Below, piece after piece: positions 1 to 64,000 of a stretch of DNA of 64,000 nt. Made by a program: the position numbers and the translations under genes. Origin of the DNA: a virus (lineage: Duplodnaviria; Caudoviricetes). Positions within the stretch are counted from its first letter, which is position 1. Each line of letters starts with the position of its first letter. The stretch covers positions 11,765 through 75,764 of IMG/VR virus record IMGVR_UViG_2974549060_000001. One strand, 5' to 3'. The notes beneath the pieces were generated by a model. It worked only from the letters and a program-made list of their open reading frames with translations, was not told where the DNA came from and ran no database searches.

Positions 1-309
1 AGTTTCTGCTGCTTGTTTAGCTTTCGCTTCATCTGCTGCAATTTCCTCTTTGGTGCGACGTTTACGACGCTTTTTATCAGGAGTTGCTGCATCAGCATTA
101 CCGGTGGCCTTCGGCTCATCTTCGACTACCGGATCGGTGTCGTCATCGTCGAAAGTGCCCTGCGGAACTTCTTCGCCAACGCCAGCAACAGCTTTGATTT
201 CACCGTTGATTGGCCCGATATGAATTTCGACTGGTGCCAGGTTAGTCTCGTGCTTCAAGCCTAACAGAACAAGGCGAAGGATATCGTCGGTGGACAGAAT
301 GATTTGCAT
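1..309 (-). CDS. hypothetical protein, cut by window edge
   Basis: Translated by hand from ATG at 309: MQIILSTDDILRLVLLG...DKKRRKRRTKEEIAADEAKAKQAAET, open to base 1; not in the ORF track. Confidence 0.75.
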   Translation of the reverse strand, partial: MQIILSTDDILRLVLLGLKHETNLAPVEIHIGPINGEIKAVAGVGEEVPQGTFDDDDTDPVVEDEPKATGNADAATPDKKRRKRRTKEEIAADEAKAKQAAET

Positions 310-314
310 CTGGA

Positions 315-878
315 TTATTCCTTACTGGCTAACATAGCCATTGATTTAAATAGATCGGTTTCCATCGCTGCGTAGATCGCTGCAATGGCATCAGCCATAT
401 GCTCGGCAAGGCTGGCATTCACCTTACCACCGCGCATAGGCCAGGGTGCCTCCGGGTGCTTAGCCATTGCCCAGGCAATCGCCTGAGCTTTGGTAGCTTC
501 GCGTGTACCGGTAATTACCTTTCTGGTTTCAATGGCACTCACTTCCACCATTGGGATCTGAGTGTTCGAAGCCAGAGACAGGATACCGATGCACACGCCA
601 TAACCGGCCATAGCACGAGCTGACTGGCTCCCGTGAGGGACTTCTGCTGCTATGAGGTCACATTGCCTCATGCGAGCGATGAAGCCCTTAGAGAGCTGTT
701 TAGCGCGCTCTAAATCCTCAGAACTCTTTCGAGTCCCTTTGGTCTTCTCAATAACCGGCCTTATAACGTCAAGGTATAAGATCTCAACCTTTTTCACTAT
801 TGGGTTATATAACCCTTCGGCAATGCCCCAGTTACTAAACGATGGGTCACAACCCAGGATCCTTAAACCCTTAGCCAT
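315..878 (-). CDS. RuvC-like Holliday junction resolvase
   Basis: RILGCDPSFSNWG (first catalytic Asp), AAEVP and HMADAIAAIYA motifs; start moved to MAKGL at 878. Confidence 0.85.
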   Translation of the reverse strand: MAKGLRILGCDPSFSNWGIAEGLYNPIVKKVEILYLDVIRPVIEKTKGTRKSSEDLERAKQLSKGFIARMRQCDLIAAEVPHGSQSARAMAGYGVCIGILSLASNTQIPMVEVSAIETRKVITGTREATKAQAIAWAMAKHPEAPWPMRGGKVNASLAEHMADAIAAIYAAMETDLFKSMAMLASKE

Positions 879-1209
879 CAGCTTGCTCGCTTTCTTCGGC
901 TGACGCCTCCGAAGCGACAAGCTGGAATGGCAGCTTAGCGAAGATTTCACCAGCTACCTGCACACCGGCAACGAATGCCTGGCGTTCAGACGGAGTGAGG
1001 CTACGCTCTTTGCCGTGGATGAAGGCTTTGATATTGACTTCCTTCGGCGGATTGCTGGCTAGAGCAATCTGCTTCTGCCCATCAGTGTGCCAGTCCACCA
1101 TAAGTTGTGCGAATAGATCCAGATTTTGAACAGGCAGCGGGATTACCCCTTTACCATTTGGAGAAGTAGAAGCATGCATATGCTCAGCAAATAATTCGTT
1201 ATGGCTCAT
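871..1209 (-). CDS. hypothetical protein
   Basis: ORF start moved to MSHNELF (RBS GAGG), which lies downstream of the SSB terminator. Confidence 0.7.
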   Translation of the reverse strand: MSHNELFAEHMHASTSPNGKGVIPLPVQNLDLFAQLMVDWHTDGQKQIALASNPPKEVNIKAFIHGKERSLTPSERQAFVAGVQVAGEIFAKLPFQLVASEASAEESEQADG

Positions 1210-1232
1210 AAAAACCTCTGGTTTACATAGAT

Positions 1233-1256
1233 AAAAAAGCCCACCGAAGTGGGCTT
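1233..1256 (-). terminator. intrinsic terminator after SSB
   Basis: AAGCCCAC-TTCG-GTGGGCTTTTTT on the minus strand. Confidence 0.85.
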
Positions 1257-1272
1257 CACTCAAGCCAGATTA

Positions 1273-2037
1273 TTACAGGAACAGATCCGACTGGCCAGCG
1301 GTAGTACCGGCAGGTTCGCCTGCACCGCCTGCGAACGCACCACCAGGAGCACCGGAAGTACCAGCCTGGCTGACAGCTTTGAACTTGTCGTTCGGTTTAC
1401 CCTGCCATTTGTCCAGCCACTCTTTGATAAAGACGGCTTCGGTTTTTTTGGCAATGATTTCACCGACAGTCATGTCGTCGCGGTCGCGGAAGAACTTATC
1501 CAGCTCATTGCTGGTACGTTTTTCGTTGGTCGGTTCGTACTGACCGGTAGACTGGTTTTTCGAGTTTTTGTTTTCGATAACTTCGAGCACACCGGCTTTG
1601 ATGACTTTGCCGATCAGCGGCATCAGCATCGGTACGTCGGTAGGCACTTCTTTTTTCAGCTCGTAGTTATAGAGGTTGATGGTTTTCTGCTCGGTAAGAT
1701 CCTGGAGAGTAACCAGTGGCTTACCAGCAGCTAACAGGCAGAGGCTATCCATAGACTGGAAGCCCGGCAGATATTTCAGTTCGCCGGTCTGCTTGTCTTT
1801 GTATTTGATGGAACCCTGCTTGTTTGACACGTAAGTGGTAAAGCGGTGTTTGTTGCCAGTCGCAACGTTTTTCAGCTCCAAGTTGACAGCTTTCGCGCCA
1901 CCAGCAGATTTACTGAAATACGCTAACAGAATTTCGAACTGATACACGTCAGAGGTCAGGGTTTTAAAACCACCACCTACAACGTCTTTTTCTACCGCAT
2001 TACCTGCATCGTACTCTGCACTATCTAAAAAGCCCAT
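1273..2037 (-). CDS. N4-type single-stranded DNA-binding protein (gp45-like)
   Basis: 254 aa, between the Sak4-like ATPase and RuvC as in N4; Gly/Ala-rich C-terminal tail. Confidence 0.75.
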   Translation of the reverse strand: MGFLDSAEYDAGNAVEKDVVGGGFKTLTSDVYQFEILLAYFSKSAGGAKAVNLELKNVATGNKHRFTTYVSNKQGSIKYKDKQTGELKYLPGFQSMDSLCLLAAGKPLVTLQDLTEQKTINLYNYELKKEVPTDVPMLMPLIGKVIKAGVLEVIENKNSKNQSTGQYEPTNEKRTSNELDKFFRDRDDMTVGEIIAKKTEAVFIKEWLDKWQGKPNDKFKAVSQAGTSGAPGGAFAGGAGEPAGTTAGQSDLFL

Positions 2038-2054
2038 AACATTACCTTTCTGGT

Positions 2055-2591
2055 TTATTTTTCGGATCCGTGATTCTCACTAAATCCGAGTTCAATTAAT
2101 TTTTTGCGTCTGGTTTCAACAGCCTCAGCCGCAGTCACGAACGATTTCTGATACACCTTCTTACCGTCCATCGTTATCTCAGCAACATAGCGATTCCTGC
2201 GCTTGTTGTACCACACGCCCTGGTGACCAGTAACTGTATCCCTCAGTGCAGCCTTGTTTCGCATGTTCTGCTTAAAGGTTATGTCCTGGAGGTTGTCGAT
2301 CCAGTTATGGTCACGAACCTGGTCTTTATGGTCGATCTGTCCCTCTGGCCATCTACCGTAGTAGATGAACCAGCTAAGGATGTGTTCCGGGTAGCTCTTA
2401 CCAAAAATGGTTATGCTACGATACCCCGTACTTGGAGTTTTACTCCCAGCACGAGAACCGAGAACAATTCCCTTATTATGAAACTTACCAATCCAAACAA
2501 GATGTCCAGTATTAGGGTCATATTCCAGTACCGATTTTAACAGTTGTTGGGTTAGATCTTCTTTACGTAGTCGCATCACCGTAATACTCAT
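2055..2591 (-). CDS. HNH-AP2 homing endonuclease
   Basis: YDPNTGHL N-terminus; GRWPEGQIDHKDQVRDHNWIDNL HNH core; GHQGVWYNKRRNRYVAEI AP2 domain. Confidence 0.9.
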   Translation of the reverse strand: MSITVMRLRKEDLTQQLLKSVLEYDPNTGHLVWIGKFHNKGIVLGSRAGSKTPSTGYRSITIFGKSYPEHILSWFIYYGRWPEGQIDHKDQVRDHNWIDNLQDITFKQNMRNKAALRDTVTGHQGVWYNKRRNRYVAEITMDGKKVYQKSFVTAAEAVETRRKKLIELGFSENHGSEK

Positions 2592-3300
2592 GCAGGCGGT
2601 CTAAGACCAGTTGCATGTCATTATCAATGAATGTTTCGTTTGCCGCAAATAGACCCATAGGGCCACGGAGTCTCTCGTTCACCGTGTCTTTTGTGATCAT
2701 CGTCTGAAATACATACTTGAAGCCCAGAGCTTCTTCCTGCGGAGTGATCGTCAGCAAGCCAGACTTGTACTCTTCGAGGTCAGTCAGCTTTTTCTTTTTG
2801 GCTGCGATAACGCATGAGAAGTAGGATTCAATCCCGTTATTTTTCAGAGAACCTTTAACAGGTACGGAAGTCTCTCGCACCATCTCGTCAGTCACATCGT
2901 CCTTAACATGGGCGGTGAAGATGACGTTCTTGGTGGACTTAGCTACCAGATCCTGCATCAGGTATTTGAAGAACTGAGCGAAGTTCGACCAGCCTTCCAT
3001 TTTATTTGCCAGGGGCAGCACATACTTACTCTCATACATATCGAGTAGATACGTCAGACTGTCCACCACGATGGTGTGAATCTCTGGCTTGGACTCCGCA
3101 GCAGTAAACATCTGCGGGATGTGTTTGATCGGATCCGTGATCACTCGTTCAATGAACTTTGAACGGAACGGTAATTTCTTACCGGCTTCGCAGTTCAGGT
3201 AGAGAACCCCTTCGGGATTCTTAATGTTACGCAGCGATGCAGATTTGCCATTCGCAGCTTTACCTACCAGCAGGACGAGGTTGTCATTGGTATGGGACAT
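2563..3300 (-). CDS. AAA_24 / Sak4-like ATPase (N4 gp44-like)
   Basis: Walker A GKAANGKS, Walker B IVVDSLT, VIFTAH motif. Confidence 0.85.
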   Translation of the reverse strand: MSHTNDNLVLLVGKAANGKSASLRNIKNPEGVLYLNCEAGKKLPFRSKFIERVITDPIKHIPQMFTAAESKPEIHTIVVDSLTYLLDMYESKYVLPLANKMEGWSNFAQFFKYLMQDLVAKSTKNVIFTAHVKDDVTDEMVRETSVPVKGSLKNNGIESYFSCVIAAKKKKLTDLEEYKSGLLTITPQEEALGFKYVFQTMITKDTVNERLRGPMGLFAANETFIDNDMQLVLDRLHEYYGDATT

Positions 3301-3551
3301 TAATCTTCACCTCCCAACACTTCCACGTAAATTTCGTTAGGGTCTTCACCGCGTTGCTCGCAGTGTTCTTCCCATAACGCCCAATGCTCACCGAGAAAGT
3401 CTCGGAGACTCACAATCTGATCTTCGTCCACCGGTTGTATTACCTCTTCTGGATTATCGGGTGGTTGAGTCCACCCACATGGGCAATCATGGCATTCACC
3501 ATCTCCACCCATTAAATAATTTCCGCATGATCCGCAGTACAGCTTTTTCAC
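3300..3551 (-). CDS. small zinc-ribbon hypothetical protein
   Basis: CGSC...CHDCPC motif; GTG start at 3551 with RBS AAGGAGG. Confidence 0.7.
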   Translation of the reverse strand: MKKLYCGSCGNYLMGGDGECHDCPCGWTQPPDNPEEVIQPVDEDQIVSLRDFLGEHWALWEEHCEQRGEDPNEIYVEVLGGED

Positions 3552-3568
3552 GCTTTCCTCCTTAAAGA

Positions 3569-3586
3569 TGCCCCCCGAAGGGGGCA
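3569..3586 (-). terminator. hairpin with C(UUCG)G loop, probable terminator
   Basis: TGCCCCC-TTCG-GGGGGCA followed by TCTTT on the minus strand. Confidence 0.55.
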
Positions 3587-3614
3587 AGGCCACACAACGA
3601 GCGGAAGCTCGTTA

Positions 3615-4163
3615 TTACTTAAAGCCGTCTACGACAGACTTAAAGATAAAGTCTTTCGCTTTCTGATCGGCTGGCAGGTCGGCATACGGCAGGAAGCAAG
3701 GATGTTCCTTCTTCTCTACGTCTTTGACCGGGCCATACTTCCAGCCATCGGCTTCTTTAACAGCCAGCCGGCTTTCGTGGGATTGCTCCGGAGTAACGTC
3801 GTTTGCCAGATGGAAACGGACGCCAGCACGGGCAGACTCTTTCTGCCACTCCGGTGCTTCATCCCAGCTTGACTGAGAATTGTCGCCCAGAGATTGGCAG
3901 TAACCACGATTAGCAGAGTGTGCAGCACGGCTGATAAGCTCTACCAGATATGATTCGACTTCGGTATTACCGGCATCGAACACACCTTTCGGTGACCAGG
4001 AGTGATACTCTTCCGGGGTGTCTTTGGAGTACACCACCAGATAGCCTTCGCTACCTGGGTCACCAATCAGATCTGGTTTCTTGGCGTGTTCTTTGAACTC
4101 GCCCAGAGTCATCGGTGCTGCCCACACCAGTTTATGGCTTTGGTACTGTTTAAGTTCTGACAT
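3615..4163 (-). CDS. two-domain protein: N-terminal GYLVxY...SWSPK domain plus C-terminal RyR (ryanodine receptor repeat) domain
   Basis: AAHSANRGYC..WDEAPEWQKESA..TPEQSHE..GWKYGPVKDVEKKEHPCFLPYADLPADQKAKD is the phage RyR-domain pattern. Confidence 0.8.
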   Translation of the reverse strand: MSELKQYQSHKLVWAAPMTLGEFKEHAKKPDLIGDPGSEGYLVVYSKDTPEEYHSWSPKGVFDAGNTEVESYLVELISRAAHSANRGYCQSLGDNSQSSWDEAPEWQKESARAGVRFHLANDVTPEQSHESRLAVKEADGWKYGPVKDVEKKEHPCFLPYADLPADQKAKDFIFKSVVDGFK

Positions 4164-4170
4164 GTTTACC

Positions 4171-6333
4171 TCAAGGATGAGCCAGTTTTTTGGAAACGGT
4201 GATCATGATGGAGCCATTGATTTCTGCTTCATCAAGTTTGTCCGGCAGTTTGTTATTGAGGTCAATCACGCGAGCGCGAATACCCTCAAAGTCAAAGCCA
4301 GCATCAATAAGAATGGTGGCATAACGCAGCAACATGTTGTTGCGGTTACCATCACCTGTATTGTTGATAACCCAACGTTCCAGGTTATCCAGTTGCTGTT
4401 GGCTACCCAGCAGTTCTTTACGGTCTTCGTTCTTACTGGTTTTCGGGATGAATGGTAGTACATCAAACATCTCACCGTCCTGGTACTCAAAGTGCCCCTT
4501 ATTAGACAGCCACTTTTTACAGCGGTGCTTACAGGACTCGTCCACTTCAAACGGTAATCCTTCGATTACGTTCGTCATAAACTCTTTGTATTCCTTCGCA
4601 TCCATGTACAGCTCATAGTTGACTGGCATGATGATACGGAAACGGTTGGCTTGATCGGTGTGACGCTTGGTCGTATAGAACAACGCCTTCTGCCCCTGGA
4701 GTAACAGCTTGGCCGTACTCAGTTGCATGGTGCCGTCGATATCCAGCACGATGAGGTTGAAGCCAGGAATGGCGTTCTCTTCGTTCCGGTATCCGCTCGC
4801 AACGTGGTGGTTCAGCCAGTGTACACCATCGGTTGTCACCATCTGGTGCAGCTTGTCGAACGGTGCTCGCCGGGCCTGATAACCAGTAGTCATATCCTGG
4901 TTTTGGGTATAAGCCAGAATCATCTCAGCAAGATCAGTTTTCTTAAGGGTTTCACCCCGTAGGAACTGAATGCCGTCGTTAAACGACTTCTTGATGATGA
5001 CGTTATTTTTATAACCCCAGGCAGTTGCCATAGTGATCATTTCGTCTTTCTGGTTACGACCCCCACGGAAATATGGCAGGTCTTCATCCAGGTCAGCGAG
5101 AGTCACTTCGTTCTTGGTGGTAGCCAGATACTTCGCCAACTTGACGTAAGGGCGCTCTGGAGTCATCAGCTTGGCAAATGCCTCACCTGATTCTTCCACC
5201 AGCTTAATGGCATTCTCCAGGTGATCCTGGGTAATGACCGCCGATTCGTCAACGAAGGCATAGGCCGCAGCCAGCTTCAACGTCTTGAAGTAGCGATGAT
5301 CCATTTCGCTTTTCTTAACGCTTTCGTGTTCGCTGTATTCAGCTCCCCGTTCTTCGCATAACAGACGATAGCGAAGCAGCTCCAGACATACCGGCTCCGG
5401 GATGAATACCTTTTTACGGACATTCGCCACGTCAGCCAGACGGCCTAACTGGGTGCTGAGATCTTCGATGAAGTTGTTGCCCGCAGCATTGAACATCTGG
5501 GCCATCATCTCTTCTGCCGTTACGCCAGCTTTCTTCTTGCTGCCAATAACGAATCCGAACAGACAGCGGCGGGCATACCCCATTTCCAGCATGTCATTAA
5601 GACGACGCTCGGTAATGTCACCATCAAACAGCTTGGTCGGAGTACCGAACAGCAGCATATTGGTTGGGGTTGTGCCAGTGAGTCGCTCATGGCGAACGTT
5701 CTCGCTGGTGGACTTGACCAGCTTTTCCTTGACCATACCCAGGTCATAAAGTTCCAGGAAGGTGTCCAGCACTTCGGTTTGACCTACGAGGTTTGCACCT
5801 ACTTCATCAATCTGGAGGTTAACCGCCCCGGCATTACCCATCAGCAACTTGTGTCGCATCTGCTTAACTGCCGGGGTGGTGCCTGAGTCAAAGCTGAATA
5901 ACAGGGAACCCAGACTGTCGAACTCTTTGCGCACCGCATTAAGTTCGTCATTTGGATCAACCGTGAAGTCAGCAGTGCTCTTACGGGTTGCACGTTTGTG
6001 AGCCAGTTCCAGTAAGTGTTGCTCTGCAATCTCTGGGAACGTATATTCCAGGAAGTTTTCCCGGAACTGGTTTACGATCTCACGTTCGATGAGACTGGTT
6101 GAATAACCTTTACCGGTGCCTGACGGCGACAGGTTCAGGGCATAGATATTGATCGGCAGACTGCCCCGGTCAAAACCGTGGATTTCAGCACGCATTGACG
6201 ATGCAATTTGTGCCCAGTAATACGCCAGTACCACACGGAAGAATAACCGCTCTTGATTCTGGGTTTTAGTGCAGAGAATATCGACGACCTGCTCCGACAT
6301 TGGATGATAGGCCATCTCACTTACTGGTTTCAT
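4171..6333 (-). CDS. N4-type DNA primase (gp43-like)
   Basis: 720 aa; PSGTGKG P-loop; VLDID and YTTKRH primase-polymerase motifs; GDGNRNNML C-terminal domain. Confidence 0.85.
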   Translation of the reverse strand: MKPVSEMAYHPMSEQVVDILCTKTQNQERLFFRVVLAYYWAQIASSMRAEIHGFDRGSLPINIYALNLSPSGTGKGYSTSLIEREIVNQFRENFLEYTFPEIAEQHLLELAHKRATRKSTADFTVDPNDELNAVRKEFDSLGSLLFSFDSGTTPAVKQMRHKLLMGNAGAVNLQIDEVGANLVGQTEVLDTFLELYDLGMVKEKLVKSTSENVRHERLTGTTPTNMLLFGTPTKLFDGDITERRLNDMLEMGYARRCLFGFVIGSKKKAGVTAEEMMAQMFNAAGNNFIEDLSTQLGRLADVANVRKKVFIPEPVCLELLRYRLLCEERGAEYSEHESVKKSEMDHRYFKTLKLAAAYAFVDESAVITQDHLENAIKLVEESGEAFAKLMTPERPYVKLAKYLATTKNEVTLADLDEDLPYFRGGRNQKDEMITMATAWGYKNNVIIKKSFNDGIQFLRGETLKKTDLAEMILAYTQNQDMTTGYQARRAPFDKLHQMVTTDGVHWLNHHVASGYRNEENAIPGFNLIVLDIDGTMQLSTAKLLLQGQKALFYTTKRHTDQANRFRIIMPVNYELYMDAKEYKEFMTNVIEGLPFEVDESCKHRCKKWLSNKGHFEYQDGEMFDVLPFIPKTSKNEDRKELLGSQQQLDNLERWVINNTGDGNRNNMLLRYATILIDAGFDFEGIRARVIDLNNKLPDKLDEAEINGSIMITVSKKLAHP

Positions 6334-6343
6334 TGGGTCACTC

Positions 6344-7333
6344 CTAATCGAGGATAAGGTCGCCAGACTCGACCAATTTATCCTTTTGTTTACAAACGGT
6401 GAATGCAGGGCAGTATTTACACGCCCCGACCTGACCTCGTACTTCTACGACTTCACCCTTACCACCTTTGCTCTGCCAGAAGGCAATTGCTTCACCTTCA
6501 TCAGCGAAGTTTTTGGTGGCACGGGCTTTGTTGGCCGGGTTGCTGTAATACTTCCAGACCGGTTCGCTACGCCATAATTCGTCGTCAGTACATTCAGGGA
6601 TTTCTTCATCTGGCTTATTCATGTATTCCAGAATCTGCTTCAAGCGATTCAGAACATAAGCCTCTGTATCTTCCACTGACATGAGCTTGTACTTACGTGG
6701 CATCATGCGTCGGGCTGGGTACTTAGGATCAGAACGGGACATTCCACGCTGCCAGTCAGTAAAGATGAACTGAATGGTGAGTACATCCTTCGTAATAATC
6801 TCTGGGTTAAGCCAGCGATAGATTGAGCCTTGCAGGATATAGTCTTCATCCTTCCGGCCTTTAATCCAGGTGTAAACACTGGTTGACTTAAAGTCTTCCA
6901 GTCCACCATCACCCACAAAGTCGAACTTACCTGAGACACGGAATCCCATCAGCTCTTTAAAGCTGCGGAGTTCCATGTAAACAGGGATGCTGTCCGGTTT
7001 GAGGTCTTCGGGTTTGGGGTTGAACACTATACGTTCAATAATGTTCGGGGGATACCCCAAATCCTGGAGTGCCTGCACACGAGTTTTCTCGTCTGACCAG
7101 GCTTTCTCGATACCATCGTGAACGGCTGTACCAAAACGGGCAGCAATGAAATCCTCAAGATCGGGGATATCAGCACCCTGGGGTACACGACGGGCCAGAA
7201 TATACTGGCGTAAAGGTCGAATCAGTGACGTAGCCGAAATGGTCTTCGGGATATAGTCATAATGATCGACGGCGAGAAATAGAGCTACCGACAACGGGAT
7301 ATTCTCCCGGTTGGTAATCTTGCGCTTTCCCAT
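6344..7333 (-). CDS. PD-(D/E)XK / Cas4-like exonuclease (N4 gp42-like)
   Basis: FGTAVH, SGKFDF..LEDFKST, CKYCPAFTVC. Confidence 0.85.
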   Translation of the reverse strand: MGKRKITNRENIPLSVALFLAVDHYDYIPKTISATSLIRPLRQYILARRVPQGADIPDLEDFIAARFGTAVHDGIEKAWSDEKTRVQALQDLGYPPNIIERIVFNPKPEDLKPDSIPVYMELRSFKELMGFRVSGKFDFVGDGGLEDFKSTSVYTWIKGRKDEDYILQGSIYRWLNPEIITKDVLTIQFIFTDWQRGMSRSDPKYPARRMMPRKYKLMSVEDTEAYVLNRLKQILEYMNKPDEEIPECTDDELWRSEPVWKYYSNPANKARATKNFADEGEAIAFWQSKGGKGEVVEVRGQVGACKYCPAFTVCKQKDKLVESGDLILD

Positions 7334-7857
7334 TACTGTTCCTCACGTTTAGCCTTACTTAAGATCCGGCCAGCGTAATGAACCATTTTCTCGGCATCAT
7401 AAACACCCTTCTGGCCTGGTTTTCCGTTACCCTGCCGGGCAGCGGCTGTACGCCATAGAGCCTTGAAGATACAACCTTCATCGAAAGTCATACCCAGTGC
7501 CTGGATAATATCCTCGCACTCGGCCATATAAGCATCTTGTTCCTCACGCTGAGGACTCTCAACGTAAGCGAGGTAGTAATTAACTCTACTACCAGTCAGC
7601 TCAGGTGTCTCTGATGGAGTCGCTGTCGCTTCCTCTTCGGCTATGCCTTCGAGTTGCTCCAGCTCCAGAGCGTATTTCTGAACTTGCCCACTCCAGTAAG
7701 CTACCTTACGTGGGTTGCAGGACATTTTCAGGCAGTTACGAGCATCGTGCAGACGCTCTTTAACAGAAGCGATAGCACGTTCTTTTTTAGTTCTACGAAC
7801 CTGTGGCATTTCCCACTCCGCATTCATAATTTTGGGGGAGAGTTCAGGATATTTCAT
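7333..7857 (-). CDS. protein with C-terminal DUF3310-like domain (T7 gp1.7 nucleotide kinase family)
   Basis: ECEDIIQALGMTFDEGCIFKALWR...DAEKMVHY pattern. Confidence 0.55.
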   Translation of the reverse strand: MKYPELSPKIMNAEWEMPQVRRTKKERAIASVKERLHDARNCLKMSCNPRKVAYWSGQVQKYALELEQLEGIAEEEATATPSETPELTGSRVNYYLAYVESPQREEQDAYMAECEDIIQALGMTFDEGCIFKALWRTAAARQGNGKPGQKGVYDAEKMVHYAGRILSKAKREEQ

Positions 7858-7882
7858 ACCTGTTCCTATGCCCGGAAGGGCA

Positions 7883-8050
7883 TTACTTACGCTTAACCTG
7901 TAGTGACAATCCGTGTTTATAGGCCCAGCCCTTAATCCTTTCTGGCTTACAGTTCAGGATCTTTGCCATGATATCTACTGATACCTTACCGGCTTTATCA
8001 AAGACGTATCTTTGTTCTGCCGGCGACAATTGGCTGTACTTCTTGCCCAC
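7883..8050 (-). CDS. 55-aa HTH-like protein
   Basis: Not in the ORF track; GTG start with RBS GAGG: VGKKYSQLSPAEQRYVFDKAGKVSVDIMAKILNCKPERIKGWAYKHGLSLQVKRK. Confidence 0.7.
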   Translation of the reverse strand: MGKKYSQLSPAEQRYVFDKAGKVSVDIMAKILNCKPERIKGWAYKHGLSLQVKRK

Positions 8051-8057
8051 GGTTACC

Positions 8058-8825
8058 TCAACGAGTTAGTGCGGCCCAGGAGACTGGGTACAGTGGTTCG
8101 ACAACGGCTTTGACCAGTTCAGCAAGCTCCTGGTTTTCACCTTGAGCATGTGGGTCAGAGCGTTTGTTATAAAAGTTTGCGTAGGCAAACAGGTTACCAG
8201 TCCAAAGCCAGTTAACCATTGCACCTTGCGGTAGTACCAGACGGGCTTGCTCTGGGGCAACATTGTATCCCAGCATCTGTTCGTACAGACGGACGGCACT
8301 GGTGGTCTGAGCGATATACTCACGCTGAATCAGCTCGTTCATCGGATGTAGACCGCCACTACCCTGTTTAATCGAACCTTTTGGTTTGGTACGGAACTCC
8401 GGCAGGAAGATCTCTGGGGTACTGGTGATATAACGACGGGACTCTTCGTTTTCAACCAGTCCCTGTTTGTGCTTAAAGCACTGGGTACGGATTGGGATCG
8501 GTGCCTTCATGCTGATACTGATTGCAGTATGGGCGAAAGGCGTCCAGTGTGTAGCCTGATGACGGATCTGGTTATACAGCTCCAGAGCATCCCCGATACC
8601 GTCATAGTCTTCACCGTCAAAGCCACGGGCGATATAGTCAATAACCTTATCGCATTCTTCAGTACGCAAACCATAAGCCAGGAATTTGATTAGGTTAATA
8701 TCCTTCTGGACTAAGGGTTGGTCTGAGGGCTTAACCGCTCCAATACCAAAGGACAGACGGGCTGCATTGACCACCGACTTATCGGTGCCCATATGATCGA
8801 CATAAATTGCTGATTGTTGGGACAT
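8058..8825 (-). CDS. thyX: flavin-dependent thymidylate synthase
   Basis: MGTDKSVVNAARLSF, HWTPF, KHKQG...NEESRRY, PEQARLVLPQG. Confidence 0.92.
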   Translation of the reverse strand: MSQQSAIYVDHMGTDKSVVNAARLSFGIGAVKPSDQPLVQKDINLIKFLAYGLRTEECDKVIDYIARGFDGEDYDGIGDALELYNQIRHQATHWTPFAHTAISISMKAPIPIRTQCFKHKQGLVENEESRRYITSTPEIFLPEFRTKPKGSIKQGSGGLHPMNELIQREYIAQTTSAVRLYEQMLGYNVAPEQARLVLPQGAMVNWLWTGNLFAYANFYNKRSDPHAQGENQELAELVKAVVEPLYPVSWAALTR

Positions 8826-8922
8826 GGTATTTCTCCAGTTTATTACGCATTACCGGGCAGGGAACTGCCCACCGGTAGGAAAATAGTTTATGATTTAGGC
8901 ATTCGAATATAGGAGAGTAATC

Positions 8923-9642
8923 ATGAGTGATACCTCAATCATTCCTCAGAACACGACGTTAATTGACGTGTACTTGAAGAATCCGAATGGGCATCCACTT
9001 ACCCATACCCGTTTCATTGTTAAGCCAGTAAGAGCGGGCTATTGGAACGATTATGTTGGTGTTGTGGAAGATAAAGAGGAACTGTATTGTACGGATGAAA
9101 ATGGCTATGTGCAGCTACATTTGTGGCCTCTACCATATCCTTACATGCTGACCTATTCATATGATGACAATGCTGTACCGGGCTACTTTATGTTCTATGT
9201 ACCGGATACCCGCACCGTTGTTAATCTGCAAGATCTCATCGTTACTCAGACTAACGATCAGCCTACGTATGGTGAAGAGATCTTGGCTCAAATCGTAGCT
9301 GCTAAAGCTCAGGTAACTGCATTGGTCGATGAAGCTAAAGCTGCTGAATCTGGTGCGCAAGTTGCAGCGAGTGTTGCTACAACTGCTGCGATAAAAGCAA
9401 CTGAGAATGCCCAGTTGACTGATGTAGATCGAGAATATGTGAATGATGTGCAATTGACCTTACAAGCAATGTTTGGTCAAATGTCCGAAGCCATAATTAA
9501 AATTCAGGGTATCAATTTACAAAATAAATTGTTACTAGGTGGCTACCAACTATGGGTTGATGCTCAAGGTAGGTTGCGTATTAAAAATGGTGACCCGACT
9601 AGTGATACTGATGGCACTGTCGTGGGCACTCAAACTAGTTAA
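8923..9642 (+). CDS. short tail fibre / receptor-binding-protein anchor
   Basis: Ala-rich coiled-coil centre; C-terminal WVDAQGRLRIKNGDPTSDTDGTVVGTQT motif seen at tailspike C-termini. Confidence 0.65.
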   Translation: MSDTSIIPQNTTLIDVYLKNPNGHPLTHTRFIVKPVRAGYWNDYVGVVEDKEELYCTDENGYVQLHLWPLPYPYMLTYSYDDNAVPGYFMFYVPDTRTVVNLQDLIVTQTNDQPTYGEEILAQIVAAKAQVTALVDEAKAAESGAQVAASVATTAAIKATENAQLTDVDREYVNDVQLTLQAMFGQMSEAIIKIQGINLQNKLLLGGYQLWVDAQGRLRIKNGDPTSDTDGTVVGTQTS

Positions 9643-9653
9643 GGAGCAGTTAT

Positions 9654-12200
9654 ATGTGTAATTGTGAACCGTGGAATTGTGTTGAACAGGCTGTTAATGA
9701 CGTTTGGTCTACCAAACGAGGTCAGATCACAGGTCTGGTTGATCGCGCTGAGACTGCTGCTGATAATAGCGAGATAAGCGCGAAGGCGTCAGCCGATAGC
9801 GCTGTCGAAGCTAGGGAATTTCGTGATGAAGCAGAACTCGCAGCAACTACAGCAGTAGCTGCACAGACTGTTGTAGTTGGTGTAGCTACTTCTCTACAGA
9901 ATACTGCGGATAGTCTCGAACAAAGTGCAGAAGAACTCAGTAATGCTATTGCTGGTATTACTGTGGTTACTTGGTACTACACGGCTGTATCTGAAAATCA
10001 GACTGTAATTCCTGTGCCTGATGATAAAAACCAGATTGCTATTCAAGCAATCTATAGTGAAGGTGCCCGTAAGGAACCGGGGCCAAGTCGTGATTTTACT
10101 TACGATCCAGTTACAAAACAAATTACCCTAGTTGAAGGTATCCCGCTAGGGCAGGAAATAGCCATTATTCTCGGTGTTTACCCTGAGAACTCGGACGATA
10201 TTACTCATATCCTGGCTTCCTCTGCGGGTGCAGGTTTGATTGGTACTACCAATGGTAATACTGTTCAAGATGAGTTGAATAATAATCTTCTTAATGACCG
10301 TGAGCAATGGCGTCGTAGTCTTGCTGAGGCAGGCTTAACACTTGTTGATGGTAGCTTTGAGGAAGGGGCCACCGTTGCTTCTGCCACCGACGCGATTTGG
10401 CACGCCGCAGGCGGCCAGTGCTATACGTGGGGTGGGGCATTCCCGAAGACGGTTGATCCGGCGTCTACGCCTGCATCGAGCGGTGGGGTTTCGGGCACTG
10501 CATGGGTAAGCGTTACTGACCTGACGCTGCGTAGTGCGCTGGCGGGTGCTGGTGGTGCCGCTATGCTGGGTGCTGTATCTGGGAAAAATGTTCAGGAAGA
10601 GATTGATGATCTTCACGCTAAAGATGAATTGCTTACTGGTGAAGTTTCCATGCACAGTGCATCACTTGATGATCTGGCTTATTCGGCAATATCTTCTATT
10701 TCGGAGAAAATAAGCGAGATAAAAGTAAAGGATACAGAAAGATTATATGACGCATTTGGGAATACCGTTTATTACAAAGGGAGGAATTTATTCTCGTTTC
10801 GCCGCGCCAAGCTTCATTTTGGCGATACTACGCACATTAGTAGCCTATGTATCGGTGAGATATACGAAGATGGGAGCTATGCGATAATTTGGCAAAAAGA
10901 CTACCCAATTACAATTGATGCAAAAGACCCATTTCTTAGTATTGATAATGTGAGCGGGGGGCTGATTGTCAGCTATCAGTTAATGAATGTAGCTGAAAAT
11001 ACCTACCGTAATGCCGTTATTGGTGTCGTTGACTTAAGTAGCAGCGGTTCATTTATTACGAATTCAACAATAACAACGACCAGTGATTACTTTCTATGGG
11101 GTAATGTGTTAAGAACCCCTGCTGGTAAGTACATAACCACACGGTATGCTATTGACCATCAAAGCGTAGATATCATCACATCGTCAGATGCGAATTTAAA
11201 CGCCGGAACCACATGGTCAGTCGCGAGAACTTTTCTTCTTTCGGAGTTCGCAGGGAAAACCGCAATAAACGAAACATGTTTAGGATATTACAAAGGAATG
11301 CTAGTTGCAGTGACGCGAACTGGAAGCTCAACATCCAGCATGTCTACGATGCACATATCAAGAACAAATGATTTAACCGGAGCGTCGGGATGGATAAACT
11401 TTGGGACAAATGCTGGATATGCAGGGCCTCATATACCAGCGTACACCGACGAAGAAGACCCGCTTATCATAGTCGGGAGTGTATATAGGGACGGGGTTAG
11501 ATCTGACGTAAGCATGGCCTACACTTTCGATTTAGCCTCATTATCCACGCCGGTTACTATAGCTAAAATGCCAAGATTTAATGCATATGCATCAGCTAAG
11601 AAAGTCAGTAGCGGTATATGGTCGATGGTATTTTATACTGAATATGACGAAAACCCAGATGCCACTCATATTTATCATAAGTACTTCTACTTTGAATCAT
11701 TTTTGCGGCCTGATAATCAGACAAATAGGGGTAGTAATTGGGACTATTCATTTAATTCGGGTCATTCGGCGATTGGTAATCTTGGTGTTGTTAATTCAAT
11801 AACTTCTTCGCATGAGATATATTTCTCAATGCAGAGAAGCATGGATAACATAAAAGGAGTTCAATTTGTAGTTGGCCCTATGGCTGCAAGCAAGACGATA
11901 ACCCCTGTACTTTATCGATTAGATGGATCTCTATTCGCTTCTTGTGCATCCGTCACGATACCGGCAAGCCCAGAAAATCAAATTGTGACGGCGCTATTCA
12001 ATGCGGGTAACGTAACACTAAATGCGTTCTCTAGAATGAGGCTAAATCTATTATCTAGTAGTGATACATTACCTATCGGCTCCAGATCGCTTCCTTCCGG
12101 GCATCAACCTGGGATACCTCTCAACATTCCGTTTAACCTCTTCAACTCTGGCGGTCTAGCGTCTGCACCTTACTTTTTATTATCTTTGGTGACGCTGTGA
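9654..12200 (+). CDS. tailspike / receptor-binding protein with probable beta-propeller domain
   Basis: REQWRRSLAEAGLTLVDGSFEEGAT..YTWGGAFPK tailspike N-terminal domain; Asp-box-like SSDANLNAGTTW; AT-richer C-terminal two thirds. Confidence 0.85.
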   Translation: MCNCEPWNCVEQAVNDVWSTKRGQITGLVDRAETAADNSEISAKASADSAVEAREFRDEAELAATTAVAAQTVVVGVATSLQNTADSLEQSAEELSNAIAGITVVTWYYTAVSENQTVIPVPDDKNQIAIQAIYSEGARKEPGPSRDFTYDPVTKQITLVEGIPLGQEIAIILGVYPENSDDITHILASSAGAGLIGTTNGNTVQDELNNNLLNDREQWRRSLAEAGLTLVDGSFEEGATVASATDAIWHAAGGQCYTWGGAFPKTVDPASTPASSGGVSGTAWVSVTDLTLRSALAGAGGAAMLGAVSGKNVQEEIDDLHAKDELLTGEVSMHSASLDDLAYSAISSISEKISEIKVKDTERLYDAFGNTVYYKGRNLFSFRRAKLHFGDTTHISSLCIGEIYEDGSYAIIWQKDYPITIDAKDPFLSIDNVSGGLIVSYQLMNVAENTYRNAVIGVVDLSSSGSFITNSTITTTSDYFLWGNVLRTPAGKYITTRYAIDHQSVDIITSSDANLNAGTTWSVARTFLLSEFAGKTAINETCLGYYKGMLVAVTRTGSSTSSMSTMHISRTNDLTGASGWINFGTNAGYAGPHIPAYTDEEDPLIIVGSVYRDGVRSDVSMAYTFDLASLSTPVTIAKMPRFNAYASAKKVSSGIWSMVFYTEYDENPDATHIYHKYFYFESFLRPDNQTNRGSNWDYSFNSGHSAIGNLGVVNSITSSHEIYFSMQRSMDNIKGVQFVVGPMAASKTITPVLYRLDGSLFASCASVTIPASPENQIVTALFNAGNVTLNAFSRMRLNLLSSSDTLPIGSRSLPSGHQPGIPLNIPFNLFNSGGLASAPYFLLSLVTL

Positions 12201-12299
12201 TGAATAGGAGTCCGTGCCGTGCACGTGTCGCACTGTGCCGATTTGTGACGTGATGTGCCATGCTGTGCCGTAAAAATTCGGTATGAATGCCAAGGATGG

Positions 12300-12365
12300 C
12301 TACCCTAACCAATCAGCCCACCATTGCATCATCTCTTTGCGCTTGTCGAGGCATTGAGCGTGATG
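12300..12365 (-). pseudogene. 3' remnant of an IntS/P4-like tyrosine integrase
   Basis: Minus strand reads HHAQCLDKRKEMMQWWADWLG*, against the recalled IntS C-terminus NHAQYLDKRREMMQWWADWL. Confidence 0.85.
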
Positions 12366-12485
12366 CTGGCTATGGGAGCATATATAGGACAAAAAATTAG
12401 CACAAAACAGCCCCCATCAACATACTGGAGTATTTCTTCGCTGTGATAACATGGGGCTTAAGCTCCATTTTTAATAGAGGTGAGT

Positions 12486-12980
12486 ATGGCAATGAAAATG
12501 TCTGCTGAGGGGAAGAAAGTTACTAAGTACTTCGAATCCCTTAAGCTGAAAGCATACCCTGACCCGGCCACGGGTGGTAAACCGTGGACTATCGGCTACG
12601 GCCATACCGGGCCAGATGTATACCCTGGCTTAGTCATCAATCAAACGATGGCTGACAAGCTCCTGGATCTCGACTTGGCTAAAGCCGAGGCTGAGGTAAA
12701 CAAATACTCTCCTAACCTCACGCAAGGTCAATTCGATGCCCTGGTGGATATGACTTTCAATATGGGATCCGGCTTCCTTAAGCCAGATAACATCAATGGG
12801 GACTTTGATGACTTCGTGGCCTCCGGGAATCTTATTGAGATGCGCAAGCGTATCCCTCAGTTCCGTAAGGCTGCTGGTAAAGTCAGGAAAGGTCTGGTTC
12901 GTCGTCGTGCAGCTAACGTCGCCCTTTGGGACGGTAAGTCTGGTGACGAGGCTATCAAACTGGGAGTGGCCGCAGTATGA
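12486..12980 (+). CDS. endolysin, GH24 lysozyme
   Basis: E-x8-D..T catalytic triad in FESLKLKAYPDPATGGKPWTIGYGHTG; QGQFDALVDMTFNMG; GLVRRRAAN. Confidence 0.92.
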   Translation: MAMKMSAEGKKVTKYFESLKLKAYPDPATGGKPWTIGYGHTGPDVYPGLVINQTMADKLLDLDLAKAEAEVNKYSPNLTQGQFDALVDMTFNMGSGFLKPDNINGDFDDFVASGNLIEMRKRIPQFRKAAGKVRKGLVRRRAANVALWDGKSGDEAIKLGVAAV

Positions 12981-13216
12981 AGCTGGTAGAGAACTGGAAG
13001 CAGGCACATCGGTGGTTTTCCGTACACCTGATAATCGTGCTTGCTGCATTACCCGAAGTCTGGACATGGCTTCCAATGGAGTGGAAGCAATCGCTCCCCC
13101 CGGACACCCTGAAATGGGTTTGTGGTGTCGTAGGGATCCTGGCGGTCTACGCTCGCGTAGTAAGCCAGACTAAGAAGGTTCCACCTGATGATCCTAAACT
13201 GGATAAAGACGTATAA
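12977..13216 (+). CDS. holin
   Basis: Two TM segments, charged C-terminus, ATGA overlap with the endolysin. Confidence 0.7.
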   Translation: MKLVENWKQAHRWFSVHLIIVLAALPEVWTWLPMEWKQSLPPDTLKWVCGVVGILAVYARVVSQTKKVPPDDPKLDKDV

Positions 13217-13688
13217 AGTCTGTATCGGTTTAGCTCTGGCCCTGGCAGTAATTGCCGGGGCTTGTTGGCTAACGTGGACTGTCACCGACTCTCGGTGGCA
13301 ATCGAAATATGATTCACTGGAAACTCAGTATGCTGATGCTTCCGCAAAGGCCCAGAATGAAGCCAGGGCAAAGGAGTTGGAATATGACCTCAATATCGCT
13401 AAAGCCAATGCTGAGGGGGCTAAGAGAGAGGCTGACGCTAACGCTGCTGCCGCTGATGCTACTGCTTCTGTTGAGCGGTTGCACCAACGACTCAACACGC
13501 TACTTGCTAACACCAGCACCGAAACGACCGGCACTGGACTCAAGGGCAGAACCCCCAACGAAACCATCATTCTGCTTACCAACGTGTTCCAAAAATCTGT
13601 CGAACGAAATAGACAACTGGCTGAGTTCGCAGATAATAGCTGGAACGCCGCTAAACAATGTTACGATAGCTATTATACTACCCAATAA
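13188..13688 (+). CDS. i-spanin (Rz-like)
   Basis: N-terminal TM segment followed by Ala-rich coiled coil; follows the holin. Confidence 0.85.
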   Translation: MILNWIKTYKVCIGLALALAVIAGACWLTWTVTDSRWQSKYDSLETQYADASAKAQNEARAKELEYDLNIAKANAEGAKREADANAAAADATASVERLHQRLNTLLANTSTETTGTGLKGRTPNETIILLTNVFQKSVERNRQLAEFADNSWNAAKQCYDSYYTTQ

Positions 13689-13710
13689 TTACGATAACTA
13701 TATTGTTTAA
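13408..13710 (+). CDS. o-spanin (Rz1-like lipoprotein), overlapping the i-spanin
   Basis: MLRGLRERLTLTLLPLMLLLLLSG-C lipobox; Pro-rich mature part; +1 frame. Confidence 0.8.
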   Translation: MLRGLRERLTLTLLPLMLLLLLSGCTNDSTRYLLTPAPKRPALDSRAEPPTKPSFCLPTCSKNLSNEIDNWLSSQIIAGTPLNNVTIAIILPNNYDNYIV

Positions 13711-13770
13711 ATTTTAAGTTAGTTTAAACTATAGTCAGTTAACGTTAACTAAATTTAAGGGGCACAAATT

Positions 13771-14226
13771 ATGGCTCAAATTGGCACTTATATTAAACCG
13801 GCTCCTATCGGTTCCGGCGTTGTAACCACTGACCATGTTATCGCTCAGGGTTATGATTTCGTTTACCTGAAAATGGGCGGTATGCTGAAAGTTCAGGAAT
13901 CTCAGGTTGACGGCGATCTGGTACTGGGTGTAGGTGCTGCATATGTACCACCGATTGCTCTGGTGATTACTACTAACCTTCCAGCGACCAAATCCTTCAC
14001 TGACGCTCAGACCTTTGAACTGACCATTGCTGGCTCTGGTGGCGTAGCTCCGTACTCCGTTGAATGGTACAAAGATGGTGCAAAGATTGCTAATGCGAAC
14101 AGCACCACTCTGAACCTGGGTACTGCGACCACTGCGATGGCCGGTAAGTACACTGCGGTCTACAAAGATGCGATGGGTAAATCTGTCAATTCTGTTGAAT
14201 GTACCGTGACCGTTACCGAAGCATAA
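13771..14226 (+). CDS. Ig-like domain virion protein, probable capsid decoration
   Basis: SGGVAPYSVEWYKDG...AGKYTAVYKD I-set Ig pattern; has its own RBS and terminator. Confidence 0.8.
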   Translation: MAQIGTYIKPAPIGSGVVTTDHVIAQGYDFVYLKMGGMLKVQESQVDGDLVLGVGAAYVPPIALVITTNLPATKSFTDAQTFELTIAGSGGVAPYSVEWYKDGAKIANANSTTLNLGTATTAMAGKYTAVYKDAMGKSVNSVECTVTVTEA

Positions 14227-14247
14227 TTCAGTAAAGCAGATTAATAT

Positions 14248-14272
14248 AAGCCCACACTAGGTGGGCTTTTTT
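14248..14272 (+). terminator. intrinsic terminator at convergent genes
   Basis: AAGCCCAC-ACTAG-GTGGGCTTTTTT. Confidence 0.85.
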
Positions 14273-14504
14273 ATAGCATCTGCAATCGCATATCCCGGAT
14301 GGGAATGTGCCTCAACAGCCTGGCGGCTGTCTCAATGCTCATGAAGCTCACTGGTTTACCTTCGGCATCTACCAGTTGAAATTCCTCACCCAGGTTTGGC
14401 TTACGGATCACAATGGTGTAGTCCGATTCAGCACGCTGAACGATGAACCCCGTTTTGCATTGCAGTGCTGGTACATCCCTTACACGAATAGTTTTCCGTT
14501 TCAC
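14271..14504 (-). CDS. hypothetical protein
   Basis: 77-aa ORF, translationally coupled. Confidence 0.65.
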   Translation of the reverse strand: MKRKTIRVRDVPALQCKTGFIVQRAESDYTIVIRKPNLGEEFQLVDAEGKPVSFMSIETAARLLRHIPIRDMRLQML

Positions 14505-14734
14505 TATTCCCCCTTACGTAATCGGGAGAACAAAACATTACGAACACCCTTAGAGTTCTCACGACGGAATGGCCGTATTAACCTACTGTCTTTCCGCATC
14601 TGACGATCTTTTTCCTGCTCCTGTCTCAGCACAGTACCTGGTGCATATAAACGTTGAAGCTGCCGTGAACACTCCTTGTGGTTCGCGTGTGCTCGGAGTT
14701 TGCCACAAACGGGGCAGTTTGAGAGTGTACTCAT
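14504..14734 (-). CDS. small zinc-finger-like protein
   Basis: CPVCG..H..C motif; coupled start and stop. Confidence 0.65.
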   Translation of the reverse strand: MSTLSNCPVCGKLRAHANHKECSRQLQRLYAPGTVLRQEQEKDRQMRKDSRLIRPFRRENSKGVRNVLFSRLRKGE

Positions 14735-14997
14735 TTGCCACCCCGTATAAGAGATACAGGATTGTGAACACGACCAGAAAAATTCGGCACGTTAGCATGA
14801 TCTACCTCAAAAGCTTTTGTGGTCTTATGTTTAGTGAATAGTACACCATTTATGATGATGTGACTTTCACAATTCCAATCCTTCCGGTACTTGGAGATGG
14901 TTAGCTCACTGAGGCCGGTAGCCTCAGCCATACGAGCACCGTTACCACCATATTGCTGGTTTAGGATTAACGGAATGGAATGCAGCCTTACAGTCAT
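14731..14997 (-). CDS. NinH-like HTH DNA-binding protein
   Basis: SIPLILNQQYGGNGARMAEATGLSELTISKYRKD..HIIINGVLF aligns by eye with lambda NinH (TIPDMLVEAYGNQTEVARRL..TVRKYVDD..HAIVNDVLM). Confidence 0.65.
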   Translation of the reverse strand: MTVRLHSIPLILNQQYGGNGARMAEATGLSELTISKYRKDWNCESHIIINGVLFTKHKTTKAFEVDHANVPNFSGRVHNPVSLIRGGK

Positions 14998-15179
14998 GCA
15001 GCATCCTCCCGAAGGTCTTTAACCGTTCCTTTCACTACCCAGGCATATGGCACCAGAATGGTGGCCGACTTACCTTCGATTGGGGGAATGGTATACATAC
15101 CCTGGTACTGGATAATACCGCCACCAATGTTAGGATCCGAATGCCGCTTACGGCGTAACTCAAAATTGTATTCAAACAT
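14994..15179 (-). CDS. hypothetical protein
   Basis: 61-aa coupled ORF. Confidence 0.55.
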   Translation of the reverse strand: MFEYNFELRRKRHSDPNIGGGIIQYQGMYTIPPIEGKSATILVPYAWVVKGTVKDLREDAA

Positions 15180-15185
15180 GCCACC

Positions 15186-15992
15186 TCACTTAAGGACTGC
15201 GATAATATCGTTCAGGTTCTCCCGGCTATCCGACTTAGCACTGATAGCACGTCGAGCCGGTAGTTCTGTCAGAGTAAATCCAGCCTTCTCATACAGGTCA
15301 AGAATTTTCGGGGCAGCGCTGTTGGTGATTACCGTTGGCACACCTTTTGCTCTGGCTTTCAGGGCAGCATCTACTACCCGGCGTTGAGCCGAGAAGTCGA
15401 ATGTTGTGCCTGAGTACGTGGTGAATCCCTTCTTACCGGGCATTGGTTCATACGGTGGATCGCAAAAGATTACGTCCCCCTCCTGAGCCATTGCCATATG
15501 TTCGGTGAAGTCCAGGTTCCAGGTCGTTGGCTTCAAGCCAGAGTCTAGATAGGCTTGCAGTTCAGCACGCGGGAAATATGGCTGAGCTTTCTTACCCCAG
15601 GGCACATTGAACAGCCCTTGCTGGTTATAACGGCAGAGGCCATTAAAGCAGGTGCGGTTCAGTATCAGGAAGAATGCTGCCTTTGAGTACGGCGTATAGT
15701 CGTAACTGTTCAGGCGATCCTGAACACGGTAATAATTCTCTTCGTTCGTTACCCACTGGTGGAGCTGTTCAGCTTCATCCAGCAAACGCTGGCCCTGGTG
15801 GTTCAGAACGTTGTAGAGGTTGATGAGATCAGGGTTCACGTCATTAATGCTATTCTGGGCAAAGCCAGCATTCATGAAGACGGAACCGGCCCCAACAAAG
15901 GGTTCAATCAGACGCTTACCTTTGGGAAGGCGGTGCAGAATTACAGGCAGTTGGCGGAATTTTCCTCCTGGCCATTTTAAAAAGGGTTTCAT
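15186..15992 (-). CDS. dam: DNA adenine methyltransferase
   Basis: LKWPGGK, EPFVGAGSV, NRTCFNGLCRYN, DPPY. Confidence 0.92.
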   Translation of the reverse strand: MKPFLKWPGGKFRQLPVILHRLPKGKRLIEPFVGAGSVFMNAGFAQNSINDVNPDLINLYNVLNHQGQRLLDEAEQLHQWVTNEENYYRVQDRLNSYDYTPYSKAAFFLILNRTCFNGLCRYNQQGLFNVPWGKKAQPYFPRAELQAYLDSGLKPTTWNLDFTEHMAMAQEGDVIFCDPPYEPMPGKKGFTTYSGTTFDFSAQRRVVDAALKARAKGVPTVITNSAAPKILDLYEKAGFTLTELPARRAISAKSDSRENLNDIIAVLK

Positions 15993-16004
15993 AAATACCT
16001 CAAT

Positions 16005-16025
16005 AAAAAAGCCCCGTTAGGGGCT
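16005..16025 (-). terminator. intrinsic terminator
   Basis: AGCCCC-TAAC-GGGGCTTTTTT on the minus strand. Confidence 0.8.
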
Positions 16026-16029
16026 GTTG

Positions 16030-16350
16030 TTATGGATGGGGTTTTTGTAGCTTTGCTTCCAGCAGGCTTTCGGCAAGTTGGAACAACCGGCCACCGAGGT
16101 GGGCACATACTGCTACGAAGATGGGGAGTGTCACGCCTCTTGGTAGACTGTCCTTAAGATCAGGATAGGCACCGGAGGCAAGGTATCCGGCCAGTACAGC
16201 GGAGCAGAACTCGACAAGTACCCACATTACAGATGGATCAACTTTCCGCATTAGTCTGCGGCCTACTGAAATAAAGCCACTCATCGCAGAAATGATTAGA
16301 ACCCCAAACAAATCCCAGAATTGCTGATTTGGCTGGTTTTCGAGTGACAT
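16030..16350 (-). CDS. holin-like membrane protein (N4 gp63-like)
   Basis: 106 aa with about 3 TM segments; AHLGGRLF ending typical of this family. Confidence 0.55.
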   Translation of the reverse strand: MSLENQPNQQFWDLFGVLIISAMSGFISVGRRLMRKVDPSVMWVLVEFCSAVLAGYLASGAYPDLKDSLPRGVTLPIFVAVCAHLGGRLFQLAESLLEAKLQKPHP

Positions 16351-16408
16351 TACTACTCCGGGGCGTTAATACAGATGCCACGATTCTACATAGAAATTCA
16401 GAATATAC

Positions 16409-16756
16409 CTAACTGTTGCTGGCTTTATGCTTTTGTTTCAGTGTAGTTATGAGAGCACGTTTCATCTTACCATCTTCATGATTCTTGAACTCAAGATCCG
16501 CGAAAATGGGATTAAAACCTTTAACACCAACCTTTAACTCTCGAAGATAAATAGGACTATCCTCACTCTCCTGGTAAAAGATCAGATCCTGATCGTCTAG
16601 TTCCAGCTTACCCACCAGAAGTTTATCGTAACCTTCGGCTACCTTCTGCTTGTTGTACGTCGGCGGGCTGATCATTACCTGGTCATCTTTATCCCCGTTG
16701 TCGAAATAGAATGCCTTCGTGACAAAGGCACGCAGGGGAATTTTTACCTCGACCAT
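16409..16756 (-). CDS. hypothetical protein
   Basis: Start moved to MVEVKIP (RBS GAGG). Confidence 0.6.
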   Translation of the reverse strand: MVEVKIPLRAFVTKAFYFDNGDKDDQVMISPPTYNKQKVAEGYDKLLVGKLELDDQDLIFYQESEDSPIYLRELKVGVKGFNPIFADLEFKNHEDGKMKRALITTLKQKHKASNS

Positions 16757-16763
16757 ACTGGCC

Positions 16764-17237
16764 TCACTCAAATTGAATGTTGTGTGGGATGAATTGAACA
16801 TCACGATTAAAGCGGAAACGCTCACCCAGTTTCATTAATACTGACTTATCGTCGTCAAACACATGCACTTCGATAGGCTCAGCATAGTCCAGCAGGTTCT
16901 GGATTGTTTCTAGTTTCCACTGGGATGGGTGACGATGATCGTCAATCGAACGCAGATGATAACGGCAATCCAGGGGCCAGCCAGTATTAGCTAATTTAAC
17001 TCGGGTTTCTTCAATCAAACTGTTGGCACGGTTACTAACAATAGCAATTTCAAAACCAGCATCTTTATAAGCAGCAGCCGTTGTAATCAGGGGCAGATTC
17101 AACTGCTCTGAGTGGAATGCTTCGTGCCATGGTAACCATTCGGCATTATTGCGAATGTCATGGTGGGGCACCAGCTTCTTACGATAGCAGGTGGTGTTCA
17201 AGGTATTGTCCAGATCAAACAGTGCCAGCTTGCGCAT
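16764..17237 (-). CDS. HAD-family phosphatase, PNKP 3'-phosphatase-like
   Basis: LFDLDNTL (DxDxT), IVSNR, WKLE, VFDDD motifs. Confidence 0.85.
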   Translation of the reverse strand: MRKLALFDLDNTLNTTCYRKKLVPHHDIRNNAEWLPWHEAFHSEQLNLPLITTAAAYKDAGFEIAIVSNRANSLIEETRVKLANTGWPLDCRYHLRSIDDHRHPSQWKLETIQNLLDYAEPIEVHVFDDDKSVLMKLGERFRFNRDVQFIPHNIQFE

Positions 17238-17406
17238 CTTTAACCTCTGGTTTCAGTGTACCGTCCTTGTTCAGGTCGTTACGGTTAATATATTCCCGGC
17301 GTTCTTCGTTGATACGCTCCAGGTCGCTTTCCAGACCGATAATACGACGGTCAAATTCAGCCAGGTTTTCCCGGTGAATTTTTATACGAATTTCTTTGTT
17401 CAGCAT
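17215..17406 (-). CDS. coiled-coil hypothetical protein
   Basis: 63-aa ORF with RBS GAGG. Confidence 0.6.
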   Translation of the reverse strand: MLNKEIRIKIHRENLAEFDRRIIGLESDLERINEERREYINRNDLNKDGTLKPEVKDAQAGTV

Positions 17407-17414
17407 GTAGCCTC

Positions 17415-17436
17415 AAAAAAGCCCCCGGAGGGGCTT
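17415..17436 (-). terminator. intrinsic terminator after the DNA polymerase operon
   Basis: AAGCCCC-TCCG-GGGGCTTTTTT. Confidence 0.8.
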
Positions 17437-17620
17437 AGCCGATAAAGTGATGAAGGATTTTGGCACCTACGCCAAACATTACCCCAGTGGTTACTACGCT
17501 GGAGGTGAGTGTTACTAACACGTCACCAACAGACCATTCTTCCAGGGAAGTGCAGAAGGATGATACTGCGAAGAACCAGGCCATTGTCCAATAAATCCCC
17601 CAGACGGTATTGATATCCAT
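17435..17620 (-). CDS. small membrane protein
   Basis: Two hydrophobic segments; coupled to the polymerase stop. Confidence 0.6.
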   Translation of the reverse strand: MDINTVWGIYWTMAWFFAVSSFCTSLEEWSVGDVLVTLTSSVVTTGVMFGVGAKILHHFIG

Positions 17621-20332
17621 CTAAGCTCCTGTCCACGTACCGTGGGCATCAACGTATTTAACCCAATCCTTCGGCTTCCACTTAGAAGTGTTCTCCGGTG
17701 GCGGTGGGCAGGTGTATTTACCTAACTCAGCCCATTCACAACGACGCCTGAAATACAACTCGTCGTGGATAGCTGACTTAATGCCTTCTTCGGACAGATT
17801 GTTGTCCAGCGTGATCGGTGTCGCCCAGTTTGGATAATAGATATCCAGGTTGGCCGGTAACGGTACACGAGGGTCAGCAATTTCAGGTAACCCTTTCCAG
17901 GCCATCTCTTCAATGAGGTGGTCATTGGCAAATTTAATTGCAGCAGGATTCCTGCGAATAAGCAGGTAAATGGCATCGTGAATCAACGCTACAGGCAGAA
18001 TGTCGTTACGGAAGGGCGAAGCCCAGACCTTCTGCATAAAAGCGTTTACAGCTCGGTTGGTGAGCAATCCGTATGACTGACCGCTCACTGCGTTGCCGAG
18101 GCTCCGGCCTTCGGCCTCTGCCTCGCGCATCGTGCGTGAGCTTTTCAGTACAGAACGGTGCAACAGTGGGGTACGGATACGGAGGCCAAAGGCTCCGGTG
18201 CCATAACCAACTTTGGTTGCATCTGCAATTTTACCCTGTACCCACTCGCCCGATACTTCGTAGAGCTTGTGGAAGTTTTCTTCGATCCGCTGAGCTTCTT
18301 CTTTAGAGAAGCCGCAGTTCTTGACCAGGGTAAGCCAGGTGCCCAGATATTGCAGGGCAAATGATACGGGTTTGGATTGACCACGTTCAGCTTTGAACTC
18401 TTCCTGGATTCGGTTAACCCCCTCAACGGTGTTCGGCAGGTGAGTAAACTTCTCCGGCCAGTATGCGTAGGTACGCATGGAGTGAGGATCATACCCGTCC
18501 GTAAAGACTTTAATCTTGTTCGGATCCTGGGTGAGTAGGGCATTGATACGGTCTTCCAGAGCATTGAAGTCAGCCCCGGCAAACAGCCAGCCATCAGGTG
18601 CGGAGAAGATGTACTTAATGAGCTTCCCGAATGTAGAACCGGATGGGAGGTTTTGCAGGTTGGGGTCTGAGGAACTCAGTCGCCCGGATAACGTACCGCC
18701 GAGGTTAAAGCTGCCATGCAGATACCAGCGACCATTACCCTTATCGAAGCCAGCTTCGAATGCAGGTATGAACGAGCTGAGGATTTTGGACACTTTGTTG
18801 TAGTCGATTAACGCCCGCAACAGTGCTTTGGCCTCTTCCGTCTTGGCGTGGAACTCCAGCTTGTCGATGGTGTCCGATGCAGCAGACGGTTGCTTGGTCT
18901 TGGTACGCTCAATGACTGGCAACTGCATTACGTCGTAAAGCAGGATGCCGACTTGTGGGTTACTGCCTGGGTTAAAGTGCATGTCTTTGAAGTGTTCCAG
19001 CGGGTGCTGTTTCGTCTTCAATTTAGCATTGGCTGCCATCATTGCATTGGTCTGAATGATGCGTTCAGCCTCTTTAACGAAGCGTGTGCCACGCATCAAC
19101 TGAATAGCGGCATTAAGCCCTTTCTCCAGTTTCTGTCTGGCTTCTGCAATCTTGACCGGTATCATCGGCATACCAGTCAATTCGATTTGCAGAATGGTTT
19201 TCAGTGATGGTAGGAATTGCTCTTTATAAATTTTGAGCTGCCCGTCACGCACCATGATCGGATAATATTTCTCCTTCACATACATGGTGGACATTGTGTC
19301 AATCACGTTGTACTGGAGTAGCTCCGGTAACGGGATAGCCAGAATGTTTTTGATATCGTCCTTCGCCCAGTTCCCGGCAAATTCATGAGCCAGGGTTTTA
19401 AGACCCAGCTCATTTCCTGCCGTGGAGTTAGTCGCTAGATACGCAATGAGCTTGGTATCGTCGAGGTTCTTGGTGAGGACTTCAAGCCCTTCCAGCAAGC
19501 CAGCATTGTCCAGTGGATCGGTCATATACAGGTTGTAGATGAGGACTTTGATATCGTAGCCGCCGTGGTGGTAAGTGACCTTACCCTCATAGGCTTCGAA
19601 GAACTTTTTCAGCTTGTATCGGAAGTACGGATTGAAAATCCGGGTATTCTCCCCGTTCTGCTGGATCATGTCACAACGCATCCCGATGCCACCAGTGGTG
19701 TCCTTCGAGAACGCGATTGTACCGATACCTGCTTTGAACGGATGGAGGCTGAAAGTTTCGAGGTCAACTGCGACCTCCGGCCACTTCATGATTTCGGCAA
19801 ATGCCTTATCAATCTCGTTGTCCGTTACAGGGTAGAACGCCCACTTAAGGATATCTGCACCGAGTGCCTGATAGGAACCCTTAAGGCTACTCGCCAGAGT
19901 TTTGATGGACAGATCCAGCTTTTCAGACTGGGCAGGGTTGTACGTCAGTGCCTGGTAGTTAACACCCAGAGTGATCTGGATATCTTCATACCCCGGCCAT
20001 GCACATGGCAGCATATAACCGAGCTGAGCTTCTGCCTTCGTATTCTTGGTCAAGACCTTGAAATAATTCGAATCGGCACAATATACATGCTTGGTTTGTA
20101 GCTTTTTAAGCGCAGGTAGGAGTTGTTCCAGGTACTTCTTAATATGCCCTACCGGAGCCTTATTATTCGGCTGGTAGTCCAGTGTGAACACCACCAGATT
20201 CTCTGACGCATAACCATCAGCTTCCAGTGGATCAACATAGAAACGTTTAATCTCCGAGGGCATTAATGCTGCCTCTTTGATAAGGATCGCCGTTTCATAC
20301 GTCGGGCGAGTTGCATAGATTAAGTGTCGCAT
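17621..20332 (-). CDS. family A DNA polymerase (N4 gp39-like)
   Basis: Exo VDLET and YNVID; GTLSGRLSSSDPNLQN; motif A ADFNALE; motif B RGQSKPVSFALQY; motif C IHDAI. Confidence 0.97.
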   Translation of the reverse strand: MRHLIYATRPTYETAILIKEAALMPSEIKRFYVDPLEADGYASENLVVFTLDYQPNNKAPVGHIKKYLEQLLPALKKLQTKHVYCADSNYFKVLTKNTKAEAQLGYMLPCAWPGYEDIQITLGVNYQALTYNPAQSEKLDLSIKTLASSLKGSYQALGADILKWAFYPVTDNEIDKAFAEIMKWPEVAVDLETFSLHPFKAGIGTIAFSKDTTGGIGMRCDMIQQNGENTRIFNPYFRYKLKKFFEAYEGKVTYHHGGYDIKVLIYNLYMTDPLDNAGLLEGLEVLTKNLDDTKLIAYLATNSTAGNELGLKTLAHEFAGNWAKDDIKNILAIPLPELLQYNVIDTMSTMYVKEKYYPIMVRDGQLKIYKEQFLPSLKTILQIELTGMPMIPVKIAEARQKLEKGLNAAIQLMRGTRFVKEAERIIQTNAMMAANAKLKTKQHPLEHFKDMHFNPGSNPQVGILLYDVMQLPVIERTKTKQPSAASDTIDKLEFHAKTEEAKALLRALIDYNKVSKILSSFIPAFEAGFDKGNGRWYLHGSFNLGGTLSGRLSSSDPNLQNLPSGSTFGKLIKYIFSAPDGWLFAGADFNALEDRINALLTQDPNKIKVFTDGYDPHSMRTYAYWPEKFTHLPNTVEGVNRIQEEFKAERGQSKPVSFALQYLGTWLTLVKNCGFSKEEAQRIEENFHKLYEVSGEWVQGKIADATKVGYGTGAFGLRIRTPLLHRSVLKSSRTMREAEAEGRSLGNAVSGQSYGLLTNRAVNAFMQKVWASPFRNDILPVALIHDAIYLLIRRNPAAIKFANDHLIEEMAWKGLPEIADPRVPLPANLDIYYPNWATPITLDNNLSEEGIKSAIHDELYFRRRCEWAELGKYTCPPPPENTSKWKPKDWVKYVDAHGTWTGA

Positions 20333-20847
20333 CAGACCCCCTCCCCGTGGTTAGTAAATCCTCCATGAAGGCTCTCACGAATATTTTTTAATGCTTCATT
20401 CGCAGCGGCTGCTGTAGGGTGACCGTAGGTAGAGTGGCATACTCCATGTTTGCGTACTTGCCCATACCAGGATTTGGAAGGGGCATGAAAATAAACCCCT
20501 TTGAAGCCAGAGGTATTATTTCGACCCCTTCGGGTGTTACAGCGGTTTTCTGATACATCAGCCTCACGCAGATTGCACCAACGATTATCTGAACGAATAT
20601 TGTTGATATGATCTGTTTCGTGTTTAGGCCATTTTCCTGTCATAAATAGGAAAGCTAACCTATGGCAAAGGTAGAGCTTTTTATCAATAACTAGTTCGAC
20701 ATACCCACTAACTGTATTGATATGTCCAGCCGTGTCCCCAGACTTAGCTCGCCAATTTCTGTCAAAATTCCAGGTAAAGTGACCGGTATCGGGGTTGTAC
20801 GATACTAAATTTTTCAGTTCAGCTTGTGTTACAGATGGTTGCCTCAT
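20332..20847 (-). CDS. HNH-AP2 homing endonuclease
   Basis: YNPDTGHF; CHRLAF..TDHINNIRSDNRWCNLR; NTSGFKGV. Confidence 0.92.
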   Translation of the reverse strand: MRQPSVTQAELKNLVSYNPDTGHFTWNFDRNWRAKSGDTAGHINTVSGYVELVIDKKLYLCHRLAFLFMTGKWPKHETDHINNIRSDNRWCNLREADVSENRCNTRRGRNNTSGFKGVYFHAPSKSWYGQVRKHGVCHSTYGHPTAAAANEALKNIRESLHGGFTNHGEGV

Positions 20848-20881
20848 GAAAATAGACCTCTCTCGTCATTAACATGATATT

Positions 20882-20905
20882 AAAAAACCAGCCCCTAAGG
20901 GCTGG
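20882..20905 (-). terminator. intrinsic terminator after rIIB
   Basis: CCAGCCC-TTAG-GGGCTGGTTTTTT. Confidence 0.85.
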
Positions 20906-20928
20906 CTTAAGGTGCTACAGTTTACAGC

Positions 20929-23037
20929 TTACTTCGTCAGGCTTTCAATCACCTCGACCACTTCATCACTGACGCCTAGAACGGCCCAGGATTTCTTCGC
21001 TGCTTTCTTGATTGCCAAAGCTTGCCCAGCAATTTGAGGGTTAATAATGCCCCCTTTCAGCACTTCGGCCAGTCGAGCTTTAGGGCTACCAGCCTTCGGT
21101 GCTTTTGCTTTCAGGTCGTCGAAACCAGATACGGTTTTAACGGCAACCTTTGGTGCTACCGACGTAGCCTTTTCAGTAACCAGCTCACCGATATCGTCAG
21201 ACAGGCCCAGGGCAGTCCACGACTTCTTACTGGATTTCTTGAAGGCCAACAGTTCGGCAGCTTTAGTACCAGCAGTGGTGCTGGTTGCCGCGCCTTTGAA
21301 CTCATCGTACAGACGCTGAGCTGTTTGGGCTTTCGTTTCTTTTTTCACGTTTTCAACCTTCGGTTCAACCGGTGTCAGATTTTCCACTTTATTAGCCGGA
21401 GCATCTTTCACTGGCTTGAGGTCAGCCGGGAGTACCGGTTTAGACGGTTCCGGTGGGATTGCACCTTCCGCATCAGGAATGTCCAGATTGGTGTTGCGGA
21501 TATCTTCTGGTTGCAGGGGTGCAACGGTAGAATCCACATCCTCCAGATCCGTAATGGTCAGCTTAGTGCCTTGAGCACCGCCGATTTGTACGGTCTGGTC
21601 AATCTTGATGTGCTTACCACGCAGAACAGCATTGAGCAGTTCAGCACCGCCTTTGACGTTCGACAGTTTACCGCCGTTGTTAACGGTGGCAGTCTGGCCT
21701 TTGTCCAGTACGGCCAGGATATCGTAACCAGCAACACGCATTTTATTGTTGCTGTACTCCGGCACCGCGATAACGTCTTCCGGGGCAACCTTACCGATAA
21801 TGGTAATTTCGCCATAGAAGCTACGCAGATAGCTGAGTGCTGCAACATGCAGTCCATTGGAGCAATCCTGACGGCGATCTGGGTCAACCAGACTTTCATC
21901 CATGAAGACGCGGGAGCCGACACGCTGGGTGACACAACGGGAGTAAACGTCCACGTAAATGTCACGGCCCTGCTTGTCCTTACCGGATTTGGTCAGACGT
22001 TTGTAGATCACAATGGAGCCGTCATCAGCAATTGGTAGGTCGCCATGCTTCATGAACTTCATCAGATCTTCAACACTGAAACGACGCTTGTTGACGACAG
22101 TACCCAGACGTTCCAGGAATTTCTGGAAGCCGGTGAAGTCTTTAAGCGTGGTTGCAGCTTTGAGCTGATTGCCCAGATGCTGAGCTTCCGGGATGATGGT
22201 ACGGCCACCGTTGGTAACGGCGACGACTGTTTCATCTTCCTTAAGTCCTTCTTTGAACTTCGGATCGCTCGGCTTGATGCCTTCGGCTTCGAGAATATCC
22301 AGACGAGCATTGGCCTCAGCCAACTTCTCTTCAATGGTTTTCTCTGCCGGGGCAACCGGAGCCAGTGGAGCAGCAGGTTCAATTACTGGCTTATCCCCAG
22401 TCGGGGTTTTCACCAGTTGTACCTGACCACCAGCCAGCAACACTTGCTCACGAATATCCTGAGCTTTAGCGGCTGTTACGCTGGTGGCGATCATCACGGG
22501 CTTAGACGCATTGACCAGATCAGCAGACTCTCTAAAGCCAGCACCGGTAGTTACACGGATAGCCTTAATAACAGCAACCTTATTCCCATCCAGGTAATCA
22601 GTCAGTAGTACATCGTAATTACCCGGTTCGAGGGTTACCTCCTCCGCAGGCTCTACTTCACTGCCCGGCACCACGCCCAGAGTCTGGGGTGATACGTAGG
22701 CAGATGGTGCAGGATCAGCAACGGCAGGAGCCGGTTCAGGTTCGTCTTTAAACCAGTCGGCAATGCTTTTCTTCGCTACCTTGAAGAAACGTATTACACC
22801 ACCACTGGCTTGCTCTGCTTCGCCAAATTCAGGGTTTTCCATGATAGGGCGAGGCATTTCCAGCGACACTTCTACCGGACGCGGAGGAACCTCGGAGAGA
22901 GGTTCTTTTACCGCAGCCATGATATTAGTGATGCGGGGGTCACCCTGTACCAGAGTGACACTGCTGCCATCCGGTGAGAACAGGATGACGTGGCGAGCGT
23001 CTACTGACACCGCCACAACCACTACAGATTTGTTCAT
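20929..23037 (-). CDS. rIIB: rIIB-like protein with inserted ribosomal L7/L12 C-terminal domain
   Basis: [35 protein letters not shown] rIIB core; follows rIIA. Confidence 0.9.
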   Translation of the reverse strand: [702 protein letters not shown]

Positions 23038-25460
23038 TTTTTAGTTCCGTTTTTCATCGCGATTAAAACGAGGGATCGGAAAGCAGCTTTTCTTTCCGGG
23101 TTTGACGCAAGCAGGTCACGAAGTTCATCGATACCGATGGTTTCAATAACGAAGTCATTCATGACTGACTTGAGTTGCTTAATCCAGGAGAACTCCTGGA
23201 GTTTATATTTGTTAACCGCCAGAGCCTGATCGTACTCGGCTTCGGTGATAACTTCGTCCTGCAACAAACGGTACAGGCTGTTATTGTCGATAACGTCCAG
23301 CACACGTTCCAGGTCGGCACGATAGGTCAGCTTCTTCAAGCCAGGTAGCTTGATACCCAGCGACTCAACCAGTCGGAGGACTGGAGATTTAATGTCGTGG
23401 ATGTTGCTGAGGTCAGGGCTACGGTGACGAGTTAGATATTCCTTCATCTCTTTGCTGAAATAGATCTCCAACATAGGTTTCAGGAAATACTGGTCGATGT
23501 GAACAGCACCGCGCTTAATAGCCATGTTGCGTTCTACGCCGGTACGCACTACTACCGCGTTGTCCAGCATGTCGTCAGTCAACATAGCCGGTACGCAATA
23601 GCGCCCCAGTTTGGTGTATTTAACGGCAGCATAGTCAACGTAGAAGATTGGAGCATCCACCCAACCTTCCCACTCGGATTTATCTTTAATACTGGAACGG
23701 TCAAATACGAATCCGTTCTTAGTAGGCTCACAGATATTCCGTAATGGAATAAGACCATTGGATACCTTCGACTTGACTGGTTTCTCTTTGGCGACACGAG
23801 CCTTACGGTTCTGTACGACCGGATCCCACTCATGGTTAAGTGTCAGATCAACGACCTCCCAGCCCGCAGCAGAAAAAGCTGCACGTTCTTTGATGCCATC
23901 GTTCTTCTTCTTACCGATGTGGTACACGTAATAGTTACGGTTGTGGGCACGGTTTTCGAAGCCCGGCCAGTAGCTGCACGAGTACGTGATTTCCTTCAAC
24001 CGGGTGGTTACGAATACCACCGGTTTCTGGAACATTGTAGCCATTGCACGAAGATTCATATTGTCGTTATAGACATGATGGTTACGGGTACGCAGGTTAC
24101 GATACGGCGACCAGACCAGGGAGCGGAGGCTACCCATACTCAGGTCAGGATGCTTCATCACTTTCAGCATTGGTTTAGCCACAAATTGCCAGAACAGCTT
24201 ACGATAAGACAGCTCATTCTTTGACTCCTTCGCTGCATACACCGCTTTCAGGATCTGCTTCTGGAACTTATGCCCTTTAAAGGCTTTCCGATACACTTCC
24301 ATCTCTGCATTACGCATCATGGATTTGTAATGCTTACGGAAGCACTCGCCCAAGCTGCTCAGGATGTAATGCTGAGACAGCGACGGCATAAAGCTAACCC
24401 AGTTAATCCACTTCGTCGTATGGAGCTGGTTGATACTAAGGCTGGTGATGTATTGGGCTACACGTTTGGCATCTGCCGGGATGCTGGCACGAATGTCTTT
24501 CTCAACACGTTCGGTCAGCTTAAGGCAGAGGTCAACCACACCGTTCTCTGTCATCTTCTGGCTTGATAAAGCTTCACGGCTTGGGGTCAATGCCAGAGTG
24601 TCAGGAGCAGCCTGAACCACAATACGATCCACGGCGATGATTTGCATGAAACGCTTAATGGTATCCAGAGCCGGGCGGGTGGCCGGAGTATCCAGAGCCG
24701 GATACATCACACCACCATAACGGATGAAGATCTCATGGTAACCCATGTAGTCCTGATACCAGGTGTTGCTACTGAACGAGTAGGAACCCGGTTCCGTAGA
24801 CATACCCAGTTTAGGTAGTAACGGTTTGCTGGAGTTGGAGTAATACCCTTCAACTTTCAGCTCGATGTTCATCTCGCCGTGCATCGCGATATAACGAATA
24901 TACGTCAGGAACTCGTACACATCGTTCTCTTCGATTGGGATACTGACCTCAAGGCCAGACTCCGTAGTCGGAGCTGACATGATTTCAGTGATCCCTGGCT
25001 TACCACCGGATTCGACTGAGGACTTGGTGATGTTGTACACCGACATCGTACCATTATGGTAAGACGTGACACGGAAGCTGTCGGTATACGCGAACGGTGA
25101 CTTACAGCCCAGGCCAAAGCCACCAGTGGATTTACTGTCGTTCTTTTTGGTAGACGCACCATAGGTGCCGTATACCGCACCCATACTTTCTGGGGCGATA
25201 CCCTTACCGTAATCACGGAAGGTCAGAACAAAGTCTTCACTGATACGCACCAGACCGGGCACATTGGTTTTACCCGCGTCAATATGTGCATCCCAAAGGT
25301 TGCAGAGCACCTCACGGGCTACAGCTAACTTCTGGTTTGAATACAGGTTCGCAGACAGGATCTGGAAGAACGCCGGATCATCGGTGATACCGAAGTCGAT
25401 AGTTTTACCACCACCCAGAGTAGCGGAAGTAGCCAATTGAGTAGAGTCAGATACATTCAT
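23034..25460 (-). CDS. rIIA: rIIA-like protein with GHKL ATPase N-terminus
   Basis: LYSNQKLAVAREVLCNLWDAH, RDYGKGI, GGFGLGCKSPFAY. Confidence 0.92.
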   Translation of the reverse strand: MNVSDSTQLATSATLGGGKTIDFGITDDPAFFQILSANLYSNQKLAVAREVLCNLWDAHIDAGKTNVPGLVRISEDFVLTFRDYGKGIAPESMGAVYGTYGASTKKNDSKSTGGFGLGCKSPFAYTDSFRVTSYHNGTMSVYNITKSSVESGGKPGITEIMSAPTTESGLEVSIPIEENDVYEFLTYIRYIAMHGEMNIELKVEGYYSNSSKPLLPKLGMSTEPGSYSFSSNTWYQDYMGYHEIFIRYGGVMYPALDTPATRPALDTIKRFMQIIAVDRIVVQAAPDTLALTPSREALSSQKMTENGVVDLCLKLTERVEKDIRASIPADAKRVAQYITSLSINQLHTTKWINWVSFMPSLSQHYILSSLGECFRKHYKSMMRNAEMEVYRKAFKGHKFQKQILKAVYAAKESKNELSYRKLFWQFVAKPMLKVMKHPDLSMGSLRSLVWSPYRNLRTRNHHVYNDNMNLRAMATMFQKPVVFVTTRLKEITYSCSYWPGFENRAHNRNYYVYHIGKKKNDGIKERAAFSAAGWEVVDLTLNHEWDPVVQNRKARVAKEKPVKSKVSNGLIPLRNICEPTKNGFVFDRSSIKDKSEWEGWVDAPIFYVDYAAVKYTKLGRYCVPAMLTDDMLDNAVVVRTGVERNMAIKRGAVHIDQYFLKPMLEIYFSKEMKEYLTRHRSPDLSNIHDIKSPVLRLVESLGIKLPGLKKLTYRADLERVLDVIDNNSLYRLLQDEVITEAEYDQALAVNKYKLQEFSWIKQLKSVMNDFVIETIGIDELRDLLASNPERKAAFRSLVLIAMKNGTKK

Positions 25461-25502
25461 TTTGCAAATCCTTAAGTAAGATTTAGAAAGGCTTTTAAAA
25501 AG

Positions 25503-25525
25503 AAAAGCCAGATTAAATCTGGCTT
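25503..25525 (-). terminator. intrinsic terminator
   Basis: AAGCCAGAT-TTA-ATCTGGCTTTTCT on the minus strand. Confidence 0.7.
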
Positions 25526-25531
25526 GGTTTG

Positions 25532-25726
25532 TTATGGGTAAACGTTCTTACACGCATTCCAGATCACTTCCCGTAACTCTTTATGGGGTTGAGTTTCTTG
25601 CTCCGGCTTGACACCAGAAGGTGGGTTTTGAACTAACACTTTCAGAGCAACTACTTGCTCAGCAGAAAGGTTGTTCAATTGCAGAGAATAACTGGAAGTA
25701 GTTATTAAACTCGCATTAGCCATCAT
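25532..25726 (-). CDS. hypothetical protein
   Basis: 64-aa coupled ORF. Confidence 0.6.
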   Translation of the reverse strand: MMANASLITTSSYSLQLNNLSAEQVVALKVLVQNPPSGVKPEQETQPHKELREVIWNACKNVYP

Positions 25727-25902
25727 TCACCTGCCTTATAAATCTTGATGACTTTATCTACAGCTTCCTGCGGATTCAGCCCGGTAGCAGCATGAATCAC
25801 ATACTCATGCTCACCGTACATGTCAGCCTGCCATCCACCCTCATACTGAGGTATCAAAGCGATACGATATTGGCAGAGTTGGTCAACAAAAGAGTTTCCC
25901 AT
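25723..25902 (-). CDS. 59-aa protein, possible HicB-like fold
   Basis: Not in the ORF track; MGNSFVDQLCQYRIALIPQYEGGWQADMYGEHEYVIHAATGLNPQEAVDKVIKIYKAGE; TAATG and ATGA coupling. Confidence 0.7.
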   Translation of the reverse strand: MGNSFVDQLCQYRIALIPQYEGGWQADMYGEHEYVIHAATGLNPQEAVDKVIKIYKAGE

Positions 25903-26240
25903 TATTCACCTACCTTCGGCAGTTTACTTGCCATAGCCTGGAGTACGAAGACGGCCAGATCAGATGCCATGGCGTCAGTCACGTCATCGGGATAAACAAT
26001 AGAGTCTTCCGACCAACCGTCCAAAATATTTTGTACTTCGGCCAGACCAGCCTGAACCATATCAGGAGTCGGCTGAGTAAATGCCTTCTCTAACTGGTCA
26101 ATGCGGCTAACCAGGGCCAGAACCAGGTTATCTCCAGTAATGTCACGAAATAACTGGCCGTTACGACGAGCAACAAAGTGAGTACCATTAGTATGGCTAA
26201 CTTCATAGTCGCCTACCTTTACAATTGTTTCAGTGGTCAT
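25902..26240 (-). CDS. hypothetical protein
   Basis: 112-aa coupled ORF. Confidence 0.65.
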   Translation of the reverse strand: MTTETIVKVGDYEVSHTNGTHFVARRNGQLFRDITGDNLVLALVSRIDQLEKAFTQPTPDMVQAGLAEVQNILDGWSEDSIVYPDDVTDAMASDLAVFVLQAMASKLPKVGE

Positions 26241-26761
26241 TGAATTACCCCCAGGACGTTCTTGGTTACCCGTTGAAACAGGATATCCAGATTGTCCTTA
26301 TGTTTGAGTTTGAACTCGGCTACCTGTTCGTCCGTTAATGGGACGAAGTTATCGGTATCCAGTTCTCGTTGGATTCCCATAGCCTCCATACGTGGATGGA
26401 GAAGCTCTGGGAGCAGTTGATACAGATGAGTTACACTCTCGCACCGGGACGATGCTGCAACGAGGGCTGCTTGGATTTGTGCAGTCTCTACGTCCAGAGC
26501 ACGCCGGGCAGTTACGATGATGTTCATCTCACCCTGGAGGAAACCGGCCAGAGTCTGAGGAAAGCGAACCACGCCACTCTCAAACTTATACGTTTGACCT
26601 GAGAAGCGGAAAGTCAGCAGAGGCGACTTCTTTGCTTCCTGGTTTCGTATGGCGATGTTATAGATCGCATCCCTATAGAACTCTTCGGTTTTCTCATACA
26701 GTGACCGCAGCAGTTGGCTAACCACCAACTGTTTATCTTTGGTCGTCAGATCTTTGATCAT
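26237..26761 (-). CDS. conserved hypothetical protein downstream of helicase (N4 gp38 position)
   Basis: 174 aa; synteny only. Confidence 0.6.
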   Translation of the reverse strand: MIKDLTTKDKQLVVSQLLRSLYEKTEEFYRDAIYNIAIRNQEAKKSPLLTFRFSGQTYKFESGVVRFPQTLAGFLQGEMNIIVTARRALDVETAQIQAALVAASSRCESVTHLYQLLPELLHPRMEAMGIQRELDTDNFVPLTDEQVAEFKLKHKDNLDILFQRVTKNVLGVIQ

Positions 26762-28116
26762 TAATACAAATCTCCCGTAAGGAATAGCTGTTTACGGGCG
26801 CGTGAGCACGCAACATAAAGTAAGCGCATAAGCATCTCTTTGTTGCGGCAGAACCCGATATCAGCCAGGTCAATATAGACACGACGATAGGTGGAACCCT
26901 GCGATTTGTTAATCGTCTGGGCAAACACCGGGCGAAGATCCACCCAGTTATTTTTCACCTGGTTCATCTGGTACAGATAGGCTTCACCGGCTTTACGGTC
27001 GGTAGATTTCTCATACTCCCTATATAACCGATTAATGATTTTCTGTTTGGCCTTATGGTCATTTGGCATAAAGAACTTACGCTTATCATCACCATCCAGG
27101 TACACCCAGAACCCTGCTTCGCCATGTTCCACACTGGCTTCAAGGGCGTCGATATACACCATACCATCGGTACGGATGCCGCCACTACCCTTACGTCCTG
27201 AGACATAGTGGTTATTTACTGCGTAGTCACCTGCCTGGAACTCACGAGTACCAGTGCTGAGACTGTTGATGCCTTTGTTGTACTTCTGCACCCGGTCATT
27301 CCTGTAAGCCAGGAATTTGCTGGTGGCGAAAGTCCAGTCCTCGGCAGTCATATCCTGTACCATCAGCCGGTCGAAGTCCGGGCGAGGTAACCAGATAATA
27401 TGTTTACCGTCGATAGGGCAGACGGGCACATTAAAATCTTTGGCAAGGATACGACGACGCAGCTCGGTAGCCAGTTTGAAGATCGGGGTATTCGTATCGA
27501 ATCGCTCCACAATGTGCAGCTCTGCTTTACGGAAGCCAGACTCGAAAGCTGGCAGACTGTTACCATCTCCGTTAGTGAGCTGGGCAGGATCACCAACAAA
27601 GATGACTTTCGTATCCTTGTTGGTTTTCTGCTTGATCCACGTCCAGAGTTCATCGTCGATGTAACTGGCCTCGTCAATGATGACGATGGATTTACCGGCA
27701 TTAAATTGCCAGTCCCGGTCGGCAAGAATATCCCTTCGGGGATTCTGTGGATCCGGGGCCATAGTCAGCCCCAGGAAGCTATGAATAGTCTTCACCTGGG
27801 GATTCATCTCAATTTCATCACCGCCTGTTATAGAGGCATTCAGGCCACGTAATTGCAGCTCCATTGCCTCACACGCTTTGTTAGTAGTCGCGGTGAAATG
27901 GATAGGCAGATTGGTTTTACCTTTCATGTCTAGCAGTTTACGGGTCTTGTGATAGTCGTGCAGGGTACGCACAAAATGCTTAATTACGAAAGTTTTACCG
28001 GTTCCTCCGGCACCCTCCAGAACCATAAAGCGTTCAGTAGAGCTTGAGAGGAACCCGTGCATGACCTGGATACCATTATCCTGATCAGCATTAAGTTTTA
28101 CTACTTCCTCGGACAT
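26761..28116 (-). CDS. SF1B (Dda/RecD-like) DNA helicase
   Basis: GAGGTGKT, IIDEAS, VGDPAQL, TINKSQGSTY, LYVACSRAR. Confidence 0.95.
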   Translation of the reverse strand: MSEEVVKLNADQDNGIQVMHGFLSSSTERFMVLEGAGGTGKTFVIKHFVRTLHDYHKTRKLLDMKGKTNLPIHFTATTNKACEAMELQLRGLNASITGGDEIEMNPQVKTIHSFLGLTMAPDPQNPRRDILADRDWQFNAGKSIVIIDEASYIDDELWTWIKQKTNKDTKVIFVGDPAQLTNGDGNSLPAFESGFRKAELHIVERFDTNTPIFKLATELRRRILAKDFNVPVCPIDGKHIIWLPRPDFDRLMVQDMTAEDWTFATSKFLAYRNDRVQKYNKGINSLSTGTREFQAGDYAVNNHYVSGRKGSGGIRTDGMVYIDALEASVEHGEAGFWVYLDGDDKRKFFMPNDHKAKQKIINRLYREYEKSTDRKAGEAYLYQMNQVKNNWVDLRPVFAQTINKSQGSTYRRVYIDLADIGFCRNKEMLMRLLYVACSRARKQLFLTGDLY

Positions 28117-28133
28117 GATTACCTCTTAGAGGA

Positions 28134-28601
28134 TCAATCGTCCTCCGAAATGTGTTGCCAAGCTTTACCATTCCTGATTTTAGAAATGCAAGATGGACTG
28201 ACGTTGAACTGTTTGGCGAGTGCTCGCCCCGTTAATTTACTGGATTTAATTTCCAGAATAGCTTCGTTCGTTAGAACTGAGCGACCGTGCTTAATACCAT
28301 TATTCCCACGGTTTCTGTCGATCTTATCCTGAATATTTTGCTGAGTCGTTCCGGTGATCAAGTGGGCTGGGTTTACACATCCCGGATTGTCGCAGGTATG
28401 CCTGAGTAATAATCCGGTTGGTATGGGGCCGTTGGCTAACTCGTAGCTAAAGCGATGAGCTGCAACGAATCTGGGAGGATCCCATATTTTCCCGTAACCA
28501 TTCGTGTTTTTTGCCCCCAACCATTCCCAACAGGAATCATCAGGGGTGATGTCCACTTTAGGCCAGAAGCGTTCTACAGTAGGCTTCGGCTTTACAGACA
28601 T
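28134..28601 (-). CDS. HNH homing endonuclease
   Basis: CWEWLG..GYG..AHRFSY..RHTCDNPGCVNPAHL. Confidence 0.92.
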   Translation of the reverse strand: MSVKPKPTVERFWPKVDITPDDSCWEWLGAKNTNGYGKIWDPPRFVAAHRFSYELANGPIPTGLLLRHTCDNPGCVNPAHLITGTTQQNIQDKIDRNRGNNGIKHGRSVLTNEAILEIKSSKLTGRALAKQFNVSPSCISKIRNGKAWQHISEDD

Positions 28602-28602
28602 A

Positions 28603-29775
28603 TTAATCCTCGTCGGGCATTTTGAAATGCACGGCTTGTCCGAATGGGGGGATGAAGTTCGGATTGTTGTAAATTGCCCAGATCACTGGCTTACCAGGAT
28701 TAGGGACACTATGGAGATGGGCTATATAACCATCAGTTAGGACGATGAGCCATTTTGAGCCATCTTTGGTATAAGACTGCATCAGCTCGTCGATGACTGT
28801 ACCACCACCACCACCCATTTCAATTTTCAGCAGGGCTTTCAAATTACGGACACGGTTTTTGCTTACCAGCTTGTGGTCGAATTGCATAACGTCGATGTAG
28901 TCCGGGTTGAAGCCTTTCAGGACATGGTGAGTTTCACTTACGAAGAAGTTAAACACCTTTTCCGAGACGGAACCGGATACGTCCCAACCGAAAGAGCCTG
29001 GGCCTAAACCAGGAGAATATTGGCTTGGCAAATACATACCCATTGGTTGATAACGACGATTAGGTCTTGACCAGCTAAAGTCACCTTTAGTCATGGCAAA
29101 CATCAGACGACGAAGCACACGCTGCCAGGGAATGGCAGGCTTAAGGATACCGTCGATCAGACGCTGTAAGTCCGGGCCGATATTGCTTGGCATTTTGCCA
29201 GCCATCTCTGCCATCGCCTTACCACGCATAACCAGTTCTTCGACCTGCTGTTTGATCTGCTGACGTACTTCCTGCTCTTTCGGGCCTTTCGGCTCACGTA
29301 AGTCAGGTAGGGCACATCCAGCCATAGTACCACCGCCGCCAGCACCACCATTGGCTTTGTCCTCTTCTTCCAGTAGGCGATACACCTGCATAGTTGAGAG
29401 GTTGCGATACTGGGGATCGCAGAGGCCACCGGCAGGCATCTTCATGCCTACACTGGTGAGGATAAGGTTAATTACATGGTCAGCCGCACGGTTCCAACGG
29501 TCGGGATCCATACCTTTGGCACGTTCGGTGCAGTGCTCAAATGCAATATGCAGCCCCTCATGAGCAATCAGAAATTCACGCTCATCGTTGGTCAGCTTGC
29601 CGAAGAACTCTTCGTTGTAATAGCAGTTGAGGCCATCGGTGTACGCCGTCTGATTATCCGGGCTGTTGTCCACCAGATGTTTACTACCCATGATGATATG
29701 GGTGAAGAAGATCATTTCTTCTTTAGTCAAAAGACCAATTTTGGCCTTCGACATGAGTTTTCGGAAGTCCATCAT
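28603..29775 (-). CDS. metallopeptidase-vWA domain protein (N4 gp25-like)
   Basis: AYTDG, HEGLH (HExxH), NRAAD; MIDAS WDVSGS, GGGT, LTDGY. Confidence 0.9.
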   Translation of the reverse strand: MMDFRKLMSKAKIGLLTKEEMIFFTHIIMGSKHLVDNSPDNQTAYTDGLNCYYNEEFFGKLTNDEREFLIAHEGLHIAFEHCTERAKGMDPDRWNRAADHVINLILTSVGMKMPAGGLCDPQYRNLSTMQVYRLLEEEDKANGGAGGGGTMAGCALPDLREPKGPKEQEVRQQIKQQVEELVMRGKAMAEMAGKMPSNIGPDLQRLIDGILKPAIPWQRVLRRLMFAMTKGDFSWSRPNRRYQPMGMYLPSQYSPGLGPGSFGWDVSGSVSEKVFNFFVSETHHVLKGFNPDYIDVMQFDHKLVSKNRVRNLKALLKIEMGGGGGTVIDELMQSYTKDGSKWLIVLTDGYIAHLHSVPNPGKPVIWAIYNNPNFIPPFGQAVHFKMPDED

Positions 29776-30310
29776 CGTTACCTTTCAGTAGTCGGAGGGT
29801 TTTAAGTTCGACTGCCTCTTGGGTCAGTTCTCGCCAGGGAAGCTGGCTGAGGAACCTATCCAGGAGCAGCATATCTTTTTTAATGCCTTCGCGCGTATCA
29901 ACCACCATCCACTGATGAAGCATGAACATCGTTGGCCGAAGCCAGTAGTACATGTCCACCCGTGCCCGGTATAGCCCGGACTCTGGTTGCATTGGCTCTT
30001 TCGAGGCATTGATGATGCAATGCGGGATATAAGCCTCGGCCAGTTTCTCACCTGGCTTACCGGCTGTTGGTTTGATATAGCGATTAAAGAGGTAAAGGGG
30101 ATTAGACTGGAGGTAGTGATCAAATGATAACTGCATCTCGTCTTGCAGCGGCAGTATGATCCGCTTTGCCTCTTCCATGTAGAAAGAGGGAACTACCACG
30201 ATTATCTCTTCGGCTTTTTCGAACTGGGAAGCCCAGTTCTGTTCGTATTGACTTTTGAAATCACGCCCTGACATGCGAGGCGAGACATTCAGCCACGGAT
30301 CTTTGCTCAT
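29723..30310 (-). CDS. hypothetical protein
   Basis: 195-aa ORF with RBS GAGG. Confidence 0.65.
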   Translation of the reverse strand: MSKDPWLNVSPRMSGRDFKSQYEQNWASQFEKAEEIIVVVPSFYMEEAKRIILPLQDEMQLSFDHYLQSNPLYLFNRYIKPTAGKPGEKLAEAYIPHCIINASKEPMQPESGLYRARVDMYYWLRPTMFMLHQWMVVDTREGIKKDMLLLDRFLSQLPWRELTQEAVELKTLRLLKGNDDGLPKTHVEGQNWSFD

Positions 30311-30324
30311 GGTAGTCCCTCGAA

Positions 30325-30957
30325 TTAGCCTACGATAGAACGGTCTTCTTTACCGTGGATACGGACAATTTCAACTGCTGCCTGATACGGCATCAGCTCG
30401 ATATTGGAGCTTTCAACCAGTGCAGTTTTGCCACGATTCATGATGGCATAAACCAGTGGGTTTACTGAGCTACGGTAGATATCTACCGGGCCGAGTAAGC
30501 CTTCTTTGCGATCAACCTGCTGGAAGCGCATTTTGTTTGCTGGTTCGTCAGCTTTCAGCTCACCGAACATGTGGTTGCACGCCTGACAGTCAGGACGACC
30601 ACAATGCTTTTCTGGTTTAGCAGCATTAAGCAGGGATTCCCGGAAATAGCCCAAAGCATCCAGGGTATCGTCTTGATTAGGATCGAAGATATCTGGGTCT
30701 TTGTACTCTGGGTTAACGCCAGCCGGTTCAGCCTGCATGGTTGCAGTTTCTTCGGCACCAGGCTTAGCAGGGTCAACTGCTACGCGTGGTTTCACGCTCA
30801 CTTCCATATCGGCAGCAGCAGCCGCAGCAGCTACGGCTTGCTCTACGATGTTACGCAGATTGCCATAATGATCCTGACGAGCACGAATCAGTGCCAGCTC
30901 GATAGCCATGCTTTTCAGAGATTCCGGGAGTGAAGCAAAGGTGTGAATTAAGGGCAT
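30325..30957 (-). CDS. hypothetical protein
   Basis: 210 aa; CGRPDCQAC and VAVDPAKPGAEETA motifs. Confidence 0.65.
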   Translation of the reverse strand: MPLIHTFASLPESLKSMAIELALIRARQDHYGNLRNIVEQAVAAAAAAADMEVSVKPRVAVDPAKPGAEETATMQAEPAGVNPEYKDPDIFDPNQDDTLDALGYFRESLLNAAKPEKHCGRPDCQACNHMFGELKADEPANKMRFQQVDRKEGLLGPVDIYRSSVNPLVYAIMNRGKTALVESSNIELMPYQAAVEIVRIHGKEDRSIVG

Positions 30958-30977
30958 TGACTGTCTCCAATTAAGTT

Positions 30978-30993
30978 TGGGGCCGAAGCCCCA
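30978..30993 (-). terminator. C(UUCG)G hairpin, terminator or processing site
   Basis: TGGGGC-TTCG-GCCCCA; no clear U-tract. Confidence 0.4.
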
Positions 30994-30999
30994 GGGGGA

Positions 31000-32070
31000 T
31001 TAATGCCAGATCTGAGAGCTGTTACGCTTGATCCAGTCTGTCATTGCAGTATGGGATGAGAGTTTCATATCACGAGCCAGAATATGGCGGAATGTGATTA
31101 CCTGATACTCCATGTCCATACGTTCGATGTACGGCACGAGCTTGTCGATATTCTTATCCGTGGCGTGCTGAGCCAGAGAACCGGCCAGAGCATAAACCAG
31201 AGAAGGATTATCGTCAGAGTCCGGGCAATGTGCTTTCATTGGGTCAGCAATGATATCGGCTAGCTTAGGAATGCTGTCGAATACTTTACAGAACGCCATA
31301 AATTCAGCACCCACACCGGAGGACACACAACCGCCAATTAATGGCAGGTCATGGTCTTCGATACGCTCACCACGGATCAGTTTGTCCAGAAACATCCAGG
31401 TACGCGGAGCAGCGAACGTCAGATCGTCATGGTCAGGATTGAACTGGTGAACATAGTCTGGCTTGAACTCCAGGAACGCAGCGATGCGATAATCAATACC
31501 CTGTTTCAGAGCATACTTCATGAAGCATTCCAGATCGGTATGCACCAGGAAGTTGATCATACGAGACTGCAACGGAGTAGGTAACGGATTGACAATGGCA
31601 CCATCATCTTCCAGGTTACCAGCAGCCACCAGCAATGCACGGGAGTGCAGCTTATGTTGCCCGACCATCTTGTCGAGGATCAGTTTAAACGCCGCAGCCT
31701 GTACGGACGGAGCCGCAGACGGCAACTCATCCAGCAATACCAACCAACCATTATAGGTGTGGGTGATATTGCCTTCTTTGTCGCGGATAACCGGCAGTTC
31801 ATCGCCTTCGATTGGGAACACGTCGAACGGTACATACTCCGCAATGTTGCGGGCACCGGACGTATTGAAGTACGGCAGGCCGTTCATGTCAGCCGGGTCA
31901 TACGTACTGAGGCGAACGTCAATCAGCAGCAGGTTAAATTTGAGTGCGATAGAACGCATGATATCGGACTTACCGATAGCCGGTGAACCGTGCAGCATTG
32001 GCACCAGTTGTTTTTTCAGAACACGTTCAACGAATGGTACAGCTTTGTCTAAACGTACTTTGGTAGTCAT
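31000..32070 (-). CDS. MoxR-like AAA+ ATPase (N4 gp24-like)
   Basis: GSPAIGKS, LLDEL, AAGN, LQSRM, APRTW. Confidence 0.9.
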   Translation of the reverse strand: MTTKVRLDKAVPFVERVLKKQLVPMLHGSPAIGKSDIMRSIALKFNLLLIDVRLSTYDPADMNGLPYFNTSGARNIAEYVPFDVFPIEGDELPVIRDKEGNITHTYNGWLVLLDELPSAAPSVQAAAFKLILDKMVGQHKLHSRALLVAAGNLEDDGAIVNPLPTPLQSRMINFLVHTDLECFMKYALKQGIDYRIAAFLEFKPDYVHQFNPDHDDLTFAAPRTWMFLDKLIRGERIEDHDLPLIGGCVSSGVGAEFMAFCKVFDSIPKLADIIADPMKAHCPDSDDNPSLVYALAGSLAQHATDKNIDKLVPYIERMDMEYQVITFRHILARDMKLSSHTAMTDWIKRNSSQIWH

Positions 32071-32074
32071 GAGA

Positions 32075-32824
32075 TTAACCCTGTAAGAAATACTGGTGAA
32101 CCAGTTGATTGATTAAACGAACGCCAATAGAGCTGTGCTCATGGGCGATACGGACTTGTGCTTTGATGTGCTTACAGACTGTCTTCGGGTTCTTATTGAA
32201 CACGTCGCAGTAAGCAGGTATCAGTTTGTTGGCATCAACGGCAGATTCCATCGACTCCAGGCTGATACGACTGGTTTGAAACAAGAGCGAGACACGGCCC
32301 AGGAACTCGGTGCGTACACCCATTTCCCGGAGCTTATCTTCGCTGAGATCAGTTTGACCATTGAATGCCCCGGCGAAGACGAATAACGTCTTACCTACGT
32401 TCACTTTTTTGTAGTGGCCGTAGTCACCGAATACGCTGGCAGTTTCACTTTCCAGCATGGTCAGAAATTCGTTCTGGACACCGGCCAGTGCTTCATGAGT
32501 GTTATCACTCGCACCATTGGTGAACAGCTTATCGAACTCGTCAACAAAGATGACCAGAGCTTTGCTCGGATCCATATTGCCTAACGGAGTTAGGGCTTTG
32601 GATAATGAGTTACCAGACACCCCTTCTTTGGTCAAGCCAGCGGCATTGATCTCCAGGTAGGGGATCTTGTGCTCTTTGGTCAGAGTTTTGATGAGGTGGG
32701 ATTTCCCCGTCCCAGATTCACCAGCGAGGATGAAGTGGGGGCGAATCACACCTTCGGATTTAACGTATGCGTTTAATACGCGGTTCAGAATGCCCGCTAC
32801 TTGTTCCTGTTCTGGCAGAATCAT
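32075..32824 (-). CDS. ClpX/HslU-like AAA+ ATPase, core only
   Basis: GESGTGKS, INAAGLTKEG, FVDEFDKL, GVQNEFLTMLE, LFVFAGAF, EFLGRV. Confidence 0.85.
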   Translation of the reverse strand: MILPEQEQVAGILNRVLNAYVKSEGVIRPHFILAGESGTGKSHLIKTLTKEHKIPYLEINAAGLTKEGVSGNSLSKALTPLGNMDPSKALVIFVDEFDKLFTNGASDNTHEALAGVQNEFLTMLESETASVFGDYGHYKKVNVGKTLFVFAGAFNGQTDLSEDKLREMGVRTEFLGRVSLLFQTSRISLESMESAVDANKLIPAYCDVFNKNPKTVCKHIKAQVRIAHEHSSIGVRLINQLVHQYFLQG

Positions 32825-32833
32825 GATGACCTC

Positions 32834-33220
32834 TTAACGGCAATCGAATGTGATGGATTGCTGGCCTTTACCAGCAGTACGAAATACGCCGTAGAAACCG
32901 GCATACTTGTTTAAGCCTTTGGAATACAACAGGCCCAGCTTGTCATAGCCAATGGCTGAGCTGGACTTAACGTAAGGCAGGTTCGGTGACACGATGGTGA
33001 CCACACCTGCACGGTTAATGATGGTGAAGCGGTTGCCATAGTCACGGACGAAGGCAACGCCCAGATCACGTTCGACACCGTTTTCAACGGCAGAACTCAT
33101 ACACCACACATCAGCCGGGGCGGAGGCAACAGCCGTAACCTGCGGAGCAGGTGCAGGCGTGTTGACGACGCACCCAGACAGAGAGAGAACAGCGACAGCA
33201 ACAACAATAAATTTTTTCAT
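32834..33220 (-). CDS. lipoprotein
   Basis: MKKFIVVAVAVLSLSG-C lipobox. Confidence 0.8.
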   Translation of the reverse strand: MKKFIVVAVAVLSLSGCVVNTPAPAPQVTAVASAPADVWCMSSAVENGVERDLGVAFVRDYGNRFTIINRAGVVTIVSPNLPYVKSSSAIGYDKLGLLYSKGLNKYAGFYGVFRTAGKGQQSITFDCR

Positions 33221-33285
33221 GATCGATACCTGAGTTGGGGAAATAAGATTCACAAGCCAGACTATTGATAATCCGGCTTAGGGAC

Positions 33286-33537
33286 TTACTCCTGACTGAT
33301 AATGCAGTCAGCGTAGGTATGTACCAGGTTGCCGGTCTTGACCGACTTGTAGTAGATACCCGATTGATCGATGGTCACCTTACCGGTTGACTCATCGGTG
33401 AAGATCTTCTGACCGCCTGACCAGCATTCAACACTGGTTTTGCTGCCATAAGAGAACAGGGCCGCTTGATTAGCGTCCGTACAGCCAGCTAACGCAAAGA
33501 CTACGCAGGCAGTCAACAGAGCAATTACTTTTTTCAC
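33286..33537 (-). CDS. lipoprotein
   Basis: MKKVIALLTACVVFALAG-C lipobox; CWSGG..STGKV pattern. Confidence 0.8.
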   Translation of the reverse strand: MKKVIALLTACVVFALAGCTDANQAALFSYGSKTSVECWSGGQKIFTDESTGKVTIDQSGIYYKSVKTGNLVHTYADCIISQE

Positions 33538-33962
33538 TTGGCCTCCTTCAAGGCTTTATCACGACGTTTACAATTCTCTTTCTGGCTTACCAGTTCGAGA
33601 TGTTTAGGGTTACAGCAGAGCCTATTACGGCATTTATGATCCACCTGCTTATTGCCGGGGATATAACCGAAATAGTGAGTAGCCATCACAATGTGAGTGG
33701 CACATGTTTGTGAGTTGATGCTGATACGGCCATAGCCTCCACCACGTCCTTCGCCCGAAGTGGGGCCAGTCCAAACATGACAGGGGGATACGATACCGTT
33801 TACTCGGTAACCGCAGTCACGGATATCTACACGCTTCATAATGCGGTCGCAGATCTCCTGACGACGATCAGGATGGGGATGCTTTTTGGTAATCACTCGG
33901 CCTCCAGAAACAGCATGGCTTGTTCCAGGGTGGCCCGGAAGTCTTCCATCTCGGATTTCCAT
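33534..33962 (-). CDS. HNH endonuclease
   Basis: CHVWTG..GYGRI..THIV..VDHKCRNRLCCNPKHLE. Confidence 0.9.
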   Translation of the reverse strand: MEIRDGRLPGHPGTSHAVSGGRVITKKHPHPDRRQEICDRIMKRVDIRDCGYRVNGIVSPCHVWTGPTSGEGRGGGYGRISINSQTCATHIVMATHYFGYIPGNKQVDHKCRNRLCCNPKHLELVSQKENCKRRDKALKEAK

Positions 33963-34141
33963 AGGACAAGTTCTTTTACTGAGTCAGAATACATTGACCG
34001 GCCTTGACGGTCGGTTGAATACCTTTCCTCGTGGATATGGATGACGAAGAGGGTATCAGTCTTCGTCCTGGTTTTCGTAACCGTCACCGTCTTCGTTGAG
34101 TTCGAATGGGGGTTCTCGATCACGTTGGTTAAGGTGTGCAT
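33893..34141 (-). CDS. hypothetical protein, start uncertain
   Basis: ORF overlaps both neighbours. Confidence 0.35.
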   Translation of the reverse strand: MHTLTNVIENPHSNSTKTVTVTKTRTKTDTLFVIHIHEERYSTDRQGRSMYSDSVKELVLWKSEMEDFRATLEQAMLFLEAE

Positions 34142-34430
34142 AGAATCCCTCGAACGGTTTGCTTTCATCCAGCCTCGTGACTGTCTCCCATCTTCTGAAA
34201 TGAGAATAGAGATACAGTCGGTCAGTGGCCGTGTTGTAGGACACCTGTTTTCGATGCTTGAAACGAAGCATCATAGCTTCCCTGAACGTTGGTTCAGGGT
34301 TAAGCCAGGTAATCCTACGGTAAACGATGACAATGCGCTTGGCGTAGTTACTGGGCTTGGATTGCCCGTAATATACCCGGCACCAGAAGGACTTGAGCTT
34401 AATCACGCTGCCTCCATGCCAGGAGGGCAT
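34056..34430 (-). CDS. hypothetical protein
   Basis: TAATG coupling to the upstream gene. Confidence 0.6.
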   Translation of the reverse strand: MPSWHGGSVIKLKSFWCRVYYGQSKPSNYAKRIVIVYRRITWLNPEPTFREAMMLRFKHRKQVSYNTATDRLYLYSHFRRWETVTRLDESKPFEGFYAHLNQRDREPPFELNEDGDGYENQDED

Positions 34431-34804
34431 TACCCCAGTAACTTAGGGGAATCCGGTGATACTGTGATACAGGCGTGATTGAACTCTTCCGGGTACGTTG
34501 GGCACGATTGGTGTTCCCACCATTCTGAGCCATCGTATTCACGTCGATCTGACCACGTACCATCCGTATACCAGATGGTTCCATAAAGTTCCTGCCCGCC
34601 GAAACCACTATCATAGTTAGTGTTAATACGTCTGAGGAACTCGTTGTAATCCTGATCAGTGAAACCAGGATATAAGAGCACACGCTCCACATCCTCATCA
34701 CGCCAGCTACAGTTTGGATCGCCCCAAGAAAGGATTGCACATTTCACGCTGGATACTTCGCGAACATGGTCTTCAAATTCTTTGCGGGCATTGAGCTTAG
34801 ACAT
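34430..34804 (-). CDS. conserved phage hypothetical protein
   Basis: YDSGFGGQELYGTIWYTDGTWSDRREYDGSEWW, a widespread phage pattern. Confidence 0.75.
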   Translation of the reverse strand: MSKLNARKEFEDHVREVSSVKCAILSWGDPNCSWRDEDVERVLLYPGFTDQDYNEFLRRINTNYDSGFGGQELYGTIWYTDGTWSDRREYDGSEWWEHQSCPTYPEEFNHACITVSPDSPKLLG

Positions 34805-35121
34805 TAATTCTCCACCTCTTCTATGGTTACCAGGATGCCTTGTTGCCCTAATAGTCGGGCAATTTCATCGATATCCAGGTAACGAGTTGGTTCGCAGTTC
34901 ATGGTATGGCCTGCGGGCAGATGTACTTCACGGGCACCCAGGTCTTTCAGAAGGGTGTTGTGGTACATCATTACCAGGGAATGCACCGTGTTCTCGTCAT
35001 ACGGATACAGGTGCGCTTTAATTTCAGAGAGTGCTTCGTTGACGTTATTCGCCGTCCGAAACATTGGCACTGGGGCTAGTGGGATCTGCGATTGCATGTT
35101 CATAAACCTTTTTAGAGACAC
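34804..35121 (-). CDS. hypothetical protein
   Basis: Coupled ORF. Confidence 0.55.
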   Translation of the reverse strand: MSLKRFMNMQSQIPLAPVPMFRTANNVNEALSEIKAHLYPYDENTVHSLVMMYHNTLLKDLGAREVHLPAGHTMNCEPTRYLDIDEIARLLGQQGILVTIEEVEN

Positions 35122-35632
35122 GATGCAATAGCGAAGCCAGTTGCTCCGGTGTCATGTCCTCCAGTTGAGAGTCAATATCCAGAGCACGTTCTAATTGTTC
35201 TGGGGCATAAATTTCCTGGTCGTGCAGGATATCCAACATGGTGTGGCCGGACTTCTTCACATACTGGCTTATGAAGCCCCAGAATGCTGGAGTCGGCTGA
35301 CCATTAGGCGTAAAGAAACCAGCCATGACACGGGCTTCTAAACCAGCGTAGTCAAGGTTGGGAAGATGCTGTTCATACCCACGAGGGTTAATATGCAGAC
35401 CTTCTGGTACTAGGCTTGGTATGCGTCCAGTTACCGTACCGGACAGTTTGAAGGTTTGTCTAAATAGATCCTGCTGAATACGTGCATTGAACTGACGATG
35501 TTCATCATCCATCTCCAGCTTAATGGCTCGGACTGCACCGACGCGAAGGTTATACATACTGGCAACTTGCCATTCACTGTACTGGCCCAACGCCAGACGG
35601 ACTTTACGATCCATATCTTTACTTAGGGACAT
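35045..35632 (-). CDS. hypothetical protein carrying PolA-like motif fragments
   Basis: FKLSGTVTGRIPS and LDYAGLEARVMA. Confidence 0.7.
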   Translation of the reverse strand: MSLSKDMDRKVRLALGQYSEWQVASMYNLRVGAVRAIKLEMDDEHRQFNARIQQDLFRQTFKLSGTVTGRIPSLVPEGLHINPRGYEQHLPNLDYAGLEARVMAGFFTPNGQPTPAFWGFISQYVKKSGHTMLDILHDQEIYAPEQLERALDIDSQLEDMTPEQLASLLHRVSKKVYEHAIADPTSPSANVSDGE

Positions 35633-35828
35633 TGCTGTTTCTCCTGAGCTTGTAGCAGCCGTTCACTTCAACGTATTCGTTGTTAAGGAATCGGTCACCA
35701 GTGATTAATACTTTTGCCATACGATGCAATACATTACGTTTGGCTTCCGGGCTTGCTGTTTTTAATGGCTGCCTATTTGGAAGGCAGTTATTTAAATAGT
35801 CAGCGGTAAAATGAGCCAATGTAAACAT
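35619..35828 (-). CDS. hypothetical protein
   Basis: 69-aa ORF downstream of an AT-rich promoter-like region. Confidence 0.6.
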   Translation of the reverse strand: MFTLAHFTADYLNNCLPNRQPLKTASPEAKRNVLHRMAKVLITGDRFLNNEYVEVNGCYKLRRNSNVPK

Positions 35829-36055
35829 AGGTTTTATCCCCTAATTTAAGTTATAGGTAGCTTGATTTAGCCTATAGGTTCGGTTAGTCAGACTGTCTCA
35901 TTTTGGACTGTTTAACATATAGGTTTAAAACTTTTGACACATACTAAGTAAGGTTCAAAACTATATGAAAAAATACGGACTCCCTAAGATGGGGAGTCCG
36001 GTTCAGGGAAAATGCAAAACTAAGTTATGCAGACGCGAAAGCGTCAATCCGCATT

Positions 36056-36070
36056 CTGGCCGGAGGCCAG
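36056..36070 (-). promoter_or_regulatory. N4 virion-RNAP-type hairpin promoter
   Basis: Plus (template) strand CTGGCC-GGA-GGCCAG; C-GGA-G triloop as in N4 promoters; C at the predicted +1 (36052). Confidence 0.6.
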
Positions 36071-36073
36071 CCA

Positions 36074-36316
36074 TTATTTAAGTTTGAAGCGGAGCGTCTG
36101 GGTGTTGTCCTGATGATTCAGTACAGATTGAATCTCGGCTAGGCCATGATCTTTCAACACCAGAACAGCATCGGCTATGTTGGTGAAATCACCGGCCAGC
36201 TCAATGATCTTAAGCCCTAAGAGCTTTTTGGTCTTGAACTCATCCAGCTTGGCCTGAGTCAGGTATATGATCTGGGTGTTTTGTGTAACATGCTGATAAC
36301 CTAAGAACTGAGCCAT
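36074..36316 (-). CDS. small early protein, RTxxLL-motif family
   Basis: YLTQAKLDEFKTKKLLG. Confidence 0.75.
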   Translation of the reverse strand: MAQFLGYQHVTQNTQIIYLTQAKLDEFKTKKLLGLKIIELAGDFTNIADAVLVLKDHGLAEIQSVLNHQDNTQTLRFKLK

Positions 36317-36318
36317 AT

Positions 36319-36561
36319 CTACTCCCGGTACAATCGAATAAGGTTATCCTCCCCGTCCTTGTAGACAGCGACACCTACCACACCGAAGGTGGGCAGATGG
36401 ACTCGCATGACTTCCTCTTGACGATGGGCCGGTGTGATACGCACTCCCACTTCTTGTAGTCCAGCTAACAGGCTGGCTTTGGTTGTGGACACCAGGGACA
36501 GCGGGATATTCATTCTCCCGACTGGCACGTTGTCACTAGGTAGTTTGTGTAAAAGTTCCAT
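36319..36561 (-). CDS. small early protein
   Basis: 80-aa ORF with RBS GAGG; weak echo of the family motif (IPLSLVSTTKASLLAG). Confidence 0.7.
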   Translation of the reverse strand: MELLHKLPSDNVPVGRMNIPLSLVSTTKASLLAGLQEVGVRITPAHRQEEVMRVHLPTFGVVGVAVYKDGEDNLIRLYRE

Positions 36562-36577
36562 AATTGATACCTCAATG

Positions 36578-36601
36578 AAATAGCCACCCTTCGGGGTGGC
36601 T
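36578..36601 (-). terminator. terminator after RNAP2 operon
   Basis: AGCCACCC-CGAA-GGGTGGCTATTT on the minus strand. Confidence 0.7.
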
Positions 36602-36606
36602 GGTGA

Positions 36607-36804
36607 TTATTTTGGGTACTTCGGATCATTCTCTTTAAGCCAGAGAACGTGCTTATTGTAAACGTTAACCAGACGGTTATACTCACCGCCTGTAACGATG
36701 TTGATTACGTCGATGCCACACTGATACATGTACGTGAGGTTATCGAACGCAATACGTGCTTTTCTGGCTTGACGCTTGTGCCACCAGACTTTAAGAAAGT
36801 GCAT
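36607..36804 (-). CDS. hypothetical protein
   Basis: Start moved to MHFLKVWW. Confidence 0.6.
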   Translation of the reverse strand: MHFLKVWWHKRQARKARIAFDNLTYMYQCGIDVINIVTGGEYNRLVNVYNKHVLWLKENDPKYPK

Positions 36805-38071
36805 AGTTTGAGTTCCTAATTTTGTCACCCAGGTCTGGGGACAGTTTGTCGTAGACACCATCAGTGGTCTGATATAACTGGTTCATGAGCATAGCCAGCA
36901 TCTCGCTATCAGCGAAGTCGGCTATGATCTCTTTGTACCAGTAACGGGTGATATCGCAGTTGTTTGCATGGCAACCGAACGCATCATGCACCGTGATAAC
37001 CGGAAACGGTTTGTAAGTCAGCATGTCGTCGGTGATGCTTACCAGTTTGTTCAGCATCCAGTCTGGCAGCTTGTGAACGTTGTCAGCAGTCAGCAGAGGC
37101 AGCAGAGACAGGTCAGCAATTTTCGCTTTCATGCCCAGCTTCGCCAGAGTGGTGAAGTCATCTACTTCACCCAGAGCCTGCTTCTTCGTGCCGGAGGCAC
37201 GCATTTGCTGAGCGCTGACCAGTATCTCACTAGCAACGCACACAACCGCAGGATCGTAGTTGCAACGACGCTCAATGCCACGCAGGAGATAGGCATCACA
37301 GCCATGAATGGTATTAGCAACGTTGGCCCGGCCACGTTCAGTACCCTCATTCACTTTGTATTGCAGAGTGAAGGTAGCGTGGTCGAGTTCATCCACTTCA
37401 ATTCTGGTTTCCTTCGTTTCCATGACCTTAATCACGGCAGTGAACCCATCCGGGAACACCAGCGTGTGATTAAGGGCGAATGGACGCCATGAACCCAGGA
37501 GTTCATCCATTAACTGGAAGGCACCAGGGGCGATAATCATCGCTGCATTGTAGAACGTGTCCAGCATGTCACCTTCACCGAATACACGCTTTGGCACGGC
37601 CTTTGAGCCGTAGCCAGAGGTCATTACGGCTTGTTTCACGTCCTTACGTGGAACAGTGATGGTAGCGTGTCCAGACTCCAGCAGTAGCCTGTTCATCTCG
37701 GTGGTGGTGTTGCTATACGCATCCATACGCTGACGCGGATCAATCATGCCAGTGTTGTAGGCACCAGCAATGCAGCCAGTCAGGGCTGACATAATCTGGA
37801 TACCAGAACAGCAGGCATCGAAGTGTACGATGTGGCCTACGGCCAGACCGCGACGAGCACGGTCAATTACCATACTGGCTTTACGGAACAGCTCTGGTTC
37901 CTCAGCTTTATCAGCCAGCAGATCCAGGTTGTCGATGTTATCTTCAATAAACTGAATGCGAGTTTCGAACAGCTCTTTGTCCATGCCATAGTGGTTGGCA
38001 GCATCAATGCAGAGATACTCCCAGCCATTGAAACGTTGGAAGCCAGTACCGAAGTTGATAGTATGTTGCAT
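36791..38071 (-). CDS. RNA polymerase II subunit 2 (N4 gp16-like), T7-like catalytic half
   Basis: Motif A HFDACCSGIQ, motif B RKDVKQAVMTSGYG, motif C VHDAF. Confidence 0.95.
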   Translation of the reverse strand: MQHTINFGTGFQRFNGWEYLCIDAANHYGMDKELFETRIQFIEDNIDNLDLLADKAEEPELFRKASMVIDRARRGLAVGHIVHFDACCSGIQIMSALTGCIAGAYNTGMIDPRQRMDAYSNTTTEMNRLLLESGHATITVPRKDVKQAVMTSGYGSKAVPKRVFGEGDMLDTFYNAAMIIAPGAFQLMDELLGSWRPFALNHTLVFPDGFTAVIKVMETKETRIEVDELDHATFTLQYKVNEGTERGRANVANTIHGCDAYLLRGIERRCNYDPAVVCVASEILVSAQQMRASGTKKQALGEVDDFTTLAKLGMKAKIADLSLLPLLTADNVHKLPDWMLNKLVSITDDMLTYKPFPVITVHDAFGCHANNCDITRYWYKEIIADFADSEMLAMLMNQLYQTTDGVYDKLSPDLGDKIRNSNYALS

Positions 38072-38081
38072 AAGTTAATCC

Positions 38082-38744
38082 TCATTTCCTGAAATTTAAC
38101 GAGAAACCGTCTAAGTGGTTTTCTGTGATGTACTTATCACGAGCCATAGCAGCTTCGACCTCGGTACTATAACGTCCCAGGTTTTTGGCTTTGCCGTGAA
38201 TTTTTATAATTGATAGCCATTTATTTGTTTGTTTACAACGGCTTACACCAATGTATTTGGATGATGTACCCGATTTTTTACGTCGGTTACGCTGTTGCAG
38301 GTATTCTGTAACCCAGGTGCAATTTGAAGGCCCGTAGTTGCCATCAGGGTCTTTTCTCTCAATGGTTAGTACGTCGCAATAACCTGCTTGCATAGCCCAA
38401 CCATAGAAAGCCTCAAAGCTATCCAACCATTCTTTGCATACAGTAACCCCTTTACCCCCATAATTGTGGTAACCACTTATATTTGGGTTACTACACCGAT
38501 TGATCATACCTTTGTAGATCTTGTAAATTCGAGATGTGGACTGACCGTGTTTGGTAATAACTTCTTGGTTGTAACAACCACATGAAGTTGTTTCCCCCCT
38601 ACGTAAGCTATTGAGCAGTACAATTTTTTCTTTCCCACAATCACATTTAACCCACACTCTACGGTCTTTAGTGCAAGACTCGGCATCATCAGTAATGATT
38701 AAACGGCCATATACTTCACCCACTACATTTTTTCTTGGTTTCAT
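38082..38744 (-). CDS. HNH-AP2 homing endonuclease between the RNAP subunits
   Basis: CDCG..TTSCGC, YGGKGVTVCKEW, IERKDPDGNYGPSNCTW, SSKYIGVS; AT-rich. Confidence 0.9.
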   Translation of the reverse strand: MKPRKNVVGEVYGRLIITDDAESCTKDRRVWVKCDCGKEKIVLLNSLRRGETTSCGCYNQEVITKHGQSTSRIYKIYKGMINRCSNPNISGYHNYGGKGVTVCKEWLDSFEAFYGWAMQAGYCDVLTIERKDPDGNYGPSNCTWVTEYLQQRNRRKKSGTSSKYIGVSRCKQTNKWLSIIKIHGKAKNLGRYSTEVEAAMARDKYITENHLDGFSLNFRK

Positions 38745-39727
38745 TTACGTTTGAACTCCTCTGGTACTCCAGTGACAACCTCCGTATCAGCTAAGTTGAT
38801 CGAGGCTTTTTTGAAAGATGTCCCCTGGCAGTTAATGTGATAACCTTGAGAGTACATTCTACCCCTTTTATCAACTTTATTCGACAAATAGAACCGGTTG
38901 CCCTGGTTCACCATGAGCGAGTAGAAGTAATAGGACTGCTCTTTGTAAGCAGCCCAGTTATCCTTCTGCTTACGGATCATGTCGGCTACCTGCCAATCGG
39001 ATAAATCCTCGTCGCTCTCAATAGAATCGAGATCGTGAGTTGGTTCCTCTTCCACTGTACATAGGAACTCCACATCCAGGGACAGAGGAACGCTATTGCG
39101 TGAATTGAGTACATCAAGGCAGATGTTTCCGTCATGATGGTTGAACCCTCCACCCAGGATGAGCGAGTCGTTCTGGTGGGTGTAATAGGCGGTTGAACGG
39201 TTGTTCACGAGCTTCTGAGGCTCACAAACCAGTGGTGGCAAATAGCATGAATATGCAATGAAATTGCCTAACTCTTCACTAAAGGTGATGTTACTTTGAA
39301 TCTGGATTGGGCTGTTACGGTGACGTTTGATGAGGTCAAACACATCGGTTTCAGCCAATACAGCCAGCACTTCGGCAATGGTCTGCACGCTATCACGCTT
39401 ATCGTCGAAGCCGATGCGTGAAGCCAGTTGACCAATGGCATTGACCAGTGGAGTCTCGGCCTGGAAGTACACGACACCCACGAATATCTCGGTGACGAGT
39501 TTTTCCAGATCCAGTTGAGCCAGATGATGTAGACGGACAGCTTTGCTGTCGTAATACTGCTCGGCCATCCACTGTTTCAGTAGTTCCACACCCTGTGCCA
39601 CTTCTGGCAGCAGATTCTCTTCACCTTCAAACAACTCCTTACGGATGTATCCGTCGATATGACGGCGATTAAACTGCCTCTCGTTTATGAGCTGTAATTC
39701 TTTAGGCGGTAACCACTTATGTTCCAT
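38741..39727 (-). CDS. RNA polymerase II subunit 1 (N4 gp15-like)
   Basis: YLPPLVCEP, FYLSNKVDKRGRMYSQGY. Confidence 0.93.
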   Translation of the reverse strand: MEHKWLPPKELQLINERQFNRRHIDGYIRKELFEGEENLLPEVAQGVELLKQWMAEQYYDSKAVRLHHLAQLDLEKLVTEIFVGVVYFQAETPLVNAIGQLASRIGFDDKRDSVQTIAEVLAVLAETDVFDLIKRHRNSPIQIQSNITFSEELGNFIAYSCYLPPLVCEPQKLVNNRSTAYYTHQNDSLILGGGFNHHDGNICLDVLNSRNSVPLSLDVEFLCTVEEEPTHDLDSIESDEDLSDWQVADMIRKQKDNWAAYKEQSYYFYSLMVNQGNRFYLSNKVDKRGRMYSQGYHINCQGTSFKKASINLADTEVVTGVPEEFKRK

Positions 39728-39733
39728 ACGTCC

Positions 39734-40153
39734 TCACTGAGCAAAGCGAATAAAGATTTTCCATACACCACGTTTAGGGTTAACGCAGAGTGTTGTTACT
39801 ACGATTCCACCGGCCATATATAAGTGGCGACGTTTGTGATCCTCCTTGATTTGGTCGGCCCAATACACTATCCCGGTAATAGTGAAGTGGTGGGGTTGAG
39901 GCATCAGTAACCACCTAGTTTTAATTTCATCCATCAGTGCCTGCGAAATCTTCAATGCCCGGTTATCACCTCTGGCTTGCAGATACTGCGGCTCAGTTAC
40001 TGTTTGTAGCTCCAGCGATTCATGCAGAGCTTCTCCATACTGTTGGGCATATCTACCCATTTGGCTTTTACCAATACGTCTACCATACCTAATCTCGTTA
40101 GCCATATCACCCCAACGCTCTGCTTCACGCTTACGATTCTCTTTGTAGCCCAT
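39734..40153 (-). CDS. hypothetical protein
   Basis: 139 aa; GRRIGKS motif. Confidence 0.65.
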   Translation of the reverse strand: MGYKENRKREAERWGDMANEIRYGRRIGKSQMGRYAQQYGEALHESLELQTVTEPQYLQARGDNRALKISQALMDEIKTRWLLMPQPHHFTITGIVYWADQIKEDHKRRHLYMAGGIVVTTLCVNPKRGVWKIFIRFAQ

Positions 40154-40162
40154 TAGTCACCC

Positions 40163-40447
40163 CTATAGTCTTAACCATGTTTGATAATCAGCTTCCGAAT
40201 ACTCAGTATCCACTGACTGCTTTACGGCTTTCAGTTCTTTCAACTGGGCACCACGAGTACGCTGTGGGTCAGTGTCTTCCATCAGCTCAATGTGGTCTTC
40301 ACAAGCGTAATGCTTGTACGTGTCACGCGTACCCATACGTGGGGCATAACGTGTCATACGTGTTGCTACGCGCTTAATTCCTAATGCTTTGCAGAACTTG
40401 CAATAGGTATGGCACTTGGCCTTACTGGTTTCAGCAGACATACACAC
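40163..40447 (-). CDS. Cys/His-containing hypothetical protein
   Basis: CKFCK..YACEDH. Confidence 0.65.
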   Translation of the reverse strand: MCMSAETSKAKCHTYCKFCKALGIKRVATRMTRYAPRMGTRDTYKHYACEDHIELMEDTDPQRTRGAQLKELKAVKQSVDTEYSEADYQTWLRL

Positions 40448-40451
40448 CTCA

Positions 40452-40479
40452 ATAAAACAGCCATCCCCGAAGGGATGGC
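40452..40479 (-). terminator. intrinsic terminator
   Basis: GCCATCCC-TTCG-GGGATGGC-TGTTTTATT. Confidence 0.8.
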
Positions 40480-40486
40480 ATGTGGC

Positions 40487-40783
40487 TTACGCGAGTTCGA
40501 ACTTCTGACCTTCCGGCGTTGCTTCGCCATAGGACAGTACGATACGAGATGCCAGAGCTTTCAGTCGCTTTTCAACGTCTGCATCAGACTTACAGTCTTT
40601 CAGTATGTCGATGATCATGCCTTCCAGCGGGTGAGTTTCACGCAGGCCGATACCCTGACCACCCAAGCGTTTCAAGCCCTGTTTGGTCATGATGCCAATG
40701 TTCAGATAGCCCGCAACTTTGTTACGGTTAGCGTCAGTAGCAGGAGTGTTTGCAGCAGAAGAACGACGATTGAAACCAGCCAT
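40487..40783 (-). CDS. possible N4 gp2-like ssDNA-binding RNAPII cofactor
   Basis: KVAGYLNIGI resembles the recalled gp2 KAQFWLNIGY; early position behind its own hairpin; start at MAGFNRR. Confidence 0.45.
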   Translation of the reverse strand: MAGFNRRSSAANTPATDANRNKVAGYLNIGIMTKQGLKRLGGQGIGLRETHPLEGMIIDILKDCKSDADVEKRLKALASRIVLSYGEATPEGQKFELA

Positions 40784-40846
40784 GATAAGTACCTCGATGA
40801 ATGAGTAGAAGAATGATGGGCGATTTTGCCCTTGATTTACCACACA

Positions 40847-40861
40847 AGGCGCTATGCGCCT
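40847..40861 (-). promoter_or_regulatory. triloop hairpin promoter candidate
   Basis: AGGCGC-TAT-GCGCCT on the template (+) strand; C at the predicted +1. Confidence 0.5.
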
Positions 40862-41143
40862 CTAACAGATGACTAAGCAGCTCACACGAGATTGCCAGCC
40901 TGCATAAGCAACGGAACTGCTTTCGATTTGGTCGTTGAAGGCCATCAGGTCTTCGAACGCTTCACGGCCCAAAACAGAGGCAGCAACCTCCGTCTGAGTA
41001 GCTAAAGACAGGTCGGTCATGACCAGTTGGGTCAGACCTTTACGGAACAGGAATAATGCCAGGTCACGCATTTCACCATCACGCCATGCACGAGCACACC
41101 AGCGAAGGTTTGTTTGAGCGTGGTCAATATTCATAGTCGGCAT
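40862..41143 (-). CDS. hypothetical early protein
   Basis: 93-aa ORF. Confidence 0.65.
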   Translation of the reverse strand: MPTMNIDHAQTNLRWCARAWRDGEMRDLALFLFRKGLTQLVMTDLSLATQTEVAASVLGREAFEDLMAFNDQIESSSVAYAGWQSRVSCLVIC

Positions 41144-41209
41144 ACAGTTTTCCTTTAGGGGTAGACGTGGACACCAGCAGCCCCGATATCCACGATAATT
41201 GTTCTATGT

Positions 41210-41226
41210 AACGCGCTATGCGCGTT
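41210..41226 (-). promoter_or_regulatory. triloop hairpin promoter candidate
   Basis: AACGCGC-TAT-GCGCGTT. Confidence 0.5.
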
Positions 41227-41509
41227 GGTTTTCACCAACCACGTAGAGCAGATGCACCGGTATTACTGGGTACAGCCCCAGCAAACATTTAGTCGCTAAT
41301 GGGTATCTTTCATCCTTTGGAATAATGAACGTGTAGTACACGCCAGCATGTCGAAACAGGTAGGATTCATTGATGTCCATTTGAGATGGGGTGTAAGCAA
41401 ACACACTGAGATCGGCAAGAATCGTGCCTTCATCAACAGATGTTATCTGGTTTATATCCCAGTCGATTACTGCGGTTAACTCTTTGGATTTATAAGTATG
41501 TTCAGCCAT
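41216..41509 (-). CDS. small early protein with degenerate RTxxLL motif
   Basis: IIPKDERYPLATKCLLG near the C-terminus. Confidence 0.7.
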   Translation of the reverse strand: MAEHTYKSKELTAVIDWDINQITSVDEGTILADLSVFAYTPSQMDINESYLFRHAGVYYTFIIPKDERYPLATKCLLGLYPVIPVHLLYVVGENQRA

Positions 41510-41814
41510 TACATGCCCTTAATTGCCACCTCCACCATCGTTACCTCTGGCTTCTTGAGCATGTGATGGGTCACATACACCGCAAGGATAAGGAACTTGC
41601 TTTCGATACCAGGGATGGTAATGAGTTGTTGGACGGCTCCGGCCAGATTGTTCGGGCCTAAGTTGAACTTATTCAGGTTGATGGGCATAGTGCCCTTCCA
41701 CTCGAATTTAGGTGTCAGCAGACGCAGTGTACGCAGTTCGTCATACTGGCTGGCAGATAGCCAGCCCAGTGACTCCCCGTCGCTCACACGAAACAGAGCG
41801 TGCTCTGTAATCAT
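41509..41814 (-). CDS. small early protein, RTxxLL-motif family
   Basis: WLSASQYDELRTLRLLT. Confidence 0.75.
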   Translation of the reverse strand: MITEHALFRVSDGESLGWLSASQYDELRTLRLLTPKFEWKGTMPINLNKFNLGPNNLAGAVQQLITIPGIESKFLILAVYVTHHMLKKPEVTMVEVAIKGM

Positions 41815-42134
41815 ATATACGGTTCCCCACTCGAATCGACTGGAGGCTTATATTTCAGCCACCACTTCATCAGTGTTTTACGGTTAACAGTACGGATTGC
41901 TGCCTCTGGATCGAATACCTTCCCACGCCAATGTTCCGGGCAATCCCGGTATACTGGGACAGGTGGATTACCTGCCTCAAACCAGTAAACAATGGTTGGG
42001 AAGTCAAACTCCAGGTCAGGCATAATCAGTTGCTGGGTACGAATTTGATCGAACTCATCCTGGGTCATGGTTGTTTCAGCAATAAGCTGAATACCAGTAC
42101 CAGCACGTTTAAGTACGTCACGTAGTATTATCAA
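41811..42134 (-). CDS. small early protein, RTxxLL-motif family
   Basis: TMTQDEFDQIRTQQLIM. Confidence 0.75.
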   Translation of the reverse strand: MIILRDVLKRAGTGIQLIAETTMTQDEFDQIRTQQLIMPDLEFDFPTIVYWFEAGNPPVPVYRDCPEHWRGKVFDPEAAIRTVNRKTLMKWWLKYKPPVDSSGEPYI

Positions 42135-42424
42135 AATGGAATATCCGTTGTGATATTAAAATGCCACATTACTGGCACGACTTGATGCACATTGAGCTTA
42201 AGTATCTCGTCACTATCCGGGTCACAAGAACCCTCCAGCCACTGACCATTACCCAAATCCAGGTATGAAGTAATACCGTGGTCAGACTTAAAAGTATCTG
42301 CACGCATCTTCACTTTCTGGCTTTGTCCAGTCAGTAGCATTAAGGTACGAATATAATCAAGCTCGGCATCCCCCAAATGACATACCAGTCGGCTAAAGCC
42401 TATGGCACGGAGTTGATAACTCAT
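42131..42424 (-). CDS. small early protein, RTxxLL-motif family
   Basis: HLGDAELDYIRTLMLLTG. Confidence 0.75.
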   Translation of the reverse strand: MSYQLRAIGFSRLVCHLGDAELDYIRTLMLLTGQSQKVKMRADTFKSDHGITSYLDLGNGQWLEGSCDPDSDEILKLNVHQVVPVMWHFNITTDIPF

Positions 42425-42690
42425 CTGCGGAATCTCGCTATAAGCTCCCCATTCTTTTGGAAGTAGGGGAAGTTAATTGGCCCACTATCTAATTGAAGGA
42501 AACTACTATTTGCTGTTACCAACATATGTGGAATAGGCAATTGAGTTTTCTCAAGGATAGTGGCATCTACGATACAGTCTTCAATACCCAACAAATGCTG
42601 GGTACGAATATTATCTACCAGCTCATCGGTCACCTCGAAATAACGGTGACCATTATCGTTAACACTGATTGCACGAGCAAATTTACGCAT
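42421..42690 (-). CDS. small early protein, RTxxLL-motif family
   Basis: EVTDELVDNIRTQHLLG. Confidence 0.75.
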   Translation of the reverse strand: MRKFARAISVNDNGHRYFEVTDELVDNIRTQHLLGIEDCIVDATILEKTQLPIPHMLVTANSSFLQLDSGPINFPYFQKNGELIARFRR

Positions 42691-42693
42691 AAG

Positions 42694-42996
42694 CTACTCG
42701 AAGTAGATAAAGACGTTGAGGTCTTCTGAGGTGGGACAGCTATAATCCATAACATCAGCAACAGGTACATTGAGATGGATACGGAAACCAGCATCAGGGA
42801 TGTTATACATACGATGTAAATCACCCCCAAATAACGCTATGCGGTCAGTTTCCATTATTAACAATGGCAATTTAGTAAACCAATTATGGGCACCTAGTAA
42901 CCGACGTGTGCGTATTTGTTTAATATCATCAGGCGTCAATGTAGCAATGAATGTATATTTGTACGCCTGATAGCAGAGATTTACTGGGTGCCCCAT
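42694..42996 (-). CDS. small early protein, RTxxLL-motif family
   Basis: TLTPDDIKQIRTRRLLG; start moved to MGHPV (RBS GGAG). Confidence 0.72.
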   Translation of the reverse strand: MGHPVNLCYQAYKYTFIATLTPDDIKQIRTRRLLGAHNWFTKLPLLIMETDRIALFGGDLHRMYNIPDAGFRIHLNVPVADVMDYSCPTSEDLNVFIYFE

Positions 42997-43352
42997 GTCT
43001 TGTGCTCCGGTAGGCACCATGACCACGCTGAGTCAAAGTAACAATTGAATGGGGCTTCACGGAATAACGGAGCTATTTGGTTGGCTTTATATCCAGCTAG
43101 CCCGCAACCAATCTGAGTTACCTGGAACTCAAGTTCAGGATGCTCTTTGGCATACTTCACGAAGTCATCAATATGAGTCTGGATATCAGCCAGACGTAGG
43201 ACTTCCATAGCCCAGCCTTTGGTGGGAATAGCGTAGCTATTACCGAAATGGCCGATGCCTTCACCCCATGCAGCACCCTCATGGAATACTGCATGTTTAG
43301 CGGCACCAGCACCGTGGATACCACGGAGATTACTTCCGAATACGAATATCAT
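42981..43352 (-). CDS. macrodomain-like (ADP-ribose-binding fold) protein
   Basis: IFVFGSNLRGIHGAGAA, SYAIPT, VTQIGCGLAG. Confidence 0.75.
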   Translation of the reverse strand: MIFVFGSNLRGIHGAGAAKHAVFHEGAAWGEGIGHFGNSYAIPTKGWAMEVLRLADIQTHIDDFVKYAKEHPELEFQVTQIGCGLAGYKANQIAPLFREAPFNCYFDSAWSWCLPEHKTWGTQ

Positions 43353-43732
43353 GGATCAGACCTGTTCAGTTGTTCGATCATTAAGTTCAGTGCTTTACGT
43401 TGACGGCCAACCGGCAATTCACCGTTAACACGGATGGATGCAAACCAGTTCTCACGCTTCATGATGGTGTACGTATTAGCGTCACCACCTTCACGTAACC
43501 AGTATTTTGGTGGGTCAAGGGTGAAGTTGGTAATAACATCACCACGGCAATATTTATCCTCGTCTGCACATTCATCGAATACTTCGAGAATGGTTGAGCA
43601 GGTTGAGGGAATATTATCCTCTGGATACCACCAGCGAAATTGTCGCCAGAATGTGCGTAGTACATACGGGAACTGGTTATCTTTAATAAACCAGAGCATT
43701 AGGTACTCGAATATACGTTTTCTCATTTGCAC
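43349..43732 (-). CDS. hypothetical protein
   Basis: Coupled ORF. Confidence 0.6.
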   Translation of the reverse strand: MQMRKRIFEYLMLWFIKDNQFPYVLRTFWRQFRWWYPEDNIPSTCSTILEVFDECADEDKYCRGDVITNFTLDPPKYWLREGGDANTYTIMKRENWFASIRVNGELPVGRQRKALNLMIEQLNRSDP

Positions 43733-44394
43733 TCCACATAAGCGAATATCACGATTTCAATGTCCAGGTCTTTACGAGCTTCGACCTGTGCATCACGGTC
43801 TTCAAGCTGAGACTTACCATAAGGTGATAACCAATAGTCAGGATCAGCTGAGTTGTACAGTCCGTCGAGTGTTCCACGACGCCACTTAATCAGATAACGA
43901 TGAGCAGCAAGATGGGATTTAAAGTATTGAGCTTTATACACATCTTCTTCGGTAAACTCTCTGGCTTCATCACCCATAGTCTTACGAGATATGAGGCGAT
44001 GGGTCAGGTATTTACCGGTGGCTTTATCACGCAGGAAGAACATGCCTTTGAACGTCATGCTTGGTTTCTCAACCAGACGTAGCATGGTAATTTCCATGTC
44101 CTCACGCTGACGTGTGGGCACTGCGACTGGTGCTTCCGGGTATGTCCAGTAATACGAGCCATACTCGTCGCCATCCCAGTCTTCGCCTTTAGGCACATAG
44201 CCTTTGAGCCAACCTGTCAGGTAGATCCTGGCATGTCGCAGCTCACGGAATACACGAGGCCAGACTAAGCGTGGGTCGATGGGTTCCACATAGGAACCAC
44301 CACGGCCACGGCTGGACTTGGGCATAGGCAGAAATTCATTACGTCGTTTAACGGCATACACATGCTGAGTTAACATCAGTTCCTCCGCATCCAC
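43723..44394 (-). CDS. hypothetical protein with internal duplication
   Basis: RVFRELRHARIYLTGWLKG / QYFKSHLAAHRYLIKWRRG. Confidence 0.7.
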   Translation of the reverse strand: MDAEELMLTQHVYAVKRRNEFLPMPKSSRGRGGSYVEPIDPRLVWPRVFRELRHARIYLTGWLKGYVPKGEDWDGDEYGSYYWTYPEAPVAVPTRQREDMEITMLRLVEKPSMTFKGMFFLRDKATGKYLTHRLISRKTMGDEAREFTEEDVYKAQYFKSHLAAHRYLIKWRRGTLDGLYNSADPDYWLSPYGKSQLEDRDAQVEARKDLDIEIVIFAYVECK

Positions 44395-44618
44395 GATTCA
44401 ACGGGTTCAATGTGGAATTGCCAGTGGTTATTACCCAGGTATTCCACGGAATAGTAATTACCCATATGGTGAGTTTGATCCTTACCCATATGGTTAATAC
44501 TTACAGCCGGAGCATCAATGACATTAACACCCAATAGTTTGAGTGTACGCATTTGATCCATCATGGCTTTAGTCAGCCAGATACCTTTACCGGTCTTACG
44601 ACATTTGAGCTTTTGCAT
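44376..44618 (-). CDS. small early protein, RTxxLL-motif family
   Basis: WLTKAMMDQMRTLKLLG. Confidence 0.75.
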   Translation of the reverse strand: MQKLKCRKTGKGIWLTKAMMDQMRTLKLLGVNVIDAPAVSINHMGKDQTHHMGNYYSVEYLGNNHWQFHIEPVESWMRRN

Positions 44619-44889
44619 AGGCTTCCTCCACTAATTTACGGAGCGATGTCATAGCAGCATTACAGTCCTCACCTGGTTTAGAGATGTGGGTAATTTCAGA
44701 CGGTGTACCGTCTTCCAGAGTCAGGCCAATATCTGCATACAGAATATGACCATCACGGCCATCGGATTCCATAGACAGCTTAACGCCTTTTTCTTTGAAA
44801 TAGATTTCGTCATCAAGGTTAATATTACGCAGCTCAATAGTTATGCGGCTACCATAAGGACGCAGGAATACCAAACATTCGATACTCAT
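44596..44889 (-). CDS. hypothetical protein
   Basis: 97-aa coupled ORF. Confidence 0.65.
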   Translation of the reverse strand: MSIECLVFLRPYGSRITIELRNINLDDEIYFKEKGVKLSMESDGRDGHILYADIGLTLEDGTPSEITHISKPGEDCNAAMTSLRKLVEEAYAKAQMS

Positions 44890-45128
44890 AGGAATAACTC
44901 CTCTAAATCAGTGGATGGTTCAAACTTAAGGGATACCATTGCAGTCATAGGCTGTACCTCTGGCTCAATACCCGATAAGACTTGTGTTCGGATTTGAGAC
45001 AGTACATCTTCCCTCGTTAACTCAGTAACAAGGTCAGTGATATTTAATTCGATAGTACCGTCTTTAATATAACGGCGAAGGATGACTTCATGAACGGCCA
45101 TAGGATTTAGTCCAGTTGGAAAACTCAT
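44886..45128 (-). CDS. small early protein, RTxxLL-motif family
   Basis: ELTREDVLSQIRTQVLSG. Confidence 0.65.
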   Translation of the reverse strand: MSFPTGLNPMAVHEVILRRYIKDGTIELNITDLVTELTREDVLSQIRTQVLSGIEPEVQPMTAMVSLKFEPSTDLEELFL

Positions 45129-45131
45129 AAA

Positions 45132-45148
45132 TATGGCCGGAGGCCATA
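45132..45148 (-). promoter_or_regulatory. GGA-triloop hairpin, vRNAP promoter-like
   Basis: TATGGCC-GGA-GGCCATA; same 13-nt core as 36057-36069; predicted +1 is not a pyrimidine on the template. Confidence 0.45.
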
Positions 45149-45150
45149 AA

Positions 45151-45177
45151 AAATAAGATAACCCCCGAAGGGGTTAT
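45151..45177 (-). terminator. intrinsic terminator
   Basis: ATAACCCC-TTCG-GGGGTTATCTTATTTTTT. Confidence 0.8.
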
Positions 45178-45344
45178 TTGGATTTAAATGGGGTGAGTAA
45201 GCAGGACAGCAGGAAACAGCAGAAGCCGAATACGAGAATGAACGCCGTGAATGCCAGTTCAGCAATGAACATGACAATGGCGAATATAAACGGCAGCAGG
45301 CCAGTGAAGTAAAGTACGACCAGTACGATCAGGAATGTGAGCAT
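45174..45344 (-). CDS. 56-aa very hydrophobic membrane protein
   Basis: Not in the ORF track; MLTFLIVLVVLYFTGLLPFIFAIVMFIAELAFTAFILVFGFCCFLLSCLLTPFKSK. Confidence 0.7.
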   Translation of the reverse strand: MLTFLIVLVVLYFTGLLPFIFAIVMFIAELAFTAFILVFGFCCFLLSCLLTPFKSK

Positions 45345-45487
45345 TTATACACCCTTAAATGTAATGGTTAAATAAACAATATCGACTGGATTGATATTTT
45401 TAATCCAGTTGCCTAAGTTAATAAAGGAGTTAAACTCAGCTTCCTGTTTCGCTCCATAATCTATGTAAGTCATAAATTCCACATTAA

Positions 45488-45838
45488 TCATTCGGATGTT
45501 ACCTCTTTCCAGTATTGCATATTGAGATAGCCACCACCGGCTATATGTTTAACAATCTTATCTAACGTATGTTCAACCTGAGCTTTCAACTCTGGCTTAC
45601 AGCCTTCGCGATACTCGGCTGAGTATGCAAGATAATACTCAACACCATAAATGGTTACTTCGATACGGTTGGTGTAATACTGCTGTCCCAGATGCGTTTG
45701 CATCAGGCGACGAGCAATACGTGGATATGTCAAAGCACGATCGTGTTCACGCTCAAGCCTGATTTCGAAGCCCTGTTTACGGGCTTCTACGATAGTTTGA
45801 TGCAGGGCATCAATGTCGTGAATCATGTTAGCCATCAT
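45488..45838 (-). CDS. hypothetical early protein
   Basis: 116-aa ORF. Confidence 0.65.
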   Translation of the reverse strand: MMANMIHDIDALHQTIVEARKQGFEIRLEREHDRALTYPRIARRLMQTHLGQQYYTNRIEVTIYGVEYYLAYSAEYREGCKPELKAQVEHTLDKIVKHIAGGGYLNMQYWKEVTSE

Positions 45839-45942
45839 TCGTTACGCCCCTTCTGCATAGCAGTGCCGATACGGATAACCAGCACTGTTACGATTGCAGA
45901 CAGAGTAGCGTAGATACCTAAGCCGATTAAGAATGTAGTCAT
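45835..45942 (-). CDS. 35-aa single-TM peptide
   Basis: Not in the ORF track; MTTFLIGLGIYATLSAIVTVLVIRIGTAMQKGRNE; RBS GAGG; ATGA coupling. Confidence 0.65.
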   Translation of the reverse strand: MTTFLIGLGIYATLSAIVTVLVIRIGTAMQKGRNE

Positions 45943-45976
45943 GATTAATACCTCTGGTTTAATAGGATTCACCCGA

Positions 45977-45989
45977 CGTGCTATGCACG
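45977..45989 (-). promoter_or_regulatory. triloop hairpin promoter candidate
   Basis: CGTGC-TAT-GCACG; C at the predicted +1. Confidence 0.5.
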
Positions 45990-46004
45990 CCAGGCTTTGA
46001 TTAT

Positions 46005-46505
46005 TTATGCACGGATGACACGGATATCATCCGGCATCAGTTCACCAATGTGAGTAGCAGCACACCACACTGCGTTATGTTCACCGTCTTCCATTACCTT
46101 CTGTAATTTGTTACGGCTACCATAGGCCCAGGTCATAGCTACATAGAACTCTGCACCATCTTCCAGTTCACCGAAGGTGAGTGTCTCAACAGGGACAGGA
46201 ATGCGGCTCTCTGCACTCAGGTCAGGCGTAGTGAGCGTAGACGCATCAACTACAGGCAGACTGAGTTCAAACGCTCTGAGAGCGATACAGGAGCTTTTAG
46301 GGCCAGTGTTCTCTTCGATGTACTGAAGTATGTCACTCCACCCTTCGAACACATAGTCGTTGTTATTGTCATACAGTGTTAACCAGTCGAAGTCTGATTC
46401 TCGATGACCATGTAACCATTCAGACAGAGCTGTAAGGTCAGTGAACTCTTTATCGACTGACTGAGTATCGTCAATGAACTTAACTTCTAATACGAGTGTA
46501 GACAT
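46005..46505 (-). CDS. hypothetical early protein
   Basis: Start moved to MSTLVLEV (RBS GGAG). Confidence 0.65.
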   Translation of the reverse strand: MSTLVLEVKFIDDTQSVDKEFTDLTALSEWLHGHRESDFDWLTLYDNNNDYVFEGWSDILQYIEENTGPKSSCIALRAFELSLPVVDASTLTTPDLSAESRIPVPVETLTFGELEDGAEFYVAMTWAYGSRNKLQKVMEDGEHNAVWCAATHIGELMPDDIRVIRA

Positions 46506-46539
46506 AGCTGTAACTCCATAGTGAATTAGATAATCACTT

Positions 46540-46556
46540 ATAGTGCTATGCACTAT
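46540..46556 (-). promoter_or_regulatory. triloop hairpin promoter candidate
   Basis: ATAGTGC-TAT-GCACTAT; C at the predicted +1. Confidence 0.5.
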
Positions 46557-46559
46557 TAC

Positions 46560-46980
46560 CGGTCGTATACCTACGGTACTACGTACCTACGGTATACTCC
46601 CTGTATACACATAGTACATACTATGTAAGGTATACATATAGATAAGGTAAATACAGAGATAGTATATAGGGTAGGTATAGGTATAAGTATGATAGTAGAT
46701 AGGGTATAGGAGATAGAGATATAACTTAAACAGTTAGTAAGTAAGTAGTAACTAAGTAGTGTTATGTCTAGTAAGTGTCTATGTCTTTACTATAAACCTG
46801 TGTCAATGGTTATGTATAAGAACGTTTTGGACTAAGTGTGTATAGGATTATAATTATATAGAATAAGCATATGATTTATGACCGTCATACCTAGCGCGAG
46901 TAAAAGCTGTAAAGTTTTGGTAACTTGTAGCGCACCTTACTGTCTACAGGTTGGTTGTGTAATGTGTAATTGTGTAGAAA
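46560..46980. repeat. AT-rich, low-complexity non-coding tract near the probable genome terminus
   Basis: TACCTACGGTA twice (46568, 46584); many GGTATAG/AGATAG/TAAGTAG micro-repeats; no ORFs. Confidence 0.7.
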
Positions 46981-46982
46981 AG

Positions 46983-47007
46983 AATAAGCCTACTCCGAAG
47001 AGTAGGC
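46983..47007 (-). terminator. intrinsic terminator
   Basis: GCCTACTC-TTCG-GAGTAGGCTTATTCTTTT. Confidence 0.8.
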
Positions 47008-47014
47008 ATAGTGA

Positions 47015-47263
47015 TTACTTATTAGCTGGTGCAGCAAGAGCAGCCAGTTGATTATCCAGCTCATGCTTAGCTGCGTTGTAGATCATCTGGTCTCTAATCT
47101 CGATGAGTTCACCGAAGCGAGTAGCTTTGTTCTCACATACTTTAGCCAGCTCATTACCTGCATTAGCCAGACGATTGACAGCAGTAGCAGTAGTGGTAAC
47201 AGTGGATACGGTTGCAACAACAGCACCAGTAAGAGCAGCGAACAGACCAATTGGTTGAGACAT
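47015..47263 (-). CDS. first early gene, possibly N4 gp1-like
   Basis: Start MSQPIGLF (RBS GGAG); amphipathic Ala/Thr helix; first position in the early region. Confidence 0.5.
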   Translation of the reverse strand: MSQPIGLFAALTGAVVATVSTVTTTATAVNRLANAGNELAKVCENKATRFGELIEIRDQMIYNAAKHELDNQLAALAAPANK

Positions 47264-47435
47264 AAGTAATACTCCATAGCTATAGGATGCGGCAGGATTG
47301 CCATGACATGGCCTATGGCCAAGTTGTGTAAGGCAGAGTAAGAATCCTTTTTCAGCCAGCACTATGCGGGGGGTATCCACCCAAATCTACAGCCAGAGTA
47401 GTAAGTTGAGCATCCGTACTTAATTAATAAAAAGT

Positions 47436-47663
47436 TTAAAAAGTTTTGGCTTTATAATTTTTACCAATTAGCACTGCACATTGACGGATGCTACTTATAG
47501 ATAACACCCGTTGCCTACCAGTTTTTAAATCTGTTACATCACATGTACCAGTCCAGCAATAGTCGATACGATAAACACGCGTACCTCTTGCTGCTACAAT
47601 ACGGATAACTAAACCTGGGCATAGGAAGGTTTCAGTCATCGTATTCCTAGGAAAGTGCCTCAT
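47436..47663 (-). CDS. hypothetical protein
   Basis: 75-aa ORF at the strand junction. Confidence 0.5.
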   Translation of the reverse strand: MRHFPRNTMTETFLCPGLVIRIVAARGTRVYRIDYCWTGTCDVTDLKTGRQRVLSISSIRQCAVLIGKNYKAKTF

Positions 47664-47692
47664 AAAAAATCCTCACATAAAATTTTTAAAAT

Positions 47693-48439
47693 TTGCCCAA
47701 CCTTTTCAGCTTACATATACTCTGGCTTAAAACCTATAGGGAACCTAAAGATATGGTTAAGCTAACTCTTGAAGAACTTAAACTGTCCCTGCCGGATGGT
47801 GTGCGTAAGACTGTCACTGATGAAGTGCTGAATGGTGTGAATGCTGCGGTAGCTGACCCAGCCTTTTATGAGTATTACCGTAACAACCTGTTAAGTTATG
47901 GGCATGTGCTCAAGGAAGGTAAGTTCAGCGTTAAGCAGTATACGTCTGCCGTGCAGTACGTTAGTTATAAGCTGATGGGCTTAACTAACCAGGAAGCGTG
48001 GATGAAGACGTTTCCCCAGAAGTATCAGTATTTCGCACAGCAGGGAACCAGTGCGAAAGTTATCTCCAGTTATGTCCATGCGTATCATAATACGAAGCTG
48101 GTTAACCTTGTCATGGAGCAGGCGATTGTTCCTATCCATGTGGTAGGCCGCGACCTTTTCTGGAAGGCACTGAACGTACAGGCCGAGCTTATGCAGACCG
48201 CCGTATCAGAGAAGGTACGCAGCGATGCTGCGAACAGCGTACTGAACACGTTGCGCCCACCTGAGACTAAGAAACTGGAGCTGGACGTAACCCATAAGGA
48301 CGATGGTACACTGGAATCATTACGTCAGGCGACCCAGGCGCTGGTAGACCAACAGGCAGACGCCATTGCCAACGGCACGGCAACGGCCGGTCAGATAGCC
48401 GCGTATCGCGTCATTGAAGCGGAGAAGGTCGATGAGTAA
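47693..48439 (+). CDS. terminase small subunit (N4 gp69-like); start probably MVKL at 47753
   Basis: Directly upstream of terL; AVSEKVRSDAANSVLNTLRPPE pattern. Confidence 0.8.
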   Translation: MPNLFSLHILWLKTYREPKDMVKLTLEELKLSLPDGVRKTVTDEVLNGVNAAVADPAFYEYYRNNLLSYGHVLKEGKFSVKQYTSAVQYVSYKLMGLTNQEAWMKTFPQKYQYFAQQGTSAKVISSYVHAYHNTKLVNLVMEQAIVPIHVVGRDLFWKALNVQAELMQTAVSEKVRSDAANSVLNTLRPPETKKLELDVTHKDDGTLESLRQATQALVDQQADAIANGTATAGQIAAYRVIEAEKVDE

Positions 48440-48605
48440 ACCAGAACTGATAATCATGGGCATAGGCGTGCTGGCATTCCTAGCTGGCCTCTTTCTTGCC
48501 TGGCTTCAAAGACGTTGCCACCACAAACACTTCCTGGTTCGCACCGGGCAGGGTGGCATACGCATCCTGTCATGCTCTAAGTGTGGGAAAATAAAATATG
48601 AATAA
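48432..48605 (+). CDS. small TM plus zinc-ribbon protein
   Basis: Hydrophobic N-terminus; CHH..CSKCGK. Confidence 0.55.
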   Translation: MSKPELIIMGIGVLAFLAGLFLAWLQRRCHHKHFLVRTGQGGIRILSCSKCGKIKYE

Positions 48606-50211
48606 CGTGGTAATGGGTGAACAGATTACCACCCGTACCGTAGATAGCTGGCTGGCTGACGTTGACTATATCGACGACCCGACTTACCAGCCGTCCCGGT
48701 TCGCGTTGGAATTTATTCTGTTCATCAAAATGGTAAATGGTGGGCAGGGGGAGGAAAACAAATCCCCCGTGCTGCATTATAAAATGCTCGATCAGGTTGT
48801 GTCCGGCGACACCCGTATCGCCAACATGATTCACCGTGGTGCCGCTAAGACAACCATCATGGGTGAATACCTGTTCCTGTATATCGGCGTGCATGGGGAG
48901 ATCCCAGGCTTCGGTAAAATTGAACTGGCCCTGTACGTGTCGGACTCTATTGATAACGGCGTGAAGAACATGCGTAAGAACCTGGAGTTCCGCTACGAGA
49001 ACAGCCCGTTCTTGCAGCAGTACATCCCGGTAGCGAAGTTCACCGATATCCGTTGGGAGTTCCAGAATGTCAACGGCAATAAGTTCGTGGTCAAGGGGTA
49101 CGGGGCGAAGACCGGCGTTCGTGGTACGAAAGAAATGGGTAAACGTCCCCGCCTGGCGGTACTTGATGACCTGGTTTCGGATGAGGACGCCCGTTCGCCT
49201 ACTGTTATCTCGGCCATTGAGGACACCATCTACAAGGCGGTGGAGTACGCCCTCCACCCTGAACGAAACATGATGATTTGGTCGGGCACACCGTTTAACG
49301 CATCCGATCCACTGTACAAAGCAGTCGAATCCGGGGCGTGGTCTGTCAACGTGTACCCAGTATGCGAACGTTTCCCGTGTGCCAAAGAAGATTTCCGGGG
49401 TAGCTGGCCTGACCGTTTCCCATATGAGTACGTTAAACGCCAGTACGATAAGGCGTTAAAGGCCGGGATGATTGCGATGTTTAACCAGGAGCTGATGCTC
49501 CGAATCATGTCCGACGAAGACCGACTGATTGCCGATGGCGATATTCGTTGGTATCGACGTGAGCTGATCTTGAACAACCCCAGTATTTTTAACTTCTACA
49601 TCACCACCGACTTTGCTACCGGCGAGAAGCAGGCGAATGACTACTCGGTCATTTCTGTCTGGGCCTATAACAATAACGGTGACTGGTTCTGGGTAGATGG
49701 GATCGCCAAGCGTCAGGACATGGGTAAAAACCTGGATGACCTGTTCCGGTTTAACGCCAAGTACAAGCCTATCTCGGTAGGCGTCGAAGTCTCCGGCCAG
49801 CAGCAGGGCTTTATCACCTGGATTCAGGAACGCATGGTGAAGATGAATAACTTCTTCACTCTGGCTTCGAATGAGAACTCAAACCAGCCTGGTATCAGAC
49901 CGAACACGAATAAACTGCAACGCTTTAACGTTGTGGTGCCGTGGTTCAAGGCTGGCAAGATGTACTTTCCCGAAGAGATGAAGAACAGCCCGGCCCTGAT
50001 CGAGATGATGGAAGAACTTAAGTTGGCCTCGGTTGGCGGATTCAAGTCCAAGCATGACGACTCTATCGACACCATCTCCATGCTCGCCAGCATGAAAGCA
50101 TGGAAGCCCAGCGAGGAAAGTACGCAACTTACCTGGGAGGATGGTAATATTTGGGATCAGAAAGTCGATGACGGTTGGGGCGATAGTGGCCTTAACTCCT
50201 ACCTACCGTGA
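48598..50211 (+). CDS. terL: terminase large subunit (N4 gp68-like)
   Basis: HRGAAKTT, AVLDDL, SGTP, TDFATG, HDDSID. Confidence 0.95.
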   Translation: MNNVVMGEQITTRTVDSWLADVDYIDDPTYQPSRFALEFILFIKMVNGGQGEENKSPVLHYKMLDQVVSGDTRIANMIHRGAAKTTIMGEYLFLYIGVHGEIPGFGKIELALYVSDSIDNGVKNMRKNLEFRYENSPFLQQYIPVAKFTDIRWEFQNVNGNKFVVKGYGAKTGVRGTKEMGKRPRLAVLDDLVSDEDARSPTVISAIEDTIYKAVEYALHPERNMMIWSGTPFNASDPLYKAVESGAWSVNVYPVCERFPCAKEDFRGSWPDRFPYEYVKRQYDKALKAGMIAMFNQELMLRIMSDEDRLIADGDIRWYRRELILNNPSIFNFYITTDFATGEKQANDYSVISVWAYNNNGDWFWVDGIAKRQDMGKNLDDLFRFNAKYKPISVGVEVSGQQQGFITWIQERMVKMNNFFTLASNENSNQPGIRPNTNKLQRFNVVVPWFKAGKMYFPEEMKNSPALIEMMEELKLASVGGFKSKHDDSIDTISMLASMKAWKPSEESTQLTWEDGNIWDQKVDDGWGDSGLNSYLP

Positions 50212-50219
50212 GGTGAGGC

Positions 50220-51125
50220 ATGAAATTAAGATTGTCCGATGTACTGGATAACCTGCTTTACGGCGAGTTCGCTCAGACGGGGTGGGCACAAGATGGTGAG
50301 TTCAGCATTGCTAACGTGAACAAGATCATCGTGTTGCTTAACTCGGCCCTGGCCGATATCTCGTCCCGCTTCTGGATTAAACGTAAAGAGGTATACCTTC
50401 AAACCTGCAAAGGGAAAACGCTGTACGTGATCGACAACTCGGTCGCAAGCCAGCAGATGAAATTGCAGGGTGGCAACAGTGGATTGAAGACCAGTACTGG
50501 GGAAGTCTGGGAAGACGACCTCCAATCCATCTATGAGATCTATGATTGCAACGGTAATGAGCTGCATATCGCGCACGACGTAGGTTCGCCGCACGTCAGT
50601 GCAGGGCGAACCTGCAAGTGCGGTAATAAGCTGACACCTGACGAACTGGATGACATGTGCTTCCCGTGCCGACAGAAACGCTTTAAGCAGACCATTGATA
50701 AACCAGCAACAATCACTACCCGCTACCATTCCTACGGTACGCCTAACATTCGTCCGGGCGACAGTGGGTCAGTGCAACTGGCTGCGTATAACACCATCCG
50801 TATCCCGGATGATATGCCAGCTCAGAAGCTGCGGATTATTTACCGGGCAGCAGCTAAGCCAGTGAAGAAGATTGTAGATAATAACTTATACGATCCGACA
50901 CGTATCTTTATCGACGTACCGTATGAGTATCTGCAAGCGATTCTCAACTTTATCGCATCGCGTAAGTTCAACTCGAATAAGTCTGGGGTACAGGGCGGTA
51001 TGCACGAGGGGAACAACTACTACCAGAAATACATCGCTGCTTGCACGCTTCTGCAAGACCAGGGTTCTGGTGTGGAGCCGGTCGGTAATAACGGCAGTAA
51101 GTTTGAAGATAGCGGTTTCGTGTAA
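50220..51125 (+). CDS. virion head-tail adaptor-like protein (N4 gp67-like)
   Basis: MKLRLSDVLDNLLYGEF..GNNYYQKYIAAC; synteny. Confidence 0.7.
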   Translation: MKLRLSDVLDNLLYGEFAQTGWAQDGEFSIANVNKIIVLLNSALADISSRFWIKRKEVYLQTCKGKTLYVIDNSVASQQMKLQGGNSGLKTSTGEVWEDDLQSIYEIYDCNGNELHIAHDVGSPHVSAGRTCKCGNKLTPDELDDMCFPCRQKRFKQTIDKPATITTRYHSYGTPNIRPGDSGSVQLAAYNTIRIPDDMPAQKLRIIYRAAAKPVKKIVDNNLYDPTRIFIDVPYEYLQAILNFIASRKFNSNKSGVQGGMHEGNNYYQKYIAACTLLQDQGSGVEPVGNNGSKFEDSGFV

Positions 51126-51126
51126 T

Positions 51127-51157
51127 AAAAAAACCCCCTTAATCGGGGGCTTTCTTT
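51127..51157. terminator. bidirectional terminator
   Basis: A-tract, CCCCC/GGGGG stem, T-tract; between convergent genes. Confidence 0.75.
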
Positions 51158-51531
51158 TAGATGGTACAACCACCGCCTTCACATTTGCTGTTCTCAGCAA
51201 AACCGGCCAGAGCTTTGGCAGTCTCGTCTTTCTCCCACATCGCCTGACGCAGCAGATAACCTTCAACCTCCCAGATCTTCTCAAAGGCATTTTCATAGGC
51301 ATACGCCTTACCTTTCTCTTCATCGTAGTTGGCCGGATCAACGCAGGCTGACACACCTTCTACTTTGAAGCCATTCTCCAGGATAATGATGCAGAGAGTT
51401 ACCAGCTTGAGGTTGTCAAGGACAGCCTGATCGGTTGTACCGCCATCAGTGGCTTCAACGCCAGAACCAACGTTAAGATAAACGACAGACTTAATCTTCG
51501 CTTCGATGGATTCTTTACTTACAGTTGCCAT
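51157..51531 (-). CDS. acb2: Acb2-like anti-CBASS nucleotide sponge (Phage_gp49_66 family)
   Basis: TLCIIILENGFKVEGVSACVDPANYDEEKGKAYAYENAFEKIWEVEGYLL; start MATVSK with RBS GAGG. Confidence 0.8.
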   Translation of the reverse strand: MATVSKESIEAKIKSVVYLNVGSGVEATDGGTTDQAVLDNLKLVTLCIIILENGFKVEGVSACVDPANYDEEKGKAYAYENAFEKIWEVEGYLLRQAMWEKDETAKALAGFAENSKCEGGGCTI

Positions 51532-51554
51532 AAATTCCTCAGTGTTCATAACGG

Positions 51555-51578
51555 AAAAAGCCCCACCGAAGTGGGGCT
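51555..51578 (-). terminator. intrinsic terminator
   Basis: AGCCCCAC-TTCG-GTGGGGCTTTTT. Confidence 0.85.
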
Positions 51579-51581
51579 ATT

Positions 51582-51735
51582 CCAGGCTTGGAGGTCTGGG
51601 TACACAAGATTACTTTGCAGACTGGGCTGATTAGGCACCGTACCCTTTACTCAGGCTCATGGTAGTTTTGAGTCCCCCATGAGAGACAACCTTGTCGGGT
51701 GTTTCCAACCTTTACGCACGAGGCGCAACGACGGG
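51582..51735 (-). ncRNA. candidate structured ncRNA
   Basis: ORF-free; stems CTCATGG/CCATGAG and GGGTAC/GTACCC; ends at its own terminator. Confidence 0.35.
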
Positions 51736-51738
51736 AAC

Positions 51739-51984
51739 TTATAAACCAGCCTTGATAACTTCTAACTGGCTTTTCATCATCACCCAGAATACGGCTGGTA
51801 TCTTCTCGTAACCGAGGTTGATAAACATATCGCGTATCTGAATGTTATGAATACGTTTGGCTACAAGCAGACTACAACATCTGAGCTTATCGTCAACGGG
51901 TTCGTTATACTTTTTTGCCATAGCAATGCAGAGGTCTACCGTATTCACGGCATCAAGGAACTCATCAATAGGATCGGGGAACAT
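51739..51984 (-). CDS. hypothetical protein
   Basis: Start moved to MFPDPIDEF, downstream of the tRNA-like element. Confidence 0.5.
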   Translation of the reverse strand: MFPDPIDEFLDAVNTVDLCIAMAKKYNEPVDDKLRCCSLLVAKRIHNIQIRDMFINLGYEKIPAVFWVMMKSQLEVIKAGL

Positions 51985-52016
51985 GTTTGTTACTCTGGTT
52001 TGGGGAAGGTATGAAT

Positions 52017-52099
52017 TGGATGGGGTATCTGGATTCGAACCAGAGAATGCCGATATCAAAGACCGGTAAAGCAGTATGCTTCACCGTTTAGCTATCCCA
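52017..52099 (-). tRNA. degenerate tRNA-Gln(UUG), probable pseudo-tRNA
   Basis: 3' half CCGGT-CTTTGAT-ATCGG CATTC TCTGG-TTCGAAT-CCAGA TACCCCA T CCA; 5' half has an apparent 2-nt deletion and a 10-nt insertion. Confidence 0.75.
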
Positions 52100-52100
52100 T

Positions 52101-52207
52101 CTTATTAATTAAGACACCCTGCCAAAGTGACGATCCAGTGAGGCTGGCGATGGCACATTGAGATTAGGGTATGAGCCTGTTCAATGTTGGGTATCCTAAT
52201 TAATAAG
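52101..52207 (-). ncRNA. candidate structured ncRNA closed by a 19-bp stem
   Basis: CTTATTAATTAGGATACCC ... GGGTGTCTTAATTAATAAG (2 G-U pairs on the minus strand), with internal stems. Confidence 0.5.
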
Positions 52208-52409
52208 CCCCCTGTAAAGCCGGGGGCAACTCCGAGTTCGGTAATCTGGTTCTAGTTCCAGAGCACTCCAGGTATTAATCCTTCGTGCGGGTCAGGGACA
52301 CTGCCCTGGTTTCCAAAGTTATTTTCCCTACGGTATGGTCAGTACGTTCTCAGGCGCTGGCAGTCGCTCGCTTCTAAGCATCAACACACGCGTAAATGTG
52401 TTCAGGTTT

Positions 52410-52432
52410 AAAAGCTCCCTCCGAAGAGGGAG
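52410..52432 (-). terminator. intrinsic terminator
   Basis: CTCCCTC-TTCG-GAGGGAGCTTTT. Confidence 0.75.
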
Positions 52433-52494
52433 AAGTAAAACATTTGGATGTGCAGTGGGTATGCCTTAAGTATTACCGCACATCCTGGCAGATA

Positions 52495-53046
52495 TCAACC
52501 CAGATATGGGAGAAGTGCAGAAAAATCTGGTTCTTTGAAAGTGACCATGTTTTTCAGGAACTTTCCTTCCGGGTAGAACTTACCGTTCAGTTTGATATCA
52601 CGCTTGACCTTAATGCACATGGTCGGGTAATCGCCGTGCAGATATAAGTCATCCGGCCGGAAGCCGAGATCGTAGTAATAAGACAGGGCTTTCACTTTGT
52701 CTTCTTCCTGCGAGATGAACTTACTCATGTTGGAATCATGCACCAACTGGTACACTGCATTACCGTCGAAGCCAGCAACATGAGCTATCCCATCGTTCAC
52801 AGTGGTCAAGTCACCCTGGGCATCCAGCAGACCTACCAGGTCAACACCGGCTTCGCCATTATATTCAGGGTTCCAACCCCACATAACCTTTTTGCCAGGG
52901 TGGGCAGCTTCAACCATCTCGATAGCTTCCTCTAAACAGAGCAGTGCCTGTTTACGGATTGCCTTAACATTCGGATTGTTAAGATCGCCTTTAGCGTTAC
53001 CGAATGCTAAATTAAGAGCAGTTACTTTTTCAAAGGTAGTTTGCAC
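52495..53046 (-). CDS. MazG-like / PRA-PH-like NTP pyrophosphohydrolase
   Basis: CLEEAIEM, LLDAQGDL, VHDSNMSK. Confidence 0.8.
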   Translation of the reverse strand: MQTTFEKVTALNLAFGNAKGDLNNPNVKAIRKQALLCLEEAIEMVEAAHPGKKVMWGWNPEYNGEAGVDLVGLLDAQGDLTTVNDGIAHVAGFDGNAVYQLVHDSNMSKFISQEEDKVKALSYYYDLGFRPDDLYLHGDYPTMCIKVKRDIKLNGKFYPEGKFLKNMVTFKEPDFSALLPYLG

Positions 53047-53114
53047 GGAAAGGTTTCCTTTCTGGTTTATTTGACAATAATGGGTGAAGTTTATTTCACC
53101 AGAGTAGAGGACAT

Positions 53115-55352
53115 ATGACTGACCTTGCCCCCGATGATGTAAAGATGTTCCCTGGGGAAGAGGTGCAGAAGCTAACGGACTGGTCTCGTGAACCGGGAAT
53201 CAACATCTTCAAACAGGACTTACAGAGCTGCGAAACTTCGCACCAAGCTCAGATGACCAAAGTTGATGAATGGAATGATTACCGTAACGCTACCGGCAAA
53301 GCTGCACCGAAAACCACCAAGGGACAATCTAAAGTTCAGCCAAAGCTGATTCGTAAGCAGGCTGAGTGGCGTTATGCTGCATTATCAGAACCATTCCTGG
53401 CAAGCCCAGATCTGTTCAAAGTCTCCCCAATAACCTGGGAAGATAAGAAAGGGGCGGTGCAGAATGAGCTTCTGCTTAATATGCAGTTCACCAATAAGAT
53501 GAACCGAGTTGCATTTATCGACGAGTACGTCCGTGCTGCTGTCGATGAAGGCACCGTTGTGCTGCGTACTGGTTGGGATTTCGAGGAAGTCACTGAGACT
53601 GTCCCGGAACCTATCTACCAGGGTGTGGTCGATCCGCAAATCGGACAGATCTATCAGCAGATGCAACAACTGGAAATGGAAAATCCAGTCCAGCTTCTGG
53701 GCTTAGACCAGTCGCTGCAAGATGGGTATGCCCAGTTCAAACAGACTGGCTTACCGATTCGTTTGATTCAGACCGGCGTACAGATGGTTGAAAGACCTCG
53801 TACCGTGAAGAACCAACCTACTCTGGAAGTATGCCGTCTGGCTAACCTCTACATCGACCCTTCCTGTAACGGTGATATTAAAAAAGCTAACTTCGTCATT
53901 TACGCTTTCGAGACTTCGTTAGCGGAACTGAAATCCGAAGGCCGTTACCGCAATCTGGAGAAACTCAATGTCTCATCTGAATCGCCTCTTTCGGCTCCGA
54001 ACTTTACCGCAAACTCAGCCCCTGACTTCCAGCCAGCCGGAAAATCTCGTAAGCGAATTGTTGCTTACGAGTATTGGGGATATTGGGATATTGACGGTAG
54101 TGGTACTCTTACTGCCATTGTTGGCACATGGGTAGGTAACACGCTAATCCGCCTGGAAGAGAACCCCTTCCCTGGTGGTGAGCTGCCATTCACTATCGTT
54201 CAGTATCTGCCGGTACGTAAGGCTGTTTACGGTGAACCAGATGGCGAACTCCTGAAAGATAATCAGGATATCGCTGGTGCTGTAACCCGTGGGATGATTG
54301 ACCTTCTCGGCAAATCGGCTAACTCGCAGACTGGCTTCGCCAAGTCTCTGCTCGATAGCCTCAACAAGAAGCGATATCAGCAAGGTGTGGACTACGAGTT
54401 TAACCCCGGGATTACTCCTGAGTCTGGTATCTACACCCACAAGTACCCGGAAATTCCGGTATCTGCCCAGTACATGCTCAGCCTCATGAACACCGAAGCC
54501 GAATCCATGACCGGCGTAAAAGCATTCGCTAACACTGGTTTGGACGGTGACTCCCTCGGTGGTACAGCTACTGCTGTCCGTGGGGCACTCGATGCAGCAA
54601 GCAAACGTGAGATGGGTATCCTTCGTCGTCTGTCAACGGGCCTCGTGGAAGTTGCACGGAAGTGCATCGCCATGAATGCCATTTGGCTGGATGAAGAAGA
54701 AGTTGTTCGTGTGACCGAAGACGAGTTTGTCCCGGTACGTCGTGATGACCTGAAAGGGGACTTCGACCTTAAGGTAACTATCTCGACTGCTGAGGCAGAT
54801 GAGCAGCAGGCTCAAGACCTGGCCTTCATGTTGCAAACTCTCGGCAACAATATGGACTTCGGTATGACTCAGATAATCCTGGGTGAGATTGCCCGTCTGC
54901 GTAAAATGCCAGAACTGCAACACAAAATCATGACGTTCCAACCGCAGCCTGACCCAATGCAGCAAGCAATCCAACAAGCTCAGCTTGAACTGCTGCACGC
55001 CCAGATTGAACTTACCCGTAACCAAGCTGCCGAAGCTGGTACTAAAGGTATGCTCAACCAAAGCAAGGTTCCTGTTGAAGCAGCTCGTGCCAACCATATT
55101 CAATCCACTGCGGATAAGAATAACCTGGACTTCCTCCAGGAACAGAACGGCACGAAGCACCAACAACAAATGGAACTCAATCGCCAGAAAACTGATGAGC
55201 AGATGGCACTGGATGGGTATAAGACGGAGCAGCAAAGTACGCTGGCCCGACTGCAACATAACCTGTCCTTGCTACAGCAACATGCTAAGTCCACTCTGGA
55301 TAGCCGGAACCAACGTATGAATAACGCTGGACGAACACTGGCAACTGCGTAA
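53115..55352 (+). CDS. portal protein (N4 gp59-like)
   Basis: QPKLIRKQAEWRYAALSEPFL, VYGEPDGELL, TGVKAF. Confidence 0.93.
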   Translation: MTDLAPDDVKMFPGEEVQKLTDWSREPGINIFKQDLQSCETSHQAQMTKVDEWNDYRNATGKAAPKTTKGQSKVQPKLIRKQAEWRYAALSEPFLASPDLFKVSPITWEDKKGAVQNELLLNMQFTNKMNRVAFIDEYVRAAVDEGTVVLRTGWDFEEVTETVPEPIYQGVVDPQIGQIYQQMQQLEMENPVQLLGLDQSLQDGYAQFKQTGLPIRLIQTGVQMVERPRTVKNQPTLEVCRLANLYIDPSCNGDIKKANFVIYAFETSLAELKSEGRYRNLEKLNVSSESPLSAPNFTANSAPDFQPAGKSRKRIVAYEYWGYWDIDGSGTLTAIVGTWVGNTLIRLEENPFPGGELPFTIVQYLPVRKAVYGEPDGELLKDNQDIAGAVTRGMIDLLGKSANSQTGFAKSLLDSLNKKRYQQGVDYEFNPGITPESGIYTHKYPEIPVSAQYMLSLMNTEAESMTGVKAFANTGLDGDSLGGTATAVRGALDAASKREMGILRRLSTGLVEVARKCIAMNAIWLDEEEVVRVTEDEFVPVRRDDLKGDFDLKVTISTAEADEQQAQDLAFMLQTLGNNMDFGMTQIILGEIARLRKMPELQHKIMTFQPQPDPMQQAIQQAQLELLHAQIELTRNQAAEAGTKGMLNQSKVPVEAARANHIQSTADKNNLDFLQEQNGTKHQQQMELNRQKTDEQMALDGYKTEQQSTLARLQHNLSLLQQHAKSTLDSRNQRMNNAGRTLATA

Positions 55353-55419
55353 AACTATAGGCAGGCTGGATAATTTAATGTATTGTCCACCTGCCTTAAC
55401 TTAAAACCGAGGTAACTGT

Positions 55420-55746
55420 ATGTCCCTTGAAGATGCTATCGAAAGCCAATTGAAACGTGATAAACGAACTCTTGAGCGGGGCAAGTCGTTACAACGACTA
55501 CTGAACAGCTCAGATTTTAAATCCGTTATCGTTAACGGCTTCCTCCGGGAGTATGCACTCCGCCTGGTTTACCAGCGAGCTGACTCAACCGAGGTTGGCG
55601 ATATCACCTCTCGTAAGATCGATGCAGTTGCTGAATTTAAAGCCTACCTGGATAAAATCCTGGAAGAGGCTGCAACCGCCCAGAAGTCGGTCGATGAAGC
55701 GACTGATGCTCTGGTCAAAATCAGAAATCACGAGGATGAAGCATGA
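55420..55746 (+). CDS. hypothetical protein (N4 gp58-like)
   Basis: LQRLLNSSDFKSVIVNGF; synteny. Confidence 0.7.
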   Translation: MSLEDAIESQLKRDKRTLERGKSLQRLLNSSDFKSVIVNGFLREYALRLVYQRADSTEVGDITSRKIDAVAEFKAYLDKILEEAATAQKSVDEATDALVKIRNHEDEA

Positions 55747-56915
55747 GTGGAACCGAGCAACTAGGTCAGGACATTGACGTATTCGCAATGTCGGATGACG
55801 AATTAAGCCGGTTGGATATCTCTCAATACCTGGGTGGAACCGAACCCGAAGAAGATCCCCAACCTGTCAAGACCACTACTACTGCACCGGAACCTGAGCT
55901 TGAGCCAGAACCCGGAGAAGTAGTTGATCCAAAACCAGGTGAGGAACCGGAGCCGGAACCTAAACCGGGTGAAGGTGAAGACGAGCCGCAGCCGGGGGCG
56001 AAGCCCAAAGGCAAGGCGAAGGATGAACCTGCTGCTGATCCTAAAGAGAAAACTGAGACTGATCCTGAACCTCAGAATGTACCGGATCACAAAGCGTTTT
56101 ATGAAGCTCTGACCAAACCATTTAAAGCCAATGGGCGTGACCTCCAGATTACTAATCCAGAGGAAATCATTACGCTTATGCAAATGGGCGCGAACTATAA
56201 CGCGAAGATGGCAGCTCTAAAACCCAACCGTCGCTTTATGAAGATGCTTGAGCAAAACGAGCTTCTGGACGAAGGCAAGCTGGGATTCCTTATCGACCTC
56301 AGCAAGCGCGACCCGAAAGCTATTGCCAAGCTGGTACAGGACAGCGGATTTAACCTTGACGAGTATGACCCGGAAGCCCAGGTCGATTACAAGTCGCAGC
56401 ATGTAGCACCTTCCAGCGAAGCAATTGAACTGGAAGATATCGTCACTGAGTTAGGTCAACAGCCTGGCTTCGCTGACGTACTGACTACGGTAACCACTAA
56501 CTGGGATCCGCAGAGTCAGGAGATTCTGGGTAAGAACCCGCAGATTCTGCGTGTCCTACAGAAACAAAAAGCCCTGGGCCATTTCGACCAGATCCAGGCA
56601 GAAGTCGAAAAGCAGTCATTGTTCGGGCAAGCCAATGGCATGACCACGCTTCAACTGTACTCTGCTGCTGAGCAAAAACTGATTAGCGAAGGGAAGCTGA
56701 AAGGTATGGCACCTCAACCAGAGCCGAAACCTGCCGCTGCTAATCCAGCACCAGTCACCCCTACTGCACCGGCTAAGCCTGATACAACCGCTGCAAAACG
56801 TGCTGCTGCTGCTCCAAAGCAAACCGTACAGGGCAAATCCCAACCAGTGGTGGATAATTTATTTTCACTTTCTGATGAAGAGTTTGCTAAGATTGACCCA
56901 ACTAAATTCAAGTAA
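55743..56915 (+). CDS. N4 gp57-like scaffold / tape-measure-annotated protein
   Basis: Glu-Pro-rich N-terminus; FKANGRDL..LMQMGANY; C-terminal LSDEEFAK. Confidence 0.8.
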   Translation: MSGTEQLGQDIDVFAMSDDELSRLDISQYLGGTEPEEDPQPVKTTTTAPEPELEPEPGEVVDPKPGEEPEPEPKPGEGEDEPQPGAKPKGKAKDEPAADPKEKTETDPEPQNVPDHKAFYEALTKPFKANGRDLQITNPEEIITLMQMGANYNAKMAALKPNRRFMKMLEQNELLDEGKLGFLIDLSKRDPKAIAKLVQDSGFNLDEYDPEAQVDYKSQHVAPSSEAIELEDIVTELGQQPGFADVLTTVTTNWDPQSQEILGKNPQILRVLQKQKALGHFDQIQAEVEKQSLFGQANGMTTLQLYSAAEQKLISEGKLKGMAPQPEPKPAAANPAPVTPTAPAKPDTTAAKRAAAAPKQTVQGKSQPVVDNLFSLSDEEFAKIDPTKFK

Positions 56916-56929
56916 GAGGCTGATCAGCT

Positions 56930-58102
56930 ATGGCACATCAATATAAAGACCCCATTAACGATCGCGAGTCCAGCATTGGCCCGCAGATCGTTACTGCGTA
57001 CTACCAGCGTAAGGCGCTGGAGGAACTGCGTAAAGAACAGTTCTTCACCCAACTGGCTCACGCTCAGTCTATCCCACCGAACTTCGGTAAGACGATTAAG
57101 CGTTTCCACTACATGCCTATCCTCGACGACCGCAACGTCAACGATGAAGGTATCGACGCAACCGGTGCGAAAATCATCAACGGTAACCTGTACGGATCCA
57201 GCAAAGATATCGGTGCTGTTCCTGGTAAACTGCCGGTACTGGGTGAGAACGGCGGTCGTGTTAACCGTGTTGGCGTTACTCGTCTGGAGCTGGAAGGCAC
57301 CTTCGAGAAATTCGGTTTCTTCACTGAGTACACTCGTGACTCTCTGAACTTCGACACCGATGCTGACCTGTTGATGCACATCAACCGTGAGCTGCTGACT
57401 GCTGCAAACCAGATCACCGAAGATGCCCTGGGCATCGACCTGATCAACAACGCCGGTACTATCCGTTACGCCGGTGAAGCTACTCAACGTAGCGAACTCG
57501 GCCAGAACGATATCGTGACCTATGTTGACCTGATGCGTCTGTCTATCGACCTCGATAACAACCGCACCCCGAAACACACCACGATCCTGACCGGTACTCG
57601 TAACATCGATACCCGTGTCGTTCCGGCTGCACGTTATGCGTATATCGGCTCCGAGCTGATCCCTACACTGCGTGCAATGGTTGACCTACATGGCAACCCG
57701 GCGTTCATCTCTGCTGAGCACTATGCTGGGGGTACTACCCTGGCAAACGGTGAAGTAGGTCAGATTGACCAGTTCCGTTTCATCGTTAACCCGAACATGT
57801 TCAAGTGGGGCGGTGCCGGTGCAACTCTGGAATCTGGCGATGACGCTGTTTATTACAACAACGGCGAGAACTATGACGTATTCCCGATCCTGGTAGTTGG
57901 TGACGAGTCCTTCGCGACCATCACCTTCCAGACTTCGGGCAATACCGTTAAGTTCGAAATCAACCACAAAAAACCTGGCGACAATCTTGACCGTCTGGAT
58001 CCGTATGGCGAAACTGGCTTCATCTCCATTCGCTGGTTCTACGGCTTCATGGCTCTGCGTCCTGAGCGTATCGCACTAGTAATGACCGCAGCTAAGATGT
58101 AA
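56930..58102 (+). CDS. major capsid protein, N4-gp56 family
   Basis: YMPILDDRNVNDEGIDATG, GRVNRVG, DPYGETGF..WFYG. Confidence 0.95.
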   Translation: MAHQYKDPINDRESSIGPQIVTAYYQRKALEELRKEQFFTQLAHAQSIPPNFGKTIKRFHYMPILDDRNVNDEGIDATGAKIINGNLYGSSKDIGAVPGKLPVLGENGGRVNRVGVTRLELEGTFEKFGFFTEYTRDSLNFDTDADLLMHINRELLTAANQITEDALGIDLINNAGTIRYAGEATQRSELGQNDIVTYVDLMRLSIDLDNNRTPKHTTILTGTRNIDTRVVPAARYAYIGSELIPTLRAMVDLHGNPAFISAEHYAGGTTLANGEVGQIDQFRFIVNPNMFKWGGAGATLESGDDAVYYNNGENYDVFPILVVGDESFATITFQTSGNTVKFEINHKKPGDNLDRLDPYGETGFISIRWFYGFMALRPERIALVMTAAKM

Positions 58103-58137
58103 TTCTGGCTTCGGACAGTGAGTTGAGCTAAGCTAAG

Positions 58138-58163
58138 GCCGGGGATAATTCCCCGGCTTTTTT
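58138..58163 (+). terminator. intrinsic terminator after the capsid gene
   Basis: GCCGGGGA-TAAT-TCCCCGGCTTTTTT. Confidence 0.9.
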
Positions 58164-58190
58164 ATATCTAACCTACTAGGATTTATTTTT

Positions 58191-58772
58191 ATGTCAGAAG
58201 TCGATGAAACCCTGAACCACGAAGATGACCTGCCTCAGCAGGATGAGCGTGCTGCACTCGAAGCGCGTGCCCGTATCCTTAACATCAACTTCCACACCAA
58301 CATCTCTACGGACAAACTCCGTGAGCGTGTTAACGCTGCTATCCAGGGCACTACACCGGAAGCTGAAACTGAACGCCCTGCTAAAGGCGAGTCTGACGTA
58401 GCCCGTCGTAGCCGCCTGAAAAAAGAAGCCAGCAAGCTGGTACGTATCCGCATCCACTGTAATGACCCGGCTAAGAAAGACTGGCCTGGTGAATATATTA
58501 CCGTGGGTAACAACGCGGTCGGCACCTATCGTAAATACGTACCGTACAACCAGGACGAACCTACTCACATTCCTCAGATCATGTTTAATGCTCTGCGTGA
58601 AAAACGTGTGCAGGTCTTCGCTACCAAAAAAGGTAAGAACGGTATTCCGATCCGCGAAGCTAAATCTATCGCTGCTTACTCCATCGAAGTGATGCAACCG
58701 TTGACTCAGGAAGAGTTAGACGAGCTGGCTCGCTCTCAGGTGGCCCGTAATGCACTGAGCGACAACGCATAA
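58191..58772 (+). CDS. virion-associated protein (N4 gp55-like)
   Basis: KLVRIRIHCNDPAKKDWPGE; synteny. Confidence 0.75.
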   Translation: MSEVDETLNHEDDLPQQDERAALEARARILNINFHTNISTDKLRERVNAAIQGTTPEAETERPAKGESDVARRSRLKKEASKLVRIRIHCNDPAKKDWPGEYITVGNNAVGTYRKYVPYNQDEPTHIPQIMFNALREKRVQVFATKKGKNGIPIREAKSIAAYSIEVMQPLTQEELDELARSQVARNALSDNA

Positions 58773-58783
58773 GGTAAAACCAG

Positions 58784-59572
58784 ATGGCAGAGATTATTGT
58801 TCCACCCGACGTAACCAGCGACCCATTAGTCATTACCGACCTGACACTCAAAACGTTAGACGGTACTGGCGTACTGGATCAGATGTTGGCTACTATGCGT
58901 GTCCATCTGGGTGAGCAGTTTGATAAAGAGCGTATTCAGGGAACCGAATATGCTGAGGTGTACCTCGGTGCATTTCAGTCAACGCTCGCTGCTGCCATCC
59001 AGTTCCTCCTAGCCCGGCGTAAGCTGGGCTTAGACCTTAAGTTGCAAGAGGCTCAGATTAGTCTAACCGCCGCCCAGGAAGAACAGATTCGTGCAGAGAT
59101 GCAGAAGGTTCCTCTGGAGATGGCCCAGATTACTGCCCAAACCAATCTGGTAATTAAACAGACTGAGTTAGCTGATAAACAGCTTGCTCAAGCCGATAAG
59201 CAACTTGAATTGCTGGATGCTCAGGTACAAGTTCAACTTAAACAGCTTGACCTGATGGCCGAACAACTTGAACAGGCTAAAGCCCAAACTGCCTACTATG
59301 AGCAACGTACCATTACGGAGAAAGCTCAGACCTCGGCTGGTGTGGCTGCAACTGGTTCCGTTATCGGTACTCAGGTTGCACTGATGAACAAACAGGCTGA
59401 CGGTTATGACCGTAACGCTGAACAGCAAGCTGCTCAGATCTGGGCTAACACCTGGAACGTTCGTCGTCAGACCGATGAGGACACCATCGCTGATAGCACT
59501 AACCACCTGTCAGATGCTGACCTCGGTAAGGTTATGACGAAGCTGGCCTCAGGTATCAACGTGGTTCTGTAA
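58784..59572 (+). CDS. structural protein (N4 gp54-like)
   Basis: DGTGVLDQML..RIQGTEYAEVYLG; coiled coil. Confidence 0.8.
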   Translation: MAEIIVPPDVTSDPLVITDLTLKTLDGTGVLDQMLATMRVHLGEQFDKERIQGTEYAEVYLGAFQSTLAAAIQFLLARRKLGLDLKLQEAQISLTAAQEEQIRAEMQKVPLEMAQITAQTNLVIKQTELADKQLAQADKQLELLDAQVQVQLKQLDLMAEQLEQAKAQTAYYEQRTITEKAQTSAGVAATGSVIGTQVALMNKQADGYDRNAEQQAAQIWANTWNVRRQTDEDTIADSTNHLSDADLGKVMTKLASGINVVL

Positions 59573-59597
59573 TCACTCTGGTTTAAAGGTATACTCA

Positions 59598-59619
59598 AGG
59601 GAGCTTATGGCTCCCTTTT
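59598..59619 (+). terminator. intrinsic terminator
   Basis: AGGGAGC-TTATG-GCTCCCTTTT. Confidence 0.75.
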
Positions 59620-59635
59620 CATTGTGAGGTTCCCG

Positions 59636-62410
59636 ATGGGATTATTCGGCAGTAAGAAGAAGACCTACCGTGACCTGTCGTACTCCCGGCTTATCGAAGA
59701 TGACTATCTGCCGGATGTTATCGGCCAGGCCATTACCACTTATGTACTCGACGAAGACAATACAACAAGTCTGGCCGACCTGATGATCGAGTATGGGTGG
59801 AAGAGTAACGCTGTTAAATGGAATGCTGCTTACCGCTGGGCAAGTAAACCCGGTAAGTATGCCTATGGTATTCCAGGGGCATCCATCGTAAGCCAAACGG
59901 ATTTTACCGGGGCTGCATCCCTCAATGAGGTATTGGAGTCACTGACCGGGCAGACCAACCTGAATTACATCTACAGCAAATTTGGCTCTATCAACATGCG
60001 TCATGCCATGTGGCAGTTGCTAATTAGCCAGTATTCTTACAACGCCACCACCAACCAACTCAATGGGCTGAATACTTCATTGGGGGCTACGGCATATCTG
60101 TACTCAGCCAAATCATTTTTCAATGCCCAAGTCTGGTTACTGGCAGATCCGTTTACCCTGGAACATTGGGGCTTCTCCCCGGAATCCGGTGCAACGCAGA
60201 ACCGTGCTCAGAACTTAGCCGCTGCTGATGTGTCAGATGGTACTGCCATTGGTGAAGAGAACTATACCCGTGTGGAATACACCTTTCGTTTCACTGGCTT
60301 GACCCAGACTGACGTTGTAACCACTACGGAAGTAGAGACTACTGTTCGCACACCGAATGGATCTGGTGGTTATGAAGATGAGACTACGACCACCAACAGT
60401 GATTCTACGTCCACGACAACGGATGATAATGGGCAGACTCTGCCTCCGGCATCCAACATCGTAAGCCAGGACAAGACCGTAACGGGTACCACTACCAATA
60501 CTGAAACTGACGATCCTACCACTACTACGACTACTGACCCGGATACCGGTGTCATTACCATTGTGAAGACTACCGTTAGCCGTAAGACTACGGTTACGAC
60601 TTCCAGCAATGATGTGGTGGCATTCTTCAATATGGGCTTCGGCCAGTACGATTATTCCTCTGACTTGTTCGTCGATACCACAACGGTACTTGACGACAAC
60701 GACATGAATAACTACGACCCAGATGCTGTACTGGATCCATCCGGGGAAAGTGTTGGTGGGGATGACGATTACTTCCAGGTGCTGTTCACCTATGACGTGG
60801 GGGATACCACCCACATCGGGTACTTCACTTATCAGTACGGTTCCGGTAACTATCCAGACCTGGATGGTATCTCCGATACCACGGTAACAGATTTTGGTAA
60901 GTCATACCCTCGAATGTATTTCCGACTGGGTGGCAACAAGCTGTCCGATTCACGTTATGTGGACACGGCTGCTTACAAGACCTCCATCAAGTTTGGTAAG
61001 AAACTCGATATGGACTGGCTTGAGATTCTGGGCAAGATTTATGACAGCCTCAGCTCACTGGGTAAAATTCGTGACGTACTGATGATTCAGTGTGTCCCGG
61101 CCAATACGAGTAATAAGCTGGAGCAAGAATACCTGTTCCGTTATTTCAAAACGTTATATGGCATCCGACCTGTTATAGCCGATTCGAATACCGGTACTAC
61201 TACCGTAATGGGTGAGGGTGAGGGTAGTTCTACCCGTCCGACAACTGATTACGATACGTATGCTGCCCACGCCGGTGCGACTATGAAGTCCACTGACGGG
61301 ACGATTAACGTCTATAACACAATGGATGCTATCGGCTGGCGAAGCATTACAGGATCGATTGGCCCGGTCGGTACAGTGTCCTCTGGGCGGGGCACTGGGA
61401 CTAAGCTCGTAATTTACATGCGTACTACCAGTGACGACCGTGGTAAGAACTCAACCCAAACGACATATGGCACGGAAAACACCAGCTATCACTACTACCG
61501 TATGCAGATTTCTGACACGGTGTACGAAGAAGTCCGGGTGTATGAGTTAAGCCATAAAGTCGATGTAGGTGGTAAAGGGGTAGGGCGATCCGGTGACAGT
61601 GATGAACTGATGGTTCCACTGGATTATGCTTTCCGTAAAGAGTTCTCCCCCCATGAGCGTGAAACCCTCTATGCACGGGCAACCCACATCCTGATCTGTA
61701 CGGAATACACGGTTAAAACCAAATGGTATCAATCGGGTATTTTCAAAGCAGTGGTTGTGGTGATTGCTGTTGTGCTGTCCTGGTGGACGGGAGGTGCGTC
61801 ACTATCGCTCATCGGCGTGGTTACTGCGGCTGCTACTGCGATAGGGGCTATGGTGGTTATGACCCTACTTAGTAAATATGTGTTCAGTAAACTGGGTGGG
61901 GTATTTGCTATCATCGCTACTGTAGTAGCTATTGCTGTTGCTATCTATACTGGTTACCTGTATCTGACCAGCACAACCGGCCCATTCAGTGTTACAGCCA
62001 CGCAGATGATGCTGGTGAGTAACGTTGCATTTCAGGCGGCCCAGTCTGCACAACAAGGCGTTATAGCCAAAGAGCTGCAGAAGATTGCCACGCTGGAAGA
62101 AGAGATCGCTGATAAGCAAGAAGCATTGGAGGTAGCTCAGAAGGAACTGGCTAACCCTTACAACACGATTGAGGATGGTGTATTCCTCAAGGCCATTCAG
62201 GGCTACGCTTATCTGGGGGAAAAACCCCAGGAGTATTTTGCTCGTACCCTGAATACCAACATCGGTGTTGAAACAAATAATCTGGTTGATATGTATTACA
62301 GTCAGTCTACCGAACTTCCTTCGGATGTGGCTATTAACCAGCTTATACTGCAAAATATCCAAAGACCGTTCGAACTCTTTAATGAGTTGAGCAATCTTAT
62401 TAACCAATAG
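59636..62410 (+). CDS. large virion / ejection protein (N4 gp53-like)
   Basis: MGLFGSKKK start; VKTKWYQSGIFK followed by TM segments; Thr-rich insert. Confidence 0.8.
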   Translation: MGLFGSKKKTYRDLSYSRLIEDDYLPDVIGQAITTYVLDEDNTTSLADLMIEYGWKSNAVKWNAAYRWASKPGKYAYGIPGASIVSQTDFTGAASLNEVLESLTGQTNLNYIYSKFGSINMRHAMWQLLISQYSYNATTNQLNGLNTSLGATAYLYSAKSFFNAQVWLLADPFTLEHWGFSPESGATQNRAQNLAAADVSDGTAIGEENYTRVEYTFRFTGLTQTDVVTTTEVETTVRTPNGSGGYEDETTTTNSDSTSTTTDDNGQTLPPASNIVSQDKTVTGTTTNTETDDPTTTTTTDPDTGVITIVKTTVSRKTTVTTSSNDVVAFFNMGFGQYDYSSDLFVDTTTVLDDNDMNNYDPDAVLDPSGESVGGDDDYFQVLFTYDVGDTTHIGYFTYQYGSGNYPDLDGISDTTVTDFGKSYPRMYFRLGGNKLSDSRYVDTAAYKTSIKFGKKLDMDWLEILGKIYDSLSSLGKIRDVLMIQCVPANTSNKLEQEYLFRYFKTLYGIRPVIADSNTGTTTVMGEGEGSSTRPTTDYDTYAAHAGATMKSTDGTINVYNTMDAIGWRSITGSIGPVGTVSSGRGTGTKLVIYMRTTSDDRGKNSTQTTYGTENTSYHYYRMQISDTVYEEVRVYELSHKVDVGGKGVGRSGDSDELMVPLDYAFRKEFSPHERETLYARATHILICTEYTVKTKWYQSGIFKAVVVVIAVVLSWWTGGASLSLIGVVTAAATAIGAMVVMTLLSKYVFSKLGGVFAIIATVVAIAVAIYTGYLYLTSTTGPFSVTATQMMLVSNVAFQAAQSAQQGVIAKELQKIATLEEEIADKQEALEVAQKELANPYNTIEDGVFLKAIQGYAYLGEKPQEYFARTLNTNIGVETNNLVDMYYSQSTELPSDVAINQLILQNIQRPFELFNELSNLINQ

Positions 62411-62418
62411 GAGGATTC

Positions 62419-62832
62419 ATGGGTGACTTAACTTCCTTCATCCAGAACCTGTTTGGTGGGGGTAGTACGGCGGATTCAGTGCCTATTACTCCTAATATGG
62501 CCGGGGCTAGTATCAGCTCTAATGCCGCGCCGAACTCGTTTAATACCCCGACTGTTAGCGGTGCCCTGGGTACTGGTATGTCTGGTTTGCAATTAGGCCA
62601 GCTTGGGTTGGGTGCTGCTAATGGCCTGCTCAATGGTTATCTCGGTTTCCAGAACCTCAGCCTTGCTAAAAACCAGGCTCGTCAGGCTCAACAGAACTGG
62701 GATAAACAGTGGTCTGCCAATGTGAAGAACACCAATGCTGCTCTGTCTGACCGACAGACTGCTCGTGTTGCTTCGAACCCTAATGCGTATGAGTCCGTGG
62801 ACTCTTACATGAAAAAATACGGGATCAGCTAA
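62419..62832 (+). CDS. small structural protein (N4 gp52-like)
   Basis: LSDRQTARVASNPNAYESVDSYMKKYG. Confidence 0.75.
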   Translation: MGDLTSFIQNLFGGGSTADSVPITPNMAGASISSNAAPNSFNTPTVSGALGTGMSGLQLGQLGLGAANGLLNGYLGFQNLSLAKNQARQAQQNWDKQWSANVKNTNAALSDRQTARVASNPNAYESVDSYMKKYGIS

Positions 62833-63998
62833 TGGCAACTATTCGGGCACAACAACTGGCTCCGGTAAACTTCGGTGATTCCAACCAACTCCTGCGAGCT
62901 GCACAACAGCTTATTCAACAGGGTGCTGGTGGCCTTGTCGATACCTTCGGACAGTTACGTCAGAATGTTGTGGATCGAAACACTGCTAATGCGGTTAACC
63001 TGCTTACTGGTGCTCAGTCAACCGATGAGTTGGCTCAGCGTCAGGGGCAGGTTGCCCAGATTCTCCAGAATGCTAATGGGGATATCAATAACGAAGCAGT
63101 GCAACGGGCACAACTTACCATGCCGGATACGTTGATTGGGCGACAGCTCAATAACAACCGGCTGACGGAGTTTAACCAACAACAGCATGATCAGCCTTTG
63201 CTCAACCAGGCTATGGCCTTGTATGCGGCAGGTGACCAGGCCGGTGCTCAGAACCTCCTTGCGGGTGTTCAGGGCGATGCTTCTCGTGCAGTAACTTTCG
63301 GTGCGAACCGTGCTGACCAGTCATTTAACCAGGGTATCCAGAAGCAGCAACTGGGCATTCAGGCTGCTGGTTTAGCATTACGCCGACAGGCTGCTGCACA
63401 ACGAGTGGCACAAGCCAGTGCTGGAACTAAGCAGTTGCAGTCACTACTGAAAACTCTGACCGGGGCTAATGCTGATGCGATTACATCGTCCGGCGAAGCT
63501 GCTACGAAGGAACAGAATGCTCGGCTGTCTTCGGCAGAGAAAGAGAACCCGCTTAACTCTCCAGGTACTGACTCTGCTTCAACTGCTGCTAAGATCACCA
63601 ATGATAACCGTTCATGGATGACCGGCTTGTTACCTAACTCCTGGCGTAGTGACCGGGGCGGGCGTCTTAATGGGCTGATTGACCAACTCGACCCTAACGG
63701 GGCGTTAACGGATAAACAGCGATCTAACCTGCTTACAGTTATGAACTCTGCTTTTGAGAACACTAACTTAAACCAGGATCCAGATAAGGCTGCTCTTGAT
63801 CGTGGTAGACAGGTATTGGATGACCTCGGTAAAGTCCAGACTGAACGTTTAGGAAATACGCAGGCACAAATTAATCAGCGTCGTGCTACCCGAATCGCCC
63901 AATTGCAGGTATTATTGCAGAGTATGAATGGAGGTAATGGTCAACTTGACCCAATGGCTCTCCAACTACTCAACCAAAATATTGACGATGAGGAATAG
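62832..63998 (+). CDS. internal virion protein (N4 gp51 position)
   Basis: Gln/Ala-rich, 388 aa; followed by GAGGA at the window edge, where the vRNAP gene is expected. Confidence 0.7.
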   Translation: MATIRAQQLAPVNFGDSNQLLRAAQQLIQQGAGGLVDTFGQLRQNVVDRNTANAVNLLTGAQSTDELAQRQGQVAQILQNANGDINNEAVQRAQLTMPDTLIGRQLNNNRLTEFNQQQHDQPLLNQAMALYAAGDQAGAQNLLAGVQGDASRAVTFGANRADQSFNQGIQKQQLGIQAAGLALRRQAAAQRVAQASAGTKQLQSLLKTLTGANADAITSSGEAATKEQNARLSSAEKENPLNSPGTDSASTAAKITNDNRSWMTGLLPNSWRSDRGGRLNGLIDQLDPNGALTDKQRSNLLTVMNSAFENTNLNQDPDKAALDRGRQVLDDLGKVQTERLGNTQAQINQRRATRIAQLQVLLQSMNGGNGQLDPMALQLLNQNIDDEE

Positions 63999-64000
63999 CA

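Follow-up and report, generated by a model that had tools for sequence, protein, structure and literature searches.

The window analysed here, a stretch of 64 kb out of a 75,764-bp IMG/VR virus record, encodes a 702-aa protein that the initial annotation had taken for rIIB, and this naming proved to be well founded, as PHROG 2886 ('RIIB lysis inhibitor') matches the ORF over its full length (E 7e-189) and a rIIA gene lies next to it (Table 1). In tblastn searches the protein matched the rIIB proteins of N4, Cbunavirus and T4-like phages, the latter with E-values of 1e-9 to 1e-14. The gene is situated directly downstream of rIIA, with the rIIB ATG overlapping the rIIA stop codon, and the two genes are hence predicted to be translationally coupled; on the 3' side of rIIB, an ORF for an HNH_3 endonuclease and DNA polymerase I follow. 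Judged by its rIIB, the source phage is a Cbunavirus-like, N4-type schitovirus with relatives among phages of Pectobacterium (CB3, CB4, Nepra, Possum) and Kosakonia (Kc283).

Table 1. Genes and rIIB segments at the locus, with positions in the window.
Feature	Position	Strand	Basis
rIIA homologue, 808 aa, GHKL-type ATPase	23034..25460	minus	PF13589 HATPase_c_3, 30.2 bits; PHROG 2979, E 3.8e-238
rIIB homologue, 702 aa	20929..23037	minus	ORF list; PHROG 2886; tblastn
rIIB N-terminal domain, aa 1-97, mixed beta/alpha	22747..23037	minus	AlphaFold2 pLDDT about 75-86; alignments
Upstream Pro/Ala/Glu-rich linker, aa 98-138, predicted disordered	22624..22746	minus	pLDDT about 30
bL12 (L7/L12) C-terminal domain, aa 139-211	22405..22623	minus	PF00542; Foldseek; VIA-align; AlphaFold2 pLDDT about 85
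Downstream Pro/Ala-rich linker, aa 212-233, predicted disordered	22339..22404	minus	pLDDT about 40
Conserved rIIB core, aa 234-500	21538..22338	minus	invariant columns cluster here (alignments)
C-terminal region, aa 501-702, disordered stretches and helical bundles	20929..21537	minus	AlphaFold2 secondary structure; alignment

Within rIIB, the segment 22411-22620 had been proposed to encode the C-terminal domain of ribosomal protein L7/L12 (bL12). Its minus-strand translation is exactly the peptide on which that proposal was based and corresponds to rIIB residues 140-209, and the assignment held when confronted with the family profile: Pfam Ribosomal_L12 (PF00542) aligns with aa 141-208, taking in profile positions 1-66 of 67, and scores 41.5 bits (E 1.7e-10) when the entire protein is searched and 48.6 bits (E 1e-12) with the segment alone, compared with a gathering score of 25.9 bits. 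A phmmer search against all PDB chain sequences returned bL12 chains only (best E 6e-8) and gave the same alignment to E. coli bL12 as the initial annotation. At E<=1, Pfam recorded in rIIB nothing else than this domain and a sub-threshold NfeD match; as such, the bL12 N-terminal domain (Ribosomal_L12_N) was not found at that threshold, and because this domain is absent, the rIIB module should be unable to mount on uL10 as a stalk subunit.

The fold points in the same direction. In an AlphaFold2 model of the whole rIIB protein (69-sequence alignment, mean pLDDT 73.8), aa 140-211 form a compact beta-alpha-alpha-beta-alpha-beta unit with a pLDDT of about 85, made up of strands at 140-148, 181-188 and 204-211 and helices at 153-164, 168-176 and 189-201. 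Its top match in the PDB by Foldseek is the E. coli L7/L12 C-terminal domain 1ctf (TM 0.88 on target, rmsd 1.5 A, 38% identity), and VIA-align, run against 48,161 representative chains, placed bL12 of M. tuberculosis (8yeq_A) first with Z 12.9 and an rmsd of 1.3 A over 71 residues. The bL12 chain of PDB entry 8phj ('cA4-bound Cami1 in complex with 70S ribosome') was also among the Foldseek neighbours, and a passage of PMC12179292 mentions Cami1 as an L12-mediated interaction. When the full 702-residue model was submitted to both programs, convincing matches were confined to aa 137-212, in searches that barely sampled the rIIB N-terminal domain and core; the helical C-terminal bundle (aa 565-631) gave generic helical-bundle matches with Z 5-7. 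Taken together, aa 139-211 of rIIB are a genuine bL12 C-terminal domain, which shares with its bacterial counterparts (PF00542; 1CTF, 8YEQ) the fold, the helix 4/5 motif and 38-41% identity to the enterobacterial protein, and differs from them in lacking the N-terminal dimerisation/uL10-binding domain and in being embedded in a 702-aa phage protein.

The initial annotation had further described Pro/Ala linkers on both sides of the domain. This description agrees with the composition of the flanks, which are rich in Pro, Ala and Glu, and with the model, in which aa 98-134 and 214-231 remain below a pLDDT of 50. According to the model, the bL12 domain would hence be a folded module tethered by two disordered linkers. 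The final residues of the upstream linker align with the bL12 hinge in the HMMER alignment. The N-terminal domain in front of it (aa 1-97) is conserved across N4-like rIIB proteins, appears specific to them and was matched to no family, and the C-terminal region contains the motif KKxxKKSW..LG[LV]SD twice. T4 rIIB (312 aa) resembles the present protein in its core, with about 31% identity at aa about 292-445, and in the adjacent rIIA gene, and its match leaves out the N-terminal extension together with the bL12 domain as well as the C-terminal repeats; PHROG families 609, 11221 and 3803 likewise match aa 298-450. Since T4-type rIIB aligns only at aa about 292-445, the bL12 domain is part of an N-terminal extension that is common to N4-like rIIB proteins and unmatched by the T4 type.

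With residues numbered as in mature E. coli bL12, the rIIB domain is identical to the E. coli protein at K65, V66, I69, K70, R73 and E82, and carries K84 -> Ala, L80 -> Phe and K81 -> Arg changes together with a one-residue insertion before P91. The initial annotation had listed the five factor-binding residues K65, V66, I69, K70 and R73 as kept and K84 as Ala, and our alignment agrees on all of them. Among 66 distinct rIIB-embedded phage copies, R73 and P91 are invariant (66/66 each), followed by V66 and L80 (64/66 each), K70 (63/66), E82 and D85 (60/66 each) and I69 (57/66), while position 84 varies (K29, H12, A10, V5). Helix 4/5 is the best-conserved part across these copies, and conservation is lowest in helix 6 and the C-terminal strand. 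As a set, K65, V66, I69, K70 and R73 occupy ranks 1, 4, 5, 7 and 18 of 65 positions after sequence weighting (permutation p 1.5e-4), a ranking that is partly circular through ascertainment bias, since the same residues dominate the profile by which the domain is detected.

Comparison of the 702-aa protein with rIIB of CB4 and Kc283 (Nei-Gojobori; dS 0.65-0.80, saturated for more distant pairs) yielded dN/dS ratios of 0.15-0.17 in the domain and 0.11-0.14 in the core; the downstream linker, at 0.22-0.34, has the highest ratio and the lowest identity among the rIIB segments. These values indicate that the bL12 domain is under purifying selection and selectively maintained.

The question arises how widespread and how old this arrangement is. 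Among the best 120 homologues in a collection of 5.8 billion proteins, most of those of 680-725 aa carry PF26926 together with PF00542 and those of about 600-630 aa PF26926 only; a local HMM detected the bL12 domain in 75 of these 120, at an equivalent place in each protein (about aa 125-225). As such, it appears to occupy a fixed position in most enterobacterial N4-like rIIB proteins. A FastTree phylogeny of 122 proteins, calculated from the last 470 residues and thus with the domain excluded, has the domain on either side of its deepest split, the root itself not being inferred. The 45 domain-less proteins are scattered over this tree, often as short branches nested in domain-bearing clades. 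Mapping presence and absence on the tree takes 13 parsimony changes, at least 11 of which are forced by well-supported branches, compared with 36.7 expected with shuffled labels. Because of the single fixed position and the nested absences, the simplest reading of the pattern is a single early gain and many later losses, of which we count at least 11, and the domain is probably ancestral in the N-terminal extension of schitovirus rIIB. The initial annotation had spoken of a domain 'inserted' into rIIB; this wording stands as a description of the architecture, and it does not stand as a recent event, given that the domain is old, probably ancestral, and was repeatedly lost later. A search of a representative library favoured multi-copy L12 proteins through summed scores and was hence unusable as a list of nearest relatives or for a tree of origin.

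The rIIB protein of the prototype phage N4 has no Pfam match. An HMM built from the phage copies without N4 nevertheless matches N4 rIIB at aa 153-219 over the full model with 29-34 bits, compared with 8 bits for the best of 1000 shuffled controls, which argues that N4 rIIB holds a diverged bL12 copy. In this copy, K65, K70, L80 and E82 are altered and R73, I69 and P91 are kept; the phages retrieved by tblastn with the N4 segment as query are all >=99% identical to N4 in this stretch. Some homologues have unrelated sequence at the place of the domain: the segment of P0088 was matched neither by the local L12 HMM nor by Pfam, and its aa 100-260 used as query at E<=1e-10 retrieved no homologue besides P0088 itself, and the corresponding segment of P0119 has no Pfam match.

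The clearest loss concerns phage CB1, whose rIIB (611 aa) differs from that of CB4 (699 aa) by a single clean in-frame deletion of 264 nt that removes the domain. Both ends of the deletion lie within a short direct repeat, GAACCnGAAGC, that occurs in each of the two linkers. A second protein of 611 aa, P0023, is placed in a different subclade of the tree from CB1, which hints that this type of deletion recurs or moves by recombination. In Possum, Horatius and Arno152 the domain is missing together with rIIA, and in Possum this is due to a rIIA'-'rIIB fusion deletion that leaves the phage without rIIA and without the N-terminal third of rIIB. All three, like CB1, are plaque-forming isolates. 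Because the domain-less CB1 forms plaques, we can conclude from the genome comparison that the bL12 domain should be dispensable for plaque growth on a laboratory host, and thus accessory, not essential.

Domains of this kind in phages are not new, and the initial annotation was right that they had already been reported in N4-like phages. Mizuno et al. (2019, Nat Commun 10:752; PMC6375957) described bL12 domains in seven cultivated phages, and their Table 1 includes the 724-aa protein AHI60108 of Erwinia phage Ea9-2. This protein is an orthologue of the present rIIB, as it is encoded directly 3' of a rIIA-like gene and carries PF00542 at aa 146-210; the two proteins are about 37% identical across 98% of the length and agree in the position of the domain, and they differ in the PF00542 score (28.1 bits vs 41.5 here) and in genus (Johnsonvirus vs Cbunavirus here). 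The words rIIB and N4-like do not occur in that paper or its supplements. The same authors noted that phage bL12 domains keep the residues for contact with uL11, EF-G and EF-Tu, that the position of the domain varies within larger proteins, and that some homologues are without it. On the experimental side, they found a single peptide from a phage protein with a bL12 domain in 70S ribosomes prepared at high salt, and a tagged bL12-domain protein of phage FSL SP-076, which is a different protein, failed for ribosome purification (PMC6375957).

The nearest known proteins are the 699-aa rIIB proteins of the Cbunavirus phages CB3, CB4, Nepra and Kc283, which belong to other species, are 78-82% identical to the present one over the full length and 84-86% identical in the domain, and have the same linkers, their architecture in databases being PF26926 plus PF00542; the published descriptions of these four phages make no mention of a bL12 domain. 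Public sources already label some of the rIIB-bL12 proteins as 'ribosomal protein L7/L12', and within the literature collection that we searched, no paper contained both 'rIIB' and 'ribosomal protein L7'. The fusion of rIIB and bL12 is hence old, widespread and already present in literature and databases, and what is new here is a further example together with evolutionary detail.

A different arrangement is seen in the roseophage DSS3P2, also a schitovirus. Its orf7 (ACL81275, 107 aa) matches the helix 4/5 part of PF00542 with 28 bits (profile positions 9-36), whereas it is a separate small gene by RNAP1, about 16 kb from rIIA/rIIB. BLASTP of the rIIB bL12 domain against orf7 gave no alignment. 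The short rIIB of DSS3P2 (476 aa) has no Pfam domain match at E<=0.1 and no detectable bL12 domain. This combination of a free-standing bL12-like protein and a short rIIB suggests that schitoviruses profit from the bL12 head with or without a fusion to rIIB, and makes a rIIB-specific job for the head less likely.

On the ribosome, it is with the exposed helix 4/5 face that bL12 captures EF-Tu, EF-G, IF2 and RF3 by their G domains. Since the best-kept part of the phage domain is the face that ribosomal bL12 uses for translational GTPases, we infer that the most likely role of the rIIB domain is that of a tethered mimic of the stalk head, a reading that from our point of view has about an even chance of being correct. 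The exposed face (K65, V66, I69, K70, R73, L80 and E82) would dock the G domains of translational GTPases or else bind further ligands of this bL12 surface, and the bound partners would be held at, or titrated towards, the rIIA/rIIB complex. The benefit of such binding would be host-dependent, which would fit the conditional counter-defence role of rII. The initial annotation had suggested that rIIB could recruit EF-Tu, EF-G or IF2 and would in this way link rII activity to translation; it is consistent with such factor binding that helix 4/5 is conserved and that the domain is under purifying selection. Weighing against it, position 84 varies and is Ala here, and the N4 copy is changed at K65, K70, L80 and E82; the viability of the domain-less phages CB1, Possum, Horatius and Arno152, the weak affinity of the isolated bL12 C-terminal domain for the factors, and the failed purification with the tagged FSL SP-076 protein have to be placed on the same side. 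As to the contacts themselves, passages of PMC3505967 that refer to Kothe et al. (2004) and others state that helices 4 and 5 of bL12 bind helix D of EF-Tu and that the C-terminal domain contacts EF-G.

The conserved face could also serve as bait. In that case, the tethered head would sequester host immune proteins or toxins whose action requires docking on the ribosomal stalk, and would thereby shield the ribosomes, an explanation that we regard as rather unlikely. It would fit rIIA and rIIB as conditionally essential counter-defence genes, which in T4 together counter lambda RexAB, as well as the patchy presence and repeated loss of the domain that are typical of arms-race accessories. The 8phj chain among the structural neighbours speaks for it too, Cami1 reportedly being a CRISPR-associated RelE-type RNase that is captured by the ribosomal stalk (Mogila et al. 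2023). However, we know of no stalk-docking effector in Pectobacterium or the other enterobacterial hosts of these phages, and the one head that each rIIB offers would face competition from tens of thousands of ribosomes, every one of them with 4-6 copies of bL12. Moreover, GTPase binding explains the conserved face equally well. The conserved face also tells against the notion of a mostly structural or neutral role, in which the domain would merely separate the N-terminal domain from the core as a stable spacer, or aid solubility, and would persist by inertia without a specific partner. Many clean deletions with viability kept, and unrelated sequence at the position of the domain in some homologues (P0088, P0119), would be expected of such a spacer, but conservation is centred on the solvent-exposed helix 4/5 and not on the hydrophobic core alone, the dN/dS of the domain equals that of the conserved rIIB core, and a spacer needs no invariant R73, K70 and V66 across lineages whose cores are 35-45% identical. 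We thus consider a neutral role unlikely.

Slightly more doubtful still is an anchoring function, by which the domain would contact uL11 and the GTPase-associated centre, or replace a bL12 head there, and so keep rIIA/rIIB on or near ribosomes or allow them to modulate translation directly. In passages of PMC3505967 the bL12 C-terminal domain is described as meeting the N-terminal domain of uL11 via the cleft between helices 4 and 6, and the peptide in high-salt 70S preparations (PMC6375957) could be explained in this way. Yet helix 6 and the C-terminal strand are just those parts that the phage copies conserve least, Pfam at E<=1 gave no bL12 N-terminal domain, and the tag purification by Mizuno et al. 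failed (PMC6375957). Lastly, ClpS and bL12 folds are known to be related, and ClpS chains are the next-best structural neighbours of the rIIB domain (VIA-align Z 9.6-11.3, 8-19% identity; Foldseek E 0.08-0.9), so that an adaptor binding N-degrons or ClpA-type unfoldases might be imagined. This is highly improbable: bL12 matches have lower rmsd, a higher Z (12.9 vs 9.6-11.3) and 30-38% identity, and the domain carries the bL12-specific helix 4/5 motif. With no ClpS Pfam match at E<=1 and ClpS structures scoring below bL12, the identity of a ClpS N-degron adaptor was disfavoured.

Overall, the mechanism of rIIA and rIIB has been a puzzle since Benzer, and the conserved bL12 module offers one of few tangible leads to a partner. 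Natural controls for the mimicry of the stalk head already exist, as CB1, with its in-frame deletion of the domain only, can be set against CB3 and CB4, and Possum offers the rIIA'-'rIIB fusion deletion. Since these natural deletion variants are available, the hypothesis of a link between rII and translation is cheap to test, and from our point of view the value of the finding lies in this testable link to the translation apparatus together with the variants themselves. More tentatively, and with odds that we see as leaning against it, the bL12 head of rIIB may engage translational GTPases or stalk-docking immune effectors, in which case rIIA and rIIB would act, in N4-like phages at least, via the translation apparatus and not only at the membrane.

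The bL12 C-terminal domain can be cleanly lost from rIIB. A comparison of phage CB1 (locus L006) with CB4 (L007:480-960) revealed a 264-nt in-frame deletion that removes exactly this domain and that is bounded by GAACCnGAAGC repeats, one in each linker. Two rIIB proteins of 611 aa without the domain (P0022 and P0023) were placed in separate subclades when a core tree was built from the last 470 residues of rIIB, and this suggests that the deletion either recurs or moves by recombination.

A more drastic loss has occurred in Pectobacterium phage Possum, in which a comparison of L001:2902-4410 with window positions 22315-25460 identified a natural in-frame rIIA'-'rIIB fusion. Codons 1-18 of rIIA are joined to rIIB from codon ~218 at a GGCGGTAA microhomology, and almost all of rIIA is missing together with the N-terminal domain and the bL12 domain of rIIB. 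As judged by protein length and matches, the same fusion is present in Horatius and Arno152. It is a naturally occurring counterpart of the classic r1589 deletion in T4; in the paper on Possum, the fused gene is labelled just rIIB and rIIA is nowhere mentioned.

In phage N4, the rIIB protein (L003:1462-3552) carries a diverged bL12-like domain at aa 153-219 that was missed by Pfam, and that scored 29-34 bits against an HMM of the phage copies from which N4 had been left out; none of 1000 shuffles scored above 8 bits. In the N4-like roseophage DSS3P2, no Pfam domain was hit in rIIB (476 aa). This phage encodes a free-standing bL12-like protein of 107 aa (orf7, L011:3487-3810) directly after RNAP1 and ~16 kb away from rIIA/rIIB, the PF00542 match of which is confined to the helix 4/5 part (profile positions 9-36).

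A conserved helical motif occurs twice in the C-terminal part of rIIB and was found in every N4-like rIIB aligned (see table). Downstream, an HNH_3 ORF sits between rIIB and DNA polymerase I, its stop overlapping the polymerase start. As this gap holds no gene in the annotations of Possum, CB1, CB4, Kc283 and EK8, the ORF is probably a mobile homing endonuclease.

Features in the C-terminal part of rIIB and downstream of it
Feature	Window position	Strand	Protein	Score
KKxxKKSW..LG[LV]SD motif, copy 1	21193-21258	minus	aa ~594-615	
KKxxKKSW..LG[LV]SD motif, copy 2	20959-21024	minus	aa ~672-693	
HNH_3 endonuclease ORF	20332-20847	minus	171 aa	44.6 bits

Beyond phages, the proteins returned by the representative search (P0122-P0167) include many cellular ones with two to seven bL12 C-terminal domains in tandem, among them a 593-aa protein of Nannocystis pusilla with seven copies (WP_346660302), a Ser/Thr kinase with three, LRV-repeat proteins fused to such domains, and one protein that combines a Ribosomal_L10 domain with three copies. 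The bL12 head is therefore a module that is widely reused outside the ribosome.

Follow-up and report, generated by a model that had tools for sequence, protein, structure and literature searches.

The early region of this phage raises the question of why a set of small, otherwise dissimilar proteins should carry the same short motif. The window (the whole analyzed stretch of 64,000 nt) is approximately 93% identical to CB4 and Nepra and belongs to Cbunavirus, a genus of N4-like phages; it comes from a Pectobacterium phage. Between 36074 and 45128, its minus strand encodes 9–10 diverged copies of a small early-protein family (80–139 aa) with the 16-residue motif LT-x4-D-x-I-RT-x2-LLG. For the family as a whole, the motif was defined as a strand, Thr/Ser, a 13-residue helix h-D-x-h-[RK]-T-x2-L-[LI], and then Gly or a turn. 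A preliminary description had quoted eight peptides, and all eight were located in their minus-strand ORFs, including the copy at 44886 with its one extra residue. A ninth strong copy, at 39734–40153, was missing from that list. The members and the two associated hairpins are as follows.

45963–45992, minus strand: hairpin with 30/30 identity to an annotated CB4 early (virion-RNAP) promoter
44886–45128, minus strand: member, 80 aa; motif LTREDVLSQIRTQVLSG with a one-residue insertion; motif window 44934–45038; PHROG 23171
44376–44618, minus strand: member, 80 aa, the most central copy; motif WLTKAMMDQMRTLKLLG; motif window 44493–44597; PHROG 25598
42694–42996, minus strand: member, first gene of the six-gene tandem array; motif TLTPDDIKQIRTRRLLG; motif window 42856–42960
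42421–42690, minus strand: member, 89 aa; motif EVTDELVDNIRTQHLLG; motif window 42550–42654; PHROG 23352
42131–42424, minus strand: member, 97 aa; motif HLGDAELDYIRTLMLLT; motif window 42293–42397; PHROG 27528
41811–42134, minus strand: member, 107 aa, TTG start; motif TMTQDEFDQIRTQQLIM; motif window 41985–42089; PHROG 24685
41509–41814, minus strand: member, 101 aa; motif WLSASQYDELRTLRLLT; motif window 41677–41781; PHROG 27457
41216–41509, minus strand: degenerate member, 97 aa, last gene of the array; motif IIPKDERYPLATKCLLG near the C terminus; PHROG 22111
40835–40864, minus strand: hairpin with a 29/30 match to a second annotated CB4 early promoter
39734–40153, minus strand: member, 139 aa; motif ISQALMDEIKTRWLLM at residues 69–84; motif window 39866–39970; PHROG 35035
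36074–36316, minus strand: member, 80 aa; motif YLTQAKLDEFKTKKLLG; motif window 36179–36283; PHROG 24879

Six consecutive genes, from 43026 to 41216, form a tandem array with overlaps of 1–4 nt or a 3-nt gap. The start of the 42131 gene overlaps the stop of its upstream gene by 4 nt, and the 41811 and 41509 genes overlap their upstream genes to the same extent. The ORF of the first array gene is open up to a GTG at 43026, and the ATG at 42996 (100 aa) is the start in the orthologues and in the PHROG profile, which matches residues 11–110 of the ORF. Orthologues of the 44886 member use the second Met as their start and have a length of 71 aa. Four members with the same motif (36074, 39734, 44376, and 44886) lie outside the array. 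The 39734 gene, whose product has a basic N-terminal extension before the motif, is directly upstream of the RNAPII small-subunit gene, and the 36074 gene is downstream of the large-subunit gene. The hairpin at 45963–45992 stands upstream of all members between 45128 and 41216, and that at 40835–40864 lies upstream of the unit holding the 39734 member. The match of both to annotated CB4 early promoters suggests that the members are expressed early. The pI values of the members spread from 4.4 to 9.8, and five of the nine are acidic (pI 4.4–6.3).

The significance of the motif was assessed with a leave-one-out PSSM against all 817 remaining six-frame segments of the genome (75.8 kb). The results showed that six of the nine copies outscored every non-member and two were beaten by a single non-member, whereas 44886, scored without a gap, was beaten by 14. 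Against shuffled versions of each protein, z ranged from 2.7 to 9.2 over all nine ORFs; with 44886 set apart (28/2000 shuffles reached its score), z was 5.1–9.2 and 0–1 of 2000 shuffles reached the observed score. When family profiles were compared by hhalign, the best 22 of 153 pairs were all between members and centered on the motif (for example, 36074 versus 44376, probability 86%), and the median probability of member versus non-member pairs was 0.2%. The degenerate copy at 41216–41509, already proposed in the preliminary description, occurs in one of these 22 pairs; hhalign aligned its motif with that of 42694 (probability 21%), and 4 of 1000 shuffles reached its score. It counts as a marginal but supported member. 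A further possible copy at 36319–36561 was not upheld (773/1000 shuffles). Two other motif-like stretches were rejected: one in the virion RNAP, LTEAAQNQIETRNLLG, reached by 3/500 shuffles for that one protein and not significant proteome-wide, and one in the 195-aa protein at 29723–30310 (384/1000 shuffles).

The member genes are under purifying selection. Their dN/dS values (0.04–0.37, in comparison with 0.09–0.12 for RNAPII) indicate that they are real genes, and the motif is retained in orthologues down to approximately 50% identity. Within orthologues, the motif is more conserved than the rest of the protein by a modest gap (84 versus 72%, 74 versus 61%, and 62 versus 52%). Synonymous codons vary at every conserved residue, indicating that conservation acts at the protein level and ruling out a DNA-level repeat as the source of the motif. 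The motif is short and every member has a separate PHROG, which would fit a chance similarity or a repeat in DNA or RNA that happens to lie inside unrelated ORFs; however, this explanation is refuted by the shuffle scores, the top ranks among the 817 segments, the differing codons, and the retention of the motif in diverged orthologues at dN/dS below 0.4, and we give it a negligible probability. The shuffle and PSSM scores and dN/dS values support the earlier view of a real multicopy family of small early-region proteins with one constant element in otherwise diverged sequences.

The family was present in every Cbunavirus examined, in 9–12 copies, and the copy sets varied among related phages. 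An additional member (CB4 gp17) is present in CB4 and contig L014, and further motif families are represented by CB4 gp27 and by EK8 4554–4799. In the Klebsiella Efbeekayvirus, the copies are degenerate: Gln-Thr, Met-Ala, or Lys-Val stands in place of Arg-Thr, and the strand-helix-Gly-strand pattern is kept. Nothing convincing emerged when the early regions of four phages (N4, Acinetobacter Presley, E. coli Jgk1, and Pseudomonas CRC2) were scanned locally with HMMs. The preliminary description had proposed scanning other Schitoviridae; the motif was found in Cbunavirus and, in degenerate form, in Efbeekayvirus, but in none of the four others sampled. A profile search of 1.84 billion proteins returned 12 matches at E ≤ 1e-3, nine of which were Cbunavirus family members. 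The other three were long or repeat-rich, were matched in 5–7 separate stretches, and were taken as artefacts (the sequence was inspected for two of the three). No larger protein with the motif as an appended module was found in this library; the 35-column profile is blind to diverged copies there, so the exhaustive search bounds close relatives only. Judged from these sequence searches, the family is confined to the Cbunavirus/Efbeekayvirus lineage.

Searches of Pfam, NCBIfam, and PHROGs returned no family besides each member's own function-unknown PHROG. The ten PHROGs of the family are separate (24879, 27457, 24685, 27528, 23352, 30060, 25598, 23171, 35035, and 22111), and the only cross-matches were weak ones between 24879 and 25598. 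With the motif profile, no PDB sequence matched below E = 0.45; a peptidase inhibitor I9-type propeptide (8c4x_B, AKLTDDQLSKLRT), considered for its beta-alpha-beta half, matched weakly at E = 1.6. With 42421 as the query, the ESM Atlas feature search gave no usable match and an IMG/VR search gave one near-identical contig. A back-translated strict motif pattern matched five times in IMG/VR, always in short or stop-containing frames, and these matches were therefore attributed to chance. The literature searched contained no description of the motif family. The empty Pfam, NCBIfam, and PDB sequence searches agree with the earlier statement that no described family has this signature.

AlphaFold2 models were obtained for two members, 44376 and 42421, from shallow alignments (5 and 11 sequences). 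In the 44376 model, which is of low confidence (pLDDT 64), strands at residues 2–5 and 12–15 are followed by the motif helix (17–28), a strand (33–37), a low-confidence loop, and strands at 56–62 and 65–70. The better model, 42421 (pLDDT 81.7, pTM 0.70), has strands 2–9 and 15–19, the motif helix (22–33), strand 38–41, and five short strands up to residue 86. Both models have the same strand-strand-helix-strand start and C-terminal strands, with the helix packed on the sheet in a compact domain.

Among the predicted viral structures of BFVD, both models matched the same set of Cbunavirus small proteins at TM 0.45–0.67, although several matches reached just 0.45–0.55, which the N-terminal half alone could give. 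The best neighbors of both were other motif families, aligned over 68–98 columns (the models have 80 and 89 residues); because Foldseek scores include amino acid identity, the motif itself raises this ranking. They included an 87-aa protein (TM 0.67 and 0.59 with the two models), the CB1 104-aa variant of the 44376 family, and proteins whose lengths (137, 141, and 147 aa) are those of the 39734 family; the Possum 137-aa and Nepra 147-aa neighbors were assigned to this family by length alone. The 44376 model matched an orthologue of 42421 at TM 0.54 over 84 columns. An 82-aa protein of Klebsiella phage P184 also matched (TM 0.58/0.62, probability 0.98); it fits P184 gp015, whose cp20 homologue has a degenerate motif. 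A common fold is predicted for the two modeled members, and other motif families are predicted to have it as well. The remainder of the proteins, previously regarded as unrelated, is indeed so in sequence, since blastp and hhalign aligned just 14–33 columns in nearly all pairs, but probably not in structure, given the two models and their BFVD neighbors. Searches against solved structures gave a best Z of 4.1, where the stated noise level of the tool is a typical best Z of 7–8 for unmatched models, and no Foldseek match at E ≤ 1e-3. With no Pfam family matching either, the predicted fold appears to be without a solved relative.

On a helical wheel at 100° per residue, the hydrophobic positions and the Asp, Arg, and Thr of the motif fall on one arc, with the variable polar positions opposite, and the conserved positions span approximately 240°. 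Among 38 copies from four phages, the Arg position was Arg in 32 and Lys in 6, the Thr position was Thr in 37, and the residue four after the conserved Arg was Leu in 36. This helical periodicity suggests that Asp, Arg, and Thr are buried. An invariant Thr and a near-invariant Arg in mid-helix would be unusual for a purely structural role.

On the basis of the models, the motif most likely forms the core helix in a small fold that the members have in common, and not a free docking peptide. The explanation that we favor, and consider probable, is a lineage-specific family of single-domain alpha/beta scaffolds that expanded by tandem duplication and serve as early accessory proteins, with the motif as their folding core. 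The proteins, of ~70–150 aa, would stem from genes duplicated in tandem in the early region of the Cbunavirus and Efbeekayvirus genomes. The 16 residues would run from a strand end through a Thr/Ser N-cap and an amphipathic helix to a Leu-Leu-Gly C-cap and the beginning of the next strand, and would together form the folding core; the motif would therefore have been kept while the remainder diverged past sequence recognition. Each paralogue may be an early accessory protein made from virion-RNAP transcripts, and its diverged surface (loops and C-terminal strands) would bind a different host or phage factor in host takeover or anti-defence.

The preliminary description instead took the constant helix as a docking module for one partner (a phage AAA+/vWA machine, RNA polymerase, or a host protease), with variable parts that recruit targets as an adaptor library. 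The near-invariance of Arg and Thr in the 38 copies exceeds what a generic amphipathic helix would lead one to expect, the member genes are clustered and are transcribed together with other early genes, and the spread of pI would suit different targets. However, both models place the helix inside the compact domain as its main helix, four conserved hydrophobic positions lie on the face that also bears the conserved polar residues while the opposite face varies, and structural neighbors align over most of the length, so that the "variable parts" probably belong to the same fold. The Efbeekayvirus copies, which exchange Arg-Thr and keep the secondary-structure pattern, and the absence of an appended motif among the 1.84 billion proteins also argue against this proposal, which we regard as improbable. 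A buried core helix of a shared known fold had been named in advance as evidence against docking, and the models mostly point to such a helix, but the fold is not a known one. Equally doubtful is a variant in which the near-invariant Asp, Arg, and Thr form a shared functional site at the helix rim of a fold that lacks any solved relative. This site would bind one common partner (candidates are the injected virion RNA polymerase, RNAPII, or a host hub protein), and the array would supply interchangeable adaptors or regulators that act on one machine during takeover, close to the original proposal.

It is also unlikely, if slightly less so, that the conserved face is a subunit interface kept for assembly, either of homo-oligomers or of hetero-oligomers among the translationally coupled array paralogues. 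The ~240° of conservation is more than one sheet-packing face needs, and six head-to-tail members with overlapping stops and starts have an arrangement often linked to stoichiometric co-production; yet the four members outside the array have the same motif, and copy sets that differ among related phages fit independent units better than a fixed hetero-complex. Somewhat less likely still is a small fold of R3H-, Smr-, Alba-, or LSm-like type that binds nucleic acid; the members would then be early RNA- or DNA-binding regulators that make this contact through Arg-Thr. R3H domains were among the top solved matches of both models (1ug8, Z 3.4 and 4.0; 2lrr, Z 2.9 and 4.0), followed by Smr, Alba, and S8-type RNA-binding domains, but all Z values were ≤ 4.1, under the noise level of the tool. 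The members lack the R-x3-H signature, the invariant Leu standing four after the Arg; neither top-50 list contained an Sm/Hfq chain and the BFVD lists contained no Tevenvirinae protein; and the five acidic members also speak against nucleic acid binding.

Lineage-specific paralogue families without an assigned function are common in phage genomes. Expanded families of small early proteins are, however, where phages keep host-takeover and anti-defence functions, and they are mostly uncharacterized. The present family has a clear diagnostic motif and relatives in Klebsiella phages, and if its targets were identified, it would provide a set of natural binders on one scaffold.

Among known folds, the ribbon-helix-helix of Arc/MetJ/CopG was considered and rejected: strand, helix, and Gly are present, but a strand (33–37 in 44376; 38–41 in 42421) and not helix B follows the Gly, and Pfam RHH gave no match at E up to 1. 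As predicted, the family may resemble the R3H domain, the recurrent top solved-structure match, as a small alpha/beta domain with a helix on a short sheet (Z 3.4–4.0, below the noise level of the tool; rmsd 3.0–3.5 Å over 51–60 residues). It differs in lacking the conserved Arg and His with three residues between them and any Pfam match. In an LSm fold, an N-terminal helix leads into a five-stranded antiparallel sheet with a strong bend. The helix of the 42421 model (22–33) precedes short strands that extend to residue 86, but neither model had an Sm/Hfq chain among its top 50 matches from 48,161 representatives, and no Pfam LSM match was found. A close parallel is T4 GoF/MotB.1/Frd.2, a predicted LSm-like family of Tevenvirinae early proteins (PMC12152347). 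In both families, several small early phage proteins that differ greatly in sequence are brought together by a predicted small fold. No sequence or structure link between the two was found in the PDB top-50 or BFVD lists, and, unlike the GoF family, the present family has a helix after an N-terminal beta-hairpin and a sequence motif that has survived.

A search of the window's ORFs with the core of the 16-residue motif [LMV]T-x4-D-x-[ILM]-R-T-x-x-L-L-G recovered the eight copies listed in the preliminary description, and every peptide quoted there was present, as was the one-residue insertion in the 44886 motif (members are named by ORF start coordinate). The core pattern also matched a ninth ORF.

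39734-40153, minus strand, ninth member, immediately upstream of the gene for the RNAPII small subunit

The copies were then scored with a leave-one-out position matrix built from the other copies, using all 817 other six-frame genome segments as the background. Six of the nine copies outranked every non-member segment, and two were outscored by one segment only; the sole weaker copy was 44886, which was scored ungapped despite its insertion. The preliminary description had made the family depend on significance against shuffled sequence, and the motif was significant, with z scores of 5.1-9.2 (2000 shuffles per protein); for 44886, 28 of 2000 shuffles matched or exceeded the observed score. 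The proposal that 41216 is a degenerate copy was supported (4/1000 shuffles), and hhalign paired it with 42694 at the motif. The best non-member matrix match (15.5 bits) was 'LTEAAQNQIETRNLLG' at residues ~475-490 of the virion RNAP, encoded upstream of the window; it was reached in 3 of 500 shuffles of the same protein, had no proteome-wide significance, and probably arose by chance.

Window positions 40000-46000 showed ~93% identity to Pectobacterium phages CB4, CB3, and Nepra, 89% to Possum/Horatius, 81% to Kosakonia phage Kc283, and 78% to Escherichia coli phage EK8. The matched relatives with a genus on record (CB4, CB1, Kc283, and EK8) all belong to Cbunavirus, Schitoviridae (N4-like), and the genome size is 75.8 kb. 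All motif-family genes are on the minus strand, and six members form a head-to-tail tandem array (43026-41216) with overlaps of 1-4 nt or a 3-nt gap. The following hairpins match N4-type early promoters annotated in CB4.

46527-46556, hairpin, 24/30 identical
45963-45992, minus strand, hairpin, 30/30 identical
40835-40864, minus strand, hairpin, 29/30 identical

These matches would place members 45128 to 39734 in units expected for the injected virion RNA polymerase, indicating by homology to the CB4 promoters that they are putative "early" genes. Between the two RNAPII subunit genes lies a 220-aa ORF (38082-38744, minus strand) with a Cys-rich N terminus and a weak AP2 DNA-binding domain below the cut-off (Pfam E = 8e-5). 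In CB4, CB1, and Kc283, the two subunit genes are adjacent without an ORF between them, so this ORF looks like a homing-endonuclease insertion particular to this phage.

At the conserved Leu, Arg, Thr, Ile, and Gly residues, the codons varied between copies, which places the repeat at the protein level and rules out a DNA-level repeat. The dN/dS values of the members (0.04-0.37, with orthologues in Kc283, EK8, and the Logan contig L014) compared with 0.09-0.12 for RNAPII, indicating that the members are genuine genes under purifying selection. Within orthologues, conservation was somewhat higher in the motif than in the remainder (84 vs 72%, 74 vs 61%, and 62 vs 52%). The dS to one relative (Kc283, EK8, or L014) differed several-fold among neighbouring genes of 41216-45128: to Kc283, it was 0.31 for 42694 and 2.2 for 42131, and to EK8, it was 0.25 for 44376 and saturated for 42131. 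This unevenness indicates that the early array is a recombination mosaic.

The nine families were all present in CB4, together with two extra ones (gp17 and gp27). CB1 had the 44376 family as a 104-aa variant and, in the 39734 position, a 147-aa member carrying 'LMGRLRTIALLMP'. Nine members were found in Kc283, nine in L014 (a gp17-type member among them), and about nine in EK8, including one further family and two unannotated motif-bearing ORFs, which are orthologues of 42421 and 44886.

~9460-9729 of EK8, minus strand, motif-bearing ORF in an annotation gap
~11323-11571 of EK8, minus strand, motif-bearing ORF in an annotation gap

The 80-aa ORF 36319-36561 (minus strand), earlier suggested as a possible copy, was unsupported (773/1000 shuffles); it was kept in all Cbunavirus phages examined, without motif signal, and its CB4 orthologue adjoins the true extra member gp27. 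In the sister genus Efbeekayvirus (Klebsiella phages cp20 and P19-618; RNAPII 60-62% identical), weak HMM copies such as 'IKQLRTQYMLGIKE' and 'VKAIQTKLAIGIKPE' were detected, and two more were seen by eye; these copies lacked the Arg-Thr pair and kept the strand-helix-Gly-strand pattern. The HMM scan gave no convincing copies in the early regions of N4, Presley, Jgk1, or CRC2. A profile search across the full set of 1.84 billion representative proteins had no hits beyond Cbunavirus members apart from three proteins, long or rich in repeats, which were taken as artefacts, and the strict back-translated pattern gave only chance matches in IMG/VR. P0007, a 102-aa metagenomic relative of 41509-41814, was identical to the 41509 family over its first 56 residues, after which came an Arg/Pro-rich tail unrelated to that family; a frameshift or mis-assembly is the most likely origin of this variant.

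The reach of the similarity was determined by all-against-all blastp and by hhalign of orthologue-family profiles (153 family pairs), which agreed. The best 22 of the 153 pairs were all member-member, one of them with the degenerate 41216 copy, and the median probability of member versus non-member pairs was 0.2%. All member-member alignments were centred on the motif and nearly all spanned 14-33 columns (54-57 in two low-probability pairs); full-length homology among members was not detectable by either method. Each member fell in its own function-unknown PHROG, sequence searches of Pfam, NCBIfam, and PDB returned nothing, and no paper describing the family was found in the literature searched. 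By eye, the last few residues of all nine members, following a turn, alternate between hydrophobic and polar and often include Trp (for example, 'WKIFIRF', 'WQFHIEP', 'MWHFNIT', and 'NVFIYFE'), and the cp20 copy has the same kind of ending ('EWQLRLIR'). This stretch seems to be another element common to the members, weaker than the motif, and may be the last beta-strand of the fold.

AlphaFold2 models were obtained for 44376 (5 sequences, pLDDT 64) and 42421 (11 sequences, pLDDT 81.7, pTM 0.70). The former comprised strands 2-5 and 12-15, helix 17-28, strand 33-37, a low-confidence loop, and strands 56-62 and 65-70; the latter comprised strands 2-9 and 15-19, helix 22-33, strand 38-41, and five short strands up to residue 86. 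In both, the motif was exactly the helix, with Thr as N-cap and Gly as C-cap. Among solved structures, nothing rose above noise (best VIA-align Z 3.4 and 4.1; R3H, Smr, and Alba/S8-like), and Foldseek against PDB gave no match at E up to 1e-3. A search of BFVD (predicted viral structures) with either model brought up one small group of Cbunavirus proteins common to both, assigned to families by length and phage name.

BFVD matches of the two models
Orthologues of each model's own protein
87-aa protein, TM 0.67 and 0.59, identity 24% and 15%
Possum 137 aa, BFVD entry 141 aa, and Nepra 147 aa, sizes of the 39734 family
CB1 104-aa variant of the 44376 family
97-aa and 100-aa proteins
42421 orthologue, 44376 model, TM 0.54, 84 columns
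Klebsiella phage P184 82-aa protein, 42421 model, TM 0.58/0.62, prob 0.98

The 141-aa match has the same length as the 39734-type ORF of Kc283. The P184 match was assigned to gp015 by length and phage name; the early stretch examined has no other CDS of 82 aa, and gp015 is homologous to the degenerate-motif protein of cp20.

To see which face of the helix is conserved, residues were placed at steps of 100 degrees for 38 copies from four phages. The hydrophobic positions (Arg-4, Arg-1, Arg+4, and Arg+5, counted from the motif Arg), together with Asp at Arg-3, the Arg, and Thr at Arg+1, form one arc of ~240 degrees, in which the Arg is flanked by Leu-type positions one turn away on either side. 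The opposite side (Arg-5, Arg-2, Arg+2, and Arg+3) was variable and mostly polar. This periodicity suggests that the conserved face is the expected sheet-packing side rather than the solvent face.

These findings agree with a family of single-domain scaffold proteins that multiplied by tandem duplication, in which the motif would be the core of the fold and the diverged surfaces would carry any specificity of each paralogue. The "constant plus variable" picture drawn earlier holds as a description of the sequences, whose similarity is centred on the motif without full-length homology. The mechanism attached to it, a free docking helix joined to unrelated capture modules, was unsupported, because the helix is predicted inside a shared fold with its conserved face expected on the sheet. 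The contrary outcome that the preliminary description had named, a buried core helix of one shared known fold, is largely what the models give, except that no solved structure matched above noise. Arg-Thr is near-invariant within Cbunavirus, which leaves some room for other roles of the pair: a functional site common to the members is unlikely, a place at an oligomer interface is a similarly long shot, and we give equally little weight to a nucleic-acid contact. The pI range of 4.4-9.8 among members argues against one uniform nucleic-acid-binding role. Among described systems, T4 GoF/MotB.1/Frd.2 is a predicted LSm-like family (PMC12152347); the fold searches here did not support it as a relative of the scaffold family, but it illustrates well what families of this kind look like.
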